From contig MFAE01000005.1 in NCBI GenBank assembly GCA_001774495.1, forward strand, positions 26,583 to 90,582: a DNA stretch of 64,000 nt, written 5' to 3'. Under the pieces are notes generated by a model. That model did not search any database. It was not told the origin of the DNA and saw only the letters and a list, made by a program, of their open reading frames with translations. The position numbers were made by a program, and so were the translations under genes. Shown here in pieces: positions 1 to 64,000 of this stretch; position 1 is the stretch's first letter; each line of letters starts with the position of its first letter. Source of the stretch: Candidatus Campbellbacteria bacterium RIFOXYC2_FULL_35_25 (GTDB taxonomy: Bacteria; Patescibacteriota; Minisyncoccia; Phycocordibacterales; UBA12079).

Positions 1-2785
1 AGGACTTGTTTGTATTTCTCCTCACTTTAGTGGAGAAATTTCTCAAGCACTAAAAATGAACAATTTTGCTAAAGCAGAAGAAATTGCGATTTGGTATAAA
101 GAAAAATTTGGGGAAAACTTTTATCTTGAACTTACCCACCATCCAGAAATAAACGGGCAGATAGAATTAAAAGAAAAAATTATTGCATTTGGAAAAAAAA
201 TGAATATCCCGCTTGTCGCTGCTCACGATGTTTATTATCTGAAACCTGATGACAAAAGAGCTAGGGATATTTTAATGTCTATTCAGTCTTCCCAGGGAGG
301 TTCTTTTGGTGGAGAAAAAGATGACTTTTCTTTTATAAGCCAAAAACAAGCTCAAACATATTTTAAGAACACTCCTGAAGCTTTGGTAAACACTGAAAAA
401 ATAGCCAACCTATGTAATCTTGAGTTAGATTTAGACAGTTGGATTTTCCCTGATATTGATATTCCTGCAGGAGAAACCTACGACAGCCAACTTAAAAAAC
501 TAAGTTACGCGGGAATAGAAAAAAGAGGGCTTGAAAGAACAAAAGAAATTGAGGACCGAATAGAATACGAACTAGAAATCATAAAAAACAAAGGTTACTC
601 TTCTTACTTCTTGATAGTGGCGGACTTATTAAAATATGCAAAAGGAGCTGGAATATATACAAATACAAGAGGTTCCGCTGCTGGAAGCCTTGTTTCTTAC
701 TTAAACTTTATTACAAAAGTAAATCCAATAGAGCTAAAGCTACCCTTTGAGAGGTTTATGAATCCTCAAAGACCCGGCATCCCCGATATAGATATTGACA
801 TCGCAGACATCCGAAGAGATGATGTTATTGATTATGCGAGGAAAAAATATGGGAAAAAAGCAGTGGCTCAAATCGGGACATTTGGAACAATGGCCGCTCG
901 TGGTTCTGTTAGAGATGTAACTAGAGCTTTGGGGCTTCCCTATTCTCTTGGTGACCAAGTAGCAAAGTTAATCCCCATGGGGTCACAAGGATTCCCGATG
1001 ACAATTGAAAGGGCTTTGGAAATGGAAGAAGACCTGAGAAAACTTCACAAACAAAATAAAGATGTTCAAGAAATAATAAAATATGCAAAAAAAATTGAAG
1101 GTTGTGCAAGACACATTTCCACCCACGCAGCAGGAGTTTTAATTTCCCCTACTCGTATTGATGACTATTCCCCTGTGCAATTTGATAAGGAAGAAAAAAT
1201 TATTACTCAATATGACATGTACACTGGTGACCGTGATGGCGTGGTCAATTTACCCAAATTTGATATCTTGGGAATTAAAAACTTATCAATTCTTTCAAAT
1301 GCAGTTAACCTAGCGAAAGAATTAGAAGGGGTAGAGGTTGACTTAGATAATATTGATCTCGAAGACAAAAAAACTTATGACATGCTCTCCCGAGGAGAAA
1401 CACTGGGGACCTTCCAACTAAATGGGCAAGGAATGACACAATACTTAAAAGAACTAAAACCAGAAGATATTTGGGACATAATGGCTATGGTAGCTTTATA
1501 CCGTCCTGGACCAATGGCTTTTATTCCTGATTACATTAAAAGAAAAAACAATCCAGAACTAGTAACCTACCTTCACCCCGAATTAAAAGCTATTCTTGAG
1601 CCAACCTACGGAGTTATTATGTACCAAGATGACGTCATGCTTATTGCTGTTAATTTAGCGGGTTATACTTGGGGAGAAGCTGACAAATTTCGTAAAGCAA
1701 TGGGGAAGAAAATTCCAAAGATGATGCAAGAACAAAAAGAAAAATTTTATAAAGGTTGTCTTGAACACGGGCTTAAAGAAAAAATAGTGAAAGAACTTTG
1801 GGAATCTATCGAAACCTTCGCGGCCTATGGATTTAACAAAGCCCACTCAGCTAGTTACGGAAGAATCGCTTACGAAACTTCTTATATGAAGGCTAACTTC
1901 CCTATCGAATATTTAACCGCCTTACTTATGGCGGACTCTGGTGACACAGAAAAAGTCTCCGAAATAATTTCGGAATGTAAGAGGATGGAAATTCCTGTTC
2001 TTCCTCCAGATATTAATGAAAGTTTTACAGACTTCACAATTGTTGATTATGAAGGGGGGAAAGCTATTCGTTTTGGATTACAAACTATAAAAAACTTCGG
2101 CGAAGGTATCGCTAATATAATTATTGAAGAAAGAGCCAAAAATGGAAAATTCAAATCTCTGGAAGATTTTCTTGAAAGAATCCAGGATAGAAATTTAAAT
2201 AAAAAATCATTAGAGGCGCTGACTATGTGTGGGGCCATGGATAAATTGGAAGAAAGAGGTCAGATCTTGGGAAATATACCTGACTTACTTAATTACAATA
2301 AAGAAAACGCGAACAAACCAAAAGAGCAAGATTCTTTGTTTGGTCTTTTATCAAGCGACTCTAATATTCCTAAGCTAAAACTAAAAGAATTTCCGCCAGC
2401 AGAAACAAAAGACATGTTGTCTTGGGAAAAAGAATTGCTTGGTTTATATATATCAGGACATCCTCTCGATAAATACAAGGAACTCCTAAAAAAAGAGGGT
2501 AAGAATATAAAAAGCATCAAAGAAAAAACTCTCGATGGAGTAGAAACGGTTATTGCAGGAATTATCGAGGAAGTAAAACTAATTTTAACAAAAAAAGAGG
2601 CCAAAATGGCTTTTGTTAAGGTCTCTGATTTTAGTGATAGCATGGAAGTAGTGGTCTTCCCAAAAGTATTTGATGAGTACAGAGATCTTTTGGAAGCCAA
2701 CAAATGTGTTATTCTTCAAGGGAAAATATCAAGTCGCAATGGAGAAAAAGGTTTCCTTGTAAATACAGTTAAGGAGTTATTATAA
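1..2785 (+). CDS. dnaE: DNA polymerase III alpha subunit (DnaE), C-terminal ~925 aa; 5' end upstream of window (frame open from nt 2)
   Basis: 909-aa ORF plus open upstream frame; PHP-to-polymerase-core motifs (GYSSYFLIVAD, PDIDIDI, AAGVLIS), OB-fold tail; stop TAA 2783-2785. Confidence 0.9.
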   Translation, partial: GLVCISPHFSGEISQALKMNNFAKAEEIAIWYKEKFGENFYLELTHHPEINGQIELKEKIIAFGKKMNIPLVAAHDVYYLKPDDKRARDILMSIQSSQGGSFGGEKDDFSFISQKQAQTYFKNTPEALVNTEKIANLCNLELDLDSWIFPDIDIPAGETYDSQLKKLSYAGIEKRGLERTKEIEDRIEYELEIIKNKGYSSYFLIVADLLKYAKGAGIYTNTRGSAAGSLVSYLNFITKVNPIELKLPFERFMNPQRPGIPDIDIDIADIRRDDVIDYARKKYGKKAVAQIGTFGTMAARGSVRDVTRALGLPYSLGDQVAKLIPMGSQGFPMTIERALEMEEDLRKLHKQNKDVQEIIKYAKKIEGCARHISTHAAGVLISPTRIDDYSPVQFDKEEKIITQYDMYTGDRDGVVNLPKFDILGIKNLSILSNAVNLAKELEGVEVDLDNIDLEDKKTYDMLSRGETLGTFQLNGQGMTQYLKELKPEDIWDIMAMVALYRPGPMAFIPDYIKRKNNPELVTYLHPELKAILEPTYGVIMYQDDVMLIAVNLAGYTWGEADKFRKAMGKKIPKMMQEQKEKFYKGCLEHGLKEKIVKELWESIETFAAYGFNKAHSASYGRIAYETSYMKANFPIEYLTALLMADSGDTEKVSEIISECKRMEIPVLPPDINESFTDFTIVDYEGGKAIRFGLQTIKNFGEGIANIIIEERAKNGKFKSLEDFLERIQDRNLNKKSLEALTMCGAMDKLEERGQILGNIPDLLNYNKENANKPKEQDSLFGLLSSDSNIPKLKLKEFPPAETKDMLSWEKELLGLYISGHPLDKYKELLKKEGKNIKSIKEKTLDGVETVIAGIIEEVKLILTKKEAKMAFVKVSDFSDSMEVVVFPKVFDEYRDLLEANKCVILQGKISSRNGEKGFLVNTVKELL

Positions 2786-2813
2786 TTTGAAAGAGAGCCC
2801 CAAAGGGCTCTCT

Positions 2814-3116
2814 TTAGCATCGGCAAAGAGTGTTTTCTTCTGGCAAAGGAATCCATGTATCCTCCGCGTAACATTTTAATATTTGAGCCAAACCCATTTT
2901 TAAATCTAAAGATTCGTCACCTGTCTGAAAATCTTTATCAATTAACATCAGGAAAAGGTCTTCTGCGATAGAAAAAACTTCGTCTGAGTTTCCTGAAAAA
3001 TGTTCTCCTCTGAGGATTAATTTGAATCCTTCTCTCCCAGCACCATTCACAATCTTTTTATAGATTTTTAAACTGATTGGGTTTCTTTCATTGTCCATAA
3101 GACCTCCCTGACTCAT
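2814..3116 (-). CDS. hypothetical small protein (likely start at internal ATG 3098 preceded by AGGGAGG)
   Basis: 100-aa ORF, SD-like AGGGAGG before second Met; shares bidirectional hairpin terminator 2792-2813 with dnaE. Confidence 0.35.
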   Translation of the reverse strand: MSQGGLMDNERNPISLKIYKKIVNGAGREGFKLILRGEHFSGNSDEVFSIAEDLFLMLIDKDFQTGDESLDLKMGLAQILKCYAEDTWIPLPEENTLCRC

Positions 3117-3203
3117 TATTAAAATAACTTTTCTCTACATACAATTAAATTATATACAGGGGTGAAAGTCAAACAGGATTTTTGTGGATTACACTAAAAA
3201 AAT

Positions 3204-3491
3204 TTGACAAATTGCTTCTCACAAGGTAATCTATCCCGAGGTTATTTTTTATTAATATTTTTTGAGGTAAGAGTTTTGAAGAAAAAGAATGTTTGCGAAA
3301 CCTGCGGAGAAAAATTGAAGAAAAAATCTTGCGGGCTCTTTCTTTCAAAAGAAACCGGTTCCACTAACGAAGAAATTTTTGCCTGCGGAAATGAGAACTG
3401 TGGAATGTTACATGATACTTCGGGAAAATTGATTATCTTAAAAGGAAAAGGTTACACCGAAAAAGACTTGGTAAAACCACCTAAAAAATAA
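3204..3491 (+). CDS. hypothetical small CxxC...CxxC zinc-ribbon-like protein (possible TTG start at 3276 after GAGGT)
   Basis: ORF with CETCGEK...ACGNENCG; followed by hairpin+T-run terminator 3517-3546. Confidence 0.4.
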   Translation: MTNCFSQGNLSRGYFLLIFFEVRVLKKKNVCETCGEKLKKKSCGLFLSKETGSTNEEIFACGNENCGMLHDTSGKLIILKGKGYTEKDLVKPPKK

Positions 3492-3687
3492 AAAAGGTAA
3501 AAAGACCGAGGATACAAGGAGGGGCGCAAGTTCCTCCTTTTTTATTCTAAAATCTGTCAAAATCCCCATAATCTGAGCCATTTTTCACAAAATTTGACTT
3601 CTTATCTTTTTTATTTTATACTCCAGCTAGAAGCAGTCCTTTAACTTTCGTTTATTTTAGTTCAAAAAGAATGATAGAGGTGTTCGT

Positions 3688-4467
3688 ATGAACAAAGCAA
3701 AAAAGATTTTTTTTGTACTTATTGGAGCGGTTCTTTTAATAACCGCAGGAGACAGAGCCTTGTCACATCTCAATCGTGAGAACATTTCATCAGCTTTCGC
3801 TCGCGGAAAAATTCTAGCACTCTTCGTGAGCGAAGAGGTCTTGCCTTTTTTCACCCACAGTGAAACTTTTGAGTTTTCCTCCCGTGGAAAAACTCAAGCA
3901 TTCTTCTCCCTCGGAGATTTATTGCCTCTTTTTACCCAATATGGGTATGGGAACTTTTCATCCCGAACATCTGCGTGGTTCGCCTTCCGCAAAGCTCATC
4001 CAAGGAGATCGCTTCAGGAAATTCTGCACAGTAGGGCTTATCCCAAAAGATCAAACCGGGAAGTTCAATACTCTAAGAATTACCCAGCAGAAGTAGAAGA
4101 GGAAGCTTGGGACGACAACCCCTCTGACGAGAATGTCATCAACCCAGCGGAGCTCAAGAAGAGACCTCATGAAGTGGCTTCTTGGTATGGCCCAGGATTT
4201 TATTGGAAACAAACTGCCAGTGGGAAATGGTACAACCCAAAGGATAGCTTCGCCGCCCACAGGACTGCTCCGTTGGGCTCAAAAGTTAAGGTCACCAATA
4301 AGTTAAACGGGGAAAGTGTCGTTGTCGAAATTCTTGACAGGGGACCTTTCACCACAGATGGCAAAGGGCGCTACACACGAGACATTGATTTGACTCGGGC
4401 AGCAGCTCTGAAAATCGACATGATTCCAGAAGGCATTGTGCCAGTGGAAATAACTTTTTTGAACTAA
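3688..4467 (+). CDS. rlpA: RlpA-like lipoprotein, double-psi beta-barrel domain, N-terminal signal/TM
   Basis: C-terminal ASWYGPGFYWKQTASG...AAHRTAPLGSKVKVTNKLNGESVVVEILDRGPF matches RlpA/DPBB consensus; terminator 4485-4515. Confidence 0.75.
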   Translation: MNKAKKIFFVLIGAVLLITAGDRALSHLNRENISSAFARGKILALFVSEEVLPFFTHSETFEFSSRGKTQAFFSLGDLLPLFTQYGYGNFSSRTSAWFAFRKAHPRRSLQEILHSRAYPKRSNREVQYSKNYPAEVEEEAWDDNPSDENVINPAELKKRPHEVASWYGPGFYWKQTASGKWYNPKDSFAAHRTAPLGSKVKVTNKLNGESVVVEILDRGPFTTDGKGRYTRDIDLTRAAALKIDMIPEGIVPVEITFLN

Positions 4468-4613
4468 AATAAAAACGAAAGAAGCAGGGTCGATTTATCG
4501 GCCCTGTTTTTCTTTTTAATTAAAAAATTGATTTTTGAAAGAGAATAATGTACATTAGCAGAAGGAAAAGAAACATTTTAATTTTTAATAAACTTGGCTA
4601 GGGAGAAAATACT

Positions 4614-4880
4614 ATGAAAGTATTGCTGCCGCTAGACATCCCTTACGGGAGAACTTGCAAATTTGAAGGAGGAGAAGTTTGCCGACTATTCCTTTGGGGT
4701 CACGAAAATAGTCATTCTTCTTGCCGAGGGTGGAATGGAAGCCAAATTATTGAAAATTTTTTCAAACACCCAGCGTGTTTTGCCTTGCAAGAAAGAGAAA
4801 CGCATTGTTCCTCAGAACACCTGCATTTAGCAACAGGGTCCTGCCCTAGTTGCGATTATGGCAAACCACCCACTCCTTAA
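4614..4880 (+). CDS. hypothetical Cys/His-rich small protein, GC-rich islet
   Basis: 88-aa ORF, AGGGAG SD 8 nt before ATG, elevated GC, followed by GC-rich two-level hairpin element 4881-4930. Confidence 0.35.
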   Translation: MKVLLPLDIPYGRTCKFEGGEVCRLFLWGHENSHSSCRGWNGSQIIENFFKHPACFALQERETHCSSEHLHLATGSCPSCDYGKPPTP

Positions 4881-5000
4881 ATCCGCCCGACGAGAATTCC
4901 CGCTCTCGCTTGGCGGGTTTTCTCATTTTTGGTCAACCCAAAAAAAAAGAAACCCGCTTTGCGTAAACGCAAAGCGGGAGTTCTAGGTAATAAGGACGGC

Positions 5001-5279
5001 TCATCCCGAAGTCAATCCTGTTGCGTCGTAAAGATTCTGAAGGCTTTTTTGGGTTTCTCTCCCGACGACACCGTCAGCCTGCAAATCCGGAGAGGCAAAA
5101 CCCATACCAATGAGTGCATACTGGAAAAGGATTTTACTGTTGCGATGAGGCACATTGTAACGATAGTGCAAGAATATCTCCGCCACAGTGGCCTTGTTGG
5201 GAAGATGCCCCGCTCCTATGCACAAAATTCTCCAACGCTTCTTGATTTCTTCTTGGGACAACTGCTTTTTCTCACACAT
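5001..5279 (-). CDS. hypothetical protein with peptidoglycan-binding-like (PG_binding_1-type) motif DLQADGVVGRETQKSLQNLY
   Basis: 92-aa ORF in GC-rich islet; TGA stop; own hairpin+U-run terminator 4939-4978; overlapping + strand ORF 4929..5306 judged spurious. Confidence 0.4.
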   Translation of the reverse strand: MCEKKQLSQEEIKKRWRILCIGAGHLPNKATVAEIFLHYRYNVPHRNSKILFQYALIGMGFASPDLQADGVVGRETQKSLQNLYDATGLTSG

Positions 5280-5452
5280 CTGAATCCTCCTCTTGGGTTA
5301 AATTGACATCTTTAGTATACGGGCTTTTCTAAAAGTAATAATACTTATTCTGAAAATATAAGCAAGGATCACCAAAAAAACACCAAAAAATAAACGGCTA
5401 AGCTTTAAAAAGCTTAGCCGTTTATTTTTTGATGAATCACATATCTGGTTAT

Positions 5453-5716
5453 CTATTTTAAATCTGCAGCTTGAATAGGACTTTGTATTAAAGGAGGCGT
5501 CATATCGATTTCACCAAACTGTTTTTCATATTCGGCTACTTGTTTATTTATCCAGATGGCAATACTTTTCATAATCTGAGGTGTTGTCGCAAAAGAATCA
5601 AGATTATTACCGGATGTGATAGCAAAGGAAAATAAATCCTTTGCATAACCGCCAATGGCTCCATCACAGAATTTTTTTGGTAATTCGTTTAAATTTATTT
5701 TTGTTGGATCTATCAT
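5453..5716 (-). CDS. hypothetical protein
   Basis: 87-aa ORF, AT-rich native composition, bidirectional terminator 5382-5413 downstream. Confidence 0.4.
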   Translation of the reverse strand: MIDPTKINLNELPKKFCDGAIGGYAKDLFSFAITSGNNLDSFATTPQIMKSIAIWINKQVAEYEKQFGEIDMTPPLIQSPIQAADLK

Positions 5717-5906
5717 ATTTTTTAATTATTATAAGTAATACTCATATGCTATCATAAAAACATCTTTTTTTACTTTGAAATCAAAAAACTTGATTTTGAA
5801 TTTATGTTTGGTATCATCAATGGAATATTAACTCTATTTTAAAATAGTTGTTAAAAAGGAAATGCCTGTATAAAAATAGTGAATATTACAGTATAATATC
5901 CAAATT

Positions 5907-5928
5907 GGCCCTATCGTCTAACGGTTAT
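5907..5928 (+). pseudogene. tRNA-Glu 5' fragment (first ~21 nt) with duplicated promoter; part of 43-bp direct repeat
   Basis: attacagtataatatccaaattggccctatcgtctaacggtta occurs at 5886-5928 and again at 6074-6116 where it continues into the intact tRNA. Confidence 0.7.
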
Positions 5929-6094
5929 TGGAATAAAAAAACAAACTGCTTTGTTTTTTATCCAGTTCTGAGTGTAACGAAGAAATTTCCTTTATCGAAC
6001 GAAGTGAGATAGGAAATAGGGTAAGCCTTCGTTGAAGGCGATGTCTGCTTAAGACATATAAAAATAATCAAGATTACAGTATAATATCCAAATT

Positions 6095-6166
6095 GGCCCT
6101 ATCGTCTAACGGTTAGGACATCGCCTTCTCAAGGCGGAAATTCGGGTTCGATTCCCGGTAGGGTCA
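6095..6166 (+). tRNA. tRNA-Glu (anticodon CUC)
   Basis: GGCCCTA acceptor pairs with TAGGGTC (one G-U); Glu-type short D arm TCGTCTAACGGTTAGGACA; anticodon stem TCGCC/GGCGG, loop TTCTCAA (U33, A37); T-loop TTCGATT; close to E. coli tRNA-Glu. Confidence 0.85.
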
Positions 6167-6217
6167 CACCAAAAGTAAATCCGCCTGAATAAGGCAGATT
6201 TACTTTTGGTGTGACCC
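6161..6217. repeat. 57-bp inverted repeat (25-bp arms) that embeds the tRNA-Glu 3' end; likely terminator/processing hairpin
   Basis: gggtcacaccaaaagtaaatccgcc / ggcagatttacttttggtgtgaccc, one G-U-compatible mismatch. Confidence 0.8.
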
Positions 6218-6267
6218 TAAGAAAGCAAACTTCTTTGCTTTCGTCAGGAATCGAACGGCGGAGTATG

Positions 6268-6381
6268 TCGAGCGAAGCGAGACAGCGAGCCGCGTCCAGC
6301 GATACTTAGGATTTTTTAAAACACGAAGTGACTTAAAAAAGACTTAGTGATCGCGGGACGATTCCCTCCTGTAGGGTCACA
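6268..6381. repeat. tRNA-associated repeat modules: GC-rich cgagcgaagcgagacagcgagccgcg module, inverted copy of GTCCCGCGAT(T/C)ACTAAGTCTTTT, and degenerate tRNA 3'-end copy gggacgattccctcctgtagggtcaca (6355-6381)
   Basis: matches 24841-24863 (inverted) and tRNA-Glu 3' end cgattcccggtagggtcaca. Confidence 0.6.
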
Positions 6382-6431
6382 AACAAAAACCTCCCCACAC
6401 TTACGTGTGAGGAGGTTTTTGTTTAAATACC

Positions 6432-7901
6432 CTAAACCAAAGGTCTCATTATCGGAAAGAAAACCGTGTCTCTTAGATTACTTTGTTCTGTCAAAATTGC
6501 AACCAGTCTATCAATTCCCATACCAAAACCTGTCATTGGTGGCATCCCGTGTTCCATGGCATCAATAAATTCTGAATTAAATTCCATAGCTTCTGCATCT
6601 CCCTGTTCTTTCATCTTCATTTGTTTTTCCAAAAGATCTCTTTGAACAATAGGGTCAACTAACTCTGCATATTGATTGGTTACTTCAGCGCCATTGATAA
6701 CAAGTTGTGCTACTTCGGCTGTCCCGTCTTCGTTTTGGATAGCTAAGGGCTTTAAGGAACCAGGGTAATGAGTAACAAAAGTTGGATTAATAATTTTTCC
6801 TCGAGAACTTTTTTTGAAAACAAAATCAATCAAGTTACCGTCTGAAATTTTAGAAATTTCTTTTCCGTCAAAACCCAATTTCAAAGCATTTTTTTCTATT
6901 TCTTCTCGGCTAGCCCCTTGCGGATTCCAACCAGTGTTTTTCTCTACCAAATCATTAAAGCGAACTCTTTCCCATTTTTTATCTAAATCAATTTCAACCT
7001 CTTTCCCTTTCTCGTCAAAATTTTTAAATTGCATTTTACCTACTACATTTTTAGCAATATTCTTTATCATCTCTTCTGTCAGTTTAATATTATACTCAAG
7101 GTCTTTATAAGCTCTATACCATTCAATCATAGTAAACTCTTGAATGTGAGAAGGGTCTGAGCCTTCATTTCTAAAATTCTTACCGATTTCGTAAACAGCC
7201 GTGTAACCCCCAACCATAATCATTTTCAATTCTGCTTCCAAAGAAATTCTTAAAACCATATCAATATCATAATCATTGTGGTGAGTTTTAAATGTTTCAG
7301 CAATAGCCCCGGAAGCCTGATTTTGAAGAATAGGAGTTTCCACTTCCAAAAAACCTTCACCATCCAGTATTTTTCTTATTTCTGAAATAACTTTGGCTCT
7401 GATTATAAAACGATTTTGAGCATCTTTATCCATCAAAACATCTAAATATCTTTTTCGGTATTTTTGTTCAATATCTTGAAGACCGTGCCATTTCTCTGGC
7501 AAAGGTCTCAAACTCTTACTTATTATATCCCAACTGGAAACAACCACGGACTGCTGTCCCCTTTTGGTTGTAAATAATTTTCCTTCAACTTGAATAAAAT
7601 CTCCAATATCCATCACTTCTTCAAAAAAATTAAAAGATTCTTCAGTTACATCTTCTTTTTTTAAGATTCCTTGAAAAACAGCTGTTCCGTCATCAAAATT
7701 GAAAAAGGTTAAACCACCTTGAGGTCTTAAGGACATAATTCGCCCTACCAACTTTACATCTTTATCTTCTTTAAAACCCTCTGTTACCTCTTTTAAAGTA
7801 AGATCAAAATCCACCTTGGATGGATAAGGATTAATTTTATTTTTTTCTATTTTCTCCTTTTTTTCAATACGAACTTTGCGTATTTCATCTAGTGATGACA
7901 T
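6432..7901 (-). CDS. lysS: lysyl-tRNA synthetase, class II
   Basis: 489 aa; N-terminal OB anticodon-binding, class II motifs (FLEVETPIL, YEIGKNFRNEG, GFGMGIDRL). Confidence 0.95.
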   Translation of the reverse strand: MSSLDEIRKVRIEKKEKIEKNKINPYPSKVDFDLTLKEVTEGFKEDKDVKLVGRIMSLRPQGGLTFFNFDDGTAVFQGILKKEDVTEESFNFFEEVMDIGDFIQVEGKLFTTKRGQQSVVVSSWDIISKSLRPLPEKWHGLQDIEQKYRKRYLDVLMDKDAQNRFIIRAKVISEIRKILDGEGFLEVETPILQNQASGAIAETFKTHHNDYDIDMVLRISLEAELKMIMVGGYTAVYEIGKNFRNEGSDPSHIQEFTMIEWYRAYKDLEYNIKLTEEMIKNIAKNVVGKMQFKNFDEKGKEVEIDLDKKWERVRFNDLVEKNTGWNPQGASREEIEKNALKLGFDGKEISKISDGNLIDFVFKKSSRGKIINPTFVTHYPGSLKPLAIQNEDGTAEVAQLVINGAEVTNQYAELVDPIVQRDLLEKQMKMKEQGDAEAMEFNSEFIDAMEHGMPPMTGFGMGIDRLVAILTEQSNLRDTVFFPIMRPLV

Positions 7902-7905
7902 AAGA

Positions 7906-8370
7906 TTACTCTATATTTATAATTTTATAATCTACTTGCCCTGCGGGTGCCTTAAATGAAAATGTTTCCCCTTTCTTCTTTCCAAGCATTGCGCTAACCA
8001 AAGGAGACTTGGTGGAAATCTTGTTCTGGGCACTATCGGACTCTTCTGCCCCAACAATCTTGTAAGTCACACAATCTTCATTTCCTCTTTTACAAATAGT
8101 AACCGAACGCCCAATACCAACAACGTCTTTGCTCCCTTCTGTAATAATTTCAGCAGTCTTCAAAACATTTTCTACTATCATAATTCGATGTTCCAACTCT
8201 GCCTGAGCTTCTCGTGCTTGATGATATTCTGCATTTTCTTTTAAATCACCCATAGAACTAGTTTGGCCGAGCTCGGCGGCGATTTCTTTTCTCTTTGTTC
8301 CTTTCAAGAATTTTAATTCCTCTTCCAGTTCTTTAAATTTTTCTTTTGTTATATATTCTTTCTGTTCCAT
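7906..8370 (-). CDS. greA: transcription elongation factor GreA
   Basis: 154 aa, N-terminal coiled coil with GDLKENAEY motif, C-terminal FKBP-like domain. Confidence 0.9.
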   Translation of the reverse strand: MEQKEYITKEKFKELEEELKFLKGTKRKEIAAELGQTSSMGDLKENAEYHQAREAQAELEHRIMIVENVLKTAEIITEGSKDVVGIGRSVTICKRGNEDCVTYKIVGAEESDSAQNKISTKSPLVSAMLGKKKGETFSFKAPAGQVDYKIINIE

Positions 8371-8478
8371 AAGTCATAATAATAACACAAACTTAGACAA
8401 AATAAAAAATCCTCGGGGAAAACCCTGAGGCATTTAAACTCTTTATTTCACCAAAGGACCAAGGTCCACTGTTTTGAT

Positions 8479-8673
8479 TTATTTGCTTGGAATAATAAGC
8501 CAACCAACAGCATAAACAGCTACTGCTGGGATTATTGATGTCACCAAAGCAAGAAAAATACATACCATTCTAACAATAGTAGAATCAACACCAAAAGCCT
8601 CGCCGATTCCTCCGCAGATTCCCACAATTTTTTTGTCCTTTTTTGAAAGATGTAATTTTTTTATATTACTCAT
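8479..8673 (-). CDS. PspC-domain membrane protein
   Basis: 64 aa, KLHLSKKDKKIVGICGGIGEAFGVDSTIVRMV matches PspC domain consensus plus one TM. Confidence 0.7.
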   Translation of the reverse strand: MSNIKKLHLSKKDKKIVGICGGIGEAFGVDSTIVRMVCIFLALVTSIIPAVAVYAVGWLIIPSK

Positions 8674-8878
8674 GTTATTTAGATATTAAATGATACAATA
8701 CAATACTCGCAAAAGTCAATGGGACGTTATGGTTCAATAGCTATGCAACACTTTAATCAGGTAAGCTTAAATCTGGATGTATTTGAGGAAGTGAGAAAAA
8801 AATTTTTGAGCCTTATAAACATAAGGTGAAAAAACTTTTTTTGAAACTGACGAAAAAATACGCCAAATTTAAGCTTAC

Positions 8879-9247
8879 CTAAATACCTTTACAATTTGCG
8901 GCTGGCGTATACCCCTTATTTTCTGCCTCTTCTTTTGTCTCAAACCAAATTTTATTTGTCTCGCTAATTCTTTGGGCTCCAGAACACCAAGGTAAATGGT
9001 ATTTTGAGCCGTTTTTTGATACCACATAATTCCCTTTTACCTCATTTGATTCAATTACTTCAGATACTGAGGCAATATTATTTATTTGTAGAGGAAAATC
9101 ATTCTCTGTTATTTTTGACAATCTCCCTAAACCGAAAGAAGCGCTAGCAACTAAAATTATGGTAAAAACAAGAAAAACGTCCTGACTGTTGAAAAAATCA
9201 CTTACTAACTTGATTTTATTAGTTAAATATCTTATACTTTCTCGCAT
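8879..9247 (-). CDS. hypothetical membrane-anchored protein with C-terminal YHxPxC...GY.P...C motif
   Basis: 122-aa ORF, N-terminal TM, C-terminal SKYHLPWCSGAQRI...EEAENKGYTPAANC. Confidence 0.5.
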   Translation of the reverse strand: MRESIRYLTNKIKLVSDFFNSQDVFLVFTIILVASASFGLGRLSKITENDFPLQINNIASVSEVIESNEVKGNYVVSKNGSKYHLPWCSGAQRISETNKIWFETKEEAENKGYTPAANCKGI

Positions 9248-9345
9248 ACGTTTAATTATATATTAATTAGTAAGTGGGTGGTAGGAATAAATTAAAAAAG
9301 GTTTTAACTAAAAACTATCAACTATAAACTATAAACTAAACAAAT

Positions 9346-9618
9346 ATGGCACATAGAAAAGCTGGGGGATCAGCAAAAAACCTAAGAGATTCAAATCCTA
9401 AATATTTAGGAACTAAATTATATGACGGACAAACTGCAAAAGTTGGTTCTATTTTGGTACGCCAAAGAGGGACTAAAATTTTACCAGGAACTAATGTAGC
9501 AGTAGGAAAAGACCATACTCTATTCGCAATGAAAGAAGGGACGGTAAAATTTGGCAAAAAAAGAAAAGCCAATTTTGACGGGTCAGTAAAGATAAGAAAA
9601 GTTGCAAATATTGTTTAA
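9346..9618 (+). CDS. rpmA: 50S ribosomal protein L27
   Basis: [22 protein letters not shown]...; G-less ACTATAAACTA leader directly upstream, no SD. Confidence 0.9.
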
Positions 9619-9699
9619 TCTAAATATAAAAAAATAAAATAAAAACCACAGGAATTGATTTCTGTGGTTTTTATTTTTTATATGTTTTTTAAAACTCAC

Positions 9700-10149
9700 C
9701 TATTCTTTTTCTGCAGTAATCTTTAAAGTGAAACTAAACTCTTTACTTCCTACTTTTAGTTTTATTACATGCTCGGAAGCCTCTTTTATCGGTTTTTCTA
9801 ATACAATAAAATCTTCACCAATATCCAAAGCTTTTTGGTCTTTTATCACATCAACAATTGCTTTCTTGTCTATCCCAGCAAATAAATGTCCTTCTTTATT
9901 TACTTTAGTTGTTATATTTATAACAGAATCTTTTAATTTTAGGATATCTTCCATCAATTCAGCTTCCTCTTTAACCTGTTTCAGTTGTTGTTTTTCTTTC
10001 AAAATTTCTATCTCTTTTTTAGCGTCTTTAGTCGCTAGTTTTGCTAATTTTTTAGGAATCAAAAAATTCAAAGCATAACCATCAGCTATGTTTTTTAAAT
10101 CATATTTTTTTCCAACCTTTGGAACATTTTGTAGTAAAATAATTTTCAT
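9700..10149 (-). CDS. rplI: 50S ribosomal protein L9
   Basis: MKIILLQNVPKVGKKYDLKNIADGYALNFLIPKKLA typical L9 N-domain. Confidence 0.9.
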   Translation of the reverse strand: MKIILLQNVPKVGKKYDLKNIADGYALNFLIPKKLAKLATKDAKKEIEILKEKQQLKQVKEEAELMEDILKLKDSVINITTKVNKEGHLFAGIDKKAIVDVIKDQKALDIGEDFIVLEKPIKEASEHVIKLKVGSKEFSFTLKITAEKE

Positions 10150-10201
10150 AATATCTTTTCTTTAATTTAATAATTAATCAAACTTCTCTAAAAACTAGAA
10201 A

Positions 10202-11428
10202 CTATTTATTTAGTATCTCAATAGCTTTTTCAAATTGAGGATCAAGACCTGCTTTAAAATCTTCTAGGGTGAATTCAACCTCTGTGTCAGGGGTTAACCC
10301 CTCTTTAGAAATTGAAACTCCATTTGGTGTTAGCCACCTTGCGATAGTTACTTTCAAAGAAGTTTCTGGGGTTATTTCAACTAACTCTTGGACCGAACCT
10401 TTCCCAAAAGTTTGTTCCCCGACAAGTGTGGCAATACCGTGCTCTTGCAAGGCTCCGGCTAATATTTCAGAAGCCGAGGCCGAACCGCCGTCAACCAGTA
10501 TAACAAACTTTAAGTCTTTGTTAAAGATATCGTAGCCTTTACTTCGATGTATTTTGTTTTCCTGGGTTCCTCCAAAATCTTCGATAACCACGGTCTTTCC
10601 TGCTGGCAAAAACCAACTAGCCATATCAACTGCCGCCTCCATATAACCACCGGGGTTTCCTCGAAGGTCTAAAATTAATTTATCTACCTTTCCAGACTGA
10701 TTTCCTTCTTTAAATTCTCTCAAAGCTTCTCTGAAAAGATCTGGGGAAGTAGCAGTAAAGCTATATAAATAAATAATAAAAACTTTCCCCTTTGACTCAG
10801 TCTTTATTGTGGGAATGTTTATGATATCTCTAACGACTGTTATTTCTAAGGGCTTATCTTCTTCATCTCTCATCAAAGAAAATTTAACTGGGGTTCCTTT
10901 TTCTCCTCTTATTAATTTTACGGCTTTATCTGTACTGAAATCGGAAGATAAAACGTCATCTATTTTTAATATTTTATCACCAGACTTGATTCCAGCTCTA
11001 TCAGCCGGGGTATCTTTCAAAGGAGCAATAACTGTTAAAATTCCATCCCTGATTCCTATCTCCATACCCACACCAGTAAAATTCCCAGCGATATCGCTCG
11101 CAAAAAGTTCATTCTCTTCTGGGGGTAAGAAAACTGTGTAAGGGTCACCAAAGGAACTGGCCAAGCCCTGTATAGCACCCCAGACTCTAGCTTGGTCATC
11201 TGTCCCATCAAAATCTACATATTTTTCATTTAAAAGGTTCCATGTTTTCCAAAAAGGCCCAAAATCAACCTTATTGCCTAAATCATCGGTTTTGTTAATT
11301 AAAGAATCAATTTTATTCTGACTAGCTTCACGACTTTGCCCAAAGCGAAAACCTACAAGAAACACGCCTGTAATTAGTGTAATAGCGAGGAGAGGGAAAA
11401 TTATTTTTTCAATTAATTTTTTTTGCAT
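10202..11428 (-). CDS. ctpA: carboxyl-terminal processing protease (S41 family) with PDZ domain
   Basis: 408 aa, N-terminal TM, PDZ (GIKSGDKILKIDD), S41 motifs LDLRGNPGG, TFGKGSVQ. Confidence 0.9.
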   Translation of the reverse strand: MQKKLIEKIIFPLLAITLITGVFLVGFRFGQSREASQNKIDSLINKTDDLGNKVDFGPFWKTWNLLNEKYVDFDGTDDQARVWGAIQGLASSFGDPYTVFLPPEENELFASDIAGNFTGVGMEIGIRDGILTVIAPLKDTPADRAGIKSGDKILKIDDVLSSDFSTDKAVKLIRGEKGTPVKFSLMRDEEDKPLEITVVRDIINIPTIKTESKGKVFIIYLYSFTATSPDLFREALREFKEGNQSGKVDKLILDLRGNPGGYMEAAVDMASWFLPAGKTVVIEDFGGTQENKIHRSKGYDIFNKDLKFVILVDGGSASASEILAGALQEHGIATLVGEQTFGKGSVQELVEITPETSLKVTIARWLTPNGVSISKEGLTPDTEVEFTLEDFKAGLDPQFEKAIEILNK

Positions 11429-11495
11429 TATTTATAAATAAAAAATAAATATGGAGATATTATATCATAAGTTTTTTTGTAGAGAAATTAAAAAA

Positions 11496-11546
11496 GGCGG
11501 AACAGTATAAAACTGCCCGCCTTTCGGGAATCCCTAAGGGATTCTC
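11496..11546 (-). terminator. tandem hairpins (ggcgg...cgcc; palindrome GAATCCCTAAGGGATTC) followed by U-run on minus strand
   Basis: directly downstream of stop of 11553..11888 gene. Confidence 0.6.
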
Positions 11547-11552
11547 AAAAAA

Positions 11553-11888
11553 TCAGAAAGAAAGAGATTTTTGAATGAGGGATTCATTTGCCCCCATGCA
11601 ATCATAGACAAAAGTCTCCTTCTCCCCCGAGACACTTTCGGTTGCGTAAGAAACACAACCATCGGAATCTCTGGACACAAAGATTCGATCCCCCTGGATT
11701 CCCATGCCCAAGTATTTCCACTCGGAGACCTCAGGAGCCTCAGAAACGACAACTTCCTCGGCCACCGGCTTTGCTGGAGGAGTAACTTCTTCCTCTCCAA
11801 GAAAAAAGGCAGCCCCCATTAAAAAAATAAACAATGCCAATGAAACAATTACTGTGGGACGGGTTCCTACTAGGTTGTTCTTCGCCAT
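11553..11888 (-). CDS. hypothetical secreted/membrane-anchored protein, GC-rich islet (start at Met27 of ORF-track model, SD GGGAG)
   Basis: 111 aa from MAKNNLVG...; signal/TM then acidic Pro-rich linker; many overlapping ORFs in other frames typical of locally high GC. Confidence 0.4.
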   Translation of the reverse strand: MAKNNLVGTRPTVIVSLALFIFLMGAAFFLGEEEVTPPAKPVAEEVVVSEAPEVSEWKYLGMGIQGDRIFVSRDSDGCVSYATESVSGEKETFVYDCMGANESLIQKSLSF

Positions 11889-12162
11889 GATTATTTCTCC
11901 CAAAATATTATGAACTTCTTTCCTCCCCTTGTCCTCTGTTGTTAATAGTAGCACATAACTATGCATTATGTCAATGGTTTGTTATATTTCAACAGCTATA
12001 CAGCACCTTAAACCAAAAAAGAGTCCCCAACTATTGTATTTCTAATATCAAAAACATACAGTATAATAAAATAGAAGTTGTGATATAAAAAGAAACAAAA
12101 AATTTACAGAATAAATTTTTTTAACTTATTACTTGCTACTTATTCACTTACTACTATTTTTT

Positions 12163-13077
12163 ATGATAAAAAAACATACTTACAAAAAGTTAACTTGGAT
12201 TGATTTGTTCAAACCAACAAAAGAAGAGGTTTTGGGTTTAATGGAAGAATATGATATTAACCCCAGCATTGCCAATGACCTTTTGTCTCCATCATTTAGA
12301 CAAACAGTAGATGCCCATGAAAATTTTATTTATTTAATCCTTCACTTTCCTGCCCTCAAACATACACACAGCAATGAGCCCAATCAGGAAATTGATTTTC
12401 TTATTGGAAAAGATTTTATCATTACCTCAAGATATGACGATATTGATTCTATCCACAAATTCTCAAAAGTTTTTGATGTCAATTCAGTTCTAGAAAAAGA
12501 AGATATGGAAAGAGATGGAGGTTATATATTTCTTCTACTGATGAAAAAACTTTATGCATCGATTGATTATGAGATTGAATATATTCAAGATGCTTTAGAA
12601 AAGGCGGAGGATAGTATTTTCAAAGGCGAAGAAAAAAGAATGGTCCAAGAACTGTCAAAAATCGGGCGTGATTTACTCAACTTAAAGCAAGCCACAAACA
12701 ACCATCAATCAGGGCTTGAATCATTACAAGTGGCTGGATTAAGCTTTTTGGGAGATGAATTCTCAAAAAATATAAATAAAATTATAAACGAGTACCACAA
12801 AATAAGACACAACATTGCTATCAATGTTGAATCATTAAACGAGCTCAGATATACAAACAATTCGCTTTTAAGCACAAAACAAAACGAAACAATGACAATT
12901 TTGACTATTATGGCGTTCGTTACATTCCCATTGTCTTTATTGGCCTCAATTTTTGGGATGAATACACAACACATGCCTATCATTGGCTCTGATTATGATT
13001 TTTGGAAAGTTCTTGGAATAATGCTTCTTTTAACAACTACATTTTCCCTATTCTTTAAATACAAAAAATGGCTCTAA
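12163..13077 (+). CDS. corA: CorA-family Mg2+/Co2+ transporter (ORF-track start 12133 is inside low-complexity leader; ATG 12163 preferred)
   Basis: two C-terminal TMs with FGMN signature; stop overlaps cysS start. Confidence 0.85.
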   Translation: MIKKHTYKKLTWIDLFKPTKEEVLGLMEEYDINPSIANDLLSPSFRQTVDAHENFIYLILHFPALKHTHSNEPNQEIDFLIGKDFIITSRYDDIDSIHKFSKVFDVNSVLEKEDMERDGGYIFLLLMKKLYASIDYEIEYIQDALEKAEDSIFKGEEKRMVQELSKIGRDLLNLKQATNNHQSGLESLQVAGLSFLGDEFSKNINKIINEYHKIRHNIAINVESLNELRYTNNSLLSTKQNETMTILTIMAFVTFPLSLLASIFGMNTQHMPIIGSDYDFWKVLGIMLLLTTTFSLFFKYKKWL

Positions 13078-14501
13078 AAATCTACAACACCCTTTCTAAG
13101 ACTAAAGAAGAATTTAAACCTCTTGAAGATAACAAAGTGAGGTTTTATTATTGTGGGCCAACTGTCTACAAAACCCAACATATTGGTGGGTTAAGGGGTA
13201 ATTTTAATGCTGATTCCATCCGACGCTCTTTAACATACTTAAATTATAAAGTTAACTTTGTATCAAATTATACCGATGTAGGACACTTAACCGGAGATAA
13301 TATTGGTGATGCTGATACAGGAGAAGATAGAATGGAAATAAGTGCGCGGTTAGAAATGAAAACCCCGAAAGAAATCGCAGATGTTGCTATTGAAGATTAC
13401 GAAAGGGACACAAAAGAATTAAATTTATTATTTCCAACGACAAGATGCCGGGCTACCGACTACATCCAAGAAATGGTTGATATGATTCAAATTTTATTGG
13501 ACAAAAATTTTGCTTACCAAACAAACTTGGCAATTTATTTTGATGTATCAAAAGCAAAAGATTACACAAGACTTTCTGGCCAAAAAATGGAGGAACAAAT
13601 TGGGGGAGCAGGAACTGGCGATACCACCGACACAGAAAAAAGAAACCCAGCTGATTTTGCTTTATGGTTTTTTAAAAAAGGTAAACATGAAAATGCCCTT
13701 CAAACATGGAGTTCTCCTTGGGGCGAAGGTTTCCCTGGATGGCATATTGAATGTTCTGCAATGAGCAAGAAACATTTAGGCGACACCATGGATATTCATA
13801 TGGGAGGAAAAGAACATATTTCTATCCACCATACAAACGAAATCGCGCAAAGTGAATCTGCTAACGGGGTAAATTTTGTTAATTACTGGGTCCACAATGA
13901 GCACCTCGTAGTTGATAATAAAAAAATGTCAAAATCTATCGGGAACGTTGTAATGTTAAAAGACATAAAAGAAAAAGGTTTTGACCCATTGGCTCTTCGT
14001 TATTTTTTCTTACAAGCACATTACCGCTCTGGACAAAATTTTACTTGGGAAGCTTTGGATTCTGCACAGAAAGGCTTAATAAATCTGTATGAGCAGGTAG
14101 CTTCATTAGGAAATAAGGTTGGAGAAACAAACAAGGAATACAAAAATAAATTTACAGAAAAAATTGAGGATGATTTTAACACACCCCAAGCATTAGCTGT
14201 TGTTTCAGAATTATTAAAATCAGATTTGCCTAACGAGAATAAACTAGCGACTATTTTAGATTTTGATAAAGTGCTAGGCCTAAATTTAAGTAAGGCAAAA
14301 GAAAAAATTCCACAAGAAATTTCAATTGAGGAACTTTCTCCAGAAATTCAAAATTTAATTAAAGAAAGACAAACAGCTCGTGACAATAAAGATTATCAAA
14401 AATCTGATGAATTAAGGGCTTCAATCATTGATAAAGGTTATGAAGTAAAAGATACTCCTGAGGGGCAGAAAGTTTTTAAAAAGCTAACAGCAGACAGCTA
14501 A
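13068..14501 (+). CDS. cysS: cysteinyl-tRNA synthetase
   Basis: 477 aa, class I HIGG/KMSKS motifs, CGPTVY zinc-binding start. Confidence 0.95.
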   Translation: MALKIYNTLSKTKEEFKPLEDNKVRFYYCGPTVYKTQHIGGLRGNFNADSIRRSLTYLNYKVNFVSNYTDVGHLTGDNIGDADTGEDRMEISARLEMKTPKEIADVAIEDYERDTKELNLLFPTTRCRATDYIQEMVDMIQILLDKNFAYQTNLAIYFDVSKAKDYTRLSGQKMEEQIGGAGTGDTTDTEKRNPADFALWFFKKGKHENALQTWSSPWGEGFPGWHIECSAMSKKHLGDTMDIHMGGKEHISIHHTNEIAQSESANGVNFVNYWVHNEHLVVDNKKMSKSIGNVVMLKDIKEKGFDPLALRYFFLQAHYRSGQNFTWEALDSAQKGLINLYEQVASLGNKVGETNKEYKNKFTEKIEDDFNTPQALAVVSELLKSDLPNENKLATILDFDKVLGLNLSKAKEKIPQEISIEELSPEIQNLIKERQTARDNKDYQKSDELRASIIDKGYEVKDTPEGQKVFKKLTADS

Positions 14502-14532
14502 CGGCTCACAGCAACGGACAAAAAAAGAAAAA

Positions 14533-14565
14533 GGTTCCGTCGCGAGCGACGAAACCTTTTTGTAT
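14533..14565. terminator. hairpin ggttccgtcgcgagcgacgaaacc + T-run, A-run before (bidirectional)
   Basis: between convergent cysS and 14581..15315. Confidence 0.6.
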
Positions 14566-14580
14566 TTTGGCGGAAAAATG

Positions 14581-15315
14581 TCATTCGTCGACAATTTCTG
14601 TATTGCGACAAAAACCACCTGGTTTTTTGGAAGAGAGCCAATCCTTTGCTACGGCCCATTTTTCTTGTGTTTTTTTATCACTAAGAAAAATAATCAAAAA
14701 AATAAAGAAACAAAGAAACAAACAAGTTAAAAGAAAGGGTATCAAACCATTAGTAGCAACCACTTTGGTGGCATACGCACTTGCTTGAAAAAAAGAACTG
14801 ACTGTTCCAAAAAGCCACAAAACACTTGCGATGATTTCTTCCCAAAAAGAAGCCACCAAATAACCCATCCCTAAAGGAAGCAGAAATTTCCAAGGGGCAA
14901 TGAATTTTTTCTCATTTTCTTTGCCGTATGTTTGGTACGGTTTAAAACAGGTTTGAGCATCTCTTGAAATCAAAGGAATGAAACCACAAACTAGACCAAC
15001 TGTTCCCGCAATCCCTATAATGATTCCAAAAACAAACATGATTGCAATGTTAACTGGTATCCCCCAAAAAAATCCCCGGATTACTTGGCAGTCATTTCTT
15101 GGACATACTACTTTCCTGTTAATTGTAACCCAGAAATTGTTACGAAAAAGATATTTAATGACAAAACTGTTTTTATTGATTCTCAATTCTCCTGCTTCAT
15201 TTCTATTGGGAGTTCCCAATGCAAACTCTGAGATAAGCCCAACCAACAAAACATAAAAAAAGAAAGTTTCAATGACTAAACAAAACGGGCTAATCCAAAA
15301 AATCCAGTTCCACAT
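14581..15315 (-). CDS. hypothetical polytopic membrane protein
   Basis: 244-aa ORF with ~6 hydrophobic segments. Confidence 0.5.
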   Translation of the reverse strand: MWNWIFWISPFCLVIETFFFYVLLVGLISEFALGTPNRNEAGELRINKNSFVIKYLFRNNFWVTINRKVVCPRNDCQVIRGFFWGIPVNIAIMFVFGIIIGIAGTVGLVCGFIPLISRDAQTCFKPYQTYGKENEKKFIAPWKFLLPLGMGYLVASFWEEIIASVLWLFGTVSSFFQASAYATKVVATNGLIPFLLTCLFLCFFIFLIIFLSDKKTQEKWAVAKDWLSSKKPGGFCRNTEIVDE

Positions 15316-15600
15316 AACAACTCCTCCTTATACTCAATATTTGACTAAGATGAACATCTCAAAAAATCTATAGATATAGTAATACTAATTGACTCATTTG
15401 TAAATAGTAAGAAAAAATTTTGAGAAGGCTATAACAACGAAAAACAAGGCGAATTTTGACTCCGTCAAAATTCGCCTTGTTACTTAATACTTATTACTTA
15501 ATACTGGGGATAAAAATCTTCGATTTTTATCCCCACTTCCTCCCCACTTTAATATCTTTTAAAGGTTTGGGCATTTTTTTCATTGTGCTAGAATACTTCA

Positions 15601-16995
15601 ATGGCTGAAAAAATAAATAAAAATTTAAGAATCCCCCCTCAAGATATTGATTCGGAAAAGGCTCTTTTGGGTTCGGTTATGCTTAAAGCAGATTCCTTGT
15701 ATGACATTTTGGACTTCATCTCAAAAGATTGTTTTTACTCCGAAAAACATAGAATAATTTTTGAAGCCATGGTGGATCTTTTTTCAAAAAGAGAACCAAT
15801 TGACTTACTGACGCTTTCAACAAAATTAAAAGAAAGAAAAGCTTTGGAACAAGCCGGTGGAAATACTTACTTAACAGAACTAGTTAATTTTGTTCCTTCT
15901 TCTTCAAACATTGAATACTATGGAAAAACAGTCCACAAAAAATATATGATGAGACGTCTTATCGAGTCGTCCGAAGAAATCGCCGGGATTGGGTATAACG
16001 AAGAACACAATTTAGAAGAATCTTTGGACCGAGCGGAAAAAAGTGTGTTTGGAATTTCAGCTTCAATTGTTGCCAACAACTACATAAAAATAAAAGATGC
16101 TTTAGGAGAAGCCTTTGAAAGATTGAGTCGTCTCCATGAATCAAAAGACGAACTACGTGGAGTCCCTTCTGGATTTAAAGATTTGGATGATAAACTTTCT
16201 GGCTTTCAAAAATCAGACCTTATTATCTTAGCCGCTCGTCCTTCCATGGGTAAGACTGCTTTTGCATTGGACATCGCCAGAAAAGTTGCAGTTAACCATA
16301 ACATGGCTGTGGCAATTTTTTCTTTAGAGATGAGCTCCCAACAATTAGTAGATAGAATGTTAGCCGCTGATTCTAAAGTTGATGCTTGGAAACTAAGAAC
16401 GGGAAGACTGAACCAAGAAAGTGAGTTTGATTTGATAAGAGAATCTTTGGACACCCTTTCAAAGGCTCCTATTTTTATAGATGACCAGCCTGCTAACAAC
16501 ATCTTAAAAATGCGATCAATCGCAAGAAAATTGAAAAGACAGCATGATTTGAAACTGATTATTGTTGATTACCTCCAGCTTATGGCTCCTACTCAAACAA
16601 GGGCATCTGATAACATGGTTCAACAAGTAACAGAAATTTCTAGGTCTCTTAAGCACCTAGCCAGAGAATTAGATGTTCCTGTCATTGCTCTTTCACAGCT
16701 AAGCCGTGCCATTGAACAAAGAGGTGGACGCCCCAAACTTTCAGACTTGAGAGACTCTGGTTCTATTGAGCAAGACGCCGATGTTGTTATGTTTATTCAC
16801 AGAGAAAAAAATGAGGCTGGTGAAAAATCAAACATCACGGAAATATTAATCGAAAAACACAGAAACGGTCCGACTGGAAGAATTACATTAAATTTTGATG
16901 ATAAAAAAGCAACCTTCCAAAGTATTGATAAAAACTCCTTCGAAGATTTTACTGTCTCTCAAACAGGAGGTGATGAGGATACTGATGATTTCTAA
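15601..16995 (+). CDS. dnaB: replicative DNA helicase DnaB
   Basis: 464 aa, N-terminal DnaB domain, Walker A ARPSMGKTAF, RecA-like core. Confidence 0.95.
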   Translation: MAEKINKNLRIPPQDIDSEKALLGSVMLKADSLYDILDFISKDCFYSEKHRIIFEAMVDLFSKREPIDLLTLSTKLKERKALEQAGGNTYLTELVNFVPSSSNIEYYGKTVHKKYMMRRLIESSEEIAGIGYNEEHNLEESLDRAEKSVFGISASIVANNYIKIKDALGEAFERLSRLHESKDELRGVPSGFKDLDDKLSGFQKSDLIILAARPSMGKTAFALDIARKVAVNHNMAVAIFSLEMSSQQLVDRMLAADSKVDAWKLRTGRLNQESEFDLIRESLDTLSKAPIFIDDQPANNILKMRSIARKLKRQHDLKLIIVDYLQLMAPTQTRASDNMVQQVTEISRSLKHLARELDVPVIALSQLSRAIEQRGGRPKLSDLRDSGSIEQDADVVMFIHREKNEAGEKSNITEILIEKHRNGPTGRITLNFDDKKATFQSIDKNSFEDFTVSQTGGDEDTDDF

Positions 16996-17010
16996 TGATT
17001 CTCAAACAAT

Positions 17011-17628
17011 ATGAATAGAATAGATAAATTAACTGAATATTTTTCCAAATTTCCAGGAATTGGCCCAAGGCAAGCTAAAAGATTTGTTTATTTTTTGTTA
17101 GCTAAGGATAATAATTTTTTAAAAGAATTGGCCGAAAATATTTTAAATCTTAAAGACGAAGTAAAAATTTGTAATTTCTGCTATCGCTACTACCCTGACC
17201 AAGGAGGAAAACAATCTGTGTGTGATATTTGTTCTGACAACAACAGAGATGACTCTGTTTTAATGGTAATTGGCAAAGACGCGGATATGGAAAATATTGA
17301 AAAAAATCACATCTTCAATGGAAAATATTTTATTCTTGGTGGGTATTTACCCATTATGAGTGACAACGCTCCTTGGGTTCGCTCCAGAGAACTGATGCAA
17401 TTAATTGAGAAAAGAAGCAAAGGCAAAGAACTAAAAGAAATTATTTTAGCCCTCAGCCTAAGCCCCGAAGGAGAAAACACAATTCACTACATTATGCAGG
17501 TTTTAGAGCCACTAAGAGCCAAATTCGGCTTTAATATCACTACTCTGGGTAAAGGTTTGTCTACAGGAACAGAGCTGGAATACTCTGATGACGATACACT
17601 TAAAAACGCATTAAAAAACAGAAGCTAA
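17011..17628 (+). CDS. recR: recombination protein RecR
   Basis: HhH (FPGIGPRQAKRF), C4 zinc finger CNFC...CDIC, Toprim domain. Confidence 0.9.
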   Translation: MNRIDKLTEYFSKFPGIGPRQAKRFVYFLLAKDNNFLKELAENILNLKDEVKICNFCYRYYPDQGGKQSVCDICSDNNRDDSVLMVIGKDADMENIEKNHIFNGKYFILGGYLPIMSDNAPWVRSRELMQLIEKRSKGKELKEIILALSLSPEGENTIHYIMQVLEPLRAKFGFNITTLGKGLSTGTELEYSDDDTLKNALKNRS

Positions 17629-17722
17629 GCTTCTGTTTTTTCTTTACTTATTTTTTGTTTGAGGTAACATAAGATTTAGAAATGTTGTTTTTTGGTAAAA
17701 CCAAGAGCAAGGAGGATTGATT

Positions 17723-18097
17723 ATGTTGTTTCTACAAAATTTGCCAAAGAGTGTACAACTTTTTTTAGTCATTCTCACTTTCTTTTCTTTTTTAGCCTTT
17801 CTTTTTTTTATGATTCGTCTTTTTTTTAGACGAGATAAAAAGGAGATTCTGAAAAAACTAAACAGAAACGGAAGCCCGAGAACGGTTGGTCTAGTCTATA
17901 TAGACCAAAAATCAAGAGGAAAAGAAGCTGGTAGAACATATTTCAAACAAGCCATCACGGGAGATCTTTGTTTTGTTGACGAAGTAGTTAACGAAAGTAT
18001 TCTTATGAGCCAGTTTATGCCACATATAGCCGAGGAATACAGACTCGTCAAAGGAGGTAAAGATTTCGAAATCAAAATGGTTGCTTACATACACTGA
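17723..18097 (+). CDS. hypothetical membrane protein (ATG 17723 after AAGGAGG; ORF-track start 17717 is TTG)
   Basis: ~124 aa, N-terminal TM; TGA stop; hairpin terminator 18116-18150. Confidence 0.4.
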   Translation: MLFLQNLPKSVQLFLVILTFFSFLAFLFFMIRLFFRRDKKEILKKLNRNGSPRTVGLVYIDQKSRGKEAGRTYFKQAITGDLCFVDEVVNESILMSQFMPHIAEEYRLVKGGKDFEIKMVAYIH

Positions 18098-18183
18098 TTT
18101 TTTTCACTAAGTATGGGAATCAAAAGCAGGGGCCCTCCTAGGCCCCTGCTTTTTTAAAACCAGAGATAACTCTTGCTTTGTGA

Positions 18184-18489
18184 CTAGTACGAAGAAATAA
18201 ATTGATAGGAAAAAAACACTGATGTAAGTAAATAAACAATTATTATTGACACTATCAACGTAATAAAAAAATGAAGTGCCCTCCTATTTTTTACAAAAAT
18301 AATAACAAACAAAGCAGAAATAATAGACAAGACGAAAGGAGCATAAATAGATAACAGAGCAAAAATCATTCGTACTATTTGTCCTCCAAAAGACAAAGCT
18401 ACCCAAAACATCAACATAAAAATTACCCAAACAACTACTGGCACCAATAATATCTTTTTCCACTGAATATTTTTATTTTCTGTAATCAT
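18184..18489 (-). CDS. hypothetical small membrane protein
   Basis: 101 aa, 3 hydrophobic helices. Confidence 0.35.
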   Translation of the reverse strand: MITENKNIQWKKILLVPVVVWVIFMLMFWVALSFGGQIVRMIFALLSIYAPFVLSIISALFVIIFVKNRRALHFFITLIVSIIIVYLLTSVFFSYQFISSY

Positions 18490-18509
18490 GAAATAAATTA
18501 ATTAAATTT

Positions 18510-18743
18510 TTAATCTTTAGAAAGAATCATTTTGAGTTTAAATTTTTTGTCAGAACTTAAAATCCAATACAAAACCAAACCAAGGAGTATCATTACCTGC
18601 CAGCCAATGTATTTATAAACTTGGCCAAAAATCAAAAAATTTCCGATAGCTATAGTAAAAAAAAGAAACACGGGGCAAGAAAACAACTTAAACATAGCTT
18701 TCTGAAAAGTTGATTCTTTTTTCTTCTTATTGTTATTTTTCAT
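18510..18743 (-). CDS. hypothetical small membrane protein
   Basis: 77 aa, 2 TM; start abuts rmuC stop via AGTAGTAAGTATTAAGTA motif. Confidence 0.35.
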   Translation of the reverse strand: MKNNNKKKKESTFQKAMFKLFSCPVFLFFTIAIGNFLIFGQVYKYIGWQVMILLGLVLYWILSSDKKFKLKMILSKD

Positions 18744-18756
18744 TACTTAATACTTA

Positions 18757-19842
18757 CTACTCATTATTAGGTTTATCAATCACCAATTCCTCAACCTCTG
18801 AAGATTCTCCTGTGATTCTCAAAACATCCTTGTCTATCTTTTTGAATTCTTTTCTAGAGGTGTTGTAATGATTAACCGTTGTGGCCAAAGAATTTCCTAG
18901 TTTTGCATGATAATTATCATAAGCTTTAATATGCCCCTGCAGTTTTTCAACGTTTTTTATAATTTCTTTGGCTGATTCTTCTATCTGAAAAGCCTTAAAT
19001 CCTTGCAAAATTGTACTTAAATAGGCCACAAAAGTAGTAGGCGACACTATTATCACCTTTCTATCTCTATAAGCATATTCAATCAAACTCTTTGTGTTTA
19101 CCTTTACTGAGCCAACCTCATTTACCAACAAATCATAATAAATCGCTTCGGCGGGAATATACATAATAGCAAAAGGAAGTGTCCCCTCTTTGGGTTTTAT
19201 ATACTTTGAAGTTTCGTCAATCCTCTTTTTTAAATCATTTTTAAAATCTTTCTCAAGCTCTATCTTTCTGTTTTCGTTTTCTTCATTTGTAATTCTATTA
19301 TAATTATCTAGAGAAAATTTTGCATCGACTGGAATTATTCCATCTTTAGTAAAAATTACTGCATCAACTATATCTCCATCTTTGAAACTATATTGCATTT
19401 GAAAAGCTGTCGGAGGCAAAATATTATTTAAAATCAATTCCAGACCAGATTCCCCCAGGTTCCCTCTTTGTTTTTGATTCTTCAAAACTTTTTCAAGATT
19501 TTGAAGTTGTTCTGTCATGCTAAAAACTTGTTTGTTGGTTTCTTTTATTTCAGTCATTTGCCCAATCATCTCTTTTATAAGTTTTTGAGACTCTTGGGAC
19601 TGGTTTCGGGAGGATTCGTTCATCATCTTTGAAGACTCCCCTATTTTCATGTCCAATGTTTTTGTTAAATCCCGATTAGTCCTCATCAATTCATTTAACT
19701 GATTTTGGATAAGTAAAAAACTATTATCGTCCTTTTTTTCTTCACCATTGTTTTGAGTTTTTAGTAATTTAAACAAAAAATAGGTCATTGTGCCCACAGC
19801 AATCACTAAAAAAACAATTAAAACGATCAAAAGATTTTCCAT
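18757..19842 (-). CDS. rmuC: DNA recombination protein RmuC
   Basis: N-terminal TM, long coiled coil, C-terminal RmuC nuclease-like domain (MYIPAEAIYYDLL). Confidence 0.8.
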   Translation of the reverse strand: MENLLIVLIVFLVIAVGTMTYFLFKLLKTQNNGEEKKDDNSFLLIQNQLNELMRTNRDLTKTLDMKIGESSKMMNESSRNQSQESQKLIKEMIGQMTEIKETNKQVFSMTEQLQNLEKVLKNQKQRGNLGESGLELILNNILPPTAFQMQYSFKDGDIVDAVIFTKDGIIPVDAKFSLDNYNRITNEENENRKIELEKDFKNDLKKRIDETSKYIKPKEGTLPFAIMYIPAEAIYYDLLVNEVGSVKVNTKSLIEYAYRDRKVIIVSPTTFVAYLSTILQGFKAFQIEESAKEIIKNVEKLQGHIKAYDNYHAKLGNSLATTVNHYNTSRKEFKKIDKDVLRITGESSEVEELVIDKPNNE

Positions 19843-19973
19843 TGATTAAATAATAACATTTTGTTTTTAATAAAACAAAAACACCTTAAGTATTGTTTTC
19901 TTTTTTAGTTTGTGTTACTGTCTGAGACAGAAAAGTTTCCTTCGCAACCTAACCCTTACTTGGGAGAAAGAAC

Positions 19974-20246
19974 ATGCCACAAGACACTCTTTGTTCCTTT
20001 GGTGACTTTCTGAGGGAACAGCTAAGCTTGATCACAGGGTTTTGTCTTAAAGATTTTGGAAGCCATACAATATCAACCGCAACTATTGATGGCGACATAG
20101 TGACCCTCTCTGTAAAAGGCGATACGAAAATTCTCGACCGGGTAATAATTTCTCTTAAAGAAATGACTTTCGTCGTAGCAAAAGGTGAGATGGTTTCTCA
20201 AAACCCCCTCCCGATAGGAGAAGGAAATTTCCAACTCAGGATTTAA
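19974..20246 (+). CDS. hypothetical protein
   Basis: 90-aa ORF; shared hairpin terminator 20268-20295 with ATPase gene. Confidence 0.4.
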   Translation: MPQDTLCSFGDFLREQLSLITGFCLKDFGSHTISTATIDGDIVTLSVKGDTKILDRVIISLKEMTFVVAKGEMVSQNPLPIGEGNFQLRI

Positions 20247-20320
20247 CCCCTGTTGTACAAGCAAAAAAAGGCACGTTGCAAGGCGTGCCTTTTCCTTATT
20301 TATTTTTATACCAGTCTCTG

Positions 20321-23053
20321 TTATTTTAATTCTTTTTCAAAAACGAAATATTTGGTAACCTCTATCAAAATCAGATTAAACACTCCAATCCCCAGCAAAA
20401 ACAATAGCTCTTTCCCGGAAAGGATCGTTAAAGAGAGCATGTTTCTTATTGGGTCAAAAAATAGTGCGGCGAGCAAGAACAAAATACTTATCACCCAAGA
20501 GATTAACAAAAACTTATTTGAAAGAAAATTTTCTTTCCACAAGGGTGTCCTTAGTGATTTAAATGAAAAGGCAAAGAAAATTGAATCTAGGGAAACAACA
20601 GCGAACATAATAGTTCTAACCTCTTCTATCCTCAAATCAAATTGCATAAGTACCCAATAAAGTCCAACTAAAAACAGACCTGTAACAATGGAAACTATTG
20701 CTATTAAACGTTTTAACTGAGAGGAAACAATATTTGTATTATCTGATGAACGAGGATTTCTTTTCATCAAGTCTTTTTCTCCTGGCTCAAAAACAAAAGC
20801 AAAATTCATTAAACCCTCTTCGATAATATTCGCCCAAAGAATTTGAGCCGGCAAAATAGGCAAAGGAAGTCCAATAATAAGAGAACCCCCAATCAAGAAC
20901 ACTTCACTGAAACTAGTCGATAACAGATAACCAACTATTTTTTTTAAATTATCAACGATCCTTCTCCCTTCCTCAATGGCAAATGTAATTACAGAAAAAT
21001 CTCCATCTAACAAAATAATATCTGAGGCTTCTTTAGAAACGTCTGTCCCATTACCCATAGCTATCCCGATATCAGCCCCTTGAAGAGCCGGGGCATCATT
21101 TACTCCGTCTCCTGTCATAGCCACCACCTCCCCATCTTTTTGGAAGATTCTTGATATCCTTAATTTTTGAGATGGTTCCATTCTAGCCAAGACTTTTGTA
21201 TGTTTTAAAGCCTCCAACAACTCTTCATCATTCATTTTATCTATTTCTACCCCTGTCAAAACGCGGTCTCCCTTCTTCATAATTCCAACTTCTTGAGCAA
21301 TTTTTCCAGCCGTATTAGGATTATCTCCTGTTATCATAATAACCCTCGCTCCGGCCTCTGTAGCTATCTTTATGGCATCCTTTGCATTAGCCCTAACAGG
21401 ATCACTGAAGCCAAAAAATCCCACAAAAACTAAATCTGTGACTATCTCCCCAGCGTTCTTTTCTTCTGCGGGGATTTTTTCCCAGTCAACGTCCTTGTAG
21501 ACCAAAGCAGTAAAGCGTATCCCCTCGCTACTTTTCTCAGCTTGAACTTTCTGAAACGACTCTAATAAAGCCCCTGTCATTTCTTCTTTCTTTCCATTTA
21601 TAAAAATAAATTTTGAATTTTCTAAAAGAAGTTCCGGTTTGCCACTCACAAATAATCTATTAATTTTATGACTTCCGTTTTTATTTAGAGAAGCACTAAA
21701 ACCATTTTTAGATTCAAATCCTAGCATATCAATCCTTTTGTGATCAATAGAGAAATCATTTTGGCTTACCCCGTATTCCAAACCAGCCATAACCATCGCT
21801 TTCTCTAACGGACGTCCCCTCACTATTAATTTACCAGGGGAGTTTTCGTCTTCTTCAACAAAAGCGTCTGAAGAAATGACTGCCATCTTTAATAAATCCC
21901 TATTATCTCCTTCGTCAATTTTCAGATTTTTATTATGCAAAGACTCTGCTGTAAAAATTTCTGCCAAGTGTAGCTTTGCTTCAGTTATTGTCCCTGTTTT
22001 ATCTGTTAAAATTATAGTAGTACTCCCTAATGTTTCTGCTGCTAATAAATTCCTAACTAAACCACCCTTTTTTAATATGGCAGACATTCCAACGGCCAAA
22101 ACAGAGGTAACAGCAACAGGAAGCCCTGAAGGCATAACAGCGACTGCAACAGCGATGGCAACTAAAATCATTTCAAGAAGAGGTTCCTCTCTTAAAAGAC
22201 CTAAGACTAAAATTATAAGTAAAGAAATTACAACAGCAATGCTTAAAAATTTTGATAATTTTTCTATACTCTCCTTTATAGGAGTCTTCTCTTCTTCTAT
22301 ATCACCTAAACTTTTGGCTATTTTTCCTATTTGAGTTCTATTTCCTGTTTCGACAACGATACCCTTACAGTAACCAGCGGCAATGAGAGTTCCCATCCAA
22401 ACCATATTAGTTCTTTCAATAATTGAAACCTCTTTTCCTAAAGTTTCAATACTTTTTGAAACGTTAGCCCATTCTCCTGTCAAAACAGATTCGTTAATGG
22501 AAATATTTTTTTCTTTAATTAATCTTATGTCCGCGGGAATATACATACCAGCATCAAGAATGACAATATCTCCTGGAACTAGTTCCTTGGCTAGAATTAA
22601 ACTTTTCTTTCCTTCTCTTACAACCGTTGCATATTTTTGCTGAGATTTATTTAATTCATCAAAAGCTTTTGAAGCTTTATTCTCTTGTAAAGTTCCTATG
22701 ATTGTATTAATAGCAAGGGCGATAAAAATAACAGTAGCATCAGCGAATTCATTTAAAAGTAAGGTTAATATCCCAGCTAACAATAATATAAAAACCAAAG
22801 GACTCTTAAATTGAGTCAAAATTTTCCCCCAAATTCCTAACCCATCCTTTTTTCCAAAAGAGTTTTCTCCGTGTTTTTCACGCAACTTTAACACTTCTGA
22901 GTTACTAAGCCCCTCCACCAGGTGGGTTTTCAATTTTTCCGCAATTTCCTCTGTATTTAATAGGTACCAATCTATTTTTTTAATCATAACCAATATTATA
23001 ACAGAAGAATATAAAAACATACAAAACGAAAGAACAAAGATACTAAAAAACAT
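20321..23053 (-). CDS. cation-transporting P-type ATPase (Ca2+/Mg2+ type IIA/IIB-like)
   Basis: 910 aa; DKTGTITE phosphorylation site, TGDN, GDGVNDAPAL, 10 TM. Confidence 0.9.
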   Translation of the reverse strand: MFFSIFVLSFCMFLYSSVIILVMIKKIDWYLLNTEEIAEKLKTHLVEGLSNSEVLKLREKHGENSFGKKDGLGIWGKILTQFKSPLVFILLLAGILTLLLNEFADATVIFIALAINTIIGTLQENKASKAFDELNKSQQKYATVVREGKKSLILAKELVPGDIVILDAGMYIPADIRLIKEKNISINESVLTGEWANVSKSIETLGKEVSIIERTNMVWMGTLIAAGYCKGIVVETGNRTQIGKIAKSLGDIEEEKTPIKESIEKLSKFLSIAVVISLLIILVLGLLREEPLLEMILVAIAVAVAVMPSGLPVAVTSVLAVGMSAILKKGGLVRNLLAAETLGSTTIILTDKTGTITEAKLHLAEIFTAESLHNKNLKIDEGDNRDLLKMAVISSDAFVEEDENSPGKLIVRGRPLEKAMVMAGLEYGVSQNDFSIDHKRIDMLGFESKNGFSASLNKNGSHKINRLFVSGKPELLLENSKFIFINGKKEEMTGALLESFQKVQAEKSSEGIRFTALVYKDVDWEKIPAEEKNAGEIVTDLVFVGFFGFSDPVRANAKDAIKIATEAGARVIMITGDNPNTAGKIAQEVGIMKKGDRVLTGVEIDKMNDEELLEALKHTKVLARMEPSQKLRISRIFQKDGEVVAMTGDGVNDAPALQGADIGIAMGNGTDVSKEASDIILLDGDFSVITFAIEEGRRIVDNLKKIVGYLLSTSFSEVFLIGGSLIIGLPLPILPAQILWANIIEEGLMNFAFVFEPGEKDLMKRNPRSSDNTNIVSSQLKRLIAIVSIVTGLFLVGLYWVLMQFDLRIEEVRTIMFAVVSLDSIFFAFSFKSLRTPLWKENFLSNKFLLISWVISILFLLAALFFDPIRNMLSLTILSGKELLFLLGIGVFNLILIEVTKYFVFEKELK

Positions 23054-23364
23054 AAAAAAGTTTTCAACATTTTTAACTTATCAAAAAATAGTGTAGTATT
23101 CGCTGATGTTCCCAGAAAATAAAAACCGTAATATAAAAAATGAATATGATATCCTCTTAATTTTTATGTTAATGGGAACAGTAATCACCGGTGTTTTTTT
23201 ATTTAAAGTGTCATCTTTTGTTGCGGTAAAAAGCTTTGATTTATTGATGTTAGCAACGGTCAGTAGTTTTTAATTTTTTTATAGAGTAAAATATAAATAT
23301 CTTTTAAAAAAATATTTTATAAATTAATTCTATAAACTATCAACTATAGACTACAAACTTAAAT

Positions 23365-23817
23365 ATGTTACAACAACAAATCAGAGAACAATTAACAGAA
23401 TCAATGAAAGCTCGAAACGAAGTGAGGACATTGGTCTTAAAAAGTCTTTTATCTGCTTTCACAAACGAATTAGTGGCTCAAAGAAAAAAACCCTCCGAGG
23501 CATTGTCTGATGGAGATGTTCTTAATGTTATTAAAAAAGCCGTTAAACAAAGAAAAGATTCAGTTGAACAGTTCTCGAAAGGAGGCCGAGAAGATTTGGT
23601 GCAGAAAGAACAAGCTGAATTAGAAATTTTAAGCGCCTACGTTCCAGAAACAATGAACAAAGAAGAAATTTTGAAAATTGCTCAAGCAAAAAAGGACCAG
23701 CTTGGAATTGAAGATAAATCAAAAATGGGAATATTAATGGGAGCGTTGATGAAAGAATTGGGGGGAAAGGCTGATGGCGGGGATGTAAAAGAGGTTGTTG
23801 ATGGATTGTTTGAATAA
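23365..23817 (+). CDS. GatB/YqeY domain protein
   Basis: 150 aa, YqeY-family N- and C-terminal helices; G-less CTATAAACTATCAACTATAGACTA leader. Confidence 0.85.
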   Translation: MLQQQIREQLTESMKARNEVRTLVLKSLLSAFTNELVAQRKKPSEALSDGDVLNVIKKAVKQRKDSVEQFSKGGREDLVQKEQAELEILSAYVPETMNKEEILKIAQAKKDQLGIEDKSKMGILMGALMKELGGKADGGDVKEVVDGLFE

Positions 23818-24005
23818 GGAAAACTTAAGAAAAATTTAGGTCAATAAGGTCTCGAATTTTTAATTTATAATTTATAATTTTTAAAAACAATACGAATAAA
23901 ACTGATAAATAGAGTTTTGTATAAATAATGAGAAAATATAAAATTGCCAGCGAGATGCTGACAATTTTTGGTTCAAATCTTTAACAAGAAGTTGCTTCGA
24001 AAAAA

Positions 24006-24251
24006 TTACTTTCTTCCTAACCGTTCAGAAAGATCTCTCCAATAGTTATTTTTTTCCAAGGAAGATTTCCAACTAAATAACTGAACTAAAATGAAACTAG
24101 GGTGAACTCTCATTTCTAATAATTCACCAAGAGAGTGTTCATTAAAACCCGCCTCCTTATTCTTTCTTATCCGCTCCAATTTTTCTCCAGAACCAGGAAC
24201 AGCATTTTTGCATTGAGAGACGAAATCACTCCATTTTTTCTCAGTATCCAT
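24006..24251 (-). CDS. hypothetical protein
   Basis: 81-aa ORF. Confidence 0.35.
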   Translation of the reverse strand: MDTEKKWSDFVSQCKNAVPGSGEKLERIRKNKEAGFNEHSLGELLEMRVHPSFILVQLFSWKSSLEKNNYWRDLSERLGRK

Positions 24252-24355
24252 AATCTTTGCCCTCTTTAGATTTTAGTTTCAAGTAGCAAACAAAGGTTAA
24301 CAAATCTCAGTTTAATATACATAAATATTAAAGAAAAATCAATAAAAATGATTAA

Positions 24356-24384
24356 ACCGCGCCTTTTGAGGGGCGCGGTTTTTG
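24356..24384. terminator. hairpin accgcgcc ttttgagg ggcgcggt + T-run
   Basis: immediately downstream of 24409..24648 on minus strand. Confidence 0.6.
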
Positions 24385-24408
24385 CCACTGATGGTAGCGG
24401 CGAAACTG

Positions 24409-24648
24409 TTATTGGGAATGTCCCCTTCGTCCGATACTCCTGAAAAAAGAAAACGCCTGAGCGAGGATTCCTGGCCGATGAATAATAGTCTCGGTGACAA
24501 CCTGAGTGGCCCGAGGAACCACAGTACGATGAACTTGCCGTCGTGACGGCCGATGTTTTCTCCGAGATGATTTTTGGGGGATTCCCCACGAAGGAAATCT
24601 CCGTCCATTTCTCTGCTCAGAACTCATTGTTTTCCGACTCGCAACCAT
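24409..24648 (-). CDS. hypothetical very basic (Arg/Lys/His-rich) 79-aa protein, GC ~53%, cargo of tRNA-Phe-associated island
   Basis: strong SD cGGAGGaatatcATG; three overlapping minus-frame ORFs typical of high GC; terminator 24356-24384. Confidence 0.4.
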   Translation of the reverse strand: MVASRKTMSSEQRNGRRFPSWGIPQKSSRRKHRPSRRQVHRTVVPRATQVVTETIIHRPGILAQAFSFFRSIGRRGHSQ

Positions 24649-24749
24649 GATATTCCTCCGTGTCTGAATGGATAAAATGATACTTCCTGCGATATTTATA
24701 CACTATTAGTGGTTATTTGTCAAGGAGTTTTAAATGGCTCTTTTATACG

Positions 24750-24930
24750 GGCTCGTCTCGCGGTTACTAATTTAAAACGGGCTTCGGTCACAAATCACTA
24801 AGTATATTTTTCGCGCTTCGCAACTGCTTAGGGGCGGGTCGTCCCGCGATTACTAAGTCTTTTATTTATTCAAGACTAGTAAAAAGGACTCGGTCACGAA
24901 TCACTAACTTTTTTATTCGTCCTCCGGACT
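24750..24930. repeat. cluster of short direct repeats (T/C)ACTAA units: CGCGGTTACTAA, GGTCACAAATCACTAAG, CCCGCGATTACTAAGTC, CGGTCACGAATCACTAAC; shared with tRNA-Gly and tRNA-Glu loci
   Basis: 24891-24927 ~85% identical to 26425-26460; 24841-24863 matches 6339-6360 inverted. Confidence 0.7.
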
Positions 24931-25040
24931 CCAAAAAACTAAGTGTTCGCGACCCCGCCTCACTCGTCGTGCTCGCTATCGCTCCGCGCGACATCGTTCC
25001 GGCTTCCGAGCCCGCACACAAAGTCCTCAAGGACTTTGCT

Positions 25041-25104
25041 CCCTCGACACAGCAAAAGAAAAAAGACGAATAAATTCGTCTTTTTTCTTTTGCTGTGTCG
25101 AGGG
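25041..25104. repeat. 64-bp perfect palindrome (30-bp arms, loop taaa) whose right arm continues into the partial tRNA-Phe 3' copy
   Basis: ccctcgacacagcaaaagaaaaaagacgaa taaa ttcgtcttttttcttttgctgtgtcgaggg. Confidence 0.85.
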
Positions 25105-25148
25105 GCGGGCTCGGACCGCCGACCCTTCGCTCTTCAGGCGAATGCTCT
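25095..25148 (-). pseudogene. partial tRNA-Phe copy (3' 54 nt: acceptor 3' strand, T arm, anticodon arm, D-stem 3' strand), att-like direct repeat of intact gene
   Basis: 54/54 identity with 25289-25342 then divergence. Confidence 0.8.
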
Positions 25149-25290
25149 CCCTCCTATTGCCTGCTCGCCCTTCGGGACTCGCTTCGGCAATTTTTTGCTT
25201 CGCAAAAACCAGATAAAAAGCTTAAACGCTTTTTATCCAACTGAGCAACGCTCAGTTGCTAGAGCATTAATAAATTTAGTTTATACAGTG

Positions 25291-25363
25291 TGTCGAGGGG
25301 CGGGCTCGGACCGCCGACCCTTCGCTCTTCAGGCGAATGCTCTACCAACTGAGCTACCTCGAC
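25291..25363 (-). tRNA. tRNA-Phe (anticodon GAA)
   Basis: GTCGAGG/CCTCGAC acceptor, D arm TAGCTCAGTTGGTAGAGC, anticodon stem TTCGC/GCGAA loop CTGAAGA, T stem GGCGG/CCGCC with unusual T-loop TCCGAGC. Confidence 0.85.
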
Positions 25364-25494
25364 ATATATTTTATATTTTATGAGAAAACTACCTTTAACA
25401 TCAATTCATTATTAAAGATGCCCCATATTAACATTTTATAAGAAATTACGCATCAAAAAGGACATTTTATAATCTTAAAACTACTAAGAAAAAA

Positions 25495-25794
25495 CTATCG
25501 AGGCAATTCGCCAGTTTTATCCAATAAGCTTGGGAGAATACCGGTCACCTTTTTTATATTTTCAACTAATGCACCAATCCCCTTCCCAACACTACCATAC
25601 CCCTGAGAAAAACCTTCTATTATTGGTTGAACATAGTAATAAGCGCCTAGAGCTAAGCCAATTATAATTAACCAATAAATAAATTTAGTAATTCTCTTCC
25701 ACTTTACGTCTGACCAAATCTTTGAGAGAATTTCATTGTTCTCCTTAGAGACTTCTAAATTTTCTTCTAGTAACTCTTTCAATTCCTCATCCAT
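25495..25794 (-). CDS. hypothetical membrane protein
   Basis: 99 aa, acidic N-terminus, one TM. Confidence 0.45.
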   Translation of the reverse strand: MDEELKELLEENLEVSKENNEILSKIWSDVKWKRITKFIYWLIIIGLALGAYYYVQPIIEGFSQGYGSVGKGIGALVENIKKVTGILPSLLDKTGELPR

Positions 25795-25935
25795 AAGAAA
25801 AATTATAGCAAAAATATCAACAAAGTAAATATAATTAATTGAATTTAAGTCCTAATAATGATATCTTTAAATTTGTTGCCATTACAAAATGTCTGCCTAG
25901 GCAGATTAAGTAGGCTTTAAATTTTTTATATTTGT

Positions 25936-26007
25936 GCCCCCGTAGTTCAATGGATAGAACAGTCCCGTCCTAAGGGATAGATGTGGGTTCGATTCTTGCC
26001 GGGGGCA
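25936..26007 (+). tRNA. tRNA-Arg (anticodon CCU)
   Basis: GCCCCCG/CGGGGGC acceptor, D arm TAGTTCAATGGATAGAAC, anticodon stem GTCCC/GGGAT loop GTCCTAA, T-loop TTCGATT (T stem has 3 G-U pairs); hairpin terminator 26035-26053. Confidence 0.7.
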
Positions 26008-26091
26008 CATGTATAAGAAATTTAAAAAACAAAAAAATCCCCTCTAGGGATTTTTTTGTTTTACTATAATCTATAAACTATCTACTACCAA

Positions 26092-26325
26092 CTATTTCAA
26101 CAATTCTTCAATTCCATTTTTATCAAAACCAAAAACAACTGTTCCATCAATAACAATAACAGGAACTCCCATTTGCCCATCTGTTAGTTTTAACAATTCT
26201 TCTCTCTTTTCTTCACTTCCTGATACATCAATTTCTTCAAACTCAACTCCTTTTTCTCTAAAAAAATCTTTGGCCATTAAACAATAAGTACAAGTTGGTG
26301 TTGAATAAATAATTACTTTTTTCAT
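26092..26325 (-). CDS. glutaredoxin-like protein (CxxC thioredoxin fold)
   Basis: 77 aa, MKKVIIYSTPTCTYCLMAK..., cis-Pro VPVIVIDG. Confidence 0.85.
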   Translation of the reverse strand: MKKVIIYSTPTCTYCLMAKDFFREKGVEFEEIDVSGSEEKREELLKLTDGQMGVPVIVIDGTVVFGFDKNGIEELLK

Positions 26326-26404
26326 AATAAATTAAAGATTAAATTTAATAACGAATTTTATTATAACATAATAAATGGGAACGCAAAATTTTCTTGTATC
26401 TTAT

Positions 26405-26631
26405 TCATGGGTAGGGAGGAGAATCGGTCACGAATCACTAAGCCTTTTGTTCGTCCTCCGCTCGATCATTAGTTTATTGTAGGGAGAATCGCCTTCCAGT
26501 TCTAAGTTCAGCCTTCGCCCTTCGGGACTCGTCTTCACTAAGAACTCGCAGGCCCGTCGCTCGTATTTTTCTTTCGCTTCACTACAGAAAAATATACTTC
26601 GCTCTTTCCGATTCTCCCTACCCGCTACAAA
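26405..26631. repeat. tRNA-Gly-associated mosaic: two direct partial copies of the tRNA-Gly 3' end (26409-26427, 26478-26493), one inverted copy (26607-26625), CGGTCACGAATCACTAAG module (26425-26460) and TCGCCCTTCGGGACTCG module (26515-26531, also at 25165-25181)
   Basis: direct sequence comparison with tRNA-Gly 26675-26745 and tRNA-Phe locus. Confidence 0.75.
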
Positions 26632-26674
26632 AATAAACAAAAACAGAGCTATTCGCTCTGATTTTGTATTTTTG

Positions 26675-26745
26675 TGCGGGTAGGGAGAATCGGACTCCCG
26701 TCTCATCCTTGGGAAGGACGTGTCATACCACTAAACTATACCCGC
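26675..26745 (-). tRNA. tRNA-Gly (anticodon CCC)
   Basis: GCGGGTA/TACCCGC acceptor, anticodon stem CGTCC/GGATG loop TTCCCAA, T stem GGGAG/CTCCC with T-loop TCCGATT. Confidence 0.8.
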
Positions 26746-26809
26746 ATAGATGAATTTTTAATTTCAAATTTCAATTCATTACTACAAACTACTCACTACT
26801 CACTACCAA

Positions 26810-27187
26810 CTAATCAAACCATCCTAAAAACTTGCTCCAAATTCCATCACCTTTACCATCATCTTCTTTTTGCTTGGTGTCTTTGGGATCAATTATCAAA
26901 ACCATTTTTTCTCCACTTTTTGCCACACCAAATTTGCTTCTTATCTCTCCCTCCTCTCCTTCTTTCGTTTTCAAAATTTCAATTTCAGACGATAGATTCT
27001 CTCCTCTTTCTTTTAACTCTTCTAATTCCCGTTGAGCAAGCTCTTTATTAATTCTTGTAATTTTTGATTCCCTGTAAGCGGTCCAAACTCCTTTTAAAAT
27101 AAAAAGGGTCACCAAGGCAAGCAAAAAAATAGTAACCTTTGAATAAATAATTCTTCTGACTACTTGTTTTTCTTCAAAATCAAACAT
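26810..27187 (-). CDS. FtsB/DivIC-like septum formation initiator
   Basis: 125 aa, N-terminal TM, coiled coil, IRSKFGVAKSGEKMVLI matching FtsB C-terminal motif. Confidence 0.6.
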   Translation of the reverse strand: MFDFEEKQVVRRIIYSKVTIFLLALVTLFILKGVWTAYRESKITRINKELAQRELEELKERGENLSSEIEILKTKEGEEGEIRSKFGVAKSGEKMVLIIDPKDTKQKEDDGKGDGIWSKFLGWFD

Positions 27188-27519
27188 TGGAGTAATTATA
27201 AAATTAATATTTCCTAAAGTCTATAAAACATTAGAAATAACTTTTGACTTTATAAGCTTTTAACATTAAACTGTGTGTATGTTATTTAATCCAAAACATA
27301 AAAAGAAAATTAAAGTATTTTGGGGAGTTATGGGGGCTCTACTTATCGTAAGTATGATACTTCTTTACATGCCTATTCTTTTTTAATTCTTTAGAAGTCA
27401 AAAAGACAAAAATGGTCGTTTCTAAGGATTCGGCTTTTTTTATTGCATATCCTTTGGTTTATATGTAAGATACTAAATAGATTTGTTCTAGTAAAAACAC
27501 TCACATATGGAGGCGAAAG

Positions 27520-27963
27520 ATGAGCACAATAAAGATTTTTTTTAACCAAGACTGTTTTCCTGCGGAACTCTGTCAACAAACCAGCGAGGTCAAGCAATTG
27601 CTCTCCAAAGCGGAAGGACTCTTGAGGGAGATCCAAATCAAAACCAACAAAATTCAGGAGGAATGCACTCACGAGCCAGGCAATTTCAAAAAAATCTGTG
27701 TTGATTCCAGCGACAACCTGGAAATCATGGAAGATCTTTTTTTAAGAAAAAATGGTTGGGTCTGGGTTGGAACCCAGTGCCCGAAATGCAAAAAAATCTC
27801 CTCGAGACCATCTTATGACCCCAAGGTTGAGTGTGAAAAATGTGGCGGAAAAATGAAGGATCGATGCCTTGGTTTGCGGGCAAACGTCCTAGCTCATGTC
27901 TTCCAGTGCGAAGTCTGCGACCATGAATTCGTCGAGGATTTAATGAAAAAGAGACTTCTTTAA
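27520..27963 (+). CDS. hypothetical Cys-rich protein with two zinc-ribbon knuckle pairs (CPKC...CEKC; C...CEVC)
   Basis: 147 aa, SD GGAGGCGAAAGATG, elevated GC; operon with next ORF. Confidence 0.5.
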   Translation: MSTIKIFFNQDCFPAELCQQTSEVKQLLSKAEGLLREIQIKTNKIQEECTHEPGNFKKICVDSSDNLEIMEDLFLRKNGWVWVGTQCPKCKKISSRPSYDPKVECEKCGGKMKDRCLGLRANVLAHVFQCEVCDHEFVEDLMKKRLL

Positions 27964-27998
27964 CCGACAGGACTCATCCAAAAAAGGAGGCTAATAAG

Positions 27999-28223
27999 AT
28001 GAAAGATTGTGTCGTTGAAAATAGCAAGACTATTCACAAATGTGGAGAGCCGAGAATCCATACATTTGATAATCTTGTGCAATCCCACCCTAGTATCGTG
28101 GGGAAAACTGTCCCAATTAAGGCCGAAATATATCCTTGCCAGGAGGTAGGTTTTGTTAAGGCGGGGCACGCCGGACAAGAATCTGCCCTAAGATTTACAA
28201 ACCGAATGCGGCCTCCTCAATAA
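27999..28223 (+). CDS. hypothetical protein
   Basis: 74 aa, strong SD AAGGAGG 8 nt upstream; terminator hairpin 28261-28286. Confidence 0.4.
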   Translation: MKDCVVENSKTIHKCGEPRIHTFDNLVQSHPSIVGKTVPIKAEIYPCQEVGFVKAGHAGQESALRFTNRMRPPQ

Positions 28224-28254
28224 GGGAAGGCATAAAATCTGTCTTCCCACTTCC

Positions 28255-28293
28255 TAAAAAGGTTTAGCAACAGTTGTTGCTAAACCTTTTTTT
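28255..28293. terminator. hairpin ggtttagcaacagttgttgctaaacc + T-run
   Basis: between convergent 27999..28223 and leuS. Confidence 0.7.
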
Positions 28294-28326
28294 ACTTACT
28301 ACTTGATACTTGCTACTTATTACTTA

Positions 28327-30777
28327 CTACTCATTACTCTCTACCACAATGTTTAAAATTCTATTTTTGACGTAAATGATCTTTTTGGGTTCTTTTCCTT
28401 CAAGCCATTTTTTTATCAATTCGCTTGCAAGAGCTTTCTTGCTAACATCCTCTTCCTCAGTTCCCTCTTCTATTTCTATAGTCTCTCTAACTTTTCCATT
28501 TACCTGAACGGCTATTTTGTGGATACTGTCTTTAGACAAGCTCTCATCAAATTTTGGCCAACTTTCATCTTGAATCAAACTTTCATTTCCCAACTGGTGC
28601 CAAAGCTCTTGTGTAATATGCGGAGCAAAAGGAGAAAGTATTGTTAAAAATGTTTGATAATCTTCTTTTGAGATACTTGATTTTTTTACTGTGTTTATAA
28701 ATTTCATCATATCAGAAACAGCAGTATTATAAGCCAACTCATCTATACCTTTCGTCATTCTTTTAATTGTCTTATGCAATTCCCTAACAACATCTTCAGA
28801 ACTTTTTTCTTTTAGTTCATCTTTGGTAAACCAAACTTTTTCCAAAAATCTATAAACTCCCACTATATTATCTTCATTCCACATTACCTCGTCTTCCAAT
28901 GGTGCAGCAAAAAGCATATAAGTCCTTACGGAATCAGCCCCAAAACTTTTAACCATATCATCTGGATTAACCACATTACCCTTTGATTTGCTCATTTTCT
29001 TGCCCTGCGCGTCCAAAACCATCCCTTGGTGCCTTAGCTTCAAAAACGGCTCATCAAAGTCTAGAAGGCCTATTTTGTTCATCGCTTTTGTGAAAAAACG
29101 AGCAAATAATAAGTGCATATAAGTATGTTCGGCCCCACCAATATACAAATCAACCGGCAACCATTTCTTACGAATTTCTGAACAAAACTCAGAATCATTT
29201 AGAGCATCTGGATATCTTAAAAAGTACCAAGAAGAATCAACAAAAGTGTCCATGGTGTCATATTCGGGAGTCCAACCTTTTCCAAAAATTTTTTCAGTTC
29301 TTTCTTTAAATTCTTTTGAAGCCCCTAATGGAGAAACTCCCTTTGGTTTAAAATCAACATCGATGGGAAGAATCCAAGGAAGATGCTCTTCAGGAACCAA
29401 GGTCGCCTTACCCTCGGGAGAATAAACGATCGGAATCGGACAACCCCAATATCTCTGTCGAGAAATTGACCAATCTCTTAAACGATAATTGGTTGTCATT
29501 TCCCCACCAACAAATTCTGTAATTTTCTTCTTAGCTTCTTCGGAGTTCATTCCATTGAATTGTCCTGATTCCATAAGTAACCCAAAACCTATCGTTGCAA
29601 AACCAGACTCACGAGCACTTTTTATTTTTAATTCTGCTAATCCTGGAATAATTTCGTCAACAGATTTAACCTCAGCTATAACTGGCTTAATTTCAATATC
29701 TTTTTGTAATGCAAACTGAAGGTCTCTATCATCATGAGCCGGCACCGCCATAATCGCACCAGTTCCATAGTTAACCAACACATAATCAGCAATGAAAACT
29801 GGTATTTCTTCGCTGTTAGCTGGATTAATAGCCGAAATTCCCTCAAGCTTCACCCCTGTCTTCTCTTTACCCTCTATTCTCTCCATTTCTGTCTTATTTT
29901 GAGCTTTAATCCCGTACTCCTCAACCTCGTCCCAGTTTGTAATTTGGTCCTTCAATTCGGAAACAAGCGAATGTTCTGGGGCAAGCACCATATAAGTAGC
30001 ACCAAACAAAGTGTCAGGACGAGTAGTAAATACCTCTATTTCGTTCGCTGTTAGCTGTGATCTGTGAGCTGTCAGCTTAAACTTAATCTTTGCTCCTTCA
30101 CTCTTCCCTATCCAATTTCTCTGATTTTTTTTAGTATGTTCTGGCCAATCAACTTTGTCTAAGTCATTAATTAAATCATCGGCGAAATCTGTAATCTTGA
30201 AAAACCACCCTGGTATTTTTTTCTGTTCAATTTGGGTTCCGCATCTTTCACACTCACCATTAAGAACTTGTTCGTTCGCAATTACAGTCTGGCAAGAAGA
30301 ACACCAATTTGCTTTTTGTGTACTTTGATAAACTAAATCATTTTTATAAAATTGTTGAAAAATCCATTGAGTCCATTTGTAGTATTTTGGATCAGAGGTT
30401 ACTGCCTGTTCATCAAAATCATAATTAAGACCCAACATCTTCATTTGTTTAATATAATTGCTGATATTTTTTTCAGTAGTTTGGGCGGGGTGAACTCCTG
30501 TTTTTATTGCAAAGTTTTCAGCCGGCAAACCAAAGGCGTCAAACCCTTGAGGGTGCAAAACATTAAATCCCTGCATCTTTTTGAAACGGTAATATACATC
30601 ACTCGCGGTATAACTTTCAGTATGTCCCATATGAAGACCATCACCGGACGGATAAGGAAACATATCAAGCATGTAAAACTTATTTTTAGTATCGTCTTTG
30701 TCTATTTTAGAAACCTTATTTTCCTCCCAAATCTTTTGCCATTTCCCCTCAATATCATTGTGATTGTATTTTTCCAT
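28327..30777 (-). CDS. leuS: leucyl-tRNA synthetase
   Basis: 816 aa, HMGH and KMSKS motifs, editing (CP1) domain. Confidence 0.95.
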   Translation of the reverse strand: MEKYNHNDIEGKWQKIWEENKVSKIDKDDTKNKFYMLDMFPYPSGDGLHMGHTESYTASDVYYRFKKMQGFNVLHPQGFDAFGLPAENFAIKTGVHPAQTTEKNISNYIKQMKMLGLNYDFDEQAVTSDPKYYKWTQWIFQQFYKNDLVYQSTQKANWCSSCQTVIANEQVLNGECERCGTQIEQKKIPGWFFKITDFADDLINDLDKVDWPEHTKKNQRNWIGKSEGAKIKFKLTAHRSQLTANEIEVFTTRPDTLFGATYMVLAPEHSLVSELKDQITNWDEVEEYGIKAQNKTEMERIEGKEKTGVKLEGISAINPANSEEIPVFIADYVLVNYGTGAIMAVPAHDDRDLQFALQKDIEIKPVIAEVKSVDEIIPGLAELKIKSARESGFATIGFGLLMESGQFNGMNSEEAKKKITEFVGGEMTTNYRLRDWSISRQRYWGCPIPIVYSPEGKATLVPEEHLPWILPIDVDFKPKGVSPLGASKEFKERTEKIFGKGWTPEYDTMDTFVDSSWYFLRYPDALNDSEFCSEIRKKWLPVDLYIGGAEHTYMHLLFARFFTKAMNKIGLLDFDEPFLKLRHQGMVLDAQGKKMSKSKGNVVNPDDMVKSFGADSVRTYMLFAAPLEDEVMWNEDNIVGVYRFLEKVWFTKDELKEKSSEDVVRELHKTIKRMTKGIDELAYNTAVSDMMKFINTVKKSSISKEDYQTFLTILSPFAPHITQELWHQLGNESLIQDESWPKFDESLSKDSIHKIAVQVNGKVRETIEIEEGTEEEDVSKKALASELIKKWLEGKEPKKIIYVKNRILNIVVESNE

Positions 30778-30812
30778 ATCTAAATATATTACAACAAAAA
30801 CATGAAAAACAA

Positions 30813-30852
30813 ACTATACTAAAATTTACGCGACCGCGTAAATTTTAGTATA
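30813..30852. repeat. 40-bp sequence, copy 1 (38-bp perfect palindrome with 18-bp arms; extended to 23-bp arms 30810-30857); identical to 31529-31568
   Basis: actatactaaaatttacgcgaccgcgtaaattttagtata; 75 bp downstream of stop of 30928..31482. Confidence 0.9.
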
Positions 30853-30927
30853 GTTTGTTTTTTCCTTCATTTTATTACTTCTCTTTATTATTTCCCTTTA
30901 TTATTTATTTTTCTTTATTATAAATAA

Positions 30928-31482
30928 CTACTTAGTTAAACCAAAAACTTCTTTTAACCACTCTTCGTTTTCTATTCTATTTACTTCCATATACAAAACA
31001 TCTTCATCAGCAAAAAAATTTGTTTTAAGTAGAAAAATAAGCTCTTCACACTCATAAGGAAGAACCCATACACTATTTTGTAATTTAATAAACCCTAATC
31101 TATCTAAATTATGACGAAGTAATTCTCGAAGTCTCTTTTTTTTCTCTGGAATATCAAAAATAATAACTCTCCATTTTTTATCCCAATTCTTTGGCTTTTC
31201 TATTTCTATTTCTTCTAATTCATATTGGGAAATCATTTCCCTACCCTTTTTTGTAAGTTCTATAAATTCAACACTGCCTTTTTTTACTTTTTTTATTAAA
31301 CCTTTCTTTAATAGTGTTTTTACAGAATTATTCATATAATATTTTTCTTTCGACCAACCCTTCTTTTTTGGTAAAAACATTTTTAAAGATTGCAAAGCAT
31401 TTGGAGCTAAAACAGCCATACCAACCAAGCCGGTAATCGCTATTGTGGATAAAATTATTTTTTGATAATTTATATTTTTCAT
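30928..31482 (-). CDS. membrane-anchored wHTH + Cas2/VapD/PaaX_C-like (ferredoxin-fold) domain protein; orphan, no cas1 or CRISPR array
   Basis: N-terminal TM; LKKGLIKKVKKGSVEFIELTKKGREM wHTH-like; WRVIIFDIPEKKKRLRELLRHNLDRLGFIKLQNSVWVLP resembles Cas2 core (RVLVFFDLP...GF.MLQ.SV). Confidence 0.6.
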   Translation of the reverse strand: MKNINYQKIILSTIAITGLVGMAVLAPNALQSLKMFLPKKKGWSKEKYYMNNSVKTLLKKGLIKKVKKGSVEFIELTKKGREMISQYELEEIEIEKPKNWDKKWRVIIFDIPEKKKRLRELLRHNLDRLGFIKLQNSVWVLPYECEELIFLLKTNFFADEDVLYMEVNRIENEEWLKEVFGLTK

Positions 31483-31528
31483 TTTTTATTATCTTTTATA
31501 TAAAAATATTATATATTTATATAATATC

Positions 31529-31568
31529 ACTATACTAAAATTTACGCGACCGCGTAAATTTTAGTATA
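31529..31568. promoter_or_regulatory. 40-bp sequence, copy 2 (identical palindrome), 46 bp upstream of start codon of 30928..31482: candidate operator
   Basis: perfect identity with 30813-30852; position in promoter region; AT-rich promoter between it and ATG. Confidence 0.5.
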
Positions 31569-31610
31569 TCTTGATAAGTAAGATCGAGATTGTTAAGCAT
31601 CAAAAAAACA

Positions 31611-31633
31611 AAAACCGCCAAAGGCGGTTTTTG
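31611..31633. terminator. hairpin aaaaaccgcc aaa ggcggttttt
   Basis: downstream of 31695..32249 stop, preceded on minus strand by stop-rich TAGTAGCGAGTATTAAGTAATAAGTAG. Confidence 0.7.
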
Positions 31634-31694
31634 TTTACTTTCTACTTATTACTTAATACTCGCTACTAGAAATTTAAATAAAAATTTTCAATTT

Positions 31695-32249
31695 TTATTT
31701 AAATTTCTTTATTCCAAGCCATATCAAAACCAACAAGGCTAGCCCTAAAATTCCAACTTGCAAATATTCACTAGCAAACTGCCAATATCTAACAGATGCA
31801 ACGATGAAAGTAAGAACTCCACCAAGTGAAAATGCTACCGAAATGACTGCTTGAGTAGACATCATGAATCCGATTATAATCGAAATAACACCTAAAGCAA
31901 TCAGAGTCATAAAGACATTCCTTTCATATTTTTCTAGAGCTGACCGATATTCTTGGTTACAGGTAAAGTAAAGATCACAATACCCAGGGTTCATAACTTC
32001 TCCATTTTCTCCTCTAATAACTGGTTCAGATTCTGGAGCATTGATAGCCTTAATATTTTCATTCCATTGTCCTCCTTGTTCTAAACACATATCCTTTGTA
32101 TCAATTTTTTCAATTACCTGCTTTTCTTGGCAGAAATTGGTGTACTCGGGAGAATTGTAAGCAACCTTCATTGCATAGGCAAAGAAAAGATTAAGAACGA
32201 CGATGATTCCTAAAATTAATGCCCATTTTAATATTTTGTTATTTTCCAT
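31695..32249 (-). CDS. hypothetical membrane protein with extracytoplasmic Cys-rich domain
   Basis: 184 aa, N-terminal TM, 6 Cys in loop, 2-3 C-terminal TM; heptamer SSR 95 bp upstream. Confidence 0.5.
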   Translation of the reverse strand: MENNKILKWALILGIIVVLNLFFAYAMKVAYNSPEYTNFCQEKQVIEKIDTKDMCLEQGGQWNENIKAINAPESEPVIRGENGEVMNPGYCDLYFTCNQEYRSALEKYERNVFMTLIALGVISIIIGFMMSTQAVISVAFSLGGVLTFIVASVRYWQFASEYLQVGILGLALLVLIWLGIKKFK

Positions 32250-32343
32250 ATTATTTATATTATTGAGATTAATAAAAATTCTAATAATAAACTAGAAATT
32301 GAATAGAGAATCATGAATTAAGAATTCTGAATCATGATTCTTT

Positions 32344-32410
32344 ATTCGTGATTCGTGATTCGTGATTCGTGATTCGTGATTCGTGATTCGTGATTCGTGA
32401 TTCGTGATTC
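32344..32410. repeat. heptanucleotide tandem repeat (ATTCGTG) x 9.5, perfect
   Basis: attcgtg units 32344-32406 plus attc; intergenic between SPFH stop (32432) and start of 31695..32249. Confidence 0.95.
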
Positions 32411-32431
32411 TGTTTTGTTAATAAAAAACTA

Positions 32432-33208
32432 CTATTTTTTACTAACAAAATTAGAATATCCTTTTATAGCTTCCAAAACTTCTGTAGGAATCATCCAGAT
32501 GGTTGTATTTGATTGATCAGAGCTTAAATCGTTAATTGCTTGCAATGTTCTCAAATGCATAGCCCCAGGGGTAGCGGAAAGTTTTGCAGCCGCTAGAGCT
32601 AGGTTGTCAGCAGCAATTCGATCACCGTCAGCTTTAATAATAACAGCTCTCTTTTCTCTTTCAGCTTCAGCTTCTTTTGAAATAGTTCTCTTCAAGTCTT
32701 CTGGGATAATAACATCCTTTAGTTCAACCGATTCGATATCGATTCCCCAAGGATCGGTGAGGGAGTCAACTCTTTCTTTAATCTGCAAAGCTATTTCAGC
32801 TCTTTTCTGCAACAAATCATCCAAACTTCTTTCTCCCACAAAGTTTCTCATCGTTGTTTGAGCAACCTGTGAAGTAGCATAGTAGTAATCTTCTACTTCA
32901 AGAACAGCCTTAGAAGCCTCAACAATTTTATAATAAACAACGGCATTGATCTTTACCGGGATATTATCCTTTGTAATCACTTCTTGATCGGGAACATCTA
33001 CTGCTTTTGTTCTTATATCGACCTTTGTCATAGATTGAAAAATTGGAATAACAAGTCTCCATCCTGGTTGTTTTATTCCTGTAAATTTACCAAGGGTAAA
33101 CATAACCCCTCTTTGATACTGATTCACCTGCCTCAATATCAATACCAAAATTACAATAATAACTGGTATGTATGTTAACAGGTTTGGACCTCCTAAAAAT
33201 GTATTCAT
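32432..33208 (-). CDS. SPFH/band-7 (stomatin/prohibitin-like) domain protein
   Basis: 258 aa, N-terminal TM, SPFH core, coiled-coil tail; G-less CTATAGACTATAAACTAAA leader before ATG. Confidence 0.85.
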   Translation of the reverse strand: MNTFLGGPNLLTYIPVIIVILVLILRQVNQYQRGVMFTLGKFTGIKQPGWRLVIPIFQSMTKVDIRTKAVDVPDQEVITKDNIPVKINAVVYYKIVEASKAVLEVEDYYYATSQVAQTTMRNFVGERSLDDLLQKRAEIALQIKERVDSLTDPWGIDIESVELKDVIIPEDLKRTISKEAEAEREKRAVIIKADGDRIAADNLALAAAKLSATPGAMHLRTLQAINDLSSDQSNTTIWMIPTEVLEAIKGYSNFVSKK

Positions 33209-33372
33209 GGTTAATTTAGTTTATAGTCTATAGTTTTTAGTCTATAGAAAAATATAGTATTAATAATATAATTATAACACAGTCTAGTTTTTAGTTGATA
33301 GTTGATAGTTTTTAGGAAAAAGAAAAAGCCCGTCCCGGAAAAAATTTCATGAGTCTCTCAATTCCTTGCTTT

Positions 33373-33438
33373 TTTTAAAAGAAATTTTTCTGACAAAAAT
33401 GACGACCGTCATTTTTATCAGAAAAATTTCTTTTAAAA
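33373..33438. repeat. 66-bp near-perfect AT-rich palindrome (32-bp arms, 1 mismatch, centre gacg ac cgtc)
   Basis: tttaaaagaaatttttctgacaaaaatgacg / cgtcatttttatcagaaaaatttcttttaaaa. Confidence 0.85.
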
Positions 33439-33485
33439 AACCATGGTGATCTATCCTAACCAATTTAAATATTTTACGAGAAAAA

Positions 33486-33953
33486 AGCCCGTCCCGGAAA
33501 CCGGGGCGGGCTACAAAACAACAAAAAGATAGCTCGGGATCGCTGGGTGGCGGTTTGAAAATTTCATTGACCGTCGCCTTCAGGGCGGTTTTTTACGTCG
33601 CAGGCGTCTCTTTTTGGTGTTTTTCTATTTGGAAACCTCCCCATATAAACAGAGAAGCTCCACCCATAAGAGCAAAACAAATATAGAAAAAAAGCAGGGC
33701 AAAATGATGAAAGAAAAAATCATTTAACCAATTTCGATAAAAATCATTTAACAGAAGAATATTAAGATCTGAAAAAAACAATACTGATACCATCAAGAAA
33801 AAACCAATGGCCACAGAGCAATAAGCAATAGACTTCATAGCACTCCTCCTTTCTTTTTTATACTTTTTTATGAAAGACAAAAAATTCTAACCATAGACTA
33901 ACAACATAGACGAGGGTTGTCAATCATTTTGGCTTCTTTTACAATTATTTAGA
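33486..33953. repeat. 468-bp direct repeat, copy A (apparently 100% identical to 34461-34928); contains gene 33593..33880 and GC hairpin AGCCCGTCCCGGAAACCGGGGCGGGCT
   Basis: base-by-base comparison of the two stretches; identical 95-aa translations. Confidence 0.9.
33593..33880 (-). CDS. hypothetical small membrane protein (2-3 TM), copy A
   Basis: 95 aa; identical to 34568..34855. Confidence 0.5.
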   Translation of the reverse strand: MSFIKKYKKERRSAMKSIAYCSVAIGFFLMVSVLFFSDLNILLLNDFYRNWLNDFFFHHFALLFFYICFALMGGASLFIWGGFQIEKHQKETPAT

Positions 33954-34085
33954 AATTAAGAATTTAAAATTAATTTGATTTTAAAATTGGATGCGGAACG
34001 AAGGTTTGAGGTAGTTATTTGGAAAAAGAAAAAGCCCGTCCCGGATAACCGGAACGGGCTGCAAAACAACATTTGGTGTTTTTGT

Positions 34086-34292
34086 TTATAAAAAAAGTTT
34101 TTCACCAAAAGCGTTAATCCCTTTGCCGTCAGGGTAATGAACCCTTTTACATACCGGGCACGCCGGCATATCCTCAAATTGAGGATTTGAACATCACCCC
34201 CCTCCAGAGACCATCATACTTTTTGAAGGAGAATCTTGATCTATTGCCTCCCCACAGTCAGTACATGGAAATTGAAAAGTATCTTGTCCCAC
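34086..34292 (-). pseudogene. small zinc-ribbon ORF (CTDCG...CPVCK) with strong SD (AAGGAGG-6nt-GTG) interrupted by in-frame TGA at 34194-34196 next to a G6 tract
   Basis: translation MGQDTFQFPCTDCGEAIDQDSPSKSMMVSGGG*CSNPQFEDMPACPVCKRVHYPDGKGINAFGEKLFL*; upstream TTGACA promoter-like. Confidence 0.35.
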
Positions 34293-34460
34293 TCTTACCT
34301 CCTTATAATGGCTCTGGTTTTTTGTACCGGGTTAAATAATCTATCGTTAGATTAACAGATCAGATTATATTGTCAACAAAAAATTAATTTGATTTTAAAA
34401 TTGGATGCAGAACGAGGAGTTGAGGTAGTTTTTAGTTGATAGTTTTTAGGAAAAAGAAAA

Positions 34461-34928
34461 AGCCCGTCCCGGAAACCGGGGCGGGCTACAAAACAACAAA
34501 AAGATAGCTCGGGATCGCTGGGTGGCGGTTTGAAAATTTCATTGACCGTCGCCTTCAGGGCGGTTTTTTACGTCGCAGGCGTCTCTTTTTGGTGTTTTTC
34601 TATTTGGAAACCTCCCCATATAAACAGAGAAGCTCCACCCATAAGAGCAAAACAAATATAGAAAAAAAGCAGGGCAAAATGATGAAAGAAAAAATCATTT
34701 AACCAATTTCGATAAAAATCATTTAACAGAAGAATATTAAGATCTGAAAAAAACAATACTGATACCATCAAGAAAAAACCAATGGCCACAGAGCAATAAG
34801 CAATAGACTTCATAGCACTCCTCCTTTCTTTTTTATACTTTTTTATGAAAGACAAAAAATTCTAACCATAGACTAACAACATAGACGAGGGTTGTCAATC
34901 ATTTTGGCTTCTTTTACAATTATTTAGG
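34461..34928. repeat. 468-bp direct repeat, copy B
   Basis: identical to 33486-33953. Confidence 0.9.
34568..34855 (-). CDS. hypothetical small membrane protein, copy B (identical to 33593..33880)
   Basis: 95 aa identical protein. Confidence 0.5.
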   Translation of the reverse strand: MSFIKKYKKERRSAMKSIAYCSVAIGFFLMVSVLFFSDLNILLLNDFYRNWLNDFFFHHFALLFFYICFALMGGASLFIWGGFQIEKHQKETPAT

Positions 34929-35083
34929 CCGAAATACCCAGCCATAGCAATCAGCGGGAAACATGGGTACAGAACTTTTTTCAGTTTCCTAAACCGTGTC
35001 GGCCCAGGAGGATGAGTCAGCCCCCAAATTGATCCCACAAAACCGACAAGAAAAACAATAACGCATGCTGATTTAATATCCAT
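34895..35083 (-). CDS. hypothetical small protein (weak)
   Basis: 62-aa ORF whose 3' end overlaps the duplicated segment. Confidence 0.25.
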   Translation of the reverse strand: MDIKSACVIVFLVGFVGSIWGLTHPPGPTRFRKLKKVLYPCFPLIAMAGYFGLNNCKRSQND

Positions 35084-35293
35084 ACCTTCTCCTTTTTCGC
35101 CACTATGTTAAAAAGCTTCCCAAAATTCTTGTTCTATAATAACGTCTATTTTACTAATTGTCAATACTTGTATTAAGTTAATTTCAAAATTAAATGCAGA
35201 ACGAGGAGTAAGAGTAAAATTTTGTGAGACGTATTTTCAATACGGTGAACAAAATTTTGCGAATTACGACAAAGCTCTGCGCCAATTTTGGAA

Positions 35294-36388
35294 TTAAATC
35301 CTAAATTCGATGACATCCCCATCCTTCACAACATATTCCTTCCCTTCTATCCTCTTCAAACCCTTTTCTCGCGCGACGGCGTGAGAACCACAAGAAATCA
35401 AATCCTGCCAATTTATTACATCAGCTTTGATAAACTTGTCTTTAAAATCTGTGTGAATAGCTGTGCCTGCCATAGGAGCTGCCCAACCACGCTTTATTGT
35501 CCAAGCTCTAGATTCATCTTCCCCTGTTGTGAAATATGTAATCAAATCTAACAATTCATATCCTGTCCTGATTAAACCATCAATATCATCAGCAGAACCA
35601 CCGAGCTGTTGTTTAAATTCTTCTTTTTCATCAGGCGCAAAGTCTTGTAATTCATGTTCAATCTGAGCATCAACTTTTACATACTTAGCCCCAGTTTCTT
35701 CAAAAAACTTTATCAGTTGGTCATATCTTTCGTCTTCAATTTCATCCAAATTTTGCCCACCCGACTTTTTGTTCAAAATATAAAAAATTGGTTTCATTGT
35801 AAGCAAGTGAAGAGCTTTAACAATTTTTATTTCTTCTTCGTCCATCTCCACAGTTGAAGCAAACTTTCCATCGTCTAAAACTTTTTCTATTTTTTGTAAA
35901 ACTCCTTTTTCAATAATTGCATTTTTATCTTGCCTTCTTACATCCTTTTCAACATTATCCAATCTCTTGGTAACAGTTTGAAAGTCTGCCATTATTAATT
36001 CAAGATTAATAACTTCCACATCATCCATTGGATCAATTTTCCCTTCCACGTGAATAATTTTGTCGTCTTCAAAAATTCTCACCAATTCGGCGATAGCATC
36101 TACTTCTCTAATATTGGCCAAGAATTTATTTCCCAAACCTTCTCCAGAGTGAGCTCCGGCAACCAGACCAGCGATATCAACAAACTCAATTGCCGCTGGA
36201 ACCATTTTTTTTGATTTTGAAAATTCGTTTAATTCTTCTAACCTTTGGTCAGGAACAGAAACAACCCCGACTGATGGGTCGATAGTACAAAATGGGTAGT
36301 TTTCTGCTTCGACAGACTTTTTGGTCAAAGCGTTAAACAAAGTTGATTTTCCTACGTTGGGCAAGCCCACAATACCTATCGAAAGCAT
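35294..36388 (-). CDS. ychF: ribosome-binding ATPase YchF (Obg-family GTPase)
   Basis: 364 aa, G1 GLPNVGKST, coiled-coil insert, C-terminal TGS domain. Confidence 0.9.
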   Translation of the reverse strand: MLSIGIVGLPNVGKSTLFNALTKKSVEAENYPFCTIDPSVGVVSVPDQRLEELNEFSKSKKMVPAAIEFVDIAGLVAGAHSGEGLGNKFLANIREVDAIAELVRIFEDDKIIHVEGKIDPMDDVEVINLELIMADFQTVTKRLDNVEKDVRRQDKNAIIEKGVLQKIEKVLDDGKFASTVEMDEEEIKIVKALHLLTMKPIFYILNKKSGGQNLDEIEDERYDQLIKFFEETGAKYVKVDAQIEHELQDFAPDEKEEFKQQLGGSADDIDGLIRTGYELLDLITYFTTGEDESRAWTIKRGWAAPMAGTAIHTDFKDKFIKADVINWQDLISCGSHAVAREKGLKRIEGKEYVVKDGDVIEFRI

Positions 36389-36607
36389 AAGGTTATTAAG
36401 AGATTAATGATTAATTTGTAAATTAGTAAAAAAGGGGAGGTAAAATTTTTAATTTATAATTTTTAATTTATAAACAATTTTTAATGATAAAATTTTTAAA
36501 ATTTAAAAGTTGGGATTATGATACCTTGCAATGGAAATCGCAAAGCCAATTCCCCTCCTTAACCTCGTTATAATAGCCTTTTTTAAGCGAAAACTCAATA
36601 AATAAGA

Positions 36608-36648
36608 AAACCCGTCCAACAAGAAACAGGTTTTCTTGTTGGACGGGT
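36608..36648. terminator. hairpin cccgtccaacaagaaa acag gttttcttgttggacggg
   Basis: downstream of 36655..37086. Confidence 0.7.
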
Positions 36649-36654
36649 TGTTCG

Positions 36655-37086
36655 CTACTGGGCGAGCTCACAGAAAGTTTGCTTGTCAAAAGTTTTCCAA
36701 GTTCCTCCACGCAAAATTGTTAGAGTGGGGTTATTATCCCAGTCCCTAATTTTTTCAAAAGCATAAAAAATTTGTCTTTGAGTAATCCACCCAATAACTC
36801 GGTGGTCTTTGCGACTGAAGGCTTTTGAGGTCCCTCTTCTCCTGATCAAAACGAAATCCTGAAACCCCAGTGCGAAATCAAAGAGACAAAAGGTTTTTCC
36901 GAGTTCGTCTTCCCAGATGACGACATTTCCGTTCTCGGTAAAATAATACTGCCCTATTGTTCTTACATTTTTAGTCCTGCAAAGCTGTAAATCCTCTTCA
37001 GAGAAATTACCATCCTTCACGGGACTTCCGATTATAGGGAAACCTAGTCGTCTCTCACCTTTGAACCTTTGCATGGCTGTATTCAT
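36655..37086 (-). CDS. hypothetical protein, GC-rich islet (start at Met15 of ORF-track model after AAGGAG)
   Basis: 143 aa; elevated GC; flanked by GC hairpins 36608-36648 and 37227-37255. Confidence 0.45.
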   Translation of the reverse strand: MNTAMQRFKGERRLGFPIIGSPVKDGNFSEEDLQLCRTKNVRTIGQYYFTENGNVVIWEDELGKTFCLFDFALGFQDFVLIRRRGTSKAFSRKDHRVIGWITQRQIFYAFEKIRDWDNNPTLTILRGGTWKTFDKQTFCELAQ

Positions 37087-37226
37087 TGGTTTACTCCTTC
37101 TTTGGGTTATTACAGAGAACCGATACAAATCTTTTTCTAGATTACCTCAAAAGAAAAGCTTTTTCAAGCTTTATGTGTTCCGTCCCTACATTCTGTTAGG
37201 CAAGGCCTACTAGATTAATAAAAAGA

Positions 37227-37262
37227 AAACCGCCCAGATAAGAAACGGGCGGTTTCTTTTTT
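37227..37262. terminator. hairpin aaaccgccc agataagaaac gggcggttt + T-run
   Basis: between 36655..37086 and 37401..37841. Confidence 0.7.
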
Positions 37263-37400
37263 GGACGATTGTTGTTTACCACGGAATCCACGGAGGGATT
37301 GATGCGAATTCATGCCCCATGGCAGCCATTGTGATAACGATGGTCATCATATACGGATAAAGTGCGTTATACAAATTTGTCATGGTTCTCCACCTCTTTT

Positions 37401-37841
37401 TTAATGATTGCCGCAATTTGGGCATTTACCATCGGCGGATTGCATATGTTCGATAGAACCGTGAACTTCGCAATCAGGATTCTTGGTGGGCTGGTCTGCT
37501 GAAGTCCAGAATCCGTTTTCAGGATTAAAGCTTGCAACGAAACATTCCACTTTCGCTTTCGGATAAAGTCTTTTGATTCCCAAACCAACATTCAGTGCAA
37601 GCCGTTGCCGAACTCCTTGTGTTCTTTCTGGTTTTTCGAAGAGACCACTAATTTCGATGATGATTTCTTCACCCAGACCATAAGACATAAGGTCAGGAAC
37701 AAACAAGCAGGTCATGTCGTTTTCATCCTTCAAACCAAGTTCGTAAATACCAACAACAGCGGATACAATCGATTGATGAACCTTGTTCAGCATCTCCTCT
37801 GTCTGATTAGCAGGAAGACACCATACTTTGATTATGGGCAT
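37401..37841 (-). CDS. hypothetical protein: N-terminus MPIIKV... reminiscent of tautomerase-superfamily Pro1 start, C-terminal zinc ribbon (C..H..CPNCGNH); GC-rich islet
   Basis: 146 aa ORF, elevated GC. Confidence 0.4.
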   Translation of the reverse strand: MPIIKVWCLPANQTEEMLNKVHQSIVSAVVGIYELGLKDENDMTCLFVPDLMSYGLGEEIIIEISGLFEKPERTQGVRQRLALNVGLGIKRLYPKAKVECFVASFNPENGFWTSADQPTKNPDCEVHGSIEHMQSADGKCPNCGNH

Positions 37842-38004
37842 TAGAATATCTCCTTTAGGTGGTTTTTATACCGTGTATTGAAAATGACTCACTTTTTTCT
37901 AACAAAAATATACATCAAACTGGCTTGTTTGTAAATAGGTTTATAAAAAATGAGCTGTGAGTTGTAAGCTGTCGGCTGTTAGCTTCTCTTAGCTATCCCC
38001 TCAT

Positions 38005-38565
38005 TTAAAACAATTGCATTGTTTTAAATTTTTTTCTTATCTCTTTAAAATTAGGAAAAGTCTGAGCAACTAAGTTCCAAAAATTTTGCGAATGATTAAA
38101 TTCTCCCAAATGACACAGCTCGTGAACAATAATATAATCCCGCAACTCCTCGGGTAAAAACAAAATCTTAAAATTAAAATTTAAATTACCATTTCTTGAG
38201 CAACTTCCCCATCGAGTCTTTTGATTTTTAACAAAAATTTTATTATATTTAAAACCATAAATTTTATTAAAGTATTCTATCCTTTCAGTGGCCAACGAAA
38301 AAGCTTTTTCTTTATTTTCTAAATTAAATTTTGGAAAATAAGCATTTTTTATACTTTTAAAAAAATTGATTTTACTTAAAACCCAATCAGCTTTTTCAAT
38401 TAAAAACTTTTCGATGGCATCCTCTGTCCCTCCCCTAGGCATGGTAGCAACAACACTGCCATCACGGCGAACAAGCAAACGCAATCTTCTAGCTCTTTTA
38501 CTTTTCTTAATTGAATAAGAAATATTATTTTCTTTTAATTTTATATTTTTAGCTTCCACAAACAA
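38005..38565 (-). CDS. YgjP-like metal-dependent hydrolase (DUF45/M48-related, HExxH...NHS)
   Basis: IIVHELCHLGEFNHSQNFWNLV matches DUF45 signature. Confidence 0.75.
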   Translation of the reverse strand: MFVEAKNIKLKENNISYSIKKSKRARRLRLLVRRDGSVVATMPRGGTEDAIEKFLIEKADWVLSKINFFKSIKNAYFPKFNLENKEKAFSLATERIEYFNKIYGFKYNKIFVKNQKTRWGSCSRNGNLNFNFKILFLPEELRDYIIVHELCHLGEFNHSQNFWNLVAQTFPNFKEIRKKFKTMQLF

Positions 38566-38695
38566 ATAATATCACAGTTATTTCTATCTTTTTTCTCCCT
38601 TTGTTCTTTTTATTGACAGGGTATAGGTAATAAAGTATATTTTTAACAGAAATGTAAACCTTATCATACATTTAGAAACATAAAGGGGGGCTAAG

Positions 38696-39202
38696 ATGGT
38701 GGAAAATAAGATATACCCAAAAGATGTTGAAGCCGTTTTTTTCAAAGCTGCGGAACGGGGTTGGGCAGTTACTGGAACAGCAACAGAAACTTCCACCCTA
38801 CTTCCAGGGTACAAACTTATCCGTTTTAAATCAGGAAAATTTTCTGTTTTAGACGCCTACTGCGTCAACCCAGCAAGCGACAAGTCAGCAGGATTCACCA
38901 CCATTTGGTGCGACGACGTTCCGGTATGGACGATGCATTACAGCGGGAGGTATCAGAAACGATTGATCCCACTCCTTAAACTAGCCTTACAAGCAAACAT
39001 CATCAGCCGTACCTTTGTGGGAGGACGTGGTCCGACGACTTTTACCGATGAAGAACGGTACCCAGACCTTGTCTATATCAACAATGTTGTAAGGGGAAGG
39101 AGAACCTTCTCCAGTTTTGCAGGAAGAGAAATTATTGTTGACGTGGGAAACCTCAACCTCCCATTGGGGTATCACGACTACCGGGGAATAAGTCTCCTCT
39201 AA
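38696..39202 (+). CDS. hypothetical protein, GC-rich islet
   Basis: 168 aa; TTGACA-17-TAAAGT-like promoter and AAAGGGGGG SD upstream; followed by two-level GC hairpin element. Confidence 0.5.
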   Translation: MVENKIYPKDVEAVFFKAAERGWAVTGTATETSTLLPGYKLIRFKSGKFSVLDAYCVNPASDKSAGFTTIWCDDVPVWTMHYSGRYQKRLIPLLKLALQANIISRTFVGGRGPTTFTDEERYPDLVYINNVVRGRRTFSSFAGREIIVDVGNLNLPLGYHDYRGISLL

Positions 39203-39250
39203 ACCCGCCCAACGAGAAAACCCGCCATTCTCGTATGGCGGGTTTTCTTT
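39197..39250 (+). terminator. two-level GC hairpin element aaacccgcccaacgagaaaacccgccattctcgtatggcgggttttct; homologous to 4881-4930
   Basis: outer stem cccgcc/ggcggg, inner stem acgagaa/ttctcgt; same architecture and ~70% identity to element after 4614..4880. Confidence 0.6.
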
Positions 39251-39393
39251 ATTTTAATACTCTAGAGTCTAACTCTGCAAGTCATTAAAAAGTTATTTAT
39301 TAGCTATAATATTTTCTTGACCCCTAATTTAAACTGGTGTAGTATCAACAATAGATTGTACCCTGAGACTAAATTTATTTTAGGAGGAAAGAC

Positions 39394-39705
39394 ATGAGTA
39401 CGCCAAGAAAAATCGAATTGTCCAAAGATTTTAGTTCAAAAGGTTGTTATAAAGCTAAAGCTGAAATATTTAAGGATACAGGAGGTATGGCTTTATCAAT
39501 AAATATAAAAAATGAAACTACCGGAAATCTGGTGGCGAGCGATCATTTTGGTATTGGAAGCTTGAATTTAAACGAGGAGAGAGAAAACTGGCTTGCTAAC
39601 ATAATCGTAAGCAATATGATTCGTTTAGCGGTGGCAGTTAGAAAAGAAACTGGGAATGAGATATATACTGCTTATCAAAATTTTATTACTTCCATTTCTC
39701 CCTAA
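39394..39705 (+). CDS. hypothetical protein
   Basis: 103 aa; TTGACC/TAGTAT promoter-like, SD TAGGAGG. Confidence 0.45.
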   Translation: MSTPRKIELSKDFSSKGCYKAKAEIFKDTGGMALSINIKNETTGNLVASDHFGIGSLNLNEERENWLANIIVSNMIRLAVAVRKETGNEIYTAYQNFITSISP

Positions 39706-39776
39706 ACTTTTTCAGCACTCGTGTTTGTCTTTCATAAAATATGGCCTCCTTGGTATAAGGAGGCCATATTTAATAT

Positions 39777-40004
39777 TTATTTCATAATATCTTTCAACTC
39801 ATCTTGATGCGCCTGCATAACTTCCATAGTAGCGGCCATCTGATCTTTTCCCTCTTTCATCTTGGCTTGAACTTCAAGACCGATTTTTTGGAAAAGCTCT
39901 GGATTTTTTTCAATTAATAGTAAAATTTTTTCTTGCTCTGCCTCTGGGACTCCTTTCATTTGAGACTTGAGCATCTTCTTCATTAACATATTTTTTATTC
40001 CCAT
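39777..40004 (-). CDS. hypothetical Met/Lys/Glu-rich helical small protein
   Basis: 75 aa; G-less AAACTATAAACTAATAACTAACGACTAAACC leader before ATG. Confidence 0.4.
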   Translation of the reverse strand: MGIKNMLMKKMLKSQMKGVPEAEQEKILLLIEKNPELFQKIGLEVQAKMKEGKDQMAATMEVMQAHQDELKDIMK

Positions 40005-40252
40005 AGGTTTAGTCGTTAGTTATTAGTTTATAGTTTTTAGAAAATTTTTAAAAACAAAAACTTATTTGCAATTAATTTATAATTAATAAAATAATAACAC
40101 AGGAGGATAGAAAATAAAAATAAAAAACACTTCTAGTTTTTTTCATACTTAAATTTATATAGGCATGAAAAAAACCGCCGAAGCGATTTCTTTCATAGTA
40201 CCTATTAAGTAGCAAGCTAAATAATAAGTACTTTAATTAGTATACTAAAGTG

Positions 40253-40342
40253 AGAAAAAAAAGCAAGCTTCTTGTTGATAACTCAAATTTAATTTACAGA
40301 GTCTTAGTCTCTGTAAATTAAATTTGAGTTATCAACAAGAAG
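40253..40342 (-). terminator. exceptionally long perfect hairpin (34-bp arms, 7-nt loop) followed on minus strand by U9: probable murJ terminator
   Basis: cttcttgttgataactcaaatttaatttacagag tcttagt ctctgtaaattaaatttgagttatcaacaagaag; A-run 40253-40262 on plus. Confidence 0.65.
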
Positions 40343-40456
40343 TAATAAGTAGTAAGTAGTGAGTATTAAGTTTCTGGATTGCTTCAGGCTTCGCCTTCGC
40401 AAAGACAAAAATCGTTTGCTATAAGCTATCGGCTATTAGCTATTAGCTTTCTAATA

Positions 40457-42133
40457 TTATAGTTCTCTTTTTTCTGGGATTATTACTCTATTTTTCCAAA
40501 TTTTATTATTTAAAGCCCCGCCGATTTCCCTTAACTCCCGACTCCCTAATAACCACAAAACAAAAATTCCTGCCACTAGACCAATCAAGCCCGGGAACAA
40601 TCCCTGCAAGAAAATTCCCAAGAGAGTCTTCGTGTCTAAGAATAAAGCAAAGACATCTAAAAGCTTGTAGGCGACAAAACCCATTATCAGCGAAGAAAAC
40701 AAGCTATGCCAAAAAGTGGTTGATATGGAAAAACTAAACTTTTTAAAATCCTTTTGGAAGATAAAAATCAAAACCAACGCATTGATAATAACTCCCAACG
40801 AATAACTTAGGGCTAACATCAAAACAACGGCTCCCCCAACATTCTCTATCCTGAAAATTGACTCAATAAAATATCTGAATGCATCATATTTTGTAAAAGC
40901 CCAATTTAATAAAACAGCGAAGCCAACGATAAAAGTAGAAGAAAAAACATTTACAAAAAGAGGTTTCCTTGTATTCCCCATTGCATAATAACCCCGAACA
41001 AATAACAAAACTAAGCTCTGAGCAGTTATTGAAAAAACAAACAAAGCCAAGCAGGCTGCTGTTAACCTAGTAGCAGACCAATCAAACTCTCCTGTTCCAA
41101 GAATAGTTCTTACTATCTGGGCTCTTAATACAACAAACAGAACCATGGCGGGTAAAGACCAAAAAATTATGTGTCTTGTGGCGGAAGCCATTTGCTTAAG
41201 AAATTTTTCTTCTTCTCCACTCGAGAATAATTTTGCTAAAGTTGGGAAAGCGGCCACAGAGTAACTGACTCCTATGATACTTAGAGGGACTGACTGCAAA
41301 TTGAATGATAAATTAAAAACAGAAATCGCCCCGATTCCCATTGTGGAAGCAAATCCCACTAAGAAAAAGAAAGCTAATTGATTGGCAGACATCGTTAAAG
41401 TCCTAGGCAAAGATAATAGGACAACCTTTTTAATATCGTTGAAATTTATTTTGAGAGATACTTTAGGAAGCAAGCCTATCTTTTTCACAACAGGAATTTG
41501 AATCATAAAATGCAGTAAGGCACCGAGAACAACTCCCAAGGCTAATCCTTTTAAACCAAAAATTGGGTAGAAGAAAAATATACCGAAAATTATTCCAGCA
41601 TTATAAAGGAGCGGACTAATCGCGTAAACTAAAAATTTTTTCTTCACCTGAACGATACTAGCAAAAAGATTGGATAGCCCGAGAAAAATTGGAGACAGCA
41701 ACAAAATCCGTGTCAAAGAAATAGTTTCATTTAAAGCTTCTACGGGGAAACCAGAAAATATGTTTTTTATAAGGAAAGGAACAAAAAAGAAAACAATACC
41801 GCTAACGACTACAATAAATAAAAAGAAAGTAGTGAAAACACTATTTATAAAATTTTGAATTTCGGTCTCATTTTTTTGAGCCTTATCTGCTAAGAAAGGA
41901 ATCAAAACCGAGATGGAGACGATGGATGCCACGGTAATAAAAATAAAATCTGGGATACGGAAAGAAGCATAATATACATCCAAAGTTTCCCCCGCACCAA
42001 AAAAATGTGCTAAAGAGCGATCCCTTAACAAGGCTAAGATGTGCGAAAAAAGAGCAAAAACACCTAAAAGATAAGCGGCCTCATGAAGACCGCTTATCTC
42101 TCTATTTAAAAGTTTGAAAATCTTTTTAACCAT
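40457..42133 (-). CDS. murJ: lipid II flippase MurJ (MviN)
   Basis: 558 aa, 14 TM, N-terminal LLRDRSLAHFFGAG..DVYYASFRIP MurJ signature. Confidence 0.85.
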   Translation of the reverse strand: MVKKIFKLLNREISGLHEAAYLLGVFALFSHILALLRDRSLAHFFGAGETLDVYYASFRIPDFIFITVASIVSISVLIPFLADKAQKNETEIQNFINSVFTTFFLFIVVVSGIVFFFVPFLIKNIFSGFPVEALNETISLTRILLLSPIFLGLSNLFASIVQVKKKFLVYAISPLLYNAGIIFGIFFFYPIFGLKGLALGVVLGALLHFMIQIPVVKKIGLLPKVSLKINFNDIKKVVLLSLPRTLTMSANQLAFFFLVGFASTMGIGAISVFNLSFNLQSVPLSIIGVSYSVAAFPTLAKLFSSGEEEKFLKQMASATRHIIFWSLPAMVLFVVLRAQIVRTILGTGEFDWSATRLTAACLALFVFSITAQSLVLLFVRGYYAMGNTRKPLFVNVFSSTFIVGFAVLLNWAFTKYDAFRYFIESIFRIENVGGAVVLMLALSYSLGVIINALVLIFIFQKDFKKFSFSISTTFWHSLFSSLIMGFVAYKLLDVFALFLDTKTLLGIFLQGLFPGLIGLVAGIFVLWLLGSRELREIGGALNNKIWKNRVIIPEKREL

Positions 42134-42145
42134 TTTGCCTTGAAA

Positions 42146-44314
42146 TTAGTTTTCTACCCCTTCTTCTTCTGTGGTAGTAGGAGCAGGGGTAGGGTTACTT
42201 TCTTGCCCTAAACTCTTTATAAGATCTTTGATATCCTTGTTGTCTGGGTTCAATAGACTAACCGTCTCAAACTGAATACGAGCGTCCTCTGTTCTTCCCA
42301 AGTTATAATATGCCAAACCTAAGTAATATCTAGCGTCTGAGTAATTGGACTGAAGAATAACAGCTTTCTCTAGAGTAGCAACAGCTTCATCAAGATTTTT
42401 ATTGTTGTATTCAAGTGCCCCTAGTTTAAAAATAAGAGAAGGGTTTCTAGGATTTAAACCAACAGCTTTTTTATAAGAGCTTATTGCCCCATCATAGGCT
42501 CCCTCAACGCCAGACAATGCCATAGCCTCATATACATCACCCAGAAATACCCAATTGCTATAATTATTTTTATCAATTTCCGTCGCCTTTTCCGCACTTT
42601 GAATTATGTTGTTTAAGATAGCCTGAAATTGCTGTTTTGTTTCTTCATCAGTAAGACCCTCTTCTGGTGTATTTAATTTTAATTCATTTATTTTCGACAA
42701 AAATTTATAGTAATCTGCGTTTTCTGATAACTGTATCGCTTTTACTATGTTTTTTTCAGCCTCTTCTAAACTACTACCTCCAAGACCTCTGTTAGAATAA
42801 ACTGAGGCCATGAATTTTTGTGAAATTGTGTAAGCCCCCACCAACGAAGCCAAAATCAAGAATATCAAAACAATTGTTACAATAAAATCAAATCTTTGAT
42901 TGTTCAGGAAAGTAATTTTTTTGGTCTTCAAAACACCATTCTGAATAAGCAACGCTATCAAAGCCCCTGTAAACACAAAGGTAAGCGTCATAAGCACATT
43001 TGAAGGGACATAAACTATCGAGAATATCCACAAGAACAAAGTCGCAAAAAAAGATAATGTTAACAAATAATTTTCCGAGGAAGCAAATGCCGATTTAAAA
43101 CCTAGATAAAACAAAGCACCCAAGAAAGCAATCCATAAAATAAAACCTAAAATACCAACAGTAATCAAAGCAGAGGAAATAAAACTAAATCCTATGACGA
43201 AATCTACATTGGCAAAGGCAGTATTGTTTATTTCCAAGGGTTTATGCAAAAGCCATTGACTTAAAAACTTGTTTGGGCCAGCTCCCAACAAAGCATATTT
43301 ACTGGTCAACGTCCCCTTAGCAACACTCATAGTGCCTATTAAAGAAGGACGAACTTCCGTATCGGTTATTTTGAAAAGTGACGGCAATTTAGCTCCAACA
43401 TTGTTAGCCCCTAACACAAAGGTAAAAGACATGACTAAAACTAAAATTGAAATTACCGGGAATTTTTTACCCATAAAACCTTTTTGATCTTTTTGAAACT
43501 TATTATTTGAAATAATAAAAGCAGACGTTATGAAAGAGAATATTCCTAACACTACCCATAAAATAGTCAGATTAGTCAGAGCAACAAAAAACAGCGAGAC
43601 AAAAAAAGCAATGAAAATGAAGATCTTTAAAACCTTGCTAAGGTTTACAAATTCAATCACAAACAAGGATGAAATGGATATTAAGCCACAGAAAATTCCT
43701 AATTCATTCCATCCACCAATTAAATTTGAAGTTGGATTGGTTGATATGTTGGCAATAAAACTAATGCCAGGAATTAACCTTAATATTTGGAAAATGGCTA
43801 CAACAAAAAAAGAAACAAAAAAAGTCGCAAATAAGTAATACACTTTTCTTTTTGTGTTTAAAATACTCGAGACTAAAAACATTAGGATAAACAGGGTAAA
43901 GACCGAAGAAAATGTTCCGACTTCAAACCCCAGACCAATTAAAGAGGCAGATATTGAGCCAGAAAACAGAGAAGAGAATAGATAAACGACGGGGATAGAA
44001 ATTCCTAAAATAATAATAGGGTTTTGGGAAGCCGTAAATTCGCCATCTTTTAATCGTGCTATCACCCATAGTATAAACAAAAACGTAGTAATAAGAGAAA
44101 CTACTATACCTTTACTAAATAAAAAAGAAAATTCTGGGAGAGGTATAAAGAATATTGGGAGAAAAAAAACTAGGCACAACAACAGGAAAAAAGAAAAGTC
44201 GTGTTCCTTTTTTATATCCTGAACAACGGTACTTTTAATTTCTGATTTTTTTTCGTTAATTTCAAAAACTACTTCTTTTTCATCACTTGTCTTTACTTTA
44301 AATTTTTTAAACAT
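42146..44314 (-). CDS. O-antigen ligase/polymerase-like polytopic membrane protein with C-terminal TPR repeats
   Basis: 722 aa, ~12 TM then TPR (YYLGLAYYNLGRTEDA). Confidence 0.6.
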   Translation of the reverse strand: MFKKFKVKTSDEKEVVFEINEKKSEIKSTVVQDIKKEHDFSFFLLLCLVFFLPIFFIPLPEFSFLFSKGIVVSLITTFLFILWVIARLKDGEFTASQNPIIILGISIPVVYLFSSLFSGSISASLIGLGFEVGTFSSVFTLFILMFLVSSILNTKRKVYYLFATFFVSFFVVAIFQILRLIPGISFIANISTNPTSNLIGGWNELGIFCGLISISSLFVIEFVNLSKVLKIFIFIAFFVSLFFVALTNLTILWVVLGIFSFITSAFIISNNKFQKDQKGFMGKKFPVISILVLVMSFTFVLGANNVGAKLPSLFKITDTEVRPSLIGTMSVAKGTLTSKYALLGAGPNKFLSQWLLHKPLEINNTAFANVDFVIGFSFISSALITVGILGFILWIAFLGALFYLGFKSAFASSENYLLTLSFFATLFLWIFSIVYVPSNVLMTLTFVFTGALIALLIQNGVLKTKKITFLNNQRFDFIVTIVLIFLILASLVGAYTISQKFMASVYSNRGLGGSSLEEAEKNIVKAIQLSENADYYKFLSKINELKLNTPEEGLTDEETKQQFQAILNNIIQSAEKATEIDKNNYSNWVFLGDVYEAMALSGVEGAYDGAISSYKKAVGLNPRNPSLIFKLGALEYNNKNLDEAVATLEKAVILQSNYSDARYYLGLAYYNLGRTEDARIQFETVSLLNPDNKDIKDLIKSLGQESNPTPAPTTTEEEGVEN

Positions 44315-44670
44315 AACAAAAAATAATAATGGTAATACTATGCACTAATTATAGAATAAAAAATTTGTTTTACCAAACAAGCCCTGTTGATACAATTAAG
44401 CGAAAATTGATTCTTTTCATTTTCTTGCAAAAATAAGACAAAAAAACCAGCGCTCGAAGCACTGGGGATTTTTTGAGACGGTTGGCTATTTCCATCTATA
44501 CTCAAAACAATTTCAGTAGAGATGAAAAAGGCCATCCGAAGATGACTTTTTTCATGCACTTATCAAATAGCAAGCTATTTAATAAGTACTCGTACATAAT
44601 ACTCGAAGCCAATAACAAAGTCAAGCTTTTTATAAAGTTTTATTTACTAAAAGAGAAAATCCTTAATGTT

Positions 44671-45726
44671 TTAGGCAATTAAAGCTATTATCATGCCTAA
44701 GATAGAAAAAATAATACCTATAATCCAAAACCTCATGGTAACCTTGTAACTCGGCCAGCCTAAGGCTTCGAAGTGGTGATGAATTGGTGCTACCAAAAAA
44801 ACCTTCTTTCCATTTCTCAATTTTTTTGAAAAAACTTGAATAATAACGGAGGCTGTAGTGATAAAAAGAGGGAAAGCAATTATAGGCAAGATCAATACAT
44901 GCCCAGTTAAAAAGGCTACCACAGTAAGTGTTGTTGTTAAACCCAAGATACCTGTCTCTGACATATAAAACCTAGCTGGTGGAATATTAAACCAAAGGAA
45001 AGCCAAAATCCCTCCAACGATGACTGCACAAAAAGCAGCTAGGTTGATTTGATTTTGGAAGAAAGCAATCCCTGCATAGGCGGAAAAAATCGACGCCATA
45101 ATGCCCCCCGACAAACCATCAATTCCATCAATAACTCCGGTCGAAAAAAGAGCCAACATGACCATCATAAAAAATGGGATAAACCAAACACCTAACTCCC
45201 ATACTCCATTAAAAGGAATATCTATGGATGTCACTCCTAATTTTGAATAAAACCACCAACCCCCAATCAAACCTATCAACAAAACAACTCCGATTCTTAT
45301 TTTTAAAGGAATTCCTCCTGCAACGTAACCACCCTTCCCAAAAACAACCCAAAAATCATCAACAAGCCCCAACAAAGATGCAGAAACAAGAGTAAACAAA
45401 GGGAGCCAAGTCTGAGTTCGACTCATAAAATCGAGTTTTTGGGTTAAAGCATCCGGGAATAAGTAAGGGAGTAACCAAAAGATAAAGGTGGTAGTCAAAA
45501 CGCTCCCCCAAATTATGATTCCTCCCATCCGAGGAGTCCCTGTATCCTTTTCTTTGTGGAGTTCATTAAAGATAGGAGTTCCATTATTATCACCAAGCCC
45601 CCCAGCCTTTCCTGATTTCTTCTTCCACATTTTGTATTTGTATAAGTAATGAGTCAAAAAGGGAGTCATTACTATTCCTATAAAGAAGGCTACGGTCCAT
45701 GGGATAAAAATTTTTAGAATGTCCAT
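44671..45726 (-). CDS. mraY: phospho-N-acetylmuramoyl-pentapeptide transferase MraY
   Basis: 351 aa, PRMGG, DGIDGLSGG motifs, 10 TM. Confidence 0.9.
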   Translation of the reverse strand: MDILKIFIPWTVAFFIGIVMTPFLTHYLYKYKMWKKKSGKAGGLGDNNGTPIFNELHKEKDTGTPRMGGIIIWGSVLTTTFIFWLLPYLFPDALTQKLDFMSRTQTWLPLFTLVSASLLGLVDDFWVVFGKGGYVAGGIPLKIRIGVVLLIGLIGGWWFYSKLGVTSIDIPFNGVWELGVWFIPFFMMVMLALFSTGVIDGIDGLSGGIMASIFSAYAGIAFFQNQINLAAFCAVIVGGILAFLWFNIPPARFYMSETGILGLTTTLTVVAFLTGHVLILPIIAFPLFITTASVIIQVFSKKLRNGKKVFLVAPIHHHFEALGWPSYKVTMRFWIIGIIFSILGMIIALIA

Positions 45727-45845
45727 AGAAAATTTTTACGAAAATTTTAGTATTAAGTAATAAGTAGTAAGTATTAAGTATAAATGAAAAAGTTAAAAGT
45801 TGAAAGTTTATAATTTCTAGCGAGGACGAAAGGGAGGTATAGTCC

Positions 45846-46100
45846 ATGAAAAAAATTGATCGTGAGGCAATTATAATTATTTTTGTTGTTCTCTTGGTAT
45901 GCAGTCTTTTTAGAAGCACGCGTACCATACACTCTCTCGAGGAGAATCTATCCTCGATCGAAACTGCTGTGATGAGAGAGTGTGACTTCTCTAATGAGGA
46001 ATGCATCACCTGCAAACCAAAAGGGATTGTCGCCGTAAAACATCATCTCGACGGAAGTAATGAATTTATTTGGGGCAAGGATAAAGTTTCTAGAATCTAG
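45846..46100 (+). CDS. hypothetical protein
   Basis: 84-aa ORF with SD GGGAGG; moderately GC-rich. Confidence 0.3.
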   Translation: MKKIDREAIIIIFVVLLVCSLFRSTRTIHSLEENLSSIETAVMRECDFSNEECITCKPKGIVAVKHHLDGSNEFIWGKDKVSRI

Positions 46101-46263
46101 GCCTCCGACGAAATTCAAACTCCTTTGGAAAGTGAGCCGATTGATACATCGGTATACTAACCAGAATACACCTAGCCTAGGGGGCCTCGGAACTTGTTTG
46201 TTCCGTGGCCTCTTTTTTTGTTTGTTAAAAAGTCACAAGCCTAGCTTGTGACTTTTTAAAGAT

Positions 46264-46289
46264 TTGTTACGTAGCATGCTACGTAACAA
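46264..46289. repeat. 26-bp perfect palindrome ttgttacgtagcatgctacgtaacaa inside a 500-bp hairpin-rich intergenic region (46100-46595)
   Basis: self-complementary; neighbours: hairpins 46230-46254, 46430-46462, 46488-46530 and GC-rich CCGTCGTTTCGCTTCGCTCC module also seen at tRNA loci. Confidence 0.8.
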
Positions 46290-46594
46290 GGTTCTGAATT
46301 GCTTCGAAATTACTCCCCGAGGCCTCACCTCTCCCGTCGTTTCGCTTCGCTCCACTTCTCCTCGAGGACTTAAAATTTTTTAGGAAAAGTTTTAAGCAAC
46401 GACGGGCCTCCGTCCGTAATTTCTCGCAAAGACGACGAAAGGCAGAGCCTTTCGTCGTCTTTTAAAAATTAATTTATTAAAAATTTTTAAACCCCCACCC
46501 CTTTCTTTTCCAAAACAAAGGTGTGGGGGTTTAAAAATTAAAAATTAAAAATTTCAGATGTTTTTTCTACTCACTACTCACTACCAACTACTCA

Positions 46595-47527
46595 CTATTC
46601 CTGTGCAACTTTTTCTATACTAGCAGAAACTAATTTTCCCACGTCTTTGAAACGGCCTTCTCGGGAAGAACCTAAAACAGAAACAATGATAGGATGACCT
46701 ATGCCAATATCAAAAGCGATAACTAAATTTCCTCCAGCCAAATCTGTAAAGCCGGTTTTAGAAGCAATTATTCCGGGGATGGCTTCCGCGTATTGATTGG
46801 TATTGTAAACAGTATGAGTAAAATCTTTTGATTTTATTTCCAAACTCGAATATTTTGTAGCCTCAAGAATCTGCGGTTTCTCTTTTATGATCTGCCCCAT
46901 TAGCATAGCCACATCTTTTGCCGAACCATAGGCCCCACCAACATCCTGACTTACATCTAACCCAGATTCGTTTAAAAAATAAGTTTGGATTAATCCTAAA
47001 TTTTGAGCTTTTTGGTTCATTTCTTTAATAAACATTTCTTCCTGTGTTTGTCCCTCTCCTGTATTAATAGAACCTATGATAGAGGCAAGGGCGTGCGCTC
47101 CATCATTAGATGAAGATACTAAAGTAAAGTCCAAAACATCAGCGAGTCTCCATTTTTCACCCATCAAGAAACCACTATCCCCTTCTTCGTTGATGTCCTG
47201 ACTGTCTATGGTAACAATGATTCCTTCTGGAACTAATTCTGAAACAACTAGTGCTGTCATTAACTTTGTTAAAGATGCCAAAGGTAACTGAGCTTCCCCA
47301 TTCATTGAATAAATTATTTTATTTTCGTAAGTGTCCCAAACGAAAGCTGATTTTGCTTCCAAAACCAAGTCTTCAAATGGATCTATTTTTTCTTCCGCAA
47401 TATTGACCTCTGATTCAATTATTATTTCTTCTTTTTTACTTAAAAAATAAAAAAGAAAAACGCCCACCAAAACGACAGTGGTTGTTATTAGAACAATAAT
47501 TTTATTTTTATTTTTTGCGAAATTCAC
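46595..47527 (-). CDS. D-alanyl-D-alanine carboxypeptidase (S11, PBP5-like)
   Basis: 310 aa, SLTK, SSN, KTGFT motifs, N-terminal TM. Confidence 0.8.
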   Translation of the reverse strand: MNFAKNKNKIIVLITTTVVLVGVFLFYFLSKKEEIIIESEVNIAEEKIDPFEDLVLEAKSAFVWDTYENKIIYSMNGEAQLPLASLTKLMTALVVSELVPEGIIVTIDSQDINEEGDSGFLMGEKWRLADVLDFTLVSSSNDGAHALASIIGSINTGEGQTQEEMFIKEMNQKAQNLGLIQTYFLNESGLDVSQDVGGAYGSAKDVAMLMGQIIKEKPQILEATKYSSLEIKSKDFTHTVYNTNQYAEAIPGIIASKTGFTDLAGGNLVIAFDIGIGHPIIVSVLGSSREGRFKDVGKLVSASIEKVAQE

Positions 47528-47557
47528 TTATACCAAAATACCACAAATAAGCCGAAT

Positions 47558-48109
47558 TTAAAAGCTTTCAAAGCCTTTTTGTTGTGCTTGGATTTGATTA
47601 TCTTCAATTTCTTTTTGAGTTTGTTCATATTCAGGTAATTCTTTCAGTTCAGAAATCCCCAGATAGGACAATAATTCAAATGTTGGTAAGTAAAAAAAAC
47701 TTCTTTGATTATTTTCATCGGTTTTTCTTTCAACCAATCCTCTAACCAAAAGATTTCTCAAAATAGTTGCCGAGTTAACCCCTCTAATATAATCAATCTC
47801 TGATTTCCTCACAGGCCCGCGATACAGAACAATAGAGAGAGTTTCCAAACTGGCTTTACCTAAATCTTTTGATAATTCTTCCTTCTTTAATGACTCAATA
47901 ATTTCGTGGGCCTCAGGACCAGTGGCAAGCATTACCTTGTCATCCTTAAAAATTAATCTTATACCCCGGTCCTCTAACTTTATTTTTAATTCTTCTAAAC
48001 TAGTTTTAATATCATCTTCTTTTACATTCAAAATGCTTGCCAATTTTTTATATGACATGGCCTCCCCTTTAAAAAATAATATCGCTTCAATTTGTTTATC
48101 TAGATTCAT
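47558..48109 (-). CDS. scpB: segregation and condensation protein B
   Basis: 183 aa, tandem wHTH ScpB motifs. Confidence 0.85.
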   Translation of the reverse strand: MNLDKQIEAILFFKGEAMSYKKLASILNVKEDDIKTSLEELKIKLEDRGIRLIFKDDKVMLATGPEAHEIIESLKKEELSKDLGKASLETLSIVLYRGPVRKSEIDYIRGVNSATILRNLLVRGLVERKTDENNQRSFFYLPTFELLSYLGISELKELPEYEQTQKEIEDNQIQAQQKGFESF

Positions 48110-48217
48110 AATATTTTAGTCGATAGTTTATAGACTATAGTTTATAGTATAAAATTATATTATTAAAGTATAAATTATCTAAATTCTATAGACTATCAAC
48201 TAAAAACTATAGACTGT

Positions 48218-48967
48218 CTAATTATAACTTGGGACACTTACTTCTTGGTTTTCAATACTTATATCATCAAAATTAGTGGTTTGTTTAACCATAATAATTC
48301 CCTGTTTTACTAATTCCAACAACGCCAAAAAACTTATAACAACATTTACCTTCTCTGTTTTTCCTTTCTGAGAAAAATCATTGAAACTCATCTTTATGTT
48401 TTCCCGAACTCTTTTTGTAAGACTATCTATCATCTCCTCTAAACTAATAACAGTCTTTACGACTTTTTTAGGAACAATTTCTACTTTTGGAAGATTATTT
48501 AAAACATCCTTCATCAATAAAAAAATATTTTTTGTTGTAATCTTTTTATCGGGAGAAAAGATTGGCTCTATATTTCTAAACTCGGATTTTGCAAAAAAGA
48601 TTTCCTTTCCAAATTTATCATTTATATAAATACTCAACTCTTTTGTTCTTTTATAAATTTTTAATCTCTTTCCTAAATCATCAATACTATGTTCTTCTTC
48701 TAGGGTTAGGTTCAAAGTTGGCAAAAGAGATTTAGATTTTATCAACATTAAAATAGAAGCGACTAAAACAAAGTCTGCGGAATTTTTAATTTTTGACAAT
48801 GAAGAAAAACTAGTAAAATTTTGATCATTTCTAATATAAGCGATATAATCGTCTGTTATTTCAGCCAAAGAAACATCGTTTATATGAAGTTTTCTTTTTT
48901 CAATTAAATTTAAGAGTAGATCAAGAGGGCCTTCAAAAATCTCTGTTTTTACTTTGTAATCTTCCAT
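48218..48967 (-). CDS. scpA: segregation and condensation protein A (start at Met13 of ORF-track model)
   Basis: FEGPLDLLLNLIEKRKL..ITDDYIAYI ScpA N-terminal motif; leader ACTTGATACTTACTACTTTATACTTATTCAC before ATG. Confidence 0.85.
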   Translation of the reverse strand: MEDYKVKTEIFEGPLDLLLNLIEKRKLHINDVSLAEITDDYIAYIRNDQNFTSFSSLSKIKNSADFVLVASILMLIKSKSLLPTLNLTLEEEHSIDDLGKRLKIYKRTKELSIYINDKFGKEIFFAKSEFRNIEPIFSPDKKITTKNIFLLMKDVLNNLPKVEIVPKKVVKTVISLEEMIDSLTKRVRENIKMSFNDFSQKGKTEKVNVVISFLALLELVKQGIIMVKQTTNFDDISIENQEVSVPSYN

Positions 48968-49027
48968 GTGAATAAGTATAAAGTAGTAAGTATCAAGTAT
49001 CAAGTTTGAAACTTTTAATTAGTATTT

Positions 49028-49058
49028 TAAAAAAACAAACCCGCGCCAGAGACGCGGG
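49028..49058 (-). terminator. hairpin cccgcg ccagaga cgcggg followed by U-run on minus
   Basis: downstream of 49079..49414. Confidence 0.65.
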
Positions 49059-49078
49059 TATGTGCAAAAGATTCATTA

Positions 49079-49414
49079 CTACTGATTTCTGCACTGAGGG
49101 CAAAGGGTTTCAAAATAATTTTTCTCTACCCCTTTCTGGATACTTTCAATTGTTAGCGGGGAGCTATGCCAAGGCCCGCCCGACTGAGAGACCACGAGTT
49201 TGTGCTTCACACAAACCTTACGAAACGGTTTTTTACATTTATCGCATCCTACGATTCTTAACAAAAAACCGTGAGATTGAGGGTCCGCACAAACCGACTT
49301 ACCAGGCTTCCACTTCCCTTTGTAATAAACCCTTTGATGCTTTTGGCATGCTGGAATTTCAAGAAATTGAGACATAGGTCTTCCTCCCATGAAAGTAATA
49401 AACAAAAATAACAA
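49079..49414 (-). CDS. hypothetical Cys-rich zinc-ribbon-like protein, GC-rich islet
   Basis: 111 aa (or 98 aa from MSQFLEIPACQKH...), CDKCKK...CPQCRNQ. Confidence 0.45.
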   Translation of the reverse strand: MLFLFITFMGGRPMSQFLEIPACQKHQRVYYKGKWKPGKSVCADPQSHGFLLRIVGCDKCKKPFRKVCVKHKLVVSQSGGPWHSSPLTIESIQKGVEKNYFETLCPQCRNQ

Positions 49415-49472
49415 TTCTGTCTAAAATAATAAACTAAAACAGTCAAAAAGTCAATACTGACTGTCCCACCTG

Positions 49473-49664
49473 CTAACGAGTGAATACACTAACTAGGGAA
49501 ATAGCAAAACTAAAAAACCCAGTAATTAGAGCAATGAGGGTGGCTCTATCGCTATACCATTTATAATTAGCGGAGATGTCTGAATTTTGTACTAAATTTG
49601 GAACAGCCCCTTGAACAGCTGGGTTCTGTTGATTCTGCGCTGATTTGTTTTTATTATCTTCCAT
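49473..49664 (-). CDS. hypothetical small membrane protein
   Basis: 63 aa, Gln/Asn-rich N-terminus, one TM. Confidence 0.35.
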   Translation of the reverse strand: MEDNKNKSAQNQQNPAVQGAVPNLVQNSDISANYKWYSDRATLIALITGFFSFAISLVSVFTR

Positions 49665-49725
49665 ACGTTAAATATTATATCATTACAAAAAAATATCTAA
49701 AAAATTATTGTGTATAATGCCTAAG

Positions 49726-51558
49726 CTACTCACTTTTCATCATTTTTAAGAAAATATCTTGTGAAATATTAACCTTTCCTCGGTCTTTCATCTTCTTTTT
49801 TCCTTTCTTTTGCTTTTCTCTTAATTTCATCTTTCTCGTAATATCTCCCCCGTACATATGAGCGGTTACGTCTTTTTTCATGGCAGAAATTTTCTTTGAT
49901 GCCAGAATTCTCCCCATGGCTTTAACTTGTACTTTCATGACGAACATTTGACGAGGTAAGATTTTATATAATTTTTCAACAATTTTGTCTGCTTCTTCTT
50001 GGGCTCTTCTCCTGGAAACTACTCTTGAGAAAGCTGTGATGACTTCATCAGCGACAAGGATATCTAAACGAACGACATCAGAATCCCTATGGTCGTTCAT
50101 CTTATACGACAAAGAAGCAAAACCAGAGGAAAGACTTTTTATTTCATCAAAAAAGTTCCTCATTAATTCTCTTAAAGGCATGAGAATATCAATGGAGATT
50201 CGATTGTTTCCGAAATCTTTTGAGTCACCTATTTCGGCCTCGTGGTCAAAAAATGTTTTCATCAAAGCTCCCATATACTCTGAAGGAGTTATTATATTAA
50301 CGTTAGCCCATGGCTCTATAATTCTGGCGACCGTTCCATCATCGGGAAATAGTGATGGAGAATAAATTGTTTCCTTTTTTCCATTTTTATATTCAACCTC
50401 GTAAGTGATACTTGGATGGGTAATGACAAGATCCAAATCAAACTCTCTTTTTAATCTTTCAGTAATAATTTCTAGGTGGAGCATCCCCAAAAAACCACAA
50501 CGGAACCCTCTTCCTAGTGAATTGGATTTTTCTTCCTCATAGGAAAAAGATGAATCGGTTAGCTTTAATCTATCAAGCGATTGTTTTAACAAATCAAATT
50601 CATCAGAATCTTCAGGGAAAATTGAAGCCCAAACTACTGGCTCTGGTGTCATATAACCGCTCAAAGATTCCAACGGTTTTCGGCTCAATGTAATGGTATC
50701 CCCCACAGAAGCTACTCCTGGCTTTTTTATTCCGGTAACAATATAACCGATTTCACCAGCCCCTAAAAATTCTTTGGGCTTTTCATCAGGACAAAAAATA
50801 CCCACTTCAAGAGAATTAAATTTTTCTCCGATAGCTTTAAAAATTAAGTTTTCATTCTTGGAAACCTTTCCGTCCAGCACTCTCACATACACGATAATCC
50901 CTCGATGTGTTGAGTATTTAAAATCAAAAACAAGCGCCCGGAAACTATCCGTTTCTTCTAAAATTTCTTTGGGCGAAGGAATTTTTTCTATGATTGATTT
51001 TAAAATTTCTTCAACCCCTTCCCCTGTTTTTCCCGAGGCCTCGATGATGTCATCTTCATCACAATCGACAAGACGACTTAATTCTTTTTTTACTTCATCT
51101 ATACGAGCCAAAGGAGAATCAACTTTACTCAAAACAGGGATGATAACCATCCCTATTTTTTTTGCCATCTCTAATGTTGTTAGTGTTTGAGCCTGGACCC
51201 CCTGAGTAGCGTCAACTAGCAAAATAGACCCCTCAACGGCCCTTAAAGCCCTAGAAACCTCGTAGGAGAAGTCTATATGTCCAGGGGTGTCTATCAAGTT
51301 AAGAATATATTTTTTGCCACCCATTTCATAATCCATTCGGGCTGGTTGCATTTTTATGGTAATTCCCCGTTCCCTTTCAAGTTCCATACTATCCAAAAAC
51401 TGCTCCTTCATTTTTCTTTTTTCGACAGTATTAGTAACCTCGAGCATTCTGTCAGCAAGTGTGCTTTTTCCATGGTCAATGTGGGCTATAATTGAAAAAT
51501 TTCTTATATTAGATAAATCCATAGACATCAGTATAAGGTAGCAAGTAGCTAGTAGCAA
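49726..51558 (-). CDS. lepA: elongation factor 4 (LepA); true start probably internal (MSMDLSN...)
   Basis: IIAHIDHGKSTLADRM G1, DTPGHIDF, LepA C-terminal domain. Confidence 0.95.
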   Translation of the reverse strand: MLLATCYLILMSMDLSNIRNFSIIAHIDHGKSTLADRMLEVTNTVEKRKMKEQFLDSMELERERGITIKMQPARMDYEMGGKKYILNLIDTPGHIDFSYEVSRALRAVEGSILLVDATQGVQAQTLTTLEMAKKIGMVIIPVLSKVDSPLARIDEVKKELSRLVDCDEDDIIEASGKTGEGVEEILKSIIEKIPSPKEILEETDSFRALVFDFKYSTHRGIIVYVRVLDGKVSKNENLIFKAIGEKFNSLEVGIFCPDEKPKEFLGAGEIGYIVTGIKKPGVASVGDTITLSRKPLESLSGYMTPEPVVWASIFPEDSDEFDLLKQSLDRLKLTDSSFSYEEEKSNSLGRGFRCGFLGMLHLEIITERLKREFDLDLVITHPSITYEVEYKNGKKETIYSPSLFPDDGTVARIIEPWANVNIITPSEYMGALMKTFFDHEAEIGDSKDFGNNRISIDILMPLRELMRNFFDEIKSLSSGFASLSYKMNDHRDSDVVRLDILVADEVITAFSRVVSRRRAQEEADKIVEKLYKILPRQMFVMKVQVKAMGRILASKKISAMKKDVTAHMYGGDITRKMKLREKQKKGKKKMKDRGKVNISQDIFLKMMKSE

Positions 51559-51586
51559 GTAGCAACTGAAAATTTTTTCGAAGTTT

Positions 51587-52858
51587 CTATCTCACCAAAA
51601 GTTCGTCAGCTTTTTCCGGGTGAGCCATTACCTCTTCAACCACAAATTCCATTCTTGTGGCCCAACGAGAACCTTTTACCAAAATGAGGTCTTTTTCTTT
51701 TATTAAATTTTGTAAAAAGGCGCCGGCTTTCTGAGAATCATCAAATTCAAAAATGTTCTTCTTGTTCATCCCTGACTTATGAGCTCCTTCCGCAATATCT
51801 TTGGCACGCAAACCAACAACTAAAAGAATGTCACAGATCCCCGCTACAATTTTCCCGGCCTTTTTATGTTCTTCTGTAGCGTATTCTCCTAATTCCATCA
51901 TATCTCCCAAGACAGCTATTTTTCTTTCAGCCTCTACCTCTCCTAACATTTTCAACGCCCATTCTACAGCTAAAGGAGAAGAATTGTACGAATCATCTAT
52001 AATAATAGAATTTTTTATACCTTCGATTAATTTCATTCTTCCTGGTTGAGCTAAATGATCTTCGGATAAAGCCTGGGACATAGAAACAAGATTAAGGCCC
52101 TGCGAGATTCCCACAGCGATTGCAGCTAGTGCTGGATAAATATGTTGAACCCCAATAACCCCTGTCATATTTACAGGAACACTAGTTCCCTTGCTGTTCG
52201 CCTTAAAGACCATCCCAGTAACTTTCCCTTCTTTATAAGAAAATTGATTATTTGAACCCCAAATATCAGCCTCATCATTTTCTAATCCATACGTAATAGT
52301 TTTCTGATCATTTTCTTCTTTTATTTTTAAAACATCCTTATCGTCATAATTAAGAATGATATAACCATCTTCTTTTAAATATCTAACTAATTTCTTTTTT
52401 TCTTGGATGACGGCATCTGGGGAATCAAAGTATTCAACATGAACCGGAATTTCTGCAAAACGAGTAATAACAGCGATGTCTGGCTTTAGCCATTTTGCTA
52501 TATCCTCAATATCATTGGGATGGTCTGCCCCCACTTCTAACACAAGCCATTTTGGATAATGGTTTTTAAAAAGAATTAGTGCCAATCCTTCAAAAATATT
52601 TTTTAACCAAATAAAAATGTTGTTTCCTCCGTTGGGACAACCCAAAATACTCAGAGGAACACCAATTTCACTATTAAAACTTTTCTCACTTTTTCTAACA
52701 AAGAAAGCTGAACTTAGAACAGTAAAAATAGCATCTTTGGCAGTAGTTTTCCCTACACTACCTGTTATCGCCACAATTTTAGGTTTATATTTTTTCAAAA
52801 CAATTTTCGCCTCCAGTTGGATTATAAAAACTATTATTTTTTTAAAGGTTGATTTCAT
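51587..52858 (-). CDS. murF: UDP-MurNAc-tripeptide--D-Ala-D-Ala ligase MurF (Mur ligase family)
   Basis: 423 aa, ITGSVGKTT P-loop, Mur ligase middle/C domains; dcw context. Confidence 0.8.
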   Translation of the reverse strand: MKSTFKKIIVFIIQLEAKIVLKKYKPKIVAITGSVGKTTAKDAIFTVLSSAFFVRKSEKSFNSEIGVPLSILGCPNGGNNIFIWLKNIFEGLALILFKNHYPKWLVLEVGADHPNDIEDIAKWLKPDIAVITRFAEIPVHVEYFDSPDAVIQEKKKLVRYLKEDGYIILNYDDKDVLKIKEENDQKTITYGLENDEADIWGSNNQFSYKEGKVTGMVFKANSKGTSVPVNMTGVIGVQHIYPALAAIAVGISQGLNLVSMSQALSEDHLAQPGRMKLIEGIKNSIIIDDSYNSSPLAVEWALKMLGEVEAERKIAVLGDMMELGEYATEEHKKAGKIVAGICDILLVVGLRAKDIAEGAHKSGMNKKNIFEFDDSQKAGAFLQNLIKEKDLILVKGSRWATRMEFVVEEVMAHPEKADELLVR

Positions 52859-52943
52859 AATTTGGTTTTTAGTTGTTAGTTATTAGTATTCTTCAGAATT
52901 TTTTTAGCTGTAAGCTGTCGGCTGTGAGCTGTAAGCTTTTCTA

Positions 52944-54650
52944 TTACCGGTCGGGGGGTATCTCATAATAATTTATTAAAAATTTTGCTGTATTCATAAA
53001 AGGCTCGGTCAAAGTGCTAGATGCATATTTTACCTCTTTGGGGTTTATTATATAGAAAAATACTAGAAACTCTGGATTATAGGCAGGAAAATATCCAAAA
53101 AAACTATGCAGGTACTTATCATCATAATATCCTCTCCCGTCTTCTTTAGCCATTTGCGCAGTTCCTGTTTTCGCGGCAATGCTATAATGCTCCATCTTCA
53201 CGGTGCCCCCCATAAGAGCCTTGTCTACAACCTCTACCAACATTCTGGTGATTTCCTCGGAAGTGCTTTCTTTAAAAACTTGATCCCCGTCATCATACAA
53301 CAGTTCTCGTGCCAATCCAACCCTGTACTTAATCCCCTCAGTTAAATGGGGGGTAATTAACTTTCCTCCATTAGCCAGTGCTGATAAGGCCCGAACAGTT
53401 TCGACAGGAGTAAGAGCAATCCCTTGCCCGAATGATGCCGTAGCATATTCAAGATCCCTGGGGCTTTTTAAATTATTAACAAGGCCATAGGTTTCATTAG
53501 GTAAATCTATCCCGGTTTCTTCTCCTATTCCCAGTTTCAGCATATACTCCGCAAACTTTTCTTTGCCAGTTTCTTGCATTACAAAAACAACTCCTGTGTT
53601 AAGCGACTGATTCAAAACCTCCTGCATAGGAACAATACCCCTCGCTTTTCCGTCGTAGTTAGAAATCTTCGCCCCGTCAATAAGTAAAGAACCTTTGTCA
53701 TTATAAGTTGTCTCCGCAGTTACTGATTTTGTGTCCAATCCAATTGCCATAGTTAATGGTTTTATAATAGAGCCCATTTCGAAAACATTCTCTACAAAGG
53801 AATTAGAAAAAATAGAATTATCTTTTTCTTCTTGAAAGTTATTTAAATCAAAACCTGGATCAATCGCTAAGGCATAAATTTTACCCGTCTTTGGGTCAAG
53901 AACGACTCCGACAGCCGAATCTGTATTCCACTTTTCCCCAACTTTCTTTAGCTCAGATTCTAGAAATAATTGAACGGATGGTTCTATACTTAAAACTATT
54001 TCCCCCTTTTTCTTACCTTCAAGAAACCTGTCTTTTACATTAGAAAAAATTTCTGCAAAAAAATTTATGTACAAATCATTGCCTTCTCTTGTTAATAAGT
54101 CATCATAATATTTTTCAACCCCATAACGTCCATCTAAAACATTTTCATCAAAAGCAACAAAACCAAGAGTTCTAGAAGCAAGCTCTCCCCCTGGGTAAAA
54201 TCTCCATTTTTGTTTTTTTAGATCAACCCCATCAATATTCAAAGCTTCAATTTTCTTCGCAGTTTCTTCGTCTAACTTTTCGGCTAATTCTTCATACGTG
54301 TCATCCTTCTTATTGGCTTTATTGTAAAAAGCATCAACCTCTAAGTCGACAATCTCTGATAATTTTTTATAAGTATCCTTGGGGTCAACTATTAAACTAG
54401 GGTTAATTATTAAGATGAAACCAGTTTTTAACGTGGCAGCAGAAATTAGTTGCCCGTCTTTGTTTTTAAAATAAATAGACCCTCTATCAAAAACTCCTCC
54501 TTGAGGGGTAACGTAGTGCTTCTCGGCCTGGTCTCTATAATCGCTACCTTTTAGCACCTGTAAAGAATACAATTGCACCATTAAAATAAATGCTACAAAA
54601 GAAACCAGCCCATACAATATTTTTATCCTTAATACATTAAATGATGGCAT
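52944..54650 (-). CDS. ftsI: penicillin-binding protein 2 / FtsI transpeptidase
   Basis: 568 aa, N-terminal TM, dimerisation domain, SIIK, SLN, KTGTA motifs. Confidence 0.9.
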   Translation of the reverse strand: MPSFNVLRIKILYGLVSFVAFILMVQLYSLQVLKGSDYRDQAEKHYVTPQGGVFDRGSIYFKNKDGQLISAATLKTGFILIINPSLIVDPKDTYKKLSEIVDLEVDAFYNKANKKDDTYEELAEKLDEETAKKIEALNIDGVDLKKQKWRFYPGGELASRTLGFVAFDENVLDGRYGVEKYYDDLLTREGNDLYINFFAEIFSNVKDRFLEGKKKGEIVLSIEPSVQLFLESELKKVGEKWNTDSAVGVVLDPKTGKIYALAIDPGFDLNNFQEEKDNSIFSNSFVENVFEMGSIIKPLTMAIGLDTKSVTAETTYNDKGSLLIDGAKISNYDGKARGIVPMQEVLNQSLNTGVVFVMQETGKEKFAEYMLKLGIGEETGIDLPNETYGLVNNLKSPRDLEYATASFGQGIALTPVETVRALSALANGGKLITPHLTEGIKYRVGLARELLYDDGDQVFKESTSEEITRMLVEVVDKALMGGTVKMEHYSIAAKTGTAQMAKEDGRGYYDDKYLHSFFGYFPAYNPEFLVFFYIINPKEVKYASSTLTEPFMNTAKFLINYYEIPPDR

Positions 54651-54655
54651 AAAAA

Positions 54656-54982
54656 CTAATCAGCAGTTGCCATAGTTAGATTTTGACTAGACAACTTTCT
54701 TGAAGCAAACTTTGGATTTTTAACATCAACAAAACCTACTGAGTGAGCATAGTCTAAATTAATATCATTTTTTAAAGCAATATAATAAAATTCGTATTCA
54801 CTTATTTGGGAACTCAAATCAACAAGTTCTTCAACCATTCTATCTCTTTCAACGATATTAAAAACAGTTTGTTTTACAAAATACATGTAAGAAAAAACCG
54901 AGGCAAACAACACGAAAGCCATTAACCAAAAAACTTTTTTTTCTATACCCCTTATATTCATTTTTTCTGTAATTGTATCCAT
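54656..54982 (-). CDS. ftsL: FtsL-like cell division protein
   Basis: 108 aa, single TM, position between rsmH and ftsI. Confidence 0.5.
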   Translation of the reverse strand: MDTITEKMNIRGIEKKVFWLMAFVLFASVFSYMYFVKQTVFNIVERDRMVEELVDLSSQISEYEFYYIALKNDINLDYAHSVGFVDVKNPKFASRKLSSQNLTMATAD

Positions 54983-54991
54983 AATATTTTT

Positions 54992-55888
54992 TTAATTTTT
55001 TTCTATAACTCTTAATTTTGCGCTTCTTGATTTTGGGTTGTTTAAAACTTCTTCCCGGCTCGGCGTAATAGGTTTTTTTATGATAGGCATCCCTTCCCCC
55101 CCTTTCTTTTTATCTCTTATAAAATTCTTTACAATCCTATCTTCCAGACTATGAAATGAGACTACGGCCATCCTTCCTCCTTCATCCAAAGCGTCAAACC
55201 CTTTGCTCAAACCGTCTTTCAGTGACCCTAATTCATCATTCACCGTAATTCTTAATGCTTGAAATGTTTTTGTAGCAAAATGTGTTCTCCCTTTTCTATA
55301 TTTCACCGGGACCGCATCGCTTATAATTTTTATCAATTCAAAAGTAGTCTCTATCGATTTCTCCTGTCTTGCTTCAACAATTAATTTTGCGATTCTCCTG
55401 GAATATTTTTCCTCCCCATAACCGAATAAAACATCTGCAATATTATTCTCTTCCCAATCGTTAACGATATCTCTAGCCGTAAAATCTACTTTGTCTGAAT
55501 CACAGCTAAGAGTCATCACAAGTGGTTCGTCCTTTTGAAAAGAAAATCCTCTCCCAGAATTTTTTAACTGGTCTGAACTTAAACCTAAATCTAAAGTTAT
55601 TGCATTTACCTTTCTTATCTTTAATGTTTTTAAAACTTTATCTAAATTTCTAAAATTTTCGTTTATTAAATATTTTTTACATCCGCAATCTTTTAGTTTT
55701 TTTTCAACCATGGCTATCGCTTCCTTATCATGATCAAGGCCAATTACTGTTCCCTTCTTCCCTACCGCTTTACATAATTGTTCCGAATAGCTACCTCCTC
55801 CAAGAGTTCCGTCCAAAACAACCTCACCTAACTTTAGATTTAAATTTTTTATTACTTCATTTAAAAGAACTGGAATATGCTCTGTCAT
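54992..55888 (-). CDS. rsmH: 16S rRNA m4C1402 methyltransferase RsmH (MraW)
   Basis: HIPVLLNEV..DGTLGGGSYS SAM motif. Confidence 0.9.
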   Translation of the reverse strand: MTEHIPVLLNEVIKNLNLKLGEVVLDGTLGGGSYSEQLCKAVGKKGTVIGLDHDKEAIAMVEKKLKDCGCKKYLINENFRNLDKVLKTLKIRKVNAITLDLGLSSDQLKNSGRGFSFQKDEPLVMTLSCDSDKVDFTARDIVNDWEENNIADVLFGYGEEKYSRRIAKLIVEARQEKSIETTFELIKIISDAVPVKYRKGRTHFATKTFQALRITVNDELGSLKDGLSKGFDALDEGGRMAVVSFHSLEDRIVKNFIRDKKKGGEGMPIIKKPITPSREEVLNNPKSRSAKLRVIEKN

Positions 55889-55892
55889 AATT

Positions 55893-56330
55893 TTAAATTA
55901 CACCGATTTCTCCCAATTTTTCCGCTAATACGTCAGCCTGATTTTCAATTCTCTTTTTGTAAATTCTCCAAGCTTTTTCATCCCAAATTTCTATGTGACT
56001 ATAAACTCCGGCCAAAACAATCTTGTTTTTTAGTCTCGCAAAATCCTTCAAAAAATCTGGTATTAATATTCTTCCAATAGAATCAACATCGGTTTCGACA
56101 GCCCCTGCCAACATAAAACGATTGAATCCTCTCTGATCTGCTTGCCCTATAGAGAGTTGCGACAATTTTTCTGAAACTATTTTCTCCCACTCTATCGGAG
56201 TATATACAGAAAGACAATTATCCAGACCGTGAGTTATTATCACCTTTTTTCCAACTTCTTTACGAAATTTTGCAGGTAATGAAACCCTTTTTTTTATGTC
56301 TATTGTATGTGTGTATTCGCCTATTAACAT
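55893..56330 (-). CDS. mraZ: transcriptional regulator MraZ
   Basis: 145 aa, two DxxxR-type MraZ repeats (TIDIKKRVSLP). Confidence 0.9.
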   Translation of the reverse strand: MLIGEYTHTIDIKKRVSLPAKFRKEVGKKVIITHGLDNCLSVYTPIEWEKIVSEKLSQLSIGQADQRGFNRFMLAGAVETDVDSIGRILIPDFLKDFARLKNKIVLAGVYSHIEIWDEKAWRIYKKRIENQADVLAEKLGEIGVI

Positions 56331-56544
56331 GATTATTTCCAGTGGTTTTTATATCACCCACAATCTCCCACTTACCTACCATTATATACCACCAGATACC
56401 ACAATACAAAACAAGTTATCCACATTCAATATGCCCTTTAAAACCAAAATTTATAATAAAAAAACCCGCAGTCGCCTGAGCGGCCGCGGGGTCTACCTAA
56501 TTTGCTCCAGTGAATACATCAGCTGAAATTTCTTTCTTGTAAAA

Positions 56545-56889
56545 CTAATCATTTTTTTGCAACCACTCCGCGATCCTTTCCGTTCCTGCTTTTCTGTTTT
56601 CCTTATCTTGTTTCCAATTTTCCCTAAATAATGTAATCAAGGAAACAAAAATAGAGAGCGCGAACGAAGCCATCATTGTCGAGAAAAAAGTGTTAAAAAA
56701 CAATGCGGCGTCAATTTCATTGTAACCCGCCAAATAGCAAAAGAGGATTACAGAGACAGTGCAAAGCGATAATGATATCCCCGTTCCCCGCTTCTGTAAA
56801 ACATCCAAAAGTAAAAACGTAAAGAAAACAGCAAAACAAAACCAAAGTGCGAAAAACAAAAAGTAATTCATTGAGTTTCCTCCCTTCAC
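56545..56889 (-). CDS. hypothetical membrane protein
   Basis: 114 aa, 3 TM; terminator hairpin 56461-56500 downstream. Confidence 0.4.
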   Translation of the reverse strand: MKGGNSMNYFLFFALWFCFAVFFTFLLLDVLQKRGTGISLSLCTVSVILFCYLAGYNEIDAALFFNTFFSTMMASFALSIFVSLITLFRENWKQDKENRKAGTERIAEWLQKND

Positions 56890-57036
56890 TTGAAGTTAAA
56901 ATCCTACTTAGAAACTTTTTCTACGAAGAACTATACAACAAATTGAAAATTTAAGCAATATAATGGATGAATATATAAGTACAGAAAACCCTGGCCAATG
57001 AACAGCCAGGGCAAAATCTTCTTAACCTCTTTTTGA

Positions 57037-57375
57037 CTACTTTTTTTGAGGGGGAACCTCCCATTCGTAAATAATATCCTCTCTTTCTTCTTGTTCATTT
57101 CCCTTATATTCACCACGGAAAGCTTTAGGCAACACCGAGGTAAGCTCAAATGTTACTCCTGCAACAAAAGCAGAGGCAGCGAGAATAAAAAGGAAAACTT
57201 CACTTGAGATAGGATAAATTAAAAAATGATTTCTTTCCCAAAATAAAAACGTAGAGAAAAGAAGCCAACAGGCAAGAAACCCGAGAGAAATCTTTGCTTT
57301 AAAATTTGCTAAAAAGGAAAAACTCATTACGACAGCCAACCCAAACAAAATAACAATAGACCATGTGTTTTCCAT
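57037..57375 (-). CDS. hypothetical membrane protein
   Basis: 112 aa, 3 TM. Confidence 0.4.
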   Translation of the reverse strand: MENTWSIVILFGLAVVMSFSFLANFKAKISLGFLACWLLFSTFLFWERNHFLIYPISSEVFLFILAASAFVAGVTFELTSVLPKAFRGEYKGNEQEEREDIIYEWEVPPQKK

Positions 57376-57462
57376 CTTTCATTCCTCCAAGGCTAAGGTT
57401 AATACTATAGATTTCTAAAAAAACAGTACCATATTCGCCCTACAAATGCTATTATCTAATCT

Positions 57463-59526
57463 ATGAAAAATATAAAAATTATGAAAAATAAACATTCAGG
57501 CAAAAAACACGACTCGAAAGATTTTAACCATAACAAAAATAAGCATTCCAACACCTCTAGAAATACTAGGGGTGGAGAAACTATGGAAGGGGTTATTTTT
57601 GTAACAATGAGAGGAAACGGCTTTGTTAAGGTTGTTAATTTAAAAGATGACGTTGAAATATCAGAATTTAATCTTAATACCGCTCTCAATAAAGATATTG
57701 TAAAAATTTCTCTGGAACCAAAAAGAGGCAATCGAGCTGAAGGAAGAGTAGAAGAAATTATCGAAAGAGCTAAAACCGAATTTGTTGGAACTATCACAAA
57801 AAAAGAAGGGGCTATGTTTTTTACTCCAGATGATAAAAAAGTTTATAGAGAAATAGTGATAATCCCTAACAGAAAGTCAGAACAAGCTAAAACAAATCAG
57901 AAAGTACTTATAAAAATGGAACCTTGGACAAATCCTAAGGCTAACCCTAAAGGTGAAATTGTTAAAGTGCTCGGGGACAAGGGGGACAATAATGTTGAGA
58001 TGGAATCCATTGTTTATGAAAAAGGTTTCAGCCCTCACTTCCCTAAAAGTATAGAGGACGAGGCCCACAGAATAAAAGAAAGTGCCCCTGCTGATTTCGA
58101 AGAGGAAGTTAAAAAAAGACTTTCTGCCCCAGATGGACCACCTTCAAGTTGGGATTTTAGAAATACCACAACTTTTACCATTGACCCTTTTGACGCTAAA
58201 GATTTCGACGATGCTCTTTCCTTTAAAGAATTGCCTGACGGAAACTATGAAGTTGGTATCCATATTGCTGATGTAACTCATTATGTAAAAGAAGGAAGTA
58301 TTATTGATAAAGAAGCCGTAAAAAGAGGAACTTCTATTTATTTAGTTGACCGAACAATTCCAATGCTACCAGAAGTTTTGTCTAACGACCTTTGTTCGCT
58401 GAACCCTCATACAGATAAACTGGCTTATTCCGCTATTTTTAAAATAAATGACAAATGCGAAGTCTTGGATCGATGGTTTGGAGAAACAATAATAAATTCT
58501 AACCGAAGATTCAGCTATCTAGAAGCCCAGGAAGTTTTAGATAAACATGAGGGAGAGTTCCACAAGGAATTATTTACATTGAATGAACTGGCTTTAATCA
58601 AAAGAAAAAGAAGAACAAAAAACGGAGCAATAACTTTTGGAAGTATAGAAGTAAAATTTAAATTAGATGAAAAAGGTTTCCCTATTGAAGTTTATGAAAA
58701 AGAACTATTGGAAACCAATGAGTTAATTGAAGATTTTATGCTTTTGGCAAACAGAGAAGTTTCTGAATACATAGACCGTCTAAACAAAAAGACTGGGGTG
58801 ATTAATCCTTTTGTTTACAGAATCCACGATGTCCCTAAACAAGAAAAAATTATTGAACTACAATCTTATTTAAGAAATATTGGTTATGAATTAAACACGG
58901 ATAAAGACGGCAATGTGACAGCAAAAGATATAAATAAATTATTAAACATAATTCAAGGAATAGACGAGCAGGACCTTATTGAAAAAGCTATTTTGAAATC
59001 AATGGCAAAAGCTATCTACTCAACAACCAACATTGGACATTTCGGTTTGGCTTTTGAACATTACACTCATTTCACCTCCCCTATCCGAAGATATCCTGAC
59101 ATGATGGTACACCGTCTAATGAAAAAGTATCTAAAAGACGAAAGAATTTCTGCTCAAGAAAAAAGAACTTACGACAGACTTTGTGCTAGTTCCTCAAGAC
59201 AAGAAATTGTTGCCGTGGAAGCAGAAAGGGACTCACAAAAATACAAATACACAGAATATATGTCACAACGAATTGGGGAAGAATTTGAAGGAATAATCAC
59301 GAGCGTTGTAGAATGGGGAGTTTACGTACAGGACTCTGTAACTAAGACGGAAGGTCTAGTGAGTGTCAGAAGCCTAAAAGACGACCATTATAACATTGAC
59401 CCAAAAAACTATCGAATCAAAGGAGAAAAAACCGGGAGGACTCTCACCCTTGGTGACAAGGTTAAAGTTAAATTGACCGGAACCGATCTAGACAAGAGGA
59501 CGATAGACTTTGAGATAATAGGGTAA
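57463..59526 (+). CDS. rnr: ribonuclease R (RNB-family 3'-5' exoribonuclease) with basic His/Lys-rich N-terminus and C-terminal S1 domain
   Basis: RNB catalytic motifs (DPFDAKDFDDALS, LVDRTIPMLP), S1 domain at C-terminus. Confidence 0.9.
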   Translation: MKNIKIMKNKHSGKKHDSKDFNHNKNKHSNTSRNTRGGETMEGVIFVTMRGNGFVKVVNLKDDVEISEFNLNTALNKDIVKISLEPKRGNRAEGRVEEIIERAKTEFVGTITKKEGAMFFTPDDKKVYREIVIIPNRKSEQAKTNQKVLIKMEPWTNPKANPKGEIVKVLGDKGDNNVEMESIVYEKGFSPHFPKSIEDEAHRIKESAPADFEEEVKKRLSAPDGPPSSWDFRNTTTFTIDPFDAKDFDDALSFKELPDGNYEVGIHIADVTHYVKEGSIIDKEAVKRGTSIYLVDRTIPMLPEVLSNDLCSLNPHTDKLAYSAIFKINDKCEVLDRWFGETIINSNRRFSYLEAQEVLDKHEGEFHKELFTLNELALIKRKRRTKNGAITFGSIEVKFKLDEKGFPIEVYEKELLETNELIEDFMLLANREVSEYIDRLNKKTGVINPFVYRIHDVPKQEKIIELQSYLRNIGYELNTDKDGNVTAKDINKLLNIIQGIDEQDLIEKAILKSMAKAIYSTTNIGHFGLAFEHYTHFTSPIRRYPDMMVHRLMKKYLKDERISAQEKRTYDRLCASSSRQEIVAVEAERDSQKYKYTEYMSQRIGEEFEGIITSVVEWGVYVQDSVTKTEGLVSVRSLKDDHYNIDPKNYRIKGEKTGRTLTLGDKVKVKLTGTDLDKRTIDFEIIG

Positions 59527-59544
59527 AAAATCATTTCATTTCAA

Positions 59545-59582
59545 AACAAAAAAACAAACACAGGGAGTGTTTGTTTTTTTGT
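59545..59582. terminator. hairpin acaaacac aggga gtgtttgt + T-run (bidirectional)
   Basis: between convergent rnr and 59600..62245. Confidence 0.7.
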
Positions 59583-59599
59583 TTCCATTTAATTTCTTT

Positions 59600-62245
59600 C
59601 TAATCCCCGTAAACCTCCCCAAACACTTTTCTCGTCTTCGGCCCAAAAACTCCATAACCTGTTCCTCCTGCAGAACCAGAACAAACAATGTTGTGTTTGC
59701 ATTGGAATCTTTGAATAGCTTTGGTAGTAAGTGAACCATAGTAACCAGAAGTGAGGCCTTCGGGATAAAGGGAGGGATCCTGAGCCAAAGTTTCTTGAAG
59801 CTTTTTAACCTGTTCGTTTTCCAAACCGTAGTAAAGATTAGAGGTAAAAGAGTAACCACTGGTAGACGGTTGGCTGGTAGTAGTTGAAGAAGAAGGACTT
59901 GCAGTCTCTGTTCCTCGGAGAGCTATAGTAGCCTTGGCGAGTGTAGCTTGGTCGGCACCAAAGGATTGAATAAGGGTAAGGATTGCTTGAATCTGAGTTT
60001 CTGAGAGACTGGAAGAGTTAGTTGTTGCGATGGTGTTGGTAACGGGTACCAAGGAGGTAGAAGAAGTCCTTGGGGCAGTAAATGTTGTGGGGGTTCCTCC
60101 GCCAGTGGAAGGGGTTGTTACTGGTGGAGTATAACTGCCCCCTCCACCTCCACCTCCACCTCCTCCACTATTAACTAAGGTCACCGCAGTCTGAGTAGTA
60201 GCACTCACTACCGTAGAATAATCGCTTGTATTAGATGTAGTGTCGTAAGCACTCACTCTGAAAGTATAAGTAGTGTTGGCTGTTAATCCTGTGTTGGAGT
60301 AGGAATTACTGGTAGTGGTTGTGATTAAACTAGTTGGCGTGCAGGAAGACCCGGTACACCTGTAAATGCTGTAGCCACTTACTCCTGAGTTATCAGTGGA
60401 GGCTGTCCAAGTTAGATTGATTTGGGAAGAAGAAATAGCTGTCGCAGTTAGATTAGCAGGGGTAGTGGGGACAGAAGTATCAACTACGGGTAAAGCAATG
60501 TTGAAAGTAATAAGGGTGTCGGTAGCATTACTATTTCCCAAGACATCAATACAACGGGCATAGTAAGTATGGCTACCACTACTTAATCCACTCACTGTTG
60601 CTGTATGGTTTGTAGTAGCAGCTCCTGAGAACGTATTAGTTTTTGATGCAAAAGAAACCCCAGCCGTAATGGAATACGTACAAATAGCTGGCTCGTCAGT
60701 AGTAAGTGAAAGTGTAGCTGAGGTGGTTCCTGCCGTTAGGGTACCAGTGGGGGTAGGAGAAGAAATAACAGGGGCGGCAGTTTCAGCTACGAGAACAGTA
60801 CAAGATTGAGTTTCTGTTGTGATTGGTTTGGTCGTGGTGGTTTTACAGCTATTAGCATCGGTACAAATTCGATTGTGAGACTGAGAACTGTTGGCACATG
60901 TGCTCCAAATTGTCCAACCTGAGCAATACCAGTTTTCGACACAGACAGGAGTAATATATTTTTCCAAATATCTTTCCACTGACCAACCGTCAATAGCATT
61001 GTCATAGTTTATTTGCCACCACCAATCACTACCATTATATGTTGGGCCACCAATAACAGTGCCGAGAGAGCCGGTCGGCTCATTTCCAAGATAGGTACCA
61101 ATAAAAGACGGAGTAGCACGGACATTGAGAGTGGTTGTTGTTTTGACACGATCGTTAATAACTAGTTTGGTGGAAACTGTCTGTGAGCTGGTGCAGGATT
61201 GAGTTTGGGTTTCAATTGGTTTGGTGTTGGTGGTGCCACAACTCTTGGTGTCAGTACAAGCTCTGGTTTGGTTTTGGAAGTTATTGGTGCACGTGGACCA
61301 AGCGGACCAGTTTGTGCAGGACCAGGTTTCGGTGCAGGCAGCTGGAGGTGGAGCGACAACTTCATTCGGCATTCTATTCCAAATCTGAACATCATCCAGC
61401 CAGAACTTCCAGTTACCTGAGGTTGTGCGACCTTCTGATGTGCTTCCATTCATAGGCATCACCGGACCTTTATAATAAGCAGGGGTAACAACCGCAATTC
61501 TTTTGAAATCTTCTGATTGATGAATGCCCTCTTGATTTAATTTAGCATCTGAGACTGCATAACTGCCACTGTCATCTCGCCACATCCTAAGAGCTCCATC
61601 AGTTGCACTTGATGACGAGGGCATTTTGACTTCAATAGCGTATTCATGCCATTGATTATCCTTTAAATAAATGTTAGTACCCCACATAACTTTACCAGAA
61701 TCATACCAATAAGTTGAACCACCATGTAGCCATCCAGCACCAAATGTTGCTTCTATTGAACGATTAGTAACCCCATTTATTCTAAGATGATTTGCTCCTC
61801 CCGAGCTCGCAGGTCCGCCAGGAAGAATATAGTCTGTTGCTTCTCCCACCCAATCTACTGGAAACTTTGCGGCGTATTTTATAAAAAGAACATCGCCAAA
61901 AGTCATTGTGCTTCTTCCGAAGATGTTTGGGAAATCAGATACAAAAAAAGAGTCCGTATCATAATCATTTAAAATACGACCATTTGGATCCATGCTCCTG
62001 ACGGCAAAAGATCCTCCGAAAGGACTATCCGAATCCAAGGTAAATCTATCTTTTTTTCCAGCTATATCCTGAGTAAATCCTTTTGCTGAATAATGACTCC
62101 AAATGCTTTCATCCAAGTTATCGCTTTCTTCAAAATCAGCACAGATTTTAAGCCCTTCAGGCATTGGATTAGGGCAATTTGCTTTCGCAGTGGAAGAAAA
62201 ACCAAAACAAATAAACAACACGAACAATACAATTATTTTTTTCAT
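59600..62245 (-). CDS. large secreted surface protein: signal peptide, ConA/glucanase-like beta-sandwich N-domain, 2 TSP1-like WSxWS Cys-rich repeats, SH3b-like segment, FN3 domains, poly-Gly linker, C-terminal peptidoglycan-binding (PG_binding_1-like) domain
   Basis: 881 aa; CTNWSAWSTCTNN..RACT and CSGWTIWSTCANS..RICT repeats; NLTWTASTDNSGVSGYSIYR FN3; GGGGGGGGGGG encoded by (cctcca)n 60135-60170; GVFGPKTRKVFGEVYG at C-terminus; GC clearly above window average. Confidence 0.8.
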   Translation of the reverse strand: MKKIIVLFVLFICFGFSSTAKANCPNPMPEGLKICADFEESDNLDESIWSHYSAKGFTQDIAGKKDRFTLDSDSPFGGSFAVRSMDPNGRILNDYDTDSFFVSDFPNIFGRSTMTFGDVLFIKYAAKFPVDWVGEATDYILPGGPASSGGANHLRINGVTNRSIEATFGAGWLHGGSTYWYDSGKVMWGTNIYLKDNQWHEYAIEVKMPSSSSATDGALRMWRDDSGSYAVSDAKLNQEGIHQSEDFKRIAVVTPAYYKGPVMPMNGSTSEGRTTSGNWKFWLDDVQIWNRMPNEVVAPPPAACTETWSCTNWSAWSTCTNNFQNQTRACTDTKSCGTTNTKPIETQTQSCTSSQTVSTKLVINDRVKTTTTLNVRATPSFIGTYLGNEPTGSLGTVIGGPTYNGSDWWWQINYDNAIDGWSVERYLEKYITPVCVENWYCSGWTIWSTCANSSQSHNRICTDANSCKTTTTKPITTETQSCTVLVAETAAPVISSPTPTGTLTAGTTSATLSLTTDEPAICTYSITAGVSFASKTNTFSGAATTNHTATVSGLSSGSHTYYARCIDVLGNSNATDTLITFNIALPVVDTSVPTTPANLTATAISSSQINLTWTASTDNSGVSGYSIYRCTGSSCTPTSLITTTTSNSYSNTGLTANTTYTFRVSAYDTTSNTSDYSTVVSATTQTAVTLVNSGGGGGGGGGGSYTPPVTTPSTGGGTPTTFTAPRTSSTSLVPVTNTIATTNSSSLSETQIQAILTLIQSFGADQATLAKATIALRGTETASPSSSTTTSQPSTSGYSFTSNLYYGLENEQVKKLQETLAQDPSLYPEGLTSGYYGSLTTKAIQRFQCKHNIVCSGSAGGTGYGVFGPKTRKVFGEVYGD

Positions 62246-62413
62246 TTTATTTTTATTTTTACGAAAATACTGAATAATTAAGATACATTTAATAAATTAA
62301 TTTTTAATTATCAATGCTTTTAATGTATACTAATTTCCCCTAATTAGTAAGTGTGTTTATCCACAAACCCTCTAAAAAACGAGTTGCTATAAAAAATTGA
62401 CAAAAAAATCATT

Positions 62414-62821
62414 TTGTATTATTCTGGTGGAGGAATTAGTTTGGGAGATTTTCAATCTTTTACTTCGGGGGAAGAAAACATGATAATCACTCAGGAATTT
62501 TTGGAAAAAAACGGTGCATGTCCTGCTCTTTTGAATGCCTTTTGGAAGGAACTAGATGGTCAGGCTCCTGTAAAAAGAACTCTGCGGTGGCTACGAAGAA
62601 CGTACATGGGATGTTGGGAAGCTTGGTTTTTAACCGTAACCCTCCCCGTAACACAAGCTTTTGTGGAAGAAGGGGCTAACCCTCGTGCTTACGAGGATCG
62701 AGCCCTCAAACTGACCCACGGCAAAAAGCCGGAAATACACATCTTTCTCATTGACCAGATAAGGGAACGGGAGGAACAAGAAGAAAAGGAAAGAAAGAAT
62801 CGCCTCATAAGACGATCCTGA
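62414..62821 (+). CDS. hypothetical protein, GC-richer (likely start ATG 62480; ORF-track start is TTG)
   Basis: ~113 aa; TGA stop; hairpin terminator 62836-62866. Confidence 0.35.
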   Translation: MYYSGGGISLGDFQSFTSGEENMIITQEFLEKNGACPALLNAFWKELDGQAPVKRTLRWLRRTYMGCWEAWFLTVTLPVTQAFVEEGANPRAYEDRALKLTHGKKPEIHIFLIDQIREREEQEEKERKNRLIRRS

Positions 62822-62914
62822 TCAAGAGGAATAAGACCCGGCGAGAAATCGTCGGGTCTCACTTTTTATATATTTACTGTTTCAAAAACCTTAAAAACTT
62901 CTTTCTTGGCAAAC

Positions 62915-64000
62915 CTATTTAGCCACTTTAACCGCTTCATCCAATTCAACTGAAAGCAACCGAGAAACTCCATCACCTCCCATAGTTATCCCATAAAGCA
63001 AACCTGCTCGTGCCATTGTTTCGCGGTTGTGGGTAATAAGAATTAATTGAGAATATTTTGAAAGGTTCTCTATCATGTCTCCGTAACGACGTGAATTGGC
63101 TTCATCTAAAGCTGCATCAGTTTCATCCAAGATGATAAATGGTGGTGGATTAATTTGAGACATAGCAAAAATAAGAGCAATAGAAGTTAAAGACCTCTCC
63201 CCTCCAGAAAGCATCTGCAAGCCCTTTGTCTTTTTGTTAGGCAAAGCCACATTAATATCAATTCCATCCTGCTCTTGTTGTTCCTCCTCTTCATTATATT
63301 CCTCAGCAGAGGTAGCTACAGCAAAGTCATCAATATCCTCCGCTTTTTTTCTTTTTTGAGCCTTCACAGAAAACAATTCTGCTCTCCCCCCTCCAAACAT
63401 AGTTGCGAAAAAACTATTAAACTGAACATTTATTTTTTCAATTCCCTCTTTAAATTCAAGGTCTAATTTTTCTTTTAATTCAGCTATTAATTCATTTAAC
63501 GAAGTCGCTGATTTATCTAAATCCAAGATTTCTTTTTCTAAAAATTCGTCCCTTTCTTGAACCTCTTTATACTCTTTCATTATTTCTTCACTTGAACCAC
63601 CCCCCATATCCTCCAATTTGATTTTTATTCTTTCAATTATTCTGCGTCGCTCTTCTTGTTTATTTCGGTCTTCATTAATGACTTCTTCTAGGCTAATTTC
63701 AAAATCAAAAAACTGAATAGAATCTCTCCCCGCCAAAACAAAGGCTTCTTTTAATTCTCTTTTATAGTTTTCATCCTCGATATCTATTTTGTCCTCTAAG
63801 TTTTTTAATGAATTCAATTTTGAATTTATTTCAGATTTCTGTGCTTTGATTTCAAAAATCCTTACTTCAGCCTTTCTGCTAGTATCCTTTTCTGATTCAA
63901 TCTCACTTTTTACTTTTTCAAAATCAGCAACAACAATCTTTTCTTCTGACAAAAAGTTTTTCATTTCTTCATCTAATCCTTTTTTTTCTTCCTTTAGTTT
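62915..64000 (-). CDS. smc: chromosome partition protein Smc, C-terminal head segment (5' part of gene beyond window end)
   Basis: LSGGERSLTSIALIFAM signature motif, Walker B FIILDETDAALD, coiled coil upstream. Confidence 0.9.
   Translation of the reverse strand, partial: KLKEEKKGLDEEMKNFLSEEKIVVADFEKVKSEIESEKDTSRKAEVRIFEIKAQKSEINSKLNSLKNLEDKIDIEDENYKRELKEAFVLAGRDSIQFFDFEISLEEVINEDRNKQEERRRIIERIKIKLEDMGGGSSEEIMKEYKEVQERDEFLEKEILDLDKSATSLNELIAELKEKLDLEFKEGIEKINVQFNSFFATMFGGGRAELFSVKAQKRKKAEDIDDFAVATSAEEYNEEEEQQEQDGIDINVALPNKKTKGLQMLSGGERSLTSIALIFAMSQINPPPFIILDETDAALDEANSRRYGDMIENLSKYSQLILITHNRETMARAGLLYGITMGGDGVSRLLSVELDEAVKVAK

What the first reader, a model, noticed from the sequence alone, without database searches (positions are those of the whole stretch)
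4600..5320. GC-rich islets encoding small Cys-rich or basic proteins, each bracketed by GC-rich hairpins (recurrent pattern)
At least eight short segments have visibly higher GC than the ~1/3-GC backbone and carry small ORFs of unknown function. Many carry CxxC pairs. The ORFs are 4614..4880 and 5001..5279 (the latter with a PG-binding-like motif); 11553..11888; 24409..24648; 27520..28223 (a two-gene operon); 36655..37086 and 37401..37841; 38696..39202; 49079..49414; and 62414..62821. Each is delimited by GC-rich hairpins of the form aaacccgc...gcgggttt (4939-4978, 36608-36648, 37227-37255, 39197-39250, 49040-49058, 24356-24384, 62836-62866). Composition plus dedicated terminators suggest horizontally acquired single-gene insertions. 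A plausible source is a higher-GC host or partner organism.
Basis: partly seen in the sequence, partly recalled or inferred. Interest (0 to 1): 0.5.

Follow-up and report, generated by a model that had tools for sequence, protein, structure and literature searches.

The report
GC-rich accessory genes in Campbellbacteria chromosome
About a dozen small, unusually GC-rich, cysteine-rich genes of unknown function sit as self-contained units between housekeeping genes of an AT-rich groundwater ultra-small bacterium; they look like ordinary accessory genes, probably exchanged among related bacteria, and nothing points to a host as the donor.

Summary
The window is a chromosome piece of Candidatus Campbellbacteria RIFOXYC2_FULL_35_25, a CPR/Patescibacteria bacterium with 35.6% GC. 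The 11 listed ORFs average 45.5% GC and GC3 0.43, against 34.3% and 0.28 for 35 core genes, with no overlap. They hold eight times more cysteine. Each has a Shine-Dalgarno site, and every transcription unit ends in a stem-loop plus U-run.

The hairpins are ordinary intrinsic terminators; 44% of the other genes have one too. Five of them do form one related family.

The two focal ORFs, 4614-4880 and 5001-5279, are real genes (dN/dS 0.10 and 0.17). They are orphans, known only from this species and a close relative.

Insertion is partly supported. A 3-kb block (36389-39393) carrying three islets is absent from the two closest genomes, and the slot beside LeuRS holds different genes there.

A host or higher-GC partner as donor is not supported. 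There are no phage, plasmid or cross-phylum matches. The one islet with relatives (38696-39202, DUF5680) has them only in other CPR bacteria. One of those keeps it in the same slot with an orthologous terminator, so it is an old resident. It is GC-richer than its neighbours in all five genomes examined.

Verdict: ordinary accessory genes, modest interest.

The parts
3688..4467 (+). GC-rich gene for a 259-aa protein with a C-terminal DPBB (RlpA-like lytic transglycosylase) domain. It forms one GC-rich block (3712-5329) with the two focal ORFs.
   Evidence: Pfam DPBB_1 E 6e-18. GC 0.456, GC3 0.45, z 5.9. Only residues about 160-258 have homologues; the N-terminal part is unique.
4614..4880 (+). 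Islet A1: an 88-aa protein with 7 Cys and one CxxC. It is an orphan gene.
   Evidence: GGGAG Shine-Dalgarno site. The only relative has 97% amino-acid identity. dN/dS 0.10 against L096. No family hits.
4881..4924 (+). Intrinsic terminator of A1 and a member of the shared hairpin family.
   Evidence: Fold -19.4 kcal/mol followed by a U-run. There is a compensatory change in the L094 orthologue. CM R1 scores it 62.9 bits, but it is a training member.
4947..4979 (-). Intrinsic terminator of A2.
   Evidence: 11-bp stem with 8 GC pairs, then U-run. -22.9 kcal/mol, z -4.8. Weak CM match of 19.3 bits.
5001..5279 (-). Islet A2: a 92-aa basic protein whose C-terminal half resembles a peptidoglycan-binding motif (ADGVVGRETQKSL). 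It is an orphan gene.
   Evidence: GAGGAGG Shine-Dalgarno site. Only relatives at 83-100% identity. dN/dS 0.17 against L094. PG_binding_3 E 0.096, below cut-off. The AF2 model is poor, pLDDT 54.
5869..6383 (+). tRNA-Glu locus next to the focal islets. It comprises the full tRNA (6095-6167), a 59-nt copy of its promoter and 5' part (5869-5927), and a degenerate 3'-end-like fragment (6360-6383).
   Evidence: (family D17). In relative L094 the tRNA is inverted relative to A2/A1 and the intervening genes differ.
11553..11888 (-). Islet B: a 111-aa protein with an N-terminal membrane anchor or signal. Terminator hairpins lie at about 11490-11545.
   Evidence: GC 0.47, GC3 0.455. GGGAG Shine-Dalgarno site. 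Fold -28.7 kcal/mol. No family hits.
24409..24648 (-). Islet C: a 79-aa, very basic (pI 12), cysteine-free ORF. Its status as a gene is doubtful. Terminator at 24354-24381.
   Evidence: It is overlapped by two other ORFs on the same strand. It is called only by JGI/ENA and not in the NCBI record.
27520..28223 (+). Islets D1 (147 aa, 11 Cys, three CxxC, zinc-ribbon-like) and D2 (74 aa): a two-gene unit ending in the bidirectional terminator 28258-28293, convergent with LeuRS.
   Evidence: GC3 0.50 (z 6.0) and 0.38. Weak zinc-ribbon hits only. Terminator -34.8 kcal/mol. The same slot in L006/L007 holds different genes.
36604..37086 (-). Islet E1 (143 aa, 36655-37086) with its 18-bp perfect-stem terminator (36604-36648), a hairpin-family member.
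   Evidence: Fold -30.9 kcal/mol, z -7.8. CM 62.4 bits, but it is a training member. Absent from L006, L007 and L101.
37223..37841 (-). Islet E2 (146 aa, 37401-37841; N-terminus MPIIKV..., C-terminal CxxC) with terminator 37223-37269, a non-training hairpin-family member.
   Evidence: CM 29.8 bits, E 2e-5. UniRef names it a 4-oxalocrotonate tautomerase domain protein, but Pfam gave no hit at E <= 1. Absent from the relatives.
38696..39249 (+). Islet F (168 aa, DUF5680, 38696-39202) with terminator 39203-39249, a hairpin-family member.
   Evidence: PF18931 E 2.4e-5. CPR-only homologues at 35-53% identity. Same slot and an orthologous hairpin in L101. AF2 pLDDT 93.5, with no solved fold match.
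49039..49375 (-). Islet G (98 aa from ATG 49375; 7 Cys, two CxxC) with terminator 49039-49059.
   Evidence: Only weak PHD/RING-like hits.
62480..62866 (+). Islet H (113 aa from ATG 62480) with terminator 62836-62866.
   Evidence: Its 90% cluster holds only the same species.

Best explanation
The islets are accessory, lineage-restricted, protein-coding genes of a Campbellbacteria (Paceibacteria, CPR) chromosome. Each is an autonomous expression unit with an AT-rich upstream region, a strong Shine-Dalgarno site, a short ORF and its own Rho-independent terminator. They sit in variable slots between conserved housekeeping genes such as DnaE/LysRS, S41 protease/CorA, DivIC/LeuRS, YchF, ScpA and RecF-like.

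Shown: they are real genes under purifying selection. They are fixed in the population. They are compositionally distinct in both amino-acid content and synonymous sites. Several are absent from, or replaced in, the syntenic slot of close relatives.

Inferred: they entered by horizontal transfer in separate events. The AT-rich YgjP gene lying among the GC-rich ones argues for a mosaic rather than a single island. The likeliest source is a gene pool shared among Patescibacteria (other, higher-GC members or unsampled mobile DNA), not a host. Some have stayed for a long time.

Functions are unknown. The content (zinc-ribbon-like Cys proteins, a membrane-anchored protein, a PG-binding-like protein beside an RlpA-like enzyme) suggests small nucleic-acid-binding or metal-binding proteins and cell-envelope proteins.
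For: - Composition: complete separation from the core genes in GC, near-complete in GC3.
- Coding: dN/dS 0.10 and 0.17 for A1 and A2 at dS 0.2-0.76. All have Shine-Dalgarno sites and terminators.
- Organism: Ca. Campbellbacteria RIFOXYC2_FULL_35_25. The nearest complete genome is CP011215, with LeuRS 71% identical.
- Synteny: in L006 and L007 only 115-180 bp separate the homologues of YchF and the 103-aa gene, against 3 kb here. The LeuRS slot there holds a different GC-rich 150-aa membrane ORF (GC3 0.60-0.68) and other small ORFs.
- Orphan status of A1 and A2.
- DUF5680 relatives are found only in CPR, in at least three different gene contexts. The gene is GC-richer than its flanks in all five genomes.
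- A related terminator hairpin occurs at A1, E1, E2 and F, more weakly at A2, and at the DUF5680 genes of L101 and L113. It does not occur elsewhere in 460 kb of CPR relatives.
- Published surveys of groundwater Patescibacteria report that most inferred transfers are intra-Patescibacteria (PMC12455944).
- Identical arrangement in independent assemblies.
Against: - No donor was identified for any islet.
- There is no integrase, transposase or phage gene nearby.
- F occupies the same slot, with an orthologous terminator, in a more distant relative (L101: LeuRS 50%, YchF 69% identity). That is most simply vertical inheritance with loss in L006/L007. Its GC3 nevertheless stays above the genome in both lineages, which simple 'recent import, not yet ameliorated' does not predict.
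- The L006/L007 150-aa ORF also stays GC-rich across a LeuRS divergence of 11%.
- Only three islet proteins plus the DPBB protein got a deep homology search. The other eight were tested only against family libraries, phages, plasmids and, for some, IMG/VR.
- Synteny could be examined for only two of the seven slots.
Confidence: 0.55

Rival explanations
1. These are vertically inherited, fast-evolving lineage genes. Their higher GC is kept up by gene-specific forces rather than by foreign origin. Candidates are amino-acid demands (Cys, Arg, Pro, His, Gly), selection on codons or mRNA structure, or GC-biased gene conversion in recombination-prone slots.
For: F is syntenic with an orthologous terminator in L101, and it is GC3-elevated in all five genomes despite saturated divergence. 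The L006/L007 150-aa ORF is syntenic and GC-rich in both. Half of the GC excess is explained by amino-acid composition. All strain contigs carry the islets.
Against: GC3 is 0.14 above expectation after correcting for amino acids. E1, E2 and D1/D2 have no counterpart in the syntenic slots of three relatives. DUF5680 sits in unrelated contexts in other genomes. Ribosomal protein L9 and the other core genes show no such bias, so an expression-linked codon preference is unlikely.
Confidence: 0.25
2. This is the first reader's reading: recent single-gene imports from a higher-GC host or partner organism of this episymbiont.
For: GC and GC3 are above the genome. The genes are absent from close relatives in two slots. 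There are partial tRNA-Glu copies beside the focal islet.
Against: No non-CPR homologue was found for A1, A2 or F in 5.8 billion proteins. The DPBB domain is about equally similar (45-60%) to everything, and the Deinococcota hits at the top are inflated by tandem domains. No 90% cluster includes another taxon. F is old in the lineage.
Confidence: 0.1
3. These are cargo of phages or other mobile elements: moron-like genes left by a prophage, plasmid or integrative element, or cassettes moved by a hairpin-recognising recombinase.
For: The promoter-gene-terminator architecture with deviant composition is the classic moron layout. A shared hairpin family marks the accessory genes. The neighbouring tRNA-Glu locus is rearranged.
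Against: No tblastn hit for 11 proteins in 50,697 phage and 72,556 plasmid records. No IMG/VR relatives for six of them. PHROGs and PADLOC gave nothing significant. There is no integrase, transposase or structural phage gene in the window. The hairpin motif gave only chance matches in IMG/VR.
Confidence: 0.08
4. The feature is an artefact: misassembled foreign reads, or non-coding GC-rich RNA misread as ORFs.
For: ORF C is doubtful.
Against: Identical sequence in at least five independent assemblies. Purifying selection on A1 and A2. A conserved protein family for F. No Rfam match over the islets.
Confidence: 0.02

Closest known systems
Genomic islets / strain-specific accessory ORFan genes acquired by horizontal transfer (compositional-atypicality concept of Lawrence and Ochman; ORFans of Daubin and Ochman; own knowledge)
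   Same: Short genes of deviant base composition and codon usage. They have no or few homologues, lie between conserved core genes, and are absent from syntenic positions in relatives.
   Different: In most bacteria such genes are AT-richer than the genome; here they are GC-richer, because the recipient is itself 35% GC. At least one (F) is old yet not ameliorated. No mobility genes are present.
Phage 'morons' (Juhala/Hendrix concept; own knowledge)
   Same: Single genes with their own promoter region and factor-independent terminator, of a composition differing from the neighbours, inserted between conserved genes.
   Different: The setting is a cellular chromosome among housekeeping genes, not a prophage. 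There is no phage homology.
Horizontal gene exchange in groundwater Patescibacteria (PMC12455944)
   Same: The same kind of organism and habitat. That survey reports hundreds of islands and individually transferred genes, covering up to 13% of genome length, with most exchange inside Patescibacteria. This agrees with the CPR-only relatives of DUF5680.
   Different: That work relies on detected donor-recipient pairs. Here most islets are orphans with no partner, and the shared terminator family and persistent GC excess are not described there, as far as the passages I read show.
REP elements / integron attC sites (repeated palindromes at gene 3' ends; own knowledge)
   Same: A related imperfect palindrome recurs directly after several unrelated genes. 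The E1 copy happens to carry RYYYAAC...GTTRRRY.
   Different: There are only about 5-8 copies in 64 kb, and each has a U-run and terminator geometry. The attC core sites are absent in the A1 and F copies. There is no array, no IntI and no RAYT seen in the window.

Membership tests
Rho-independent (intrinsic) terminator | Stable GC-rich stem-loop immediately followed by a U-run on the sense strand, just 3' of a stop codon. | tested here: met
   Ten units folded: -19 to -35 kcal/mol, z -2.3 to -7.8, each with a U-run. Consensus scans agree. 9 of 11 ORFs have one within 80 nt; D1 is operonic and E2's lies about 130-180 nt downstream.
Rho-independent (intrinsic) terminator | Actual transcript 3' ends at the U-run. 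| not testable with these tools
   Needs Term-seq or metatranscriptome read ends.
Horizontally acquired genomic islet | Base composition and codon usage deviate from the host genome. | tested here: met
   GC 0.455 against 0.343. GC3 0.428 against 0.283. GC3 z 1.3-6.0 after correcting for amino acids.
Horizontally acquired genomic islet | Absent from the orthologous position in close relatives. | tested here: inconclusive
   Met for E1 and E2, and for D1/D2 (replaced), in L006/L007. Not met for F, which is present in the same slot in L101. No syntenic relatives were available for A1/A2, B, C, G or H.
Horizontally acquired genomic islet | An identifiable donor lineage or phylogenetic incongruence. 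| tested here: not met
   A1 and A2 have no homologues beyond the species. F has relatives only in CPR. DPBB is uninformative. No cross-taxon 90% clusters.
Horizontally acquired genomic islet | Mobility signatures (integrase, transposase, att repeats at a tRNA). | tested here: inconclusive
   No recombinase genes in the window. Partial tRNA-Glu copies and a rearranged tRNA locus lie beside the focal islets.
Phage moron | Location inside a prophage or phage genome. | tested here: not met
   The neighbours are DnaE, aminoacyl-tRNA synthetases, YchF, ScpA and similar. No phage hits.
Integron gene cassette (attC) | R'' RYYYAAC and R' GTTRRRY core sites in an imperfect palindrome; cassette arrays; IntI nearby. 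| tested here: not met
   Reading the sequences: only the E1 hairpin has both cores. A1 has GCCCGAC and F has GTATGGC. The units are dispersed, and there is no integrase in the window.
REP (repetitive extragenic palindrome) family | Many copies of one conserved extragenic palindrome, and an associated RAYT transposase. | tested here: inconclusive
   The CM finds 4 strong copies and about 4 weak ones in 64 kb, all at accessory or variable segments, and none in 460 kb of relatives apart from DUF5680 terminators. The genome-wide count and RAYT are not testable here.
Pfam DUF5680 (PF18931), for ORF 38696-39202 | Score at or above the gathering cut-off of the family HMM. | tested here: met
   25.1 bits against a cut-off of 25.0, E 2.4e-5. 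10 of 11 homologues carry PF18931 in precomputed annotation. 29 invariant columns in the alignment.
Peptidoglycan-binding domain (PG_binding_1/3), for ORF 5001-5279 | Score at or above the gathering cut-off of the family HMM. | tested here: not met
   PG_binding_3 scores 13.3 bits against 24.6, E 0.096. No PDB sequence match. The AF2 model is too poor to test the fold. The DGxxGxxT motif is visible by eye only.
4-oxalocrotonate tautomerase domain, for ORF 37401-37841 | Family HMM match; N-terminal catalytic Pro1 on a beta-alpha-beta unit. | tested here: inconclusive
   The sequence starts MPIIKV and UniRef names it so. Pfam gave no hit at E <= 1 and PDB gave none.

The most novel reading that the evidence does not exclude
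The islets may belong to a pool of self-contained 'gene plus family-specific terminator hairpin' cassettes that circulate among Patescibacteria. The cassettes would keep a higher-GC composition whatever genome they sit in. That implies either an unsampled higher-GC reservoir or vector specific to these bacteria, or a hairpin-guided insertion or retention mechanism. DUF5680 would be the traceable example: GC-rich in five of five genomes, found in several gene contexts, with a homologous hairpin in three genomes.
Probability: 0.12. Interest if true: 0.6.

Novelty: new member of a known kind. Interest (0 to 1): 0.3.

Why it matters
CPR/Patescibacteria have tiny, streamlined genomes and depend on partners. 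Whatever accessory genes they keep are candidates for partner interaction, envelope remodelling or defence. This window shows that about 6% of the sequence (11% counting two larger GC-rich envelope genes) is made of small, Cys-rich, compositionally foreign genes that are under purifying selection.

One such family stays GC-rich across several AT-rich genomes. If that persistence reflects ongoing exchange, it would give a simple compositional marker for the mobile gene pool of these uncultured bacteria. As it stands, the finding fits what is already known about horizontal transfer and orphan genes.

Tried and rejected
- Host or phage origin. A tblastn of the 11 concatenated islet proteins against GenBank phages and PLSDB plasmids gave nothing. 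IMG/VR scans for F (as a profile), D1, E1, E2, A1 and A2 gave nothing. PHROGs, NCBIfam and PADLOC gave nothing significant.
- Donor from the DPBB neighbour. The exhaustive search ranked Truepera and Deinococcus RlpA proteins high, but only because they carry tandem DPBB domains. Per-domain identity is the usual 45%, so I rejected this as a donor signal.
- Non-coding RNA. Rfam at gathering and at E <= 0.5 found only tRNAs and noise.
- Integron attC or REP reading of the hairpins. Rejected or left open; see the membership test.
- Hairpin motif in IMG/VR. There were four matches, all chance hits inside GC-rich coding DNA.
- Synteny for the focal slot through LysRS in JGI metagenomes. The relatives found are not syntenic beyond the GreA-LysRS pair, so the focal islets could not be scored for presence or absence.
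- Strain-level presence/absence. All contigs with an identical YchF carry the same islets.
- D1 against the 79-aa ORF in the same slot of L006. Only a weak N-terminal similarity (29% over 51 aa, pairwise E 4e-6), and the L006 ORF is AT-rich. I treat it as a possible positional homologue only.
Full report
**What the window is.** The large ORFs encode DnaE, LysRS, GreA, ribosomal protein L9, an S41 protease, CorA, a P-type ATPase, LeuRS, YchF, MurJ, ScpA, RNase R and similar housekeeping proteins. Exact copies of its proteins are annotated in NCBI as Candidatus Campbellbacteria bacterium RIFOXYC2_FULL_35_25. They recur in several independent groundwater (Rifle) assemblies. The closest other genomes reached are Ca. 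Campbellbacteria GW2011_OD1_34_28 (CP011215, locus L006) and two Paceibacterota MAGs (L007, L008), with LeuRS 70-71% identical. The window is therefore a chromosome segment of an ultra-small CPR/Patescibacteria bacterium with 35.6% GC.

**Check of the observation: composition.** All the listed ORFs exist. Their GC is 0.42-0.51 (mean 0.455). The 35 core genes average 0.343 +/- 0.032 and 19 other small ORFs average 0.344. GC3 is 0.428 against 0.283, and every islet exceeds every core gene in GC. I therefore also ran an unbiased 201-bp scan.

- The scan found 22 GC-rich segments.
- Three are tRNA clusters.
- One is the 881-aa fn3/PG_binding_1 gene.
- One merges the DPBB gene 3688-4467 with the two focal ORFs into a 1.6-kb block.
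- The rest are patches inside core genes or further small ORFs.

When codons are replaced by the core genes' usage for the same amino acids, expected GC is 0.396 for the islets against 0.347 for the core. Roughly half of the excess therefore comes from amino-acid content (more Cys, Arg, Pro, His; fewer Lys, Ile) and half from synonymous choice, with GC3 0.14 above expectation.

**Check of the observation: cysteine and hairpins.** Cysteine is 3.6% in the islets against 0.46% in core genes, but CxxC pairs occur in only four of the eleven proteins. Folded on the sense strand, each transcription unit ends in a stem-loop of -19 to -35 kcal/mol (z -2.3 to -7.8) followed by a U-run. These are ordinary Rho-independent terminators. 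They are not peculiar to the islets: 24 of 55 other genes have one within 80 nt of the stop, against 9 of 11 islets (Fisher p = 0.044). The 'upstream bracket' of each islet is simply the neighbouring gene's terminator.

**Are they genes?** Every ORF has a GGAGG-type Shine-Dalgarno site 5-10 nt before an ATG. For the two focal ORFs, diverged orthologues exist on short metagenome contigs.

- A1 (4614-4880) against L096 gives dS 0.20, dN 0.020 and dN/dS 0.10.
- A2 (5001-5279) against L094 gives dS 0.76, dN 0.127 and dN/dS 0.17.

Both are therefore protein-coding and under purifying selection. F (38696-39202) belongs to a well-conserved family with 29 invariant columns among 12 sequences. The exception is ORF C (24409-24648). 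It is very basic, cysteine-free, overlapped by two other frames and not annotated by NCBI, so I regard it as doubtful. Rfam gave nothing over any islet.

**What the proteins are.** Pfam, NCBIfam, PHROGs and PADLOC give nothing significant for ten of the eleven.

- A2 has a DGxxGxxT motif reminiscent of peptidoglycan-binding domains. The HMM score is far below threshold and the model is too poor to test the fold.
- E2 starts MPIIKV and is named a 4-oxalocrotonate tautomerase domain protein by UniRef, but Pfam did not detect it here.
- D1 and G look like zinc-ribbon proteins, on weak hits only.

**Distribution.** In 5.8 billion proteins, A1 matched only a 97% identical sequence and A2 only itself and an 83% identical sequence. 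The 90% clusters of eight further islet proteins and the DPBB protein contain only this species. F has relatives at 35-53% identity. All the named ones are from Patescibacteria (Pacebacteria, Moraniibacteriota, Parcubacteria). None of the eleven proteins matches any GenBank phage or PLSDB plasmid by tblastn. Six IMG/VR scans found no relatives.

I spent the single exhaustive search on the GC-rich DPBB protein next to the focal ORFs, hoping a donor would show. Only the DPBB domain has homologues, at about 45-60% identity to thousands of proteins. The top-ranked Truepera and Deinococcus entries score high only because they carry two or three tandem domains. No donor signal came from it.

**Synteny.** The LeuRS-centred loci of the relatives cover window positions 18-41 kb.

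- In L006 and L007 the homologues of YchF (35294-36388) and of the 103-aa gene (39394-39705) are 115-180 bp apart. In the window they are 3 kb apart, and the extra DNA carries E1, E2, an AT-rich YgjP-like gene and F.
- The gap between LeuRS and the DivIC-like gene, occupied here by D1-D2, holds other genes in L006/L007. One is a 150-aa membrane ORF with GC 0.55 and GC3 0.60-0.68. There are also small AT-rich Cys-containing ORFs.
- Variable slots holding composition-deviant small genes are therefore a feature of the lineage, not of this genome alone.
- In the more distant Pacebacteria genome L101 (LeuRS 50%, YchF 69% identical), a DUF5680 gene lies in the same slot. It sits between YchF (plus a NUDIX gene) and the homologue of the 75-aa gene 39777-40004, and is followed by a hairpin that aligns with the window's and differs by compensatory changes.
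- F is thus most simply an old resident that L006/L007 lost.
- All contigs carrying an identical YchF have the same islets, so there is no presence/absence polymorphism within the population.
- For the focal slot I could not obtain syntenic relatives.

In the 82%-identical contig L094, A2 and A1 are again next to tRNA-Glu. There the tRNA is inverted relative to them and the intervening genes differ. The window's tRNA-Glu locus carries a copy of its promoter and 5' part and a degenerate 3'-end-like fragment. That marks a recombination-prone site, but no integrase is present.

**Two points beyond the ordinary.**

1. DUF5680 is GC-richer than its surroundings in all five genomes where I could look. 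GC3 for the gene against its neighbours is 0.46 against 0.28 here, 0.29 against 0.19 in L101, 0.25 against 0.20 in L104, 0.46 against 0.27 in L113, and 0.40 against 0.23 in L114. It also sits in unrelated gene contexts: beside YchF, after rpoC, and before a methyltransferase.
2. The terminators of A1, E1 and F are alignable, with stem consensus AAACCCGYCCRACRAGAA. Five of the 16 stem pairs show compensatory changes. A covariance model built from them and two orthologues also picks up E2's terminator (29.8 bits), three hairpins in the variable duplicated region at 33.4-34.5 kb, and A2's terminator (about 19-22 bits each). In 460 kb of other CPR loci it finds only the DUF5680 terminators of L101/L102 (L101 was a training sequence) and L113.

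The accessory genes thus share a terminator type that the core genes' terminators do not have.

**Interpretation.** The best-supported reading is that these are accessory, lineage-restricted genes. Each is an autonomous unit, lodged in variable slots between housekeeping genes. They were gained in separate events from a gene pool shared among Patescibacteria, and some have been retained for a long time. This matches a published survey of groundwater Patescibacteria, in which most inferred transfers are intra-phylum (PMC12455944). The 'higher-GC host or partner' has no support.

A serious rival is vertical inheritance, with GC kept high by gene-specific forces such as amino-acid demand, selection, or biased gene conversion in recombination-prone slots. 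The syntenic, persistently GC-rich F and the L006/L007 ORF favour that rival. The absence of E1, E2 and D1/D2 from the relatives and the varied contexts of DUF5680 speak against it. The phage-moron and integron or REP readings fail on tested features (see the membership test).

**Limits.** Only three islet proteins (A1, A2, F) and the DPBB protein had deep homology searches. Synteny was available for two of the seven slots. Functions remain unknown. No expression data were available.

**Verdict.** The phenomenon is of a known kind: compositionally atypical accessory or orphan genes with intrinsic terminators. It carries a mildly interesting twist, namely persistent GC-richness and a shared terminator family. 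Interest 0.3.

Noticed in passing
window 33482-34756 (copies 33482-33781 and 34457-34756; ORFs 33593-33880 and 34568-34855): There is a 975-bp tandem duplication with 100% identical copies. Each copy carries an identical 95-aa ORF with a weak T4SS-pilin-like hit. The whole 33209-35293 segment is absent from the syntenic gap in L007.
   Followed up: partly
window 9294-9341, 23330-23362, 26061-26097, 26779-26815, 28296-28353, 32300-32417, 33217-33341, 37945-37985, 40337-40449, 45745-45795, 46564-46614, 48136-48215, 48971-49007, 52856-52938: Runs of 7-nt periodic repeats (for example CTATAAA CTATCAA CTATAGA, AGCTGTG AGCTGTC, and about 10 copies of GTGATTC) lie in many intergenic regions next to gene starts. 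They could be promoter-region or leader elements. I did not investigate them.
   Followed up: no
window 25095-25169 and 25290-25363; 24781-24820, 24887-24926, 26421-26460: Two tRNA-Phe(GAA) copies are 98% identical over 58 nt; the first was called by ARAGORN only, not by Rfam. A 40-nt repeat (GAATCGGTCACGAATCACTAAG...) occurs three times around the tRNA cluster.
   Followed up: no
L006 12997-13449 and L007 12703-13149: The closest relatives carry a 150-aa multi-pass membrane ORF in the slot beside LeuRS. It has GC 0.55-0.56 and GC3 0.60-0.68 in genomes of 34% GC. It is 71% identical between the two genomes, while LeuRS is 89% identical. It is a far stronger compositional outlier than any islet in the window.
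   Followed up: partly
Two of the three regions have a terminator-like hairpin at the 3' end (20266-20293 and 46225-46259). No Pfam hits for the two ORFs scanned, 19974-20246 and 26428-26706.
   Followed up: partly
L001 2317-2328 versus window 876-940: One Rifle assembly (scaffold_662) lacks about 53 nt of dnaE, and the gene is called there as two overlapping ORFs. This is either a strain variant or an assembly error.
   Followed up: no
[not shown]
   Followed up: partly
window 59600-62245: The 881-aa protein with fn3 and PG_binding_1 domains is also GC-rich (0.437). This comes mainly from second codon positions (GC2 0.55), so it is an amino-acid effect. Together with the RlpA-like DPBB gene and A2, several of the GC-rich genes look related to the cell envelope.
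   Followed up: no

What the first reader, a model, noticed from the sequence alone, without database searches (positions are those of the whole stretch)
6161..6385. All three repeat-associated tRNAs end in long inverted repeats that include their own 3' acceptor strand
tRNA-Glu has a 57-bp inverted repeat, gggtcacaccaaaagtaaatccgcc/ggcagatttacttttggtgtgaccc, starting inside its 3' end. The tRNA-Phe partial copy has a 64-bp perfect palindrome starting at its 3' end. For tRNA-Gly, gggtagggagaatcgg at 26678 is matched by ccgattctccctacccg at 26607. In each case the mature 3' acceptor strand can pair with a downstream complement. Each locus also carries an extra degenerate 3'-end copy (6355-6381 for Glu). 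This recurrent architecture goes beyond an ordinary terminator. It may reflect a recombination or processing mechanism that targets tRNA 3' ends. One candidate is a target-site mimic used by an integrating element that is no longer present. Another is a precursor structure that sequesters the 3' end.
Basis: seen in the sequence. Interest (0 to 1): 0.6.

Follow-up and report, generated by a model that had tools for sequence, protein, structure and literature searches.

The report
Structured repeat element behind tRNA genes
The long hairpins that overlap the ends of three tRNA genes are one arm of an apparently undescribed folded element of about 130-190 bases, which sits behind tRNA and tmRNA genes in many ultra-small (CPR/Patescibacteria) bacteria and carries copies of the neighbouring tRNA's own tail on both of its sides.

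Summary
tRNA-Glu, a partial tRNA-Phe copy and tRNA-Gly are each followed by a 61-91 nt inverted repeat that includes 9-21 nt of the tRNA 3' end, plus a further sense copy of that end. tRNA-Arg in the same window has only a plain terminator.

These are not extended terminators or scars of a vanished island. A motif beside the downstream copies has more than 120 exact metagenome matches. The common architecture is: tRNA (S = nt 56-73), terminator-like hairpin, antisense copy A, conserved core, sense copy S'. A pairs with S' to close a three-way junction with strong covariation. A covariance model hits exactly the three window loci (E 1e-20, 1e-13, 1e-6).

In other contigs, 80 of 104 assessable elements follow a same-strand tRNA or tmRNA, covering all 20 amino-acid types. 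The nearest sampled relative keeps the gene order but lacks the element. Near-identical cores sit behind different tRNAs, and tandem arrays and copy-number variants occur.

I found no Rfam family, no paper and no phage or plasmid match. Best reading: a gain/loss, non-autonomous structured element whose closing helix is templated by the host tRNA. How it spreads and what it does remain inferred.

The parts
6095..6167 (+). tRNA-Glu(CTC). Its last 19 nt (6149-6167, C56 to N73+1) are repeat S.
   Evidence: ARAGORN; Rfam tRNA 59.8 bits
6168..6210 (+). t1: A-tract / GC stem / T-tract hairpin (terminator-like) at the centre of the inverted repeat 6159-6219
6211..6219 (+). Arm A, part 1: antisense copy of tRNA-Glu nt 65-73 (GTGACCCTA)
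6220..6244 (+). P1a: small hairpin inserted between the acceptor part and the T-stem part of arm A. The same position and AG...CGT flanks occur in many metagenome copies.
6242..6373 (+). Covariance-model hit (59.5 bits, E 1.1e-13). It covers arm A part 2 (6245-6255), P2/P2a, P3 with compensatory changes, and the start of S'.
6359..6380 (+). S': sense copy of the tRNA-Glu T-loop 3' half, T stem and acceptor 3' strand.
6381..6424 (+). t2: second terminator-like hairpin after S', just before the convergent lysS stop
25290..25363 (-). Functional tRNA-Phe(GAA). It is the first unit of a 195-nt tandem repeat whose copy number differs between assemblies.
25095..25151 (-). Partial tRNA-Phe copy (nt 18-74). 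Its last 19 nt act as S for the element.
25041..25104 (-). 64-nt palindrome: end of S, t1, and arm A part 1 (25041-50). The P1a hairpin 25016-25040 follows it (lower coordinates) and lies outside this span.
24878..25018 (-). Covariance-model hit (85.4 bits, E 1.4e-20): near-consensus core behind the Phe copy
24740..24872 (-). Three further partial 3' units (P3 3' strand motif plus degenerate Phe tail), e.g. 24830-24847
   Evidence: (D11)
26674..26745 (-). tRNA-Gly(CCC); S = 26674-26692
26607..26673 (-). t1 hairpin (26626-26673) followed by arm A (26607-26625, a 19/19 antisense copy)
26477..26620 (-). Covariance-model hit (33.4 bits, E 1e-6). This is a variant core whose P3 base covaries (GAGUUCUUAG / CUUAGAAC). 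S' = 26479-26491.
26392..26460 (-). Extra 3' half-unit with the exact motif GGTCACGAATCACTAAG (plus strand) and a second degenerate Gly tail (26409-26427)
25936..26062 (+). Internal control: tRNA-Arg(CCT) with an ordinary terminator, no element and no tail copies

Best explanation
The inverted repeats are the S:A pairing of a multi-copy, non-coding, modular element that has been added directly behind tRNA/tmRNA genes.

Shown: architecture.
- Order along the tRNA-sense strand: tRNA ending in S (nt 56-73); t1 hairpin; A (antisense of nt ~54-73, often split by a generic hairpin P1a); a core of about 110 nt; S' (a second sense copy of nt 56-73); usually a second terminator.
- A pairs with S' to form P1. 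P1 closes a three-way junction with P2 (3 bp plus a GA-rich internal loop and a variable hairpin) and P3 (conserved base with an invariant G.U, variable tip).
- The tRNA-sense strand is the structured one.

Shown: dynamics.
- The element is gained or lost at orthologous sites.
- Cores are exchanged between different tRNA loci, while the arms always match the local tRNA.
- Tandem arrays and copy-number polymorphism exist.

Inferred.
(i) It is a selfish or at most domesticated interspersed element, not an obligatory part of tRNA expression.
(ii) It is co-transcribed with the tRNA by read-through, and necessarily so inside tRNA clusters. A:S' keeps arm A from invading the tRNA acceptor/T stems. 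A:S' also presents a tRNA-like acceptor/T helix, with P1a where the D/anticodon arms would leave, so RNase P and RNase Z can cut the element out.
(iii) The arms are written from the neighbouring tRNA by replication template switching or gene conversion at two palindromic centres: the terminator loop for S-t1-A, and the TCGA of the T loop for A-core-S'. Without the core, A+S' would be a perfect palindrome such as AATCGATT.
For: Family and structure.
- The motif TTAGTGATTYGTGACCGA has more than 120 exact metagenome hits, with conserved upstream blocks and variable tRNA-like tails.
- Where upstream sequence exists, an intact same-strand tRNA ends mostly 140-190 nt before the motif, and the tail copy is often 16/16 identical.
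- Folds are consistent across loci.
- RNAalifold and pair counts: 88.6% of cells paired against 33-38% when slid; covariation score 0.374 against at most 0.094; 0 of 500 shuffles as good; the middle pair of P2 is GC16/AU15/CG13/UA4.
- Model R1 hits only the three window loci.
- R1 gives no hits in 809 kb of viral DNA chosen for 15-nt matches, and none in ~119 kb of lysS-flanking loci from the genome collection (mostly Patescibacteria), which hold a single tRNA gene.

Association with tRNAs.
- 80 of 104 assessable elements lie behind a tRNA or tmRNA, 8 are in tandem, and all 20 amino-acid types occur.

Strand.
- G.U outnumbers A.C by 187 to 39 in P2+P3, with an invariant G.U in 102 of 118 sequences.
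- The sense strand folds more stably than the antisense strand in 50 of 50 cases.

Gain, loss and mobility.
- The relative L245/L246 (LeuRS 75% identical) keeps the order DivIC, tRNA-Gly, grx, tRNA-Arg, orf, tRNA-Phe, yqeY but has 0 hits. Its tRNA-Phe has a plain terminator 43 nt from yqeY, against 1473 nt in the window.
- More distant syntenic genomes do have the element.
- L074 has an element behind tRNA-Arg(CCT); the window does not.
- The nearest-neighbour core belongs to a different amino-acid type in 56 of 65 cases, at 0.8-0.97 identity.
- Tandem arrays occur in L068 and L125.
- Two independent assemblies carry a 3-copy variant of the Phe unit.
- Copies exist without a tRNA (L104 after rpsI; a second copy in L084).

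Arms track the local tRNA.
- The arms follow local peculiarities. C55 in tRNA-Phe and tRNA-Gly appears as G in arm A.
Against: - No transposase, integrase or reverse transcriptase was found beside the elements or recurring in the 120 loci.
- Group II introns are reported absent from Patescibacteria (PMC13011429, abstract), so an RNA-to-DNA route lacks an obvious enzyme.
- The conserved modules t1-like, P1a and core are interleaved with tRNA-specific segments. Simple palindrome extension does not produce that pattern.
- The element occupies the same tRNA-Phe and tRNA-Gly(CCC) sites in genomes whose neighbouring proteins are only 28-60% identical. The window copies keep the fold through compensatory changes. 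Both observations also fit long-term selection for a host function.
- t1 looks like an efficient terminator at most loci, so transcription of the core is not assured.
- There are no expression data.
- Where S and S' differ, arm A follows S only at 26 positions and S' only at 22. Selection for P1 specifically is therefore not demonstrated.
Confidence: 0.5

Rival explanations
1. Host-beneficial cis-acting RNA switch. The three-way junction senses a ligand or protein and decides whether arm A pairs with S' or with the tRNA's own 3' strand. In the first case the tRNA is free to mature. In the second the acceptor is sequestered and the tRNA is lost or termination is strengthened. This would give global control of tRNA output in bacteria with few regulators.
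For: - Conserved junction nucleotides, an invariant G.U and covariation.
- Orientation always matches the tRNA.
- Minimum-free-energy folds of read-through transcripts do sequester the 3' strand in S:A.
- The element is retained at orthologous Phe and Gly sites across deep divergence.
- It occurs inside tRNA clusters where it must be transcribed (L046, L057, L079, L099).
Against: - It is absent from the closest sampled relative at the same tRNAs and from tRNA-Arg in the window.
- Tandem arrays, partial units and tRNA-less copies look like repeat-element behaviour.
- Arm A lies downstream of a terminator-like hairpin.
- Several unrelated core types share the same arms.
Confidence: 0.22
2. Single-strand-DNA transposon derivative (IS200/IS605-type PATE or REP/REPIN-like). 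It would be mobilised in trans by a Y1/HUH enzyme that recognises the P2 and P3 hairpins and cuts at TCGA-like sites at the tip of T-arm-like hairpins.
For: - Two side-by-side conserved hairpins bounded by ...TCGAA| and |CGA....
- One functional strand.
- d(GCGAAGC)-type hairpin tips (their stability is from my own knowledge).
- A GTAG tetranucleotide precedes arm A in one subfamily, as in GTAG-tagged REPs (PMC3733652, title and abstract only).
- Copies exist without tRNAs.
Against: - No Y1 transposase or RAYT-like gene family recurs in 687 kb of element-bearing loci.
- Rfam IS605-orfB and HEARO models do not match.
- Such elements insert wherever the 4-5 nt target occurs, not almost only behind tRNAs.
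- In the window the element follows tRNA orientation on both strands within one GC-skew domain. This is weak evidence, from three loci.
- It does not explain arms that match each tRNA.
Confidence: 0.13
3. One reading: attL/attR scars of integrase-mediated islands that integrated in the tRNA T loop and were later deleted, with the hairpin acting as a target-site mimic.
For: - Direct repeats of the tRNA 3' end that start in the T loop.
- tmRNA is also used.
- In L069 2.6 kb separates the tmRNA from the element.
- A variable Cys-rich gene lies next to tRNA-Arg in a strain variant.
Against: - The inter-repeat DNA has the same 130-190 nt conserved, covarying structure at over 100 loci. Random deletion remnants would not.
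- No integrase is present.
- Integration does not produce an antisense copy.
- No match in viral contigs, phages or plasmids.
Confidence: 0.04
4. Ordinary Rho-independent terminators whose stems happen to extend into the acceptor strand.
For: The centre of each inverted repeat is an A-tract / GC stem / T-tract hairpin like those after tRNA-Arg and at 6381-6424.
Against: - A 19/19 antisense copy at Gly, and collinear two-piece copies at Glu and Phe.
- Model hits directly downstream.
- The feature separates element-bearing tRNAs from element-free ones, 62 of 79 against 7 of 53.
- The relative's tRNA-Phe terminator does not reach the acceptor.
Confidence: 0.01

Closest known systems
REP/BIME/REPIN, Correia (NEMIS), RPE, ERIC, BOX, RUP: small interspersed structured repeats of bacteria (from my own knowledge; PMC3733652 and PMC3184786 seen only as abstracts)
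   Same: Non-coding, multi-copy, 100-200 nt and hairpin-rich. They lie in extragenic DNA just 3' of genes, overlap or supply terminators, are co-transcribed, have subfamilies, and form tandem and mosaic arrangements.
   Different: Here the closing helix is not a fixed terminal inverted repeat but a copy of whichever tRNA or tmRNA lies upstream. Location is almost exclusively behind tRNA/tmRNA genes, in tRNA orientation. The core is a three-way junction with conserved junction nucleotides. No RAYT or transposase partner was seen.
tRNA/tmRNA-gene-targeting integrative elements and their integrase-less derivatives (att sites; cis-mobilisable elements; sublocation classes of Williams 2002) - from my own knowledge
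   Same: A direct repeat of the tRNA 3' part starts in the T loop. The tRNA gene stays intact. tmRNA is used as well. Tandem accretion occurs.
   Different: The whole insert is about 200 nt and non-coding. An extra antisense copy is present. One core family serves all 20 tRNA types, whereas an attP carries one fixed tRNA tail.
E. coli tyrT locus: 178-bp units repeated about three times, each beginning with the last 19 nt of tRNA-Tyr (rtT/Tpr region) - from my own knowledge
   Same: Tandem downstream units each carry a copy of the tRNA 3' end. Copy number varies through unequal recombination. The 195-nt Phe unit here behaves the same way.
   Different: That is a single locus in one lineage. It has no antisense copy and no conserved structured core shared between tRNAs.
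Tandem inversion duplications and quasi-palindrome template-switch mutations (Roth, Ripley and Lovett laboratories) - from my own knowledge
   Same: The sense-antisense-sense triplet of one short segment has both junctions at short palindromes (terminator loop; TCGA of the T loop).
   Different: A conserved ~110-nt core sits in the second junction, and a conserved hairpin (P1a) interrupts the inverted copy. The pattern recurs at many loci and in many genomes.
tRNA-like processing signals and tRNA-like-ended RNAs (plant mitochondrial t-elements, mascRNA, tmRNA tRNA-like domain, viral TLS) - from my own knowledge
   Same: An acceptor/T-stem-like helix with a discriminator could recruit RNase P, RNase Z and the CCA-adding enzyme. 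A side hairpin leaves where the D/anticodon arms would.
   Different: There is no T loop, because the helix simply continues into the core junction. The sequence is copied from the adjacent gene. Processing is untested.

Membership tests
Intrinsic (Rho-independent) terminator only | GC-rich hairpin followed by a T run, with nothing else conserved | tested here: not met
   The hairpin centres look terminator-like by eye, although the consensus scan called none in 5700-6500. The arms extend 9-21 nt into the tRNA, and a conserved core plus a second tail copy follow.
Integrase-mediated integrative element at a tRNA gene | Direct repeats of the tRNA 3' part flanking the insert | tested here: met
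   S and S' are up to 16/16 identical in other contigs. In the window they are degenerate.
Integrase-mediated integrative element at a tRNA gene | Tyrosine or serine recombinase gene within or next to the insert | tested here: not met
   The inserts are 130-400 nt without ORFs. Neighbouring ORFs have no recombinase domain. No such family recurs in the 120 loci (judged from sequence and clustering only).
Rfam families (all 4227, including tRNA-related, IS605-orfB, HEARO, group I/II introns, self-cleaving ribozymes, ROOL/GOLLD, Y RNA) | Covariance-model match at or near the gathering score | tested here: not met
   Only tRNA and tmRNA are matched. The best other hit on an isolated element has E 0.18, far below gathering.
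tRNA intron (group I, or other) | Interrupts the tRNA, so the mature tRNA requires its removal | tested here: not met
   The upstream tRNA is contiguous and scores as a normal tRNA. The known Patescibacteria tRNA introns are group I, in the anticodon loop (PMC13011429). A formal 'intron at 55/56 with S' as 3' exon' reading exists but is unnecessary.
MITE / DDE-transposon derivative | Fixed terminal inverted repeats and a short fixed-length target-site duplication | tested here: not met
   The 'terminal repeats' (A and S') differ with each tRNA. Only the inner TCGA-proximal bases are constant.
IS200/IS605 PATE or REP/REPIN | Subterminal hairpins, a single active strand and a short specific target | tested here: inconclusive
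   Two conserved hairpins and a strand bias are present. TCGA-like sequences lie at both borders. The tRNA restriction and tRNA-matched arms are not explained.
IS200/IS605 PATE or REP/REPIN | Y1/HUH transposase (TnpA or RAYT) encoded in the genome | not testable with these tools
   Only fragments of the genomes are held. None was seen among 816 ORFs of the loci.
Structured RNA (functional single-stranded fold) | Covariation that supports helices beyond phylogenetic and register controls | tested here: met
   (0 of 500 shuffles; slid controls at most 0.094 against 0.374). Compensatory variants of the P3 base occur in window Glu and Gly and in L136.
Structured RNA (functional single-stranded fold) | The element is transcribed | not testable with these tools
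   There are no expression data. The only support is inference from positions between co-oriented tRNAs 17-100 nt apart.

The most novel reading that the evidence does not exclude
This would be a new class of genetic element or RNA with a conserved three-way-junction core. Its closing helix is re-written to match the 3' end (T loop to discriminator) of whichever tRNA or tmRNA gene it sits behind. Two forms are possible. One is a selfish element that propagates by a target-templated (template-switch or RNA/ssDNA-guided) mechanism without a dedicated recombinase nearby. The other is a CPR-wide tRNA-mimicking RNA, made in step with each tRNA, that gates or exploits tRNA 3' maturation.
Probability: 0.35. 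Interest if true: 0.85.

Novelty: new variant of a known kind. Interest (0 to 1): 0.7.

Why it matters
Patescibacteria have tiny genomes of roughly 0.6-1 Mb. Even so, in the contigs examined more than half of the tRNA genes carry about 200 nt of this element, sometimes in arrays of four. That points either to a very successful genome parasite with an unusual way of fitting itself to each tRNA, or to an unrecognised layer of tRNA biology in a major bacterial radiation.

Practical consequences:
- It explains assembly breaks and copy-number variation at tRNA loci in CPR metagenome-assembled genomes.
- It accounts for 'pseudo-tRNA' calls such as the partial tRNA-Phe.
- It provides a covariance model for annotation.

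Mechanistic consequences. Arms that track the neighbouring gene, interleaved with conserved modules, could expose a templated or guide-like recombination process. They also offer a natural system for studying competition between tRNA folding and antisense trailers.

Tried and rejected
- Synteny around lysS in 22 related genomes: greA-lysS is conserved, but no relative has tRNA-Glu there, so no comparison was possible for the Glu locus.
- Same-strain contigs (L001-L004, L027-L035): 99.5-100% identical (L028 and L031 match the window over only part of their length). The only difference at the element loci is the copy number of the 195-nt Phe unit; L002 and L028 differ elsewhere (noted separately). 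No empty site was found.
- Viral contigs: 0 exact hits for the 18-nt motif. The 84 loci with 15-nt matches were all chance, with 0 model hits.
- Phage and plasmid BLAST: nothing.
- Literature: searches for sequence strings and several keyword sets found nothing relevant. The one related paper, on group I introns in Patescibacteria tRNAs, concerns anticodon-loop introns.
- Looking for a protein partner by clustering all ORFs of the loci returned only housekeeping families.
- Asking whether arm A tracks S or S' gave no preference.
- Primer-binding-site (retroelement) idea, rejected: arm A lacks the TGG that would pair with CCA, by inspection.
- Hammerhead or other known ribozyme cores, rejected: no CUGAUGA, and no Rfam hit.
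- Split or permuted tRNA, rejected: the upstream tRNA is complete.
- Arm A derived from the tRNA's own 5' acceptor strand, rejected: at the G2.U71 pair of tRNA-Glu, A carries the complement of U71, and A carries the antisense T loop.
Full report
CONTEXT

The window has about 35% G+C. Its LeuRS (28327-30777, minus strand) is 100% identical to the protein of 'Candidatus Campbellbacteria bacterium RIFOXYC2_FULL_35_25', so this is a Patescibacteria (CPR) genome. The closest species representatives have lysS at no more than 76% identity. ARAGORN finds tRNA-Glu(CTC) 6095-6167 (+), tRNA-Phe 25290-25363 (-), a second 'tRNA-Phe' 25095-25169 (-), tRNA-Arg(CCT) 25936-26008 (+) and tRNA-Gly(CCC) 26674-26745 (-). 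Rfam confirms four true tRNAs. The second Phe is only a 3' partial copy covering nt 18-74.

THE OBSERVATION

All three inverted repeats exist at the stated places.
- Glu: 6159-6219, arms of 28 nt, 96% complementary.
- Phe partial copy: 25041-25104, 64 nt, 96.9%.
- Gly: 26607-26694, 88% over 91 columns.

The centre of each is an A-tract / GC stem / T-tract hairpin like other terminators in this genome. The outer arms are the tRNA's 3' end and an antisense copy of it.
- In Gly the antisense copy is 19/19.
- In Glu and Phe it comes in two collinear pieces: acceptor part, a 25-nt inserted hairpin, then the T-stem/T-loop part.

Each locus also has one or more downstream sense copies of the tail. 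tRNA-Arg has neither feature.

WHAT IT IS

Next to the downstream tail copies lies a shared motif, cttagtgattcgtgacc, which occurs in the window only at these loci.

Nearly all hits show the same layout. Conserved upstream blocks (..CGAGnCGGGGTCGCGAACACTTAG, a variable hairpin, ACTTAGTGATTCGTGACCGA) are followed immediately by a variable sequence. That sequence is the T-loop 3' half, T-stem 3' strand, acceptor 3' strand and discriminator of a tRNA. Wherever enough upstream DNA is present, an intact tRNA in the same orientation ends mostly 140-190 nt before the motif. The tail after the motif is often 16/16 identical to that tRNA.

Printing the intervening DNA gives the full architecture:
- tRNA, ending in S
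- t1 hairpin
- antisense copy A, with or without a generic hairpin P1a placed exactly between the acceptor and T-stem parts
- ..ATTCGAA AG nCG GAG, then a variable hairpin
- CGAG CGn GG
- a long hairpin with a conserved base
- CGA plus S'

Single-sequence folds agree on a three-way junction closed by A:S'. RNAalifold on 50 sequences recovers P1, P2, P2a and P3. For the full structure:
- 88.6% of cells pair, against 33-38% in slid controls.
- The covariation score is 0.374, against at most 0.094 in slid controls.
- No shuffle out of 500 reaches the observed values.
- The middle pair of the 3-bp P2 is GC16/AU15/CG13/UA4.

A covariance model (R1), run over the whole window with filters off, gives exactly three significant hits, each directly behind a flagged tRNA:
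- 24878-25018 (-): 85 bits, E 1e-20
- 6242-6373 (+): 59.5 bits, E 1e-13
- 26477-26620 (-): 33 bits, E 1e-6

The Glu and Gly copies differ from the consensus in the P3 base by compensatory changes, so they are folded members and not debris.

DISTRIBUTION

In 100 metagenome loci the model finds 127 non-overlapping elements:
- 80 of 104 assessable ones have a same-strand tRNA or tmRNA within 450 nt upstream (median 62 nt to the model start).
- 8 follow another element in tandem.
- 16 look orphaned.
- All 20 amino-acid types and tmRNA are represented.

Several orphans actually follow tmRNA genes that ARAGORN missed. Others are real exceptions: a core directly after the rpsI terminator with no tRNA-like arms (L104), and a second t1-A-core-S'(Ala) copy 4 kb from tRNA-Ala (L084).

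62 of 79 element-bearing tRNAs have an antisense copy of their last 20 nt within 150 nt, against 7 of 53 tRNAs without a model hit. Those seven carry divergent cores with the same arm layout, so the superfamily is larger than R1 detects.

Negative controls:
- 0 hits in 809 kb of viral DNA selected for 15-nt matches.
- 0 hits in ~119 kb of lysS-flanking loci from the genome collection (mostly Patescibacteria), which hold a single tRNA gene.
- No BLAST match in phage or plasmid collections.
- No Rfam family, even at E of 10 on an isolated element.
- No paper containing the motif strings.

WHICH STRAND

In P2 and P3, G.U cells outnumber A.C cells 187 to 39, or 85 to 39 without one invariant G.U that is present in 102 of 118 sequences. 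The tRNA-sense strand folds more stably than its complement in 50 of 50 sequences, by a mean of 9.6 kcal/mol. The structured molecule is therefore the tRNA-sense strand, as RNA or as single-stranded DNA. These data cannot tell which. Elements lie between co-oriented tRNAs only 17-100 nt apart, where t1 is not terminator-like (L046, L057, L079, L099). At least some copies must therefore be transcribed.

DYNAMICS

1. Empty site. The closest sampled relative with usable contigs (LeuRS 75% identical; L245/L246) keeps the order DivIC, tRNA-Gly(CCC), grx, tRNA-Arg(CCT), orf, tRNA-Phe, convergent yqeY, but has no element with filters off. Its nearly identical tRNA-Phe is followed by one plain terminator that does not reach the acceptor, 43 nt before yqeY. 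The window has 1473 nt there.

2. Filled sites further away. More distant genomes with the same synteny do carry the element behind tRNA-Phe, although their grx is only 49-60% and their orf99 only 28-44% identical. L074 also has one behind tRNA-Arg(CCT), which is bare in the window. Occupancy is therefore patchy.

3. Core exchange. The nearest-neighbour core of an element belongs to a different amino-acid type in 56 of 65 cases, at 0.8-0.97 identity including the variable hairpins. The two copies in L083 share lineage-specific changes that extend into the T-loop-derived inner bases of both arms. Cores therefore move or are homogenised between loci, while the outer arms stay local.

4. Arrays and copy number. 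Tandem arrays occur: four units with alternating core subtypes behind a tmRNA tail in L068, and two in L125. In the window organism the 195-nt unit (Phe 3' part plus spacer) is present three times in two independent assemblies. One of these is a k=141 assembly, which a 55-nt repeat cannot confuse.

5. Arms copy the local gene. tRNA-Phe and tRNA-Gly here have C instead of U at position 55, and their A arms carry the matching G.

GEOMETRY AND PROPOSED MECHANISM

S-t1-A is symmetric about the terminator loop. A-core-S' is symmetric about the TCGA of the T loop. If the core were removed, A+S' would be a perfect palindrome such as ..AATCGATT... In some loci (L067, L152) S' is followed by a second copy of t1.

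From my own knowledge, a sense-antisense-sense triplet with both junctions at short palindromes is the signature of tandem inversion duplications and quasi-palindrome template switching. This suggests that the arms are written from the tRNA during replication, not carried by the element. The weak point is that the conserved P1a hairpin interrupts arm A at the same place in many tRNA types. Simple palindrome extension would not produce that.

P1a leaves the helix exactly where the D and anticodon arms leave a tRNA. A:S' therefore resembles an acceptor/T-stem stack with one side arm, a plausible RNase P/RNase Z substrate. This is inference only.

Thermodynamically, whole read-through transcripts prefer S:A. 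In the Glu case the tRNA's 5' acceptor strand then pairs with S'. Competition between tRNA folding and the trailer is therefore real on paper.

VERDICT

The finding is genuine. It leads to a widespread, apparently undescribed element family that is specific to tRNA/tmRNA 3' flanks in Patescibacteria.

My best reading (about 0.5) is a non-autonomous element, gained and lost over time. It has a structured sense strand, is tolerated because it leaves the tRNA intact and can be cut out like a tRNA, and takes its arms from the host gene.

The main rivals are a host-useful RNA switch on tRNA maturation (about 0.2) and a single-strand-DNA transposon derivative mobilised in trans (about 0.13). The 'scar of a vanished integrase island' and 'plain terminator' readings are essentially excluded.

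No enzyme partner was found. Transcription, processing and mobility have not been observed directly.

Noticed in passing
window 9306-9338, 15481-15505, 23330-23363, 28293-28338, 30047-30077, 32324-32410, 40340-40371, 45749-45781, 46567-46597, 48974-49005, 52906-52937 and others: Short arrays of degenerate heptamer tandem repeats (e.g. ATTCGTG x12.6, AACTATA, TACTTAC, GCTGTGA) occupy many intergenic regions, often just upstream of genes (e.g. 26779-26815 before tRNA-Gly). The element's motif tagtGATTCGTGAcc resembles two units of the 32324-32410 array.
   Followed up: partly
window 5869-5927 vs 6057-6115; 6034-6045; L246 5441-5530: The promoter plus the first 21 nt of tRNA-Glu are duplicated 188 nt upstream (95% identical) and followed by a terminator-like hairpin (5936-5959). 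An inverted copy of tRNA-Glu nt 23-34 lies at 6034-6045. In the relative L246, three tandem copies of 'promoter + tRNA-Arg nt 1-21' precede tRNA-Arg, and a partial 3' copy follows it. 5' fragment repeats are therefore a second recurring feature of tRNA loci in this lineage.
   Followed up: partly
window 25237-25268: Between the functional tRNA-Phe and its partial copy lies a hairpin made of an antisense (nt 28-10) and a sense (nt 7-19) copy of the tRNA-Phe D-arm region. A terminator-like hairpin follows at 25212-25237. A 22-nt piece (25165-25185) matches the P3 tip of the Gly element (26515-26536).
   Followed up: partly
L027 4678-4927, L029 1634-1709 (same organism as the window): Other assemblies continue after the second tRNA-Phe tail into a third copy of the 195-nt unit instead of the palindrome, which indicates copy-number polymorphism. 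Many contigs of this organism break at the tRNA loci.
   Followed up: yes
L028 729-1889 (same organism, other sample): 86 nt beyond tRNA-Arg this contig diverges from the window. It encodes a 386-aa Cys-rich, repeat-rich protein in place of the 99-aa ORF 25495-25794. A similar Cys-rich 674-aa protein separates the tmRNA from its element in L069.
   Followed up: partly
window 25290-25363 and 26674-26745: tRNA-Phe and tRNA-Gly have T loops TCCGAGC and TCCGATT, with C at position 55 where U (pseudouridine 55) is nearly universal. tRNA-Glu and tRNA-Arg have the usual TTCGATT.
   Followed up: no
window 6166-6169, 25287-25291, 26006-26009, 26672-26675: None of the four tRNA genes encodes CCA. All four continue A-C-A after the acceptor stem (discriminator A, then CA).
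   Followed up: no
window 33482-33781 and 34457-34756: An exact 300-nt direct repeat spaced 975 nt apart, with related shorter repeats at 33292-33341, 33998-34047 and 34426-34475.
   Followed up: no
hairpin tips of P2a and P3b in many loci (e.g. L047, L098, L126); window 6268-6285: A recurrent tip sequence GAGCGAAGCGA(A/G): a GCGAAGC mini-hairpin flanked by tandem G.A. From my own knowledge this heptamer is known as an unusually stable DNA mini-hairpin. The P2 internal loop is also GA-rich (GGA/GA), so it may be a k-turn-like protein site.
   Followed up: no
L002 5975-6051: In one assembly the upstream partial tRNA-Glu copy is identical to the true gene's promoter/5' region for 77 nt, which is the assembler's k-mer length. 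The contig ends there. This is probably a repeat-induced assembly end and not a variant.
   Followed up: partly
window ~3000 and ~57000: Cumulative GC skew peaks near 3 kb and bottoms near 56-57 kb. tRNA-Glu (+) and tRNA-Phe/Gly (-) lie in the same skew domain but on opposite strands, and each element follows its tRNA.
   Followed up: partly

Follow-up and report, generated by a model that had tools for sequence, protein, structure and literature searches.

Several genes of Candidatus Campbellbacteria bacterium RIFOXYC2_FULL_35_25 are preceded by repetitive leaders of the ACTATAAACTA type, which run directly into the start codon. This raises the question of what such leaders are, and whether they take part in the initiation of translation. 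The source organism is a tiny groundwater bacterium (Patescibacteria; Paceibacteria, Campbellbacteria-like). The DNA analysed, referred to here as the window, is a stretch of 64,000 nt (GCA_001774495.1, contig MFAE01000005.1, 26,583-90,582), and the analysis covered this window and ~15 kb of its flanks. In the original prediction the leaders of rpmA, yqeY, an SPFH gene, scpB and an ORF of 75 amino acids were described as G-free tracts built of 5-6-mer units (ACTATA, ACTAA, AAACTA), which would form either a dedicated element for initiation without a Shine-Dalgarno (SD) sequence, or a promoter or UP element.

The five leaders are real. At each of these sites a tandem array of ACTA plus 3 nt, read in the mRNA sense, stands directly 5' of the ATG. 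The repeat unit is a heptamer, ACTAWMR, rather than the shorter units first described, and there are 4-5 units per array (TRF period 7, 3.7-5 copies per site). The genes were identified by Pfam as encoding L27 (rpmA), YqeY, Band_7 (SPFH) and ScpB. The rpmA array (9304..9345, + strand; Pfam Ribosomal_L27) abuts the ATG at 9346 and is composed of the units AACTAAA, AACTATC, AACTATA, AACTATA and AACTAAAC, followed by an A-rich linker, AAAT; by TRF it has period 7 and 4.7 copies, and the G-free run extends over 9302-9347. The ACTA heptads of yqeY (23328..23364, + strand) abut the ATG at 23365 and include one G. Those of the SPFH/Band_7 gene (33209..33250, - strand; ATG at 33208) lie ~20 nt downstream of a predicted promoter with an extended -10 box, TGTTATAAT (33271..33279, - strand), which ends 62 nt before the ATG, so that the leader array would fall within the 5' UTR. 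The array of the 75-aa ORF (40005..40041, - strand; ATG at 40004) has a minimum free energy (MFE) of -0.5 kcal/mol, and its ATG lies 86 nt downstream of the end of an extended -10 box, TGTTATTAT. The scpB array (48110..48150, - strand) abuts the ATG at 48109, and a promoter-like TTTAGA-18-TATAAT ends at 48154, just 5' of it, so the array would be essentially the entire 5' UTR. The original listing missed the leader of murF (52859..52890, - strand; ATG at 52858), with the units ACTAATA, ACTAACA, ACTAAAA and ACCAAATT and an MFE of 0 kcal/mol. With rpmF, outside the window, where an ACTA array abuts the start in a UTR of ~70 nt and the predicted promoter TTGCTT-17-TARATT is common to three genomes, the start-abutting arrays number seven.

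There are 11 ACTA arrays in total, and the four that are not leaders, also missed by the original listing, comprise two after terminators and two antisense at 3' ends. A second array in the SPFH region (33281..33316, - strand) has the same orientation as the leader and lies between the T-tract of the upstream terminator and the SPFH -10 box. The array at 34422..34448 (- strand) belongs to a local segmental duplication and is directly 3' of a duplicate of this terminator module (…GGGACGGGCTTTTTCTTTTTCC). The scpA stop is immediately followed by an inverted copy of the ACTA array (48186..48216, + strand), which reads TAGTnnn on the scpA/scpB mRNA strand and, in a read-through transcript, can form a duplex with the leader array of scpB (fold -26.3 kcal/mol, z = -3.3). 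Finally, an ACTA-type array antisense to a glutaredoxin gene (26063..26095, + strand) overlaps the stop codon (26092) and is followed by a terminator hairpin.

Against an expectation of 0.14, the pattern AACTAWMRACTA was counted 17 times, a number reached in none of 100 shuffles. All seven start-abutting arrays are in the sense orientation, rpmF being an independent case outside the window, and they are found on both DNA strands, with rpmA and yqeY having ACTA on the + strand and the other genes on the - strand; the GC skew has no sign change. Primase initiation sites (CTA/CTG) were rejected because the orientation of the arrays tracks the gene and not one DNA strand. The last ACTA core lies 5-11 nt from the ATG in the seven leaders. 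Between neighbouring units, mismatches reach 35-71% at unit positions 5-7 but only 1-6% at positions 2-4 (chi-square p = 1e-30). In 40 units the ACTA core kept its C, T and A throughout; the spacers mismatch in 50-57% of adjacent ACTA units. It is well supported that the leaders are a strand-specific family of heptanucleotide arrays in 5' UTRs, with an ACTA core and three variable nucleotides. The predicted absence of G held strictly for rpmA, which has none in the 40 nt before the ATG; the tracts of yqeY, SPFH, the 75-aa ORF, scpB and murF have 1-2. Stretches of 30 nt or more without G are frequent in this DNA (198 on both strands vs. 73 in shuffles), so lack of G does not distinguish the leaders, and it was dropped as their defining property.

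The five genes named at the outset have no SD, as had been predicted, and murF and rpmF lack one too. In a census of the 65 genes of the window, an SD was present in 19 (29%), while 35 had neither SD nor array; the expectation that genes without such leaders use AAGGAGG thus held for the former and failed for the latter. The association between arrays and absence of SD, checked within the window, was borne out there, an SD being found in 0/11 genes led by an array and in 19/54 of the rest (p = 0.025). The mean MFE of the region from -40 to +20 was -2.7 kcal/mol in array-led genes, -5.6 in those with no array and no SD, and -6.4 in those with an SD, and the mean G counts were 2.4, 5.2 and 8.7, respectively. 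By fold z-score (-2.3 to +1.5) the leaders do not stand out. Array leaders have the property of the class of SD-independent translational enhancers, namely an unstructured, G-poor leader at the ribosome landing site. This class includes A/U-rich leaders that bind S1, CA-multimer leaders, and the G-poor, repeat-containing Omega leader of TMV. The likeness, in G-poor, unstructured, repeat-built leaders before an AUG without SD, would be one of function only, and these enhancers differ in having neither a 7-nt register nor an invariant tetranucleotide. Low structure does not by itself account for the invariance of the ACTA core. Base pairing between ACUA and the 3' tail of 16S rRNA was rejected, as there is no complementarity to the canonical tail, and a Rho rut site was rejected for its few YC dinucleotides, too short a spacing and the wrong position at the AUG. 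In an Rfam scan of the whole window only four tRNAs reached the gathering score, and no other known RNA family was found.

Position, orientation, absence of SD and low structure agree with the dedicated SD-independent element of the original prediction, as do the promoters predicted 5' of the arrays at SPFH, scpB, the 75-aa ORF and rpmF and, among the matches listed, the like orientation of ACTA arrays in viral contigs; what did not stand is that the element is a separate one. The ACTA arrays form one family within a class of period-7 arrays that spans the genome and the clade. The window has ~30 of these, of several core families, making up 8% of the intergenic DNA. A scan of periods gave 23 arrays for period 7; periods 6 and 8-15 yielded 0-3, and shuffles none. 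Nine arrays abut starts compared with 2.0 expected (P < 2e-4) and six abut stops compared with 2.0 (P = 0.014); in 16 related loci the same placement test gave 17 at starts vs. 3.2 expected and 10 at stops vs. 3.0. Though 81% of the window is coding, only one of 19 strong arrays lies inside a CDS. That the class fills untranslated spacers against start and stop codons throughout the clade, with the ACTA family as a member, is well supported.

Among the arrays of other families before start codons, a TACTTnn array (12124..12158, + strand) abuts the corA ATG (12163), and another (48968..49005, - strand), conserved in the relative L044, abuts that of scpA (48967). The leader of a GT4/MraY-like gene (ATG 45726) has five TACTTAn units preceded by an AACTTTn array (45745..45812, - strand), and upstream of lepA a TTGCTAC array overlaps the promoter (51529..51565, - strand; four units here, three in the relative L010). 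Non-ACTA arrays before start codons occur in either orientation (at 18743 here, and as TAGTnnn before the SMC gene in the relative L054), so the G-poor sense orientation, found in 10/11, is a tendency and not a rule. Period-7 arrays are also found at stop codons, beside terminators, antisense, and once in a gene. A (GAATCAC/CACGAAT) array 3' of the SPFH gene (32308..32410, - strand; TRF 12.6 copies) has nine perfect units and degenerate ones of the GAATnnn type. Seven AAGTAnT units (28293..28344, - strand) encode the last five codons and the stop of leuS and extend to the terminator hairpin. Two arrays follow murJ (40340..40448, - strand), GCTATnn at 40418-40448 right after the stop and TACTTnn at 40340-40371 right before a long hairpin. 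A (G)TAGTGA-type array (46567..46597, - strand) overlaps the stop of a D-Ala-D-Ala carboxypeptidase gene and is followed by a terminator; a GCTGTnA-family array (52906..52937, - strand) comes right after the stop of a PBP gene (52944), upstream of the murF ACTA leader. The only strong array inside a coding region, of the GCTGTnA type (30047..30077, - strand), is within leuS, in frame, and encodes KLTAHRSQLTAN.

The rpmA array and both SPFH ACTA arrays were identical in 10/10 independent assemblies. Aquifer samples with this population include the assemblies ERZ27254852, ANAN16 and JGI 3300002209/3300025088. In otherwise identical assemblies the perfect (CACGAAT)n array had 9, 8 or 4 units, with a scaffold gap in one, and the change in copy number typical of phase-variable simple-sequence repeats was found only at this array (32308-32410). 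Contingency loci are similar in that slippage makes short tandem repeats between promoter and start, and (CACGAAT)n here varies in copy number; the ACTA arrays differ in being imperfect, stable in 10 assemblies, and placed before housekeeping rather than surface or virulence genes. Phase variation of the ACTA arrays was rejected, given that they are imperfect and that the three compared are identical in 10 assemblies. The scpB array is conserved in L044, which is 96% identical in DNA, with one substitution, at a variable unit position. This comparison, with one change in ~100 array nucleotides vs. ~4 expected, is weakly informative, as the divergence of this close-strain pair is too low for a test of selection on the arrays.

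In other relatives the same genes have arrays of different families. The rpmF array is ACTAnnn here, AGCTnTn in L054 and nATTTTn in L058; the SMC arrays are ATTCnnn or TAGTnnn; those of murF are ACTA or AAGTAnT. The MraY-like gene has TACTT here and an ACTA-type array at the equivalent place in the orthologues of L046-L048. The relatives' arrays of other families stand downstream of a conserved promoter; in L054 the last unit of a T-rich array before dnaE is the -10 box. ACTA arrays were also found, among the matches listed, in many unrelated viral contigs of IMG/VR with GC contents from 20% to 66%. Among these matches, 23 arrays are directed at an ORF start no more than 15 nt away, vs. one antisense (p = 3e-6), with a reversed-pattern control that was only partial because ATCAACT is a rotation of ACTATCA and its arrays were excluded before counting.

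Direct repeats of the heptamer TAACTGA are known from marine Beggiatoaceae, some Cyanobacteria and Bacteroidetes (MacGregor, 2015; PMC4679880). They form sets of 2-6 copies, almost all intergenic, and 147/170 are forward and end a few nucleotides before a start codon, overlapping the stretch where the ribosome-binding site would be expected; SD sequences are rare there, and ~25% of that genome's genes have one (PMC4679880). The repeats have no predicted RNA structure and contain stops in the forward frames, the downstream genes are functionally mixed, including those for ribosomal proteins, and a few arrays overlap the ends of ORFs or lie inside them (PMC4679880). The ACTA arrays share the tandem heptamers, the intergenic position, the sense orientation, the end a few nucleotides from the start and the absence of SD. 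The share of genes with an SD is close as well, 29% here compared with ~25%, and TAACTGA rotated is ACTGATA, that is, ACTR plus 3 nt, as in the unit found here. In contrast, the units here differ among themselves at three positions, whereas most sets of TAACTGA are perfect; this genome has several core families side by side, whereas related heptamers are rare as repeats in BOGUAY; and the arrays here are as enriched at stops and terminators as at starts, unlike TAACTGA. The phylum also differs, being Patescibacteria here.

In Nostoc/Anabaena PCC 7120, contiguous heptamers are found at most 30 nt from, or overlapping, the start codons of a dozen or more genes, and (GACYAAT)8 overlaps the start of recO; deletion of heptamers alters regulation in reporter assays, and a binding partner has been postulated (10.1101/2022.06.06.494920). 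GACYAAT rotated is ACTAATG, again ACTA plus 3 nt, and ACTAATA occurs here; the unit ACTAWMR is related to TAACTGA and GACYAAT by such rotation only (ACTGATA, ACTAATG). Mazel and colleagues reportedly described, in 1990, the repeats STRR1 (CCCCAGT) and STRR3 (CAACAGT) in heterocystous cyanobacteria. On the opposite strand these sequences would read ACTGGGG and ACTGTTG. Cyanobacterial arrays can be far longer and G/C-rich, unlike those here, and we know of no description of a rule of core plus variable spacer, or of a link to stop codons or terminators, for the cyanobacterial heptamers. A search of the literature on heptamer repeats or SD leaders in CPR/Patescibacteria found nothing relevant.

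The arrays might be neutral or selfish repeats, produced by a 7-nt slippage bias of the polymerase and surviving where they are harmless, in the UTRs between promoter and ATG or between stop and terminator; the boundary position and the absence of SD would then reflect tolerance. This agrees with the fact that a single small genome contains many unrelated core families, and its relatives different ones, with the turnover of families at orthologous sites and gain or loss among close relatives (the lepA array is present in L010 and absent from L001), with the polymorphism of the perfect array in steps of 7, and with the lack of a shared function among the downstream genes. Heptamer simple-sequence repeats are abundant in all kinds of viral contigs, among the matches listed, and heptanucleotides are the commonest long simple-sequence repeat class in prokaryotes in the summary of Mrazek (2007) given in PMC4679880. 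Decay, however, should strike all seven positions equally, and the variation is confined to three, with the core unchanged. In long UTRs (SPFH, 75-aa ORF, rpmF) the array still lies against the ATG, the orientation is strictly biased (7/7 here, and 23:1 in viral contigs among the matches listed), and arrays stand at the same genes across several lineages. We consider neutrality unlikely on this evidence. The arrays might also be insulators that halt ribosomes after read-through, frameshift or an upstream start. As 7 is not divisible by 3, a heptamer with TAA, TAG or TGA gives a stop in every frame, and stops in all three frames of at least one strand were found in 26/30 arrays vs. 4.9 +/- 1.9 equal-length non-array intergenic segments. 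Arrays abut starts and stops alike, they supply the gene's own stop codon in leuS, the glutaredoxin gene and the carboxypeptidase gene, and stops in several frames were likewise noted for TAACTGA (PMC4679880). By a rough estimate, however, ~70% of AT-rich heptamers carry a stop on either strand, which makes the three-frame stops largely an arithmetic by-product of period 7. Sense-strand stops were present in only 8/13 arrays at 3' ends, the TACTT and GCTAC leader arrays have them in only 0-2 sense-strand frames, AT-rich spacers are already full of stops, and three units would suffice, yet arrays have 4-5. Three-frame stops were thus rejected as the purpose of the arrays, the effect being large, mostly arithmetic and without strand bias at 3' ends, and this explanation appears exceedingly improbable.

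At the DNA level, the arrays could be parts of promoters (UP elements, -35/-10 mimics or protein sites), with transcripts that start at or after the array and, being leaderless, need no SD. A sigma-70 promoter would have its -35 and -10 hexamers 16-18 nt apart and its transcript start ~7 nt past the -10. A leaderless-type layout is indeed common, with a -10 box ending 5-8 nt before the ATG in about nine genes. The non-ACTA arrays of lepA and scpA appear to supply -35 and -10 boxes of this kind, 7 nt before the ATG, a reading that looks right from the sequence. The scpA array contains TTGATA-17-TATACT, ending 7 nt before the ATG, and may therefore be the promoter of a leaderless transcript; in lepA, TTGCTA-17-TATACT-7-ATGGAT is kept in L010, and TATACT-7-ATGGAT also in the array-less L001. 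One ACTA array overlies the -35/UP region of the SPFH promoter, and the -10 box in the dnaE array of L054 points the same way. For the ACTA arrays themselves the promoter alternative raised in the original prediction found no support: no consistent -10 hexamer was found in them at leaderless distance, the best TAnnnT ending 8-12 nt from the ATG or being absent, and better boxes are predicted, by consensus, upstream of the arrays at SPFH, scpB, the 75-aa ORF and rpmF. The critical A at -11 would coincide with one of the variable positions of the unit, and the unchanging TA of the core has no T at -7. Promoter function is also impossible for the arrays found at 3' ends, between convergent genes and within leuS. 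With no consistent hexamer or distance, the leaderless promoter was set aside for ACTA arrays and retained only for lepA and scpA, and as an account of the arrays it is very improbable. Another possibility is a dedicated post-transcriptional regulator, an oligomeric RNA-binding protein whose subunits would each read one ACUA core, in a 7-nt register, under which array-led genes would be co-regulated. HutP reads UAG-N4 repeats, with a 7-nt period, and TRAP reads GAG/UAG repeats. Like their operators, the ACTA arrays have a short invariant core, fixed spacing and free spacer bases, and the strict register of 4-5 units resembles the targets of such ring-shaped proteins; they differ in that the core is ACUA and in that they stand at the ribosome landing sites of unrelated genes, not at one attenuator. 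The arrays are strand-specific, a protein bound there could block or recruit ribosomes, MacGregor named S1, Csp and CsrA as candidates in making the same proposal for TAACTGA (PMC4679880), and the Nostoc study infers a partner that interacts with the repeats (10.1101/2022.06.06.494920). On the other side, the downstream genes have no common theme (L27, L32, YqeY, SPFH, ScpB, MurF and a small ORF), each of the coexisting core families would need a reader, the family differs at orthologous genes between relatives, and the unrelated viral contigs, with GC of 20%-66% among the matches listed, fit a universal component better than a lineage-specific regulator. No HutP- or TRAP-like domain was found among 30 proteins scanned in the window, and a dedicated regulator seems quite improbable.

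The best explanation overall, to which we would give about an even chance, is that heptad arrays born by slippage have been constrained in 5' UTRs, where they give an unstructured region for SD-independent initiation. The origin of the arrays in 7-nt replication slippage is supported, and so is the view that perfect arrays would keep changing their copy number in the population. In long-lived arrays, neighbouring units would come to differ at three positions, which would stop further slippage, with the 4-nt core held by selection, and this too is supported. The 5' array would then occupy the place of the SD and keep the initiation region G-poor and unstructured, and it may act as a segment for SD-independent ribosome loading or standby at genes including those for ribosomal proteins L27 and L32. 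Judged from sequence features, the most likely role of the ACTA leaders is to replace the ribosome-binding site that these genes lack. A register fixed at 7 nt and an invariant core suggest contact with a single-strand-binding component, and more speculatively the core might be read by S1, by a cold-shock or other OB-fold protein, or by the 30S subunit itself. Counting against this explanation are the 35 SD-less genes that manage without arrays and the roughly nine genes that look leaderless. The four ACTA arrays that do not serve as leaders, the exceptions to the sense orientation in other families, the ordinary fold z-scores and the low information content of the L044 comparison weigh on the same side. 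The switch of core family between relatives at orthologous leaders argues against one fixed sequence-specific reader, and a genome of this size is unlikely to encode five or more binders, one per core family. A bolder proposal, clearly unlikely as it stands, is that heptad arrays with an ACTR core are a widespread, unrecognised signal for non-SD initiation, read in a 7-nt register by a universal component of the initiation machinery that binds single strands. The set would include ACTAWMR (here and in viral contigs), ACTGATA, equivalent to TAACTGA (Beggiatoaceae), and ACTAATG, equivalent to GACTAAT (Nostoc). In Paceibacteria, coding regions would be flagged at both ends by a "heptad code" of core families, which would evolve together with its reader.

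Heptanucleotide repeats by start codons were recorded in 1990 in cyanobacteria and in 2015 in Beggiatoaceae, and to our knowledge no function has been established for them. Their extension to the Candidate Phyla Radiation places them in tiny genomes with little space for junk. Any explanation has to account for an invariant 4-nt core with hypervariable spacers, for enrichment at start as well as stop codons, for genes that keep arrays while the core family is replaced, and for viral contigs that, among the matches listed, obey the same strand rule. If the arrays are merely tolerated products of slippage, they would chiefly be a warning to motif hunters. With an SD in 29% of the genes, and L27 and L32 among those led by arrays, the arrays bear on the start of translation, on gene annotation and on heterologous expression in these organisms.

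At all five start codons singled out in the original prediction, those of rpmA, yqeY, the SPFH gene, scpB and a 75-aa ORF (39777..40004, minus strand), the sense strand just 5′ of the ATG is made of tandem seven-base units, ACTA plus three variable bases, with a period of 7 and 3.7–5 copies per site (Tandem Repeats Finder). The observation of repeat-built leaders is thus confirmed, and a sixth ACTA leader, that of murF (52859–52890), had been overlooked. Pfam identifies the products as L27, YqeY, a Band_7/SPFH protein and ScpB, and gives no match for the 75-aa ORF. The window contains the pattern AACTAWMRACTA 17 times (0.14 expected), a count reached in none of 100 dinucleotide-preserving shuffles. 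A Shine-Dalgarno (SD) sequence, scored as pairing to a canonical anti-SD that was assumed on the grounds of clear AAGGAGG sites in the window, is present in 19 of 65 window genes and in 0 of 11 genes with a period-7 array upstream (Fisher p = 0.025), so the reported absence of SD sites at such starts also holds. Lack of G proved a poorer guide. The rpmA tract alone is strictly G-free, the other cited leaders having 1–2 G per 40 nt before the ATG, and runs of 30 nt or more without G are common (198 over both strands vs 73 in shuffles). Since such runs are ordinary in the window, the excess over chance belongs to the heptad repeat rather than to G-lessness, which is not a mark of these leaders.

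When 97 units from 25 arrays were put in register, neighbours differed at 1–6% at unit positions 2–4 vs 35–71% at positions 5–7 (chi-square p = 1e-30). The core C, T and A of the ACTA family showed no changes in 40 units, and at its spacer positions, three per unit, about half of the neighbouring units differ; TACTT-family neighbours differ at position 6 in 90% of comparisons. Uniform decay of a slipped repeat is ruled out by this concentration of variation at positions 5–7, which implies constraint on the core, or else a process changing spacer positions only. A perfect (CACGAAT)n array lies 3′ of the SPFH gene (32308–32410), with flanks identical throughout the compared assemblies. The window and six other assemblies carry nine units of it, one assembly carries eight and another four, and a further one has a scaffold gap at this place; these copy numbers come from short-read assemblies and need read-level confirmation. 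On the same contigs both imperfect SPFH ACTA arrays are identical in 10 of 10 assemblies, and the rpmA array is identical in its ten. Perfect arrays thus change length in seven-base steps, and interrupted ones keep theirs; (CACGAAT)9 is a hypervariable heptamer repeat beside stable imperfect ones.

A period scan of the window, counting arrays with four or more units and a lag identity of 80% or higher, gave 23 arrays at period 7, 0–3 at periods 6 and 8–15, and none in shuffles. Thirty curated arrays occupy 978 nt, or 8% of the window's intergenic DNA. Their core families are ACTAnnn, TACTTnn, ACTACnn, GCTGTnA, GCTATnn, TTGCTAC, AATTTnT and AACTTTn, with the nine perfect CACGAAT units as a further one. 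Just 1 of 19 strong arrays lies within coding sequence, in a window that is 81% coding. Compared with random intergenic placement, 9 arrays end no more than 12 nt from a start codon vs 2.0 expected (P<2e-4) and 6 abut a stop codon vs 2.0 expected (P=0.014); those at 3′ ends typically occupy the gap from stop codon to terminator hairpin, and some provide the stop codon of the gene (leuS, the glutaredoxin gene, the carboxypeptidase gene). An in-frame GCTGTnA-type array within leuS (30047–30077) encodes KLTAHRSQLTAN just ahead of the conserved VFTTRPDT motif, the start of the editing domain. TACTTnn/AAGTAnn arrays repeatedly adjoin a hairpin, …AATTTTG(N)nCAAAATT… in several genomes, both in the window (15440–15545, 28255–28292, 31606–31636 and 40280–40338) and in two related loci (L056 186–215 and 10746–10775; L047 4628–4652), and the two may form a composite terminator-plus-array module.

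The window holds other repeated elements. An identical 32-nt near-palindrome, ACTAAAATTTACGCGGTCGCGTAAATTTTAGT, stands upstream of leuS and of the gene for a 184-aa protein that has a PaaX/Cas2-like domain (30928..31482), at 30818–30849 and 31534–31565, and may be an operator for that protein. The region 33300–35300 is a local duplication with two identical 81-aa hydrophobic ORFs with strong SD sites (33593..33838 and 34568..34813), repeated terminator modules (…CCGGGACGGGCTTTTTCTTTTTCC), two of them then followed by ACTA arrays, and repeated promoter-like modules ACTCCTCGTTCTGCAT…AATTTTAAAAT. The promoter region of mraZ (56331–56400), in which GTGGG boxes recur and TGGTATATAAT occurs, is conserved in three genomes; the divergent promoter region that precedes the rpmA array has a similar stretch, GTAAGTGGGTGGTAGG, at 9270–9290. 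ARAGORN calls two tRNA-Phe(GAA) genes 120 nt apart (25095–25169 and 25290–25363); the first falls short of the Rfam tRNA gathering score, which the second reaches.

Among described systems the nearest is the TAACTGA repeat of marine Beggiatoaceae, in which 147 of 170 sets of 2–6 copies point at a start codon, usually ending a few nt before it; SD sites are rare in these regions, no RNA structure is predicted, and the downstream genes have mixed functions, ribosomal proteins among them (PMC4679880). In Nostoc PCC 7120, the start of recO is overlapped by (GACYAAT)8, at least 13 genes have such heptamers no more than 30 nt from their start, and heptamer deletion alters regulation in reporter assays (10.1101/2022.06.06.494920). 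Rotated, TAACTGA reads ACTGATA and the Nostoc GACTAAT reads ACTAATG, both with the ACTR + 3 layout of the window's unit. Two cyanobacterial units, STRR1 and STRR3, also show ACTG + 3 on one of their strands. This likeness is a lead, not a result. The window's arrays differ in having interrupted core-plus-spacer units, in the coexistence of several core families and in an equal enrichment at stop codons. No report of heptamer arrays in the Candidate Phyla Radiation was found in the literature searched.

LepA and MurF place the window in Patescibacteria/Parcubacteria (Paceibacteria), nearest to MAGs with LepA 80–81% identical and to Candidatus Campbellbacteria with MurF 73% identical; the same population, almost base-for-base identical, is present in at least 10 groundwater assemblies. 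Array density varies greatly between related genomes, and their period-7 cores differ (AATTTCC/GAAAATT, AAGTAnT, AGCTnTn, AACCCTA, GTAAGGT, GACTAAT). Among 53 intergenic arrays in 16 related loci, 17 abut a start (3.2 expected) and 10 a stop (3.0 expected; P<5e-4 for each), and period-7 arrays at gene boundaries are therefore a clade-wide phenomenon. Families change at the same gene: rpmF has ACTAnnn in this genome, AGCTnTn in L054, a Campbellbacteria locus, and nATTTTn in the related L058; SMC has ATTCnnn here and TAGTnnn in L054; the MraY-like gene has TACTTAn here and ACTA-type arrays in L046–L048; murF has ACTAnnn here and AAGTAnT in L054, where one unit, AAGGAGT, is an SD. That last array (L054 9975–10002) reads AAGTAGT AAGGAGT AAGTATT AAGTT ATG, and its SD-like AAGGAG suggests that heptad arrays and SD sites may be interconvertible. 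The scpB and scpA arrays persist in a strain 96% identical in DNA, where the one substitution falls on a variable position of a unit; the lepA array has four units here, three in the relative L010 and none in L001. Persistence at the same genes with change of family favours a need for an array at that place rather than for one given core, and is also expected from concerted evolution of a long-lived slippage array.

From −40 to +20, array-led starts have a mean minimum free energy of −2.7 kcal/mol, compared with −5.6 at starts that have neither array nor SD (p=0.013) and −6.4 at those with an SD (p=0.002), and a lower G count than other start regions. Fold z-scores of single leaders are unremarkable (−2.3 to +1.5), and CUAUAG units are capable of small hairpins. 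The G-poor strand is the sense strand in 10 of 11 start-abutting arrays. ACTA is in the sense at 7 of 7 starts, two on the plus strand and five on the minus (four in the window, and rpmF in the flank), so orientation tracks the gene and not one DNA strand. After the scpA stop, a TAGT-type array forms an inverted copy of the scpB ACTA leader (48106–48222, minus strand); in a scpA/scpB read-through transcript the two are predicted to pair in a long hairpin (−26.3 kcal/mol, z = −3.3), with the internal scpB promoter inside it and the scpB leader masked as far as the AUG.

A scan of IMG/VR viral contigs for 3.5 copies of ACTAWMR found at least 120 stretches, about 1 being expected by composition (an estimate). 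Among the matches listed, 90 dereplicated arrays included 23 with an ORF start downstream in the ACTA sense and 1 on the opposite strand (p=3e-6; ATG-initiated ORFs of at least 60 codons starting −3 to +15 nt downstream of the array). The reversed-pattern control ATCARMW, counted after rotations of ACTA units were taken out, gave 13 vs 4 in the same direction among the matches listed, the A/C-rich strand being sense; among these matches the strand rule thus extends to A/C-rich heptads in general, with ACTA following it most strongly. Some viral arrays are laid out like scpB, with an extended −10, the array and then the ATG. Perfect and interrupted ACTA-core arrays are common in phage and giant-virus contigs (L073–L192) with GC contents of 20%–66%, and in one related phage group (ACTATAA)3–4 stands just ahead of a conserved ORF beginning MSFTREQIE/MSYTREQIE.

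Candidate promoters lie 5′ of the ACTA arrays. The extended −10 of the SPFH gene, TGTTATAAT, ends 62 nt upstream of the ATG, and TGTTATTAT ends 86 nt upstream of that of the 75-aa ORF; at scpB, TTTAGA-18-TATAAT ends 3 nt 5′ of the array. Beyond the window, in a flanking contig of this genome, a sense ACTA array adjoins the ATG of rpmF (L32); upstream of this array lies the promoter TTGCTT-17-TARATT, which two Campbellbacteria-like genomes share. Where the UTR is long (SPFH, 75-aa ORF and rpmF, the last about 70 nt), the array adjoins the ATG and not another part of the UTR. The ACTA arrays examined have no consistent −10 hexamer at leaderless-start distance within the unit. Judged by sequence, ACTA arrays are thus most likely transcribed 5′ UTR. 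This reading would fail for some other families: the lepA TTGCTAC array contains TTGCTA-17-TATACT-7-ATGGAT, an arrangement conserved in L010, and the scpA array contains TTGATA-17-TATACT-7-ATG. L001 lacks the lepA array and keeps TATACT-7-ATGGAT with a different −35 candidate.

Our preferred explanation, held with moderate confidence, is that the arrays arise by slippage, that their core is then constrained, and that an array in the 5′ UTR would replace the SD and give an unstructured initiation region. Absence of an SD, weak folding and upstream promoters side with the SD-independent initiation element of the original prediction, which is partly supported; such a leader may enhance initiation, and candidate readers of its core would be S1, an OB-fold protein and the 30S subunit. 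That the arrays are tolerated neutral repeats is doubtful. Operators of a dedicated RNA-binding regulator are an improbable alternative. The shared promoter or UP element also proposed at the outset fits the lepA and scpA arrays and is not supported for ACTA, where candidate promoters lie upstream, and promoter function is quite improbable as the explanation of the arrays. Least probable is a role as three-frame stop insulators.

In about nine array-free genes a −10 box, often in the extended form TGnTAnnAT, ends 5–8 nt upstream of the ATG, in most cases exactly 7, as is typical of leaderless mRNAs: minus-strand starts 8370, 9247, 19842, 25794, 27187, 30777 and 44314, and plus-strand starts 15601 and 57463. 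Many related Paceibacteria murJ orthologues have a TGnnATAAT-7/8-ATG layout as well. These boxes suggest that leaderless mRNAs are common in this genome. At least three groups can thus be told apart among the SD-less genes of the window: genes that look leaderless, array-led genes and genes with plain A/T-rich leaders.
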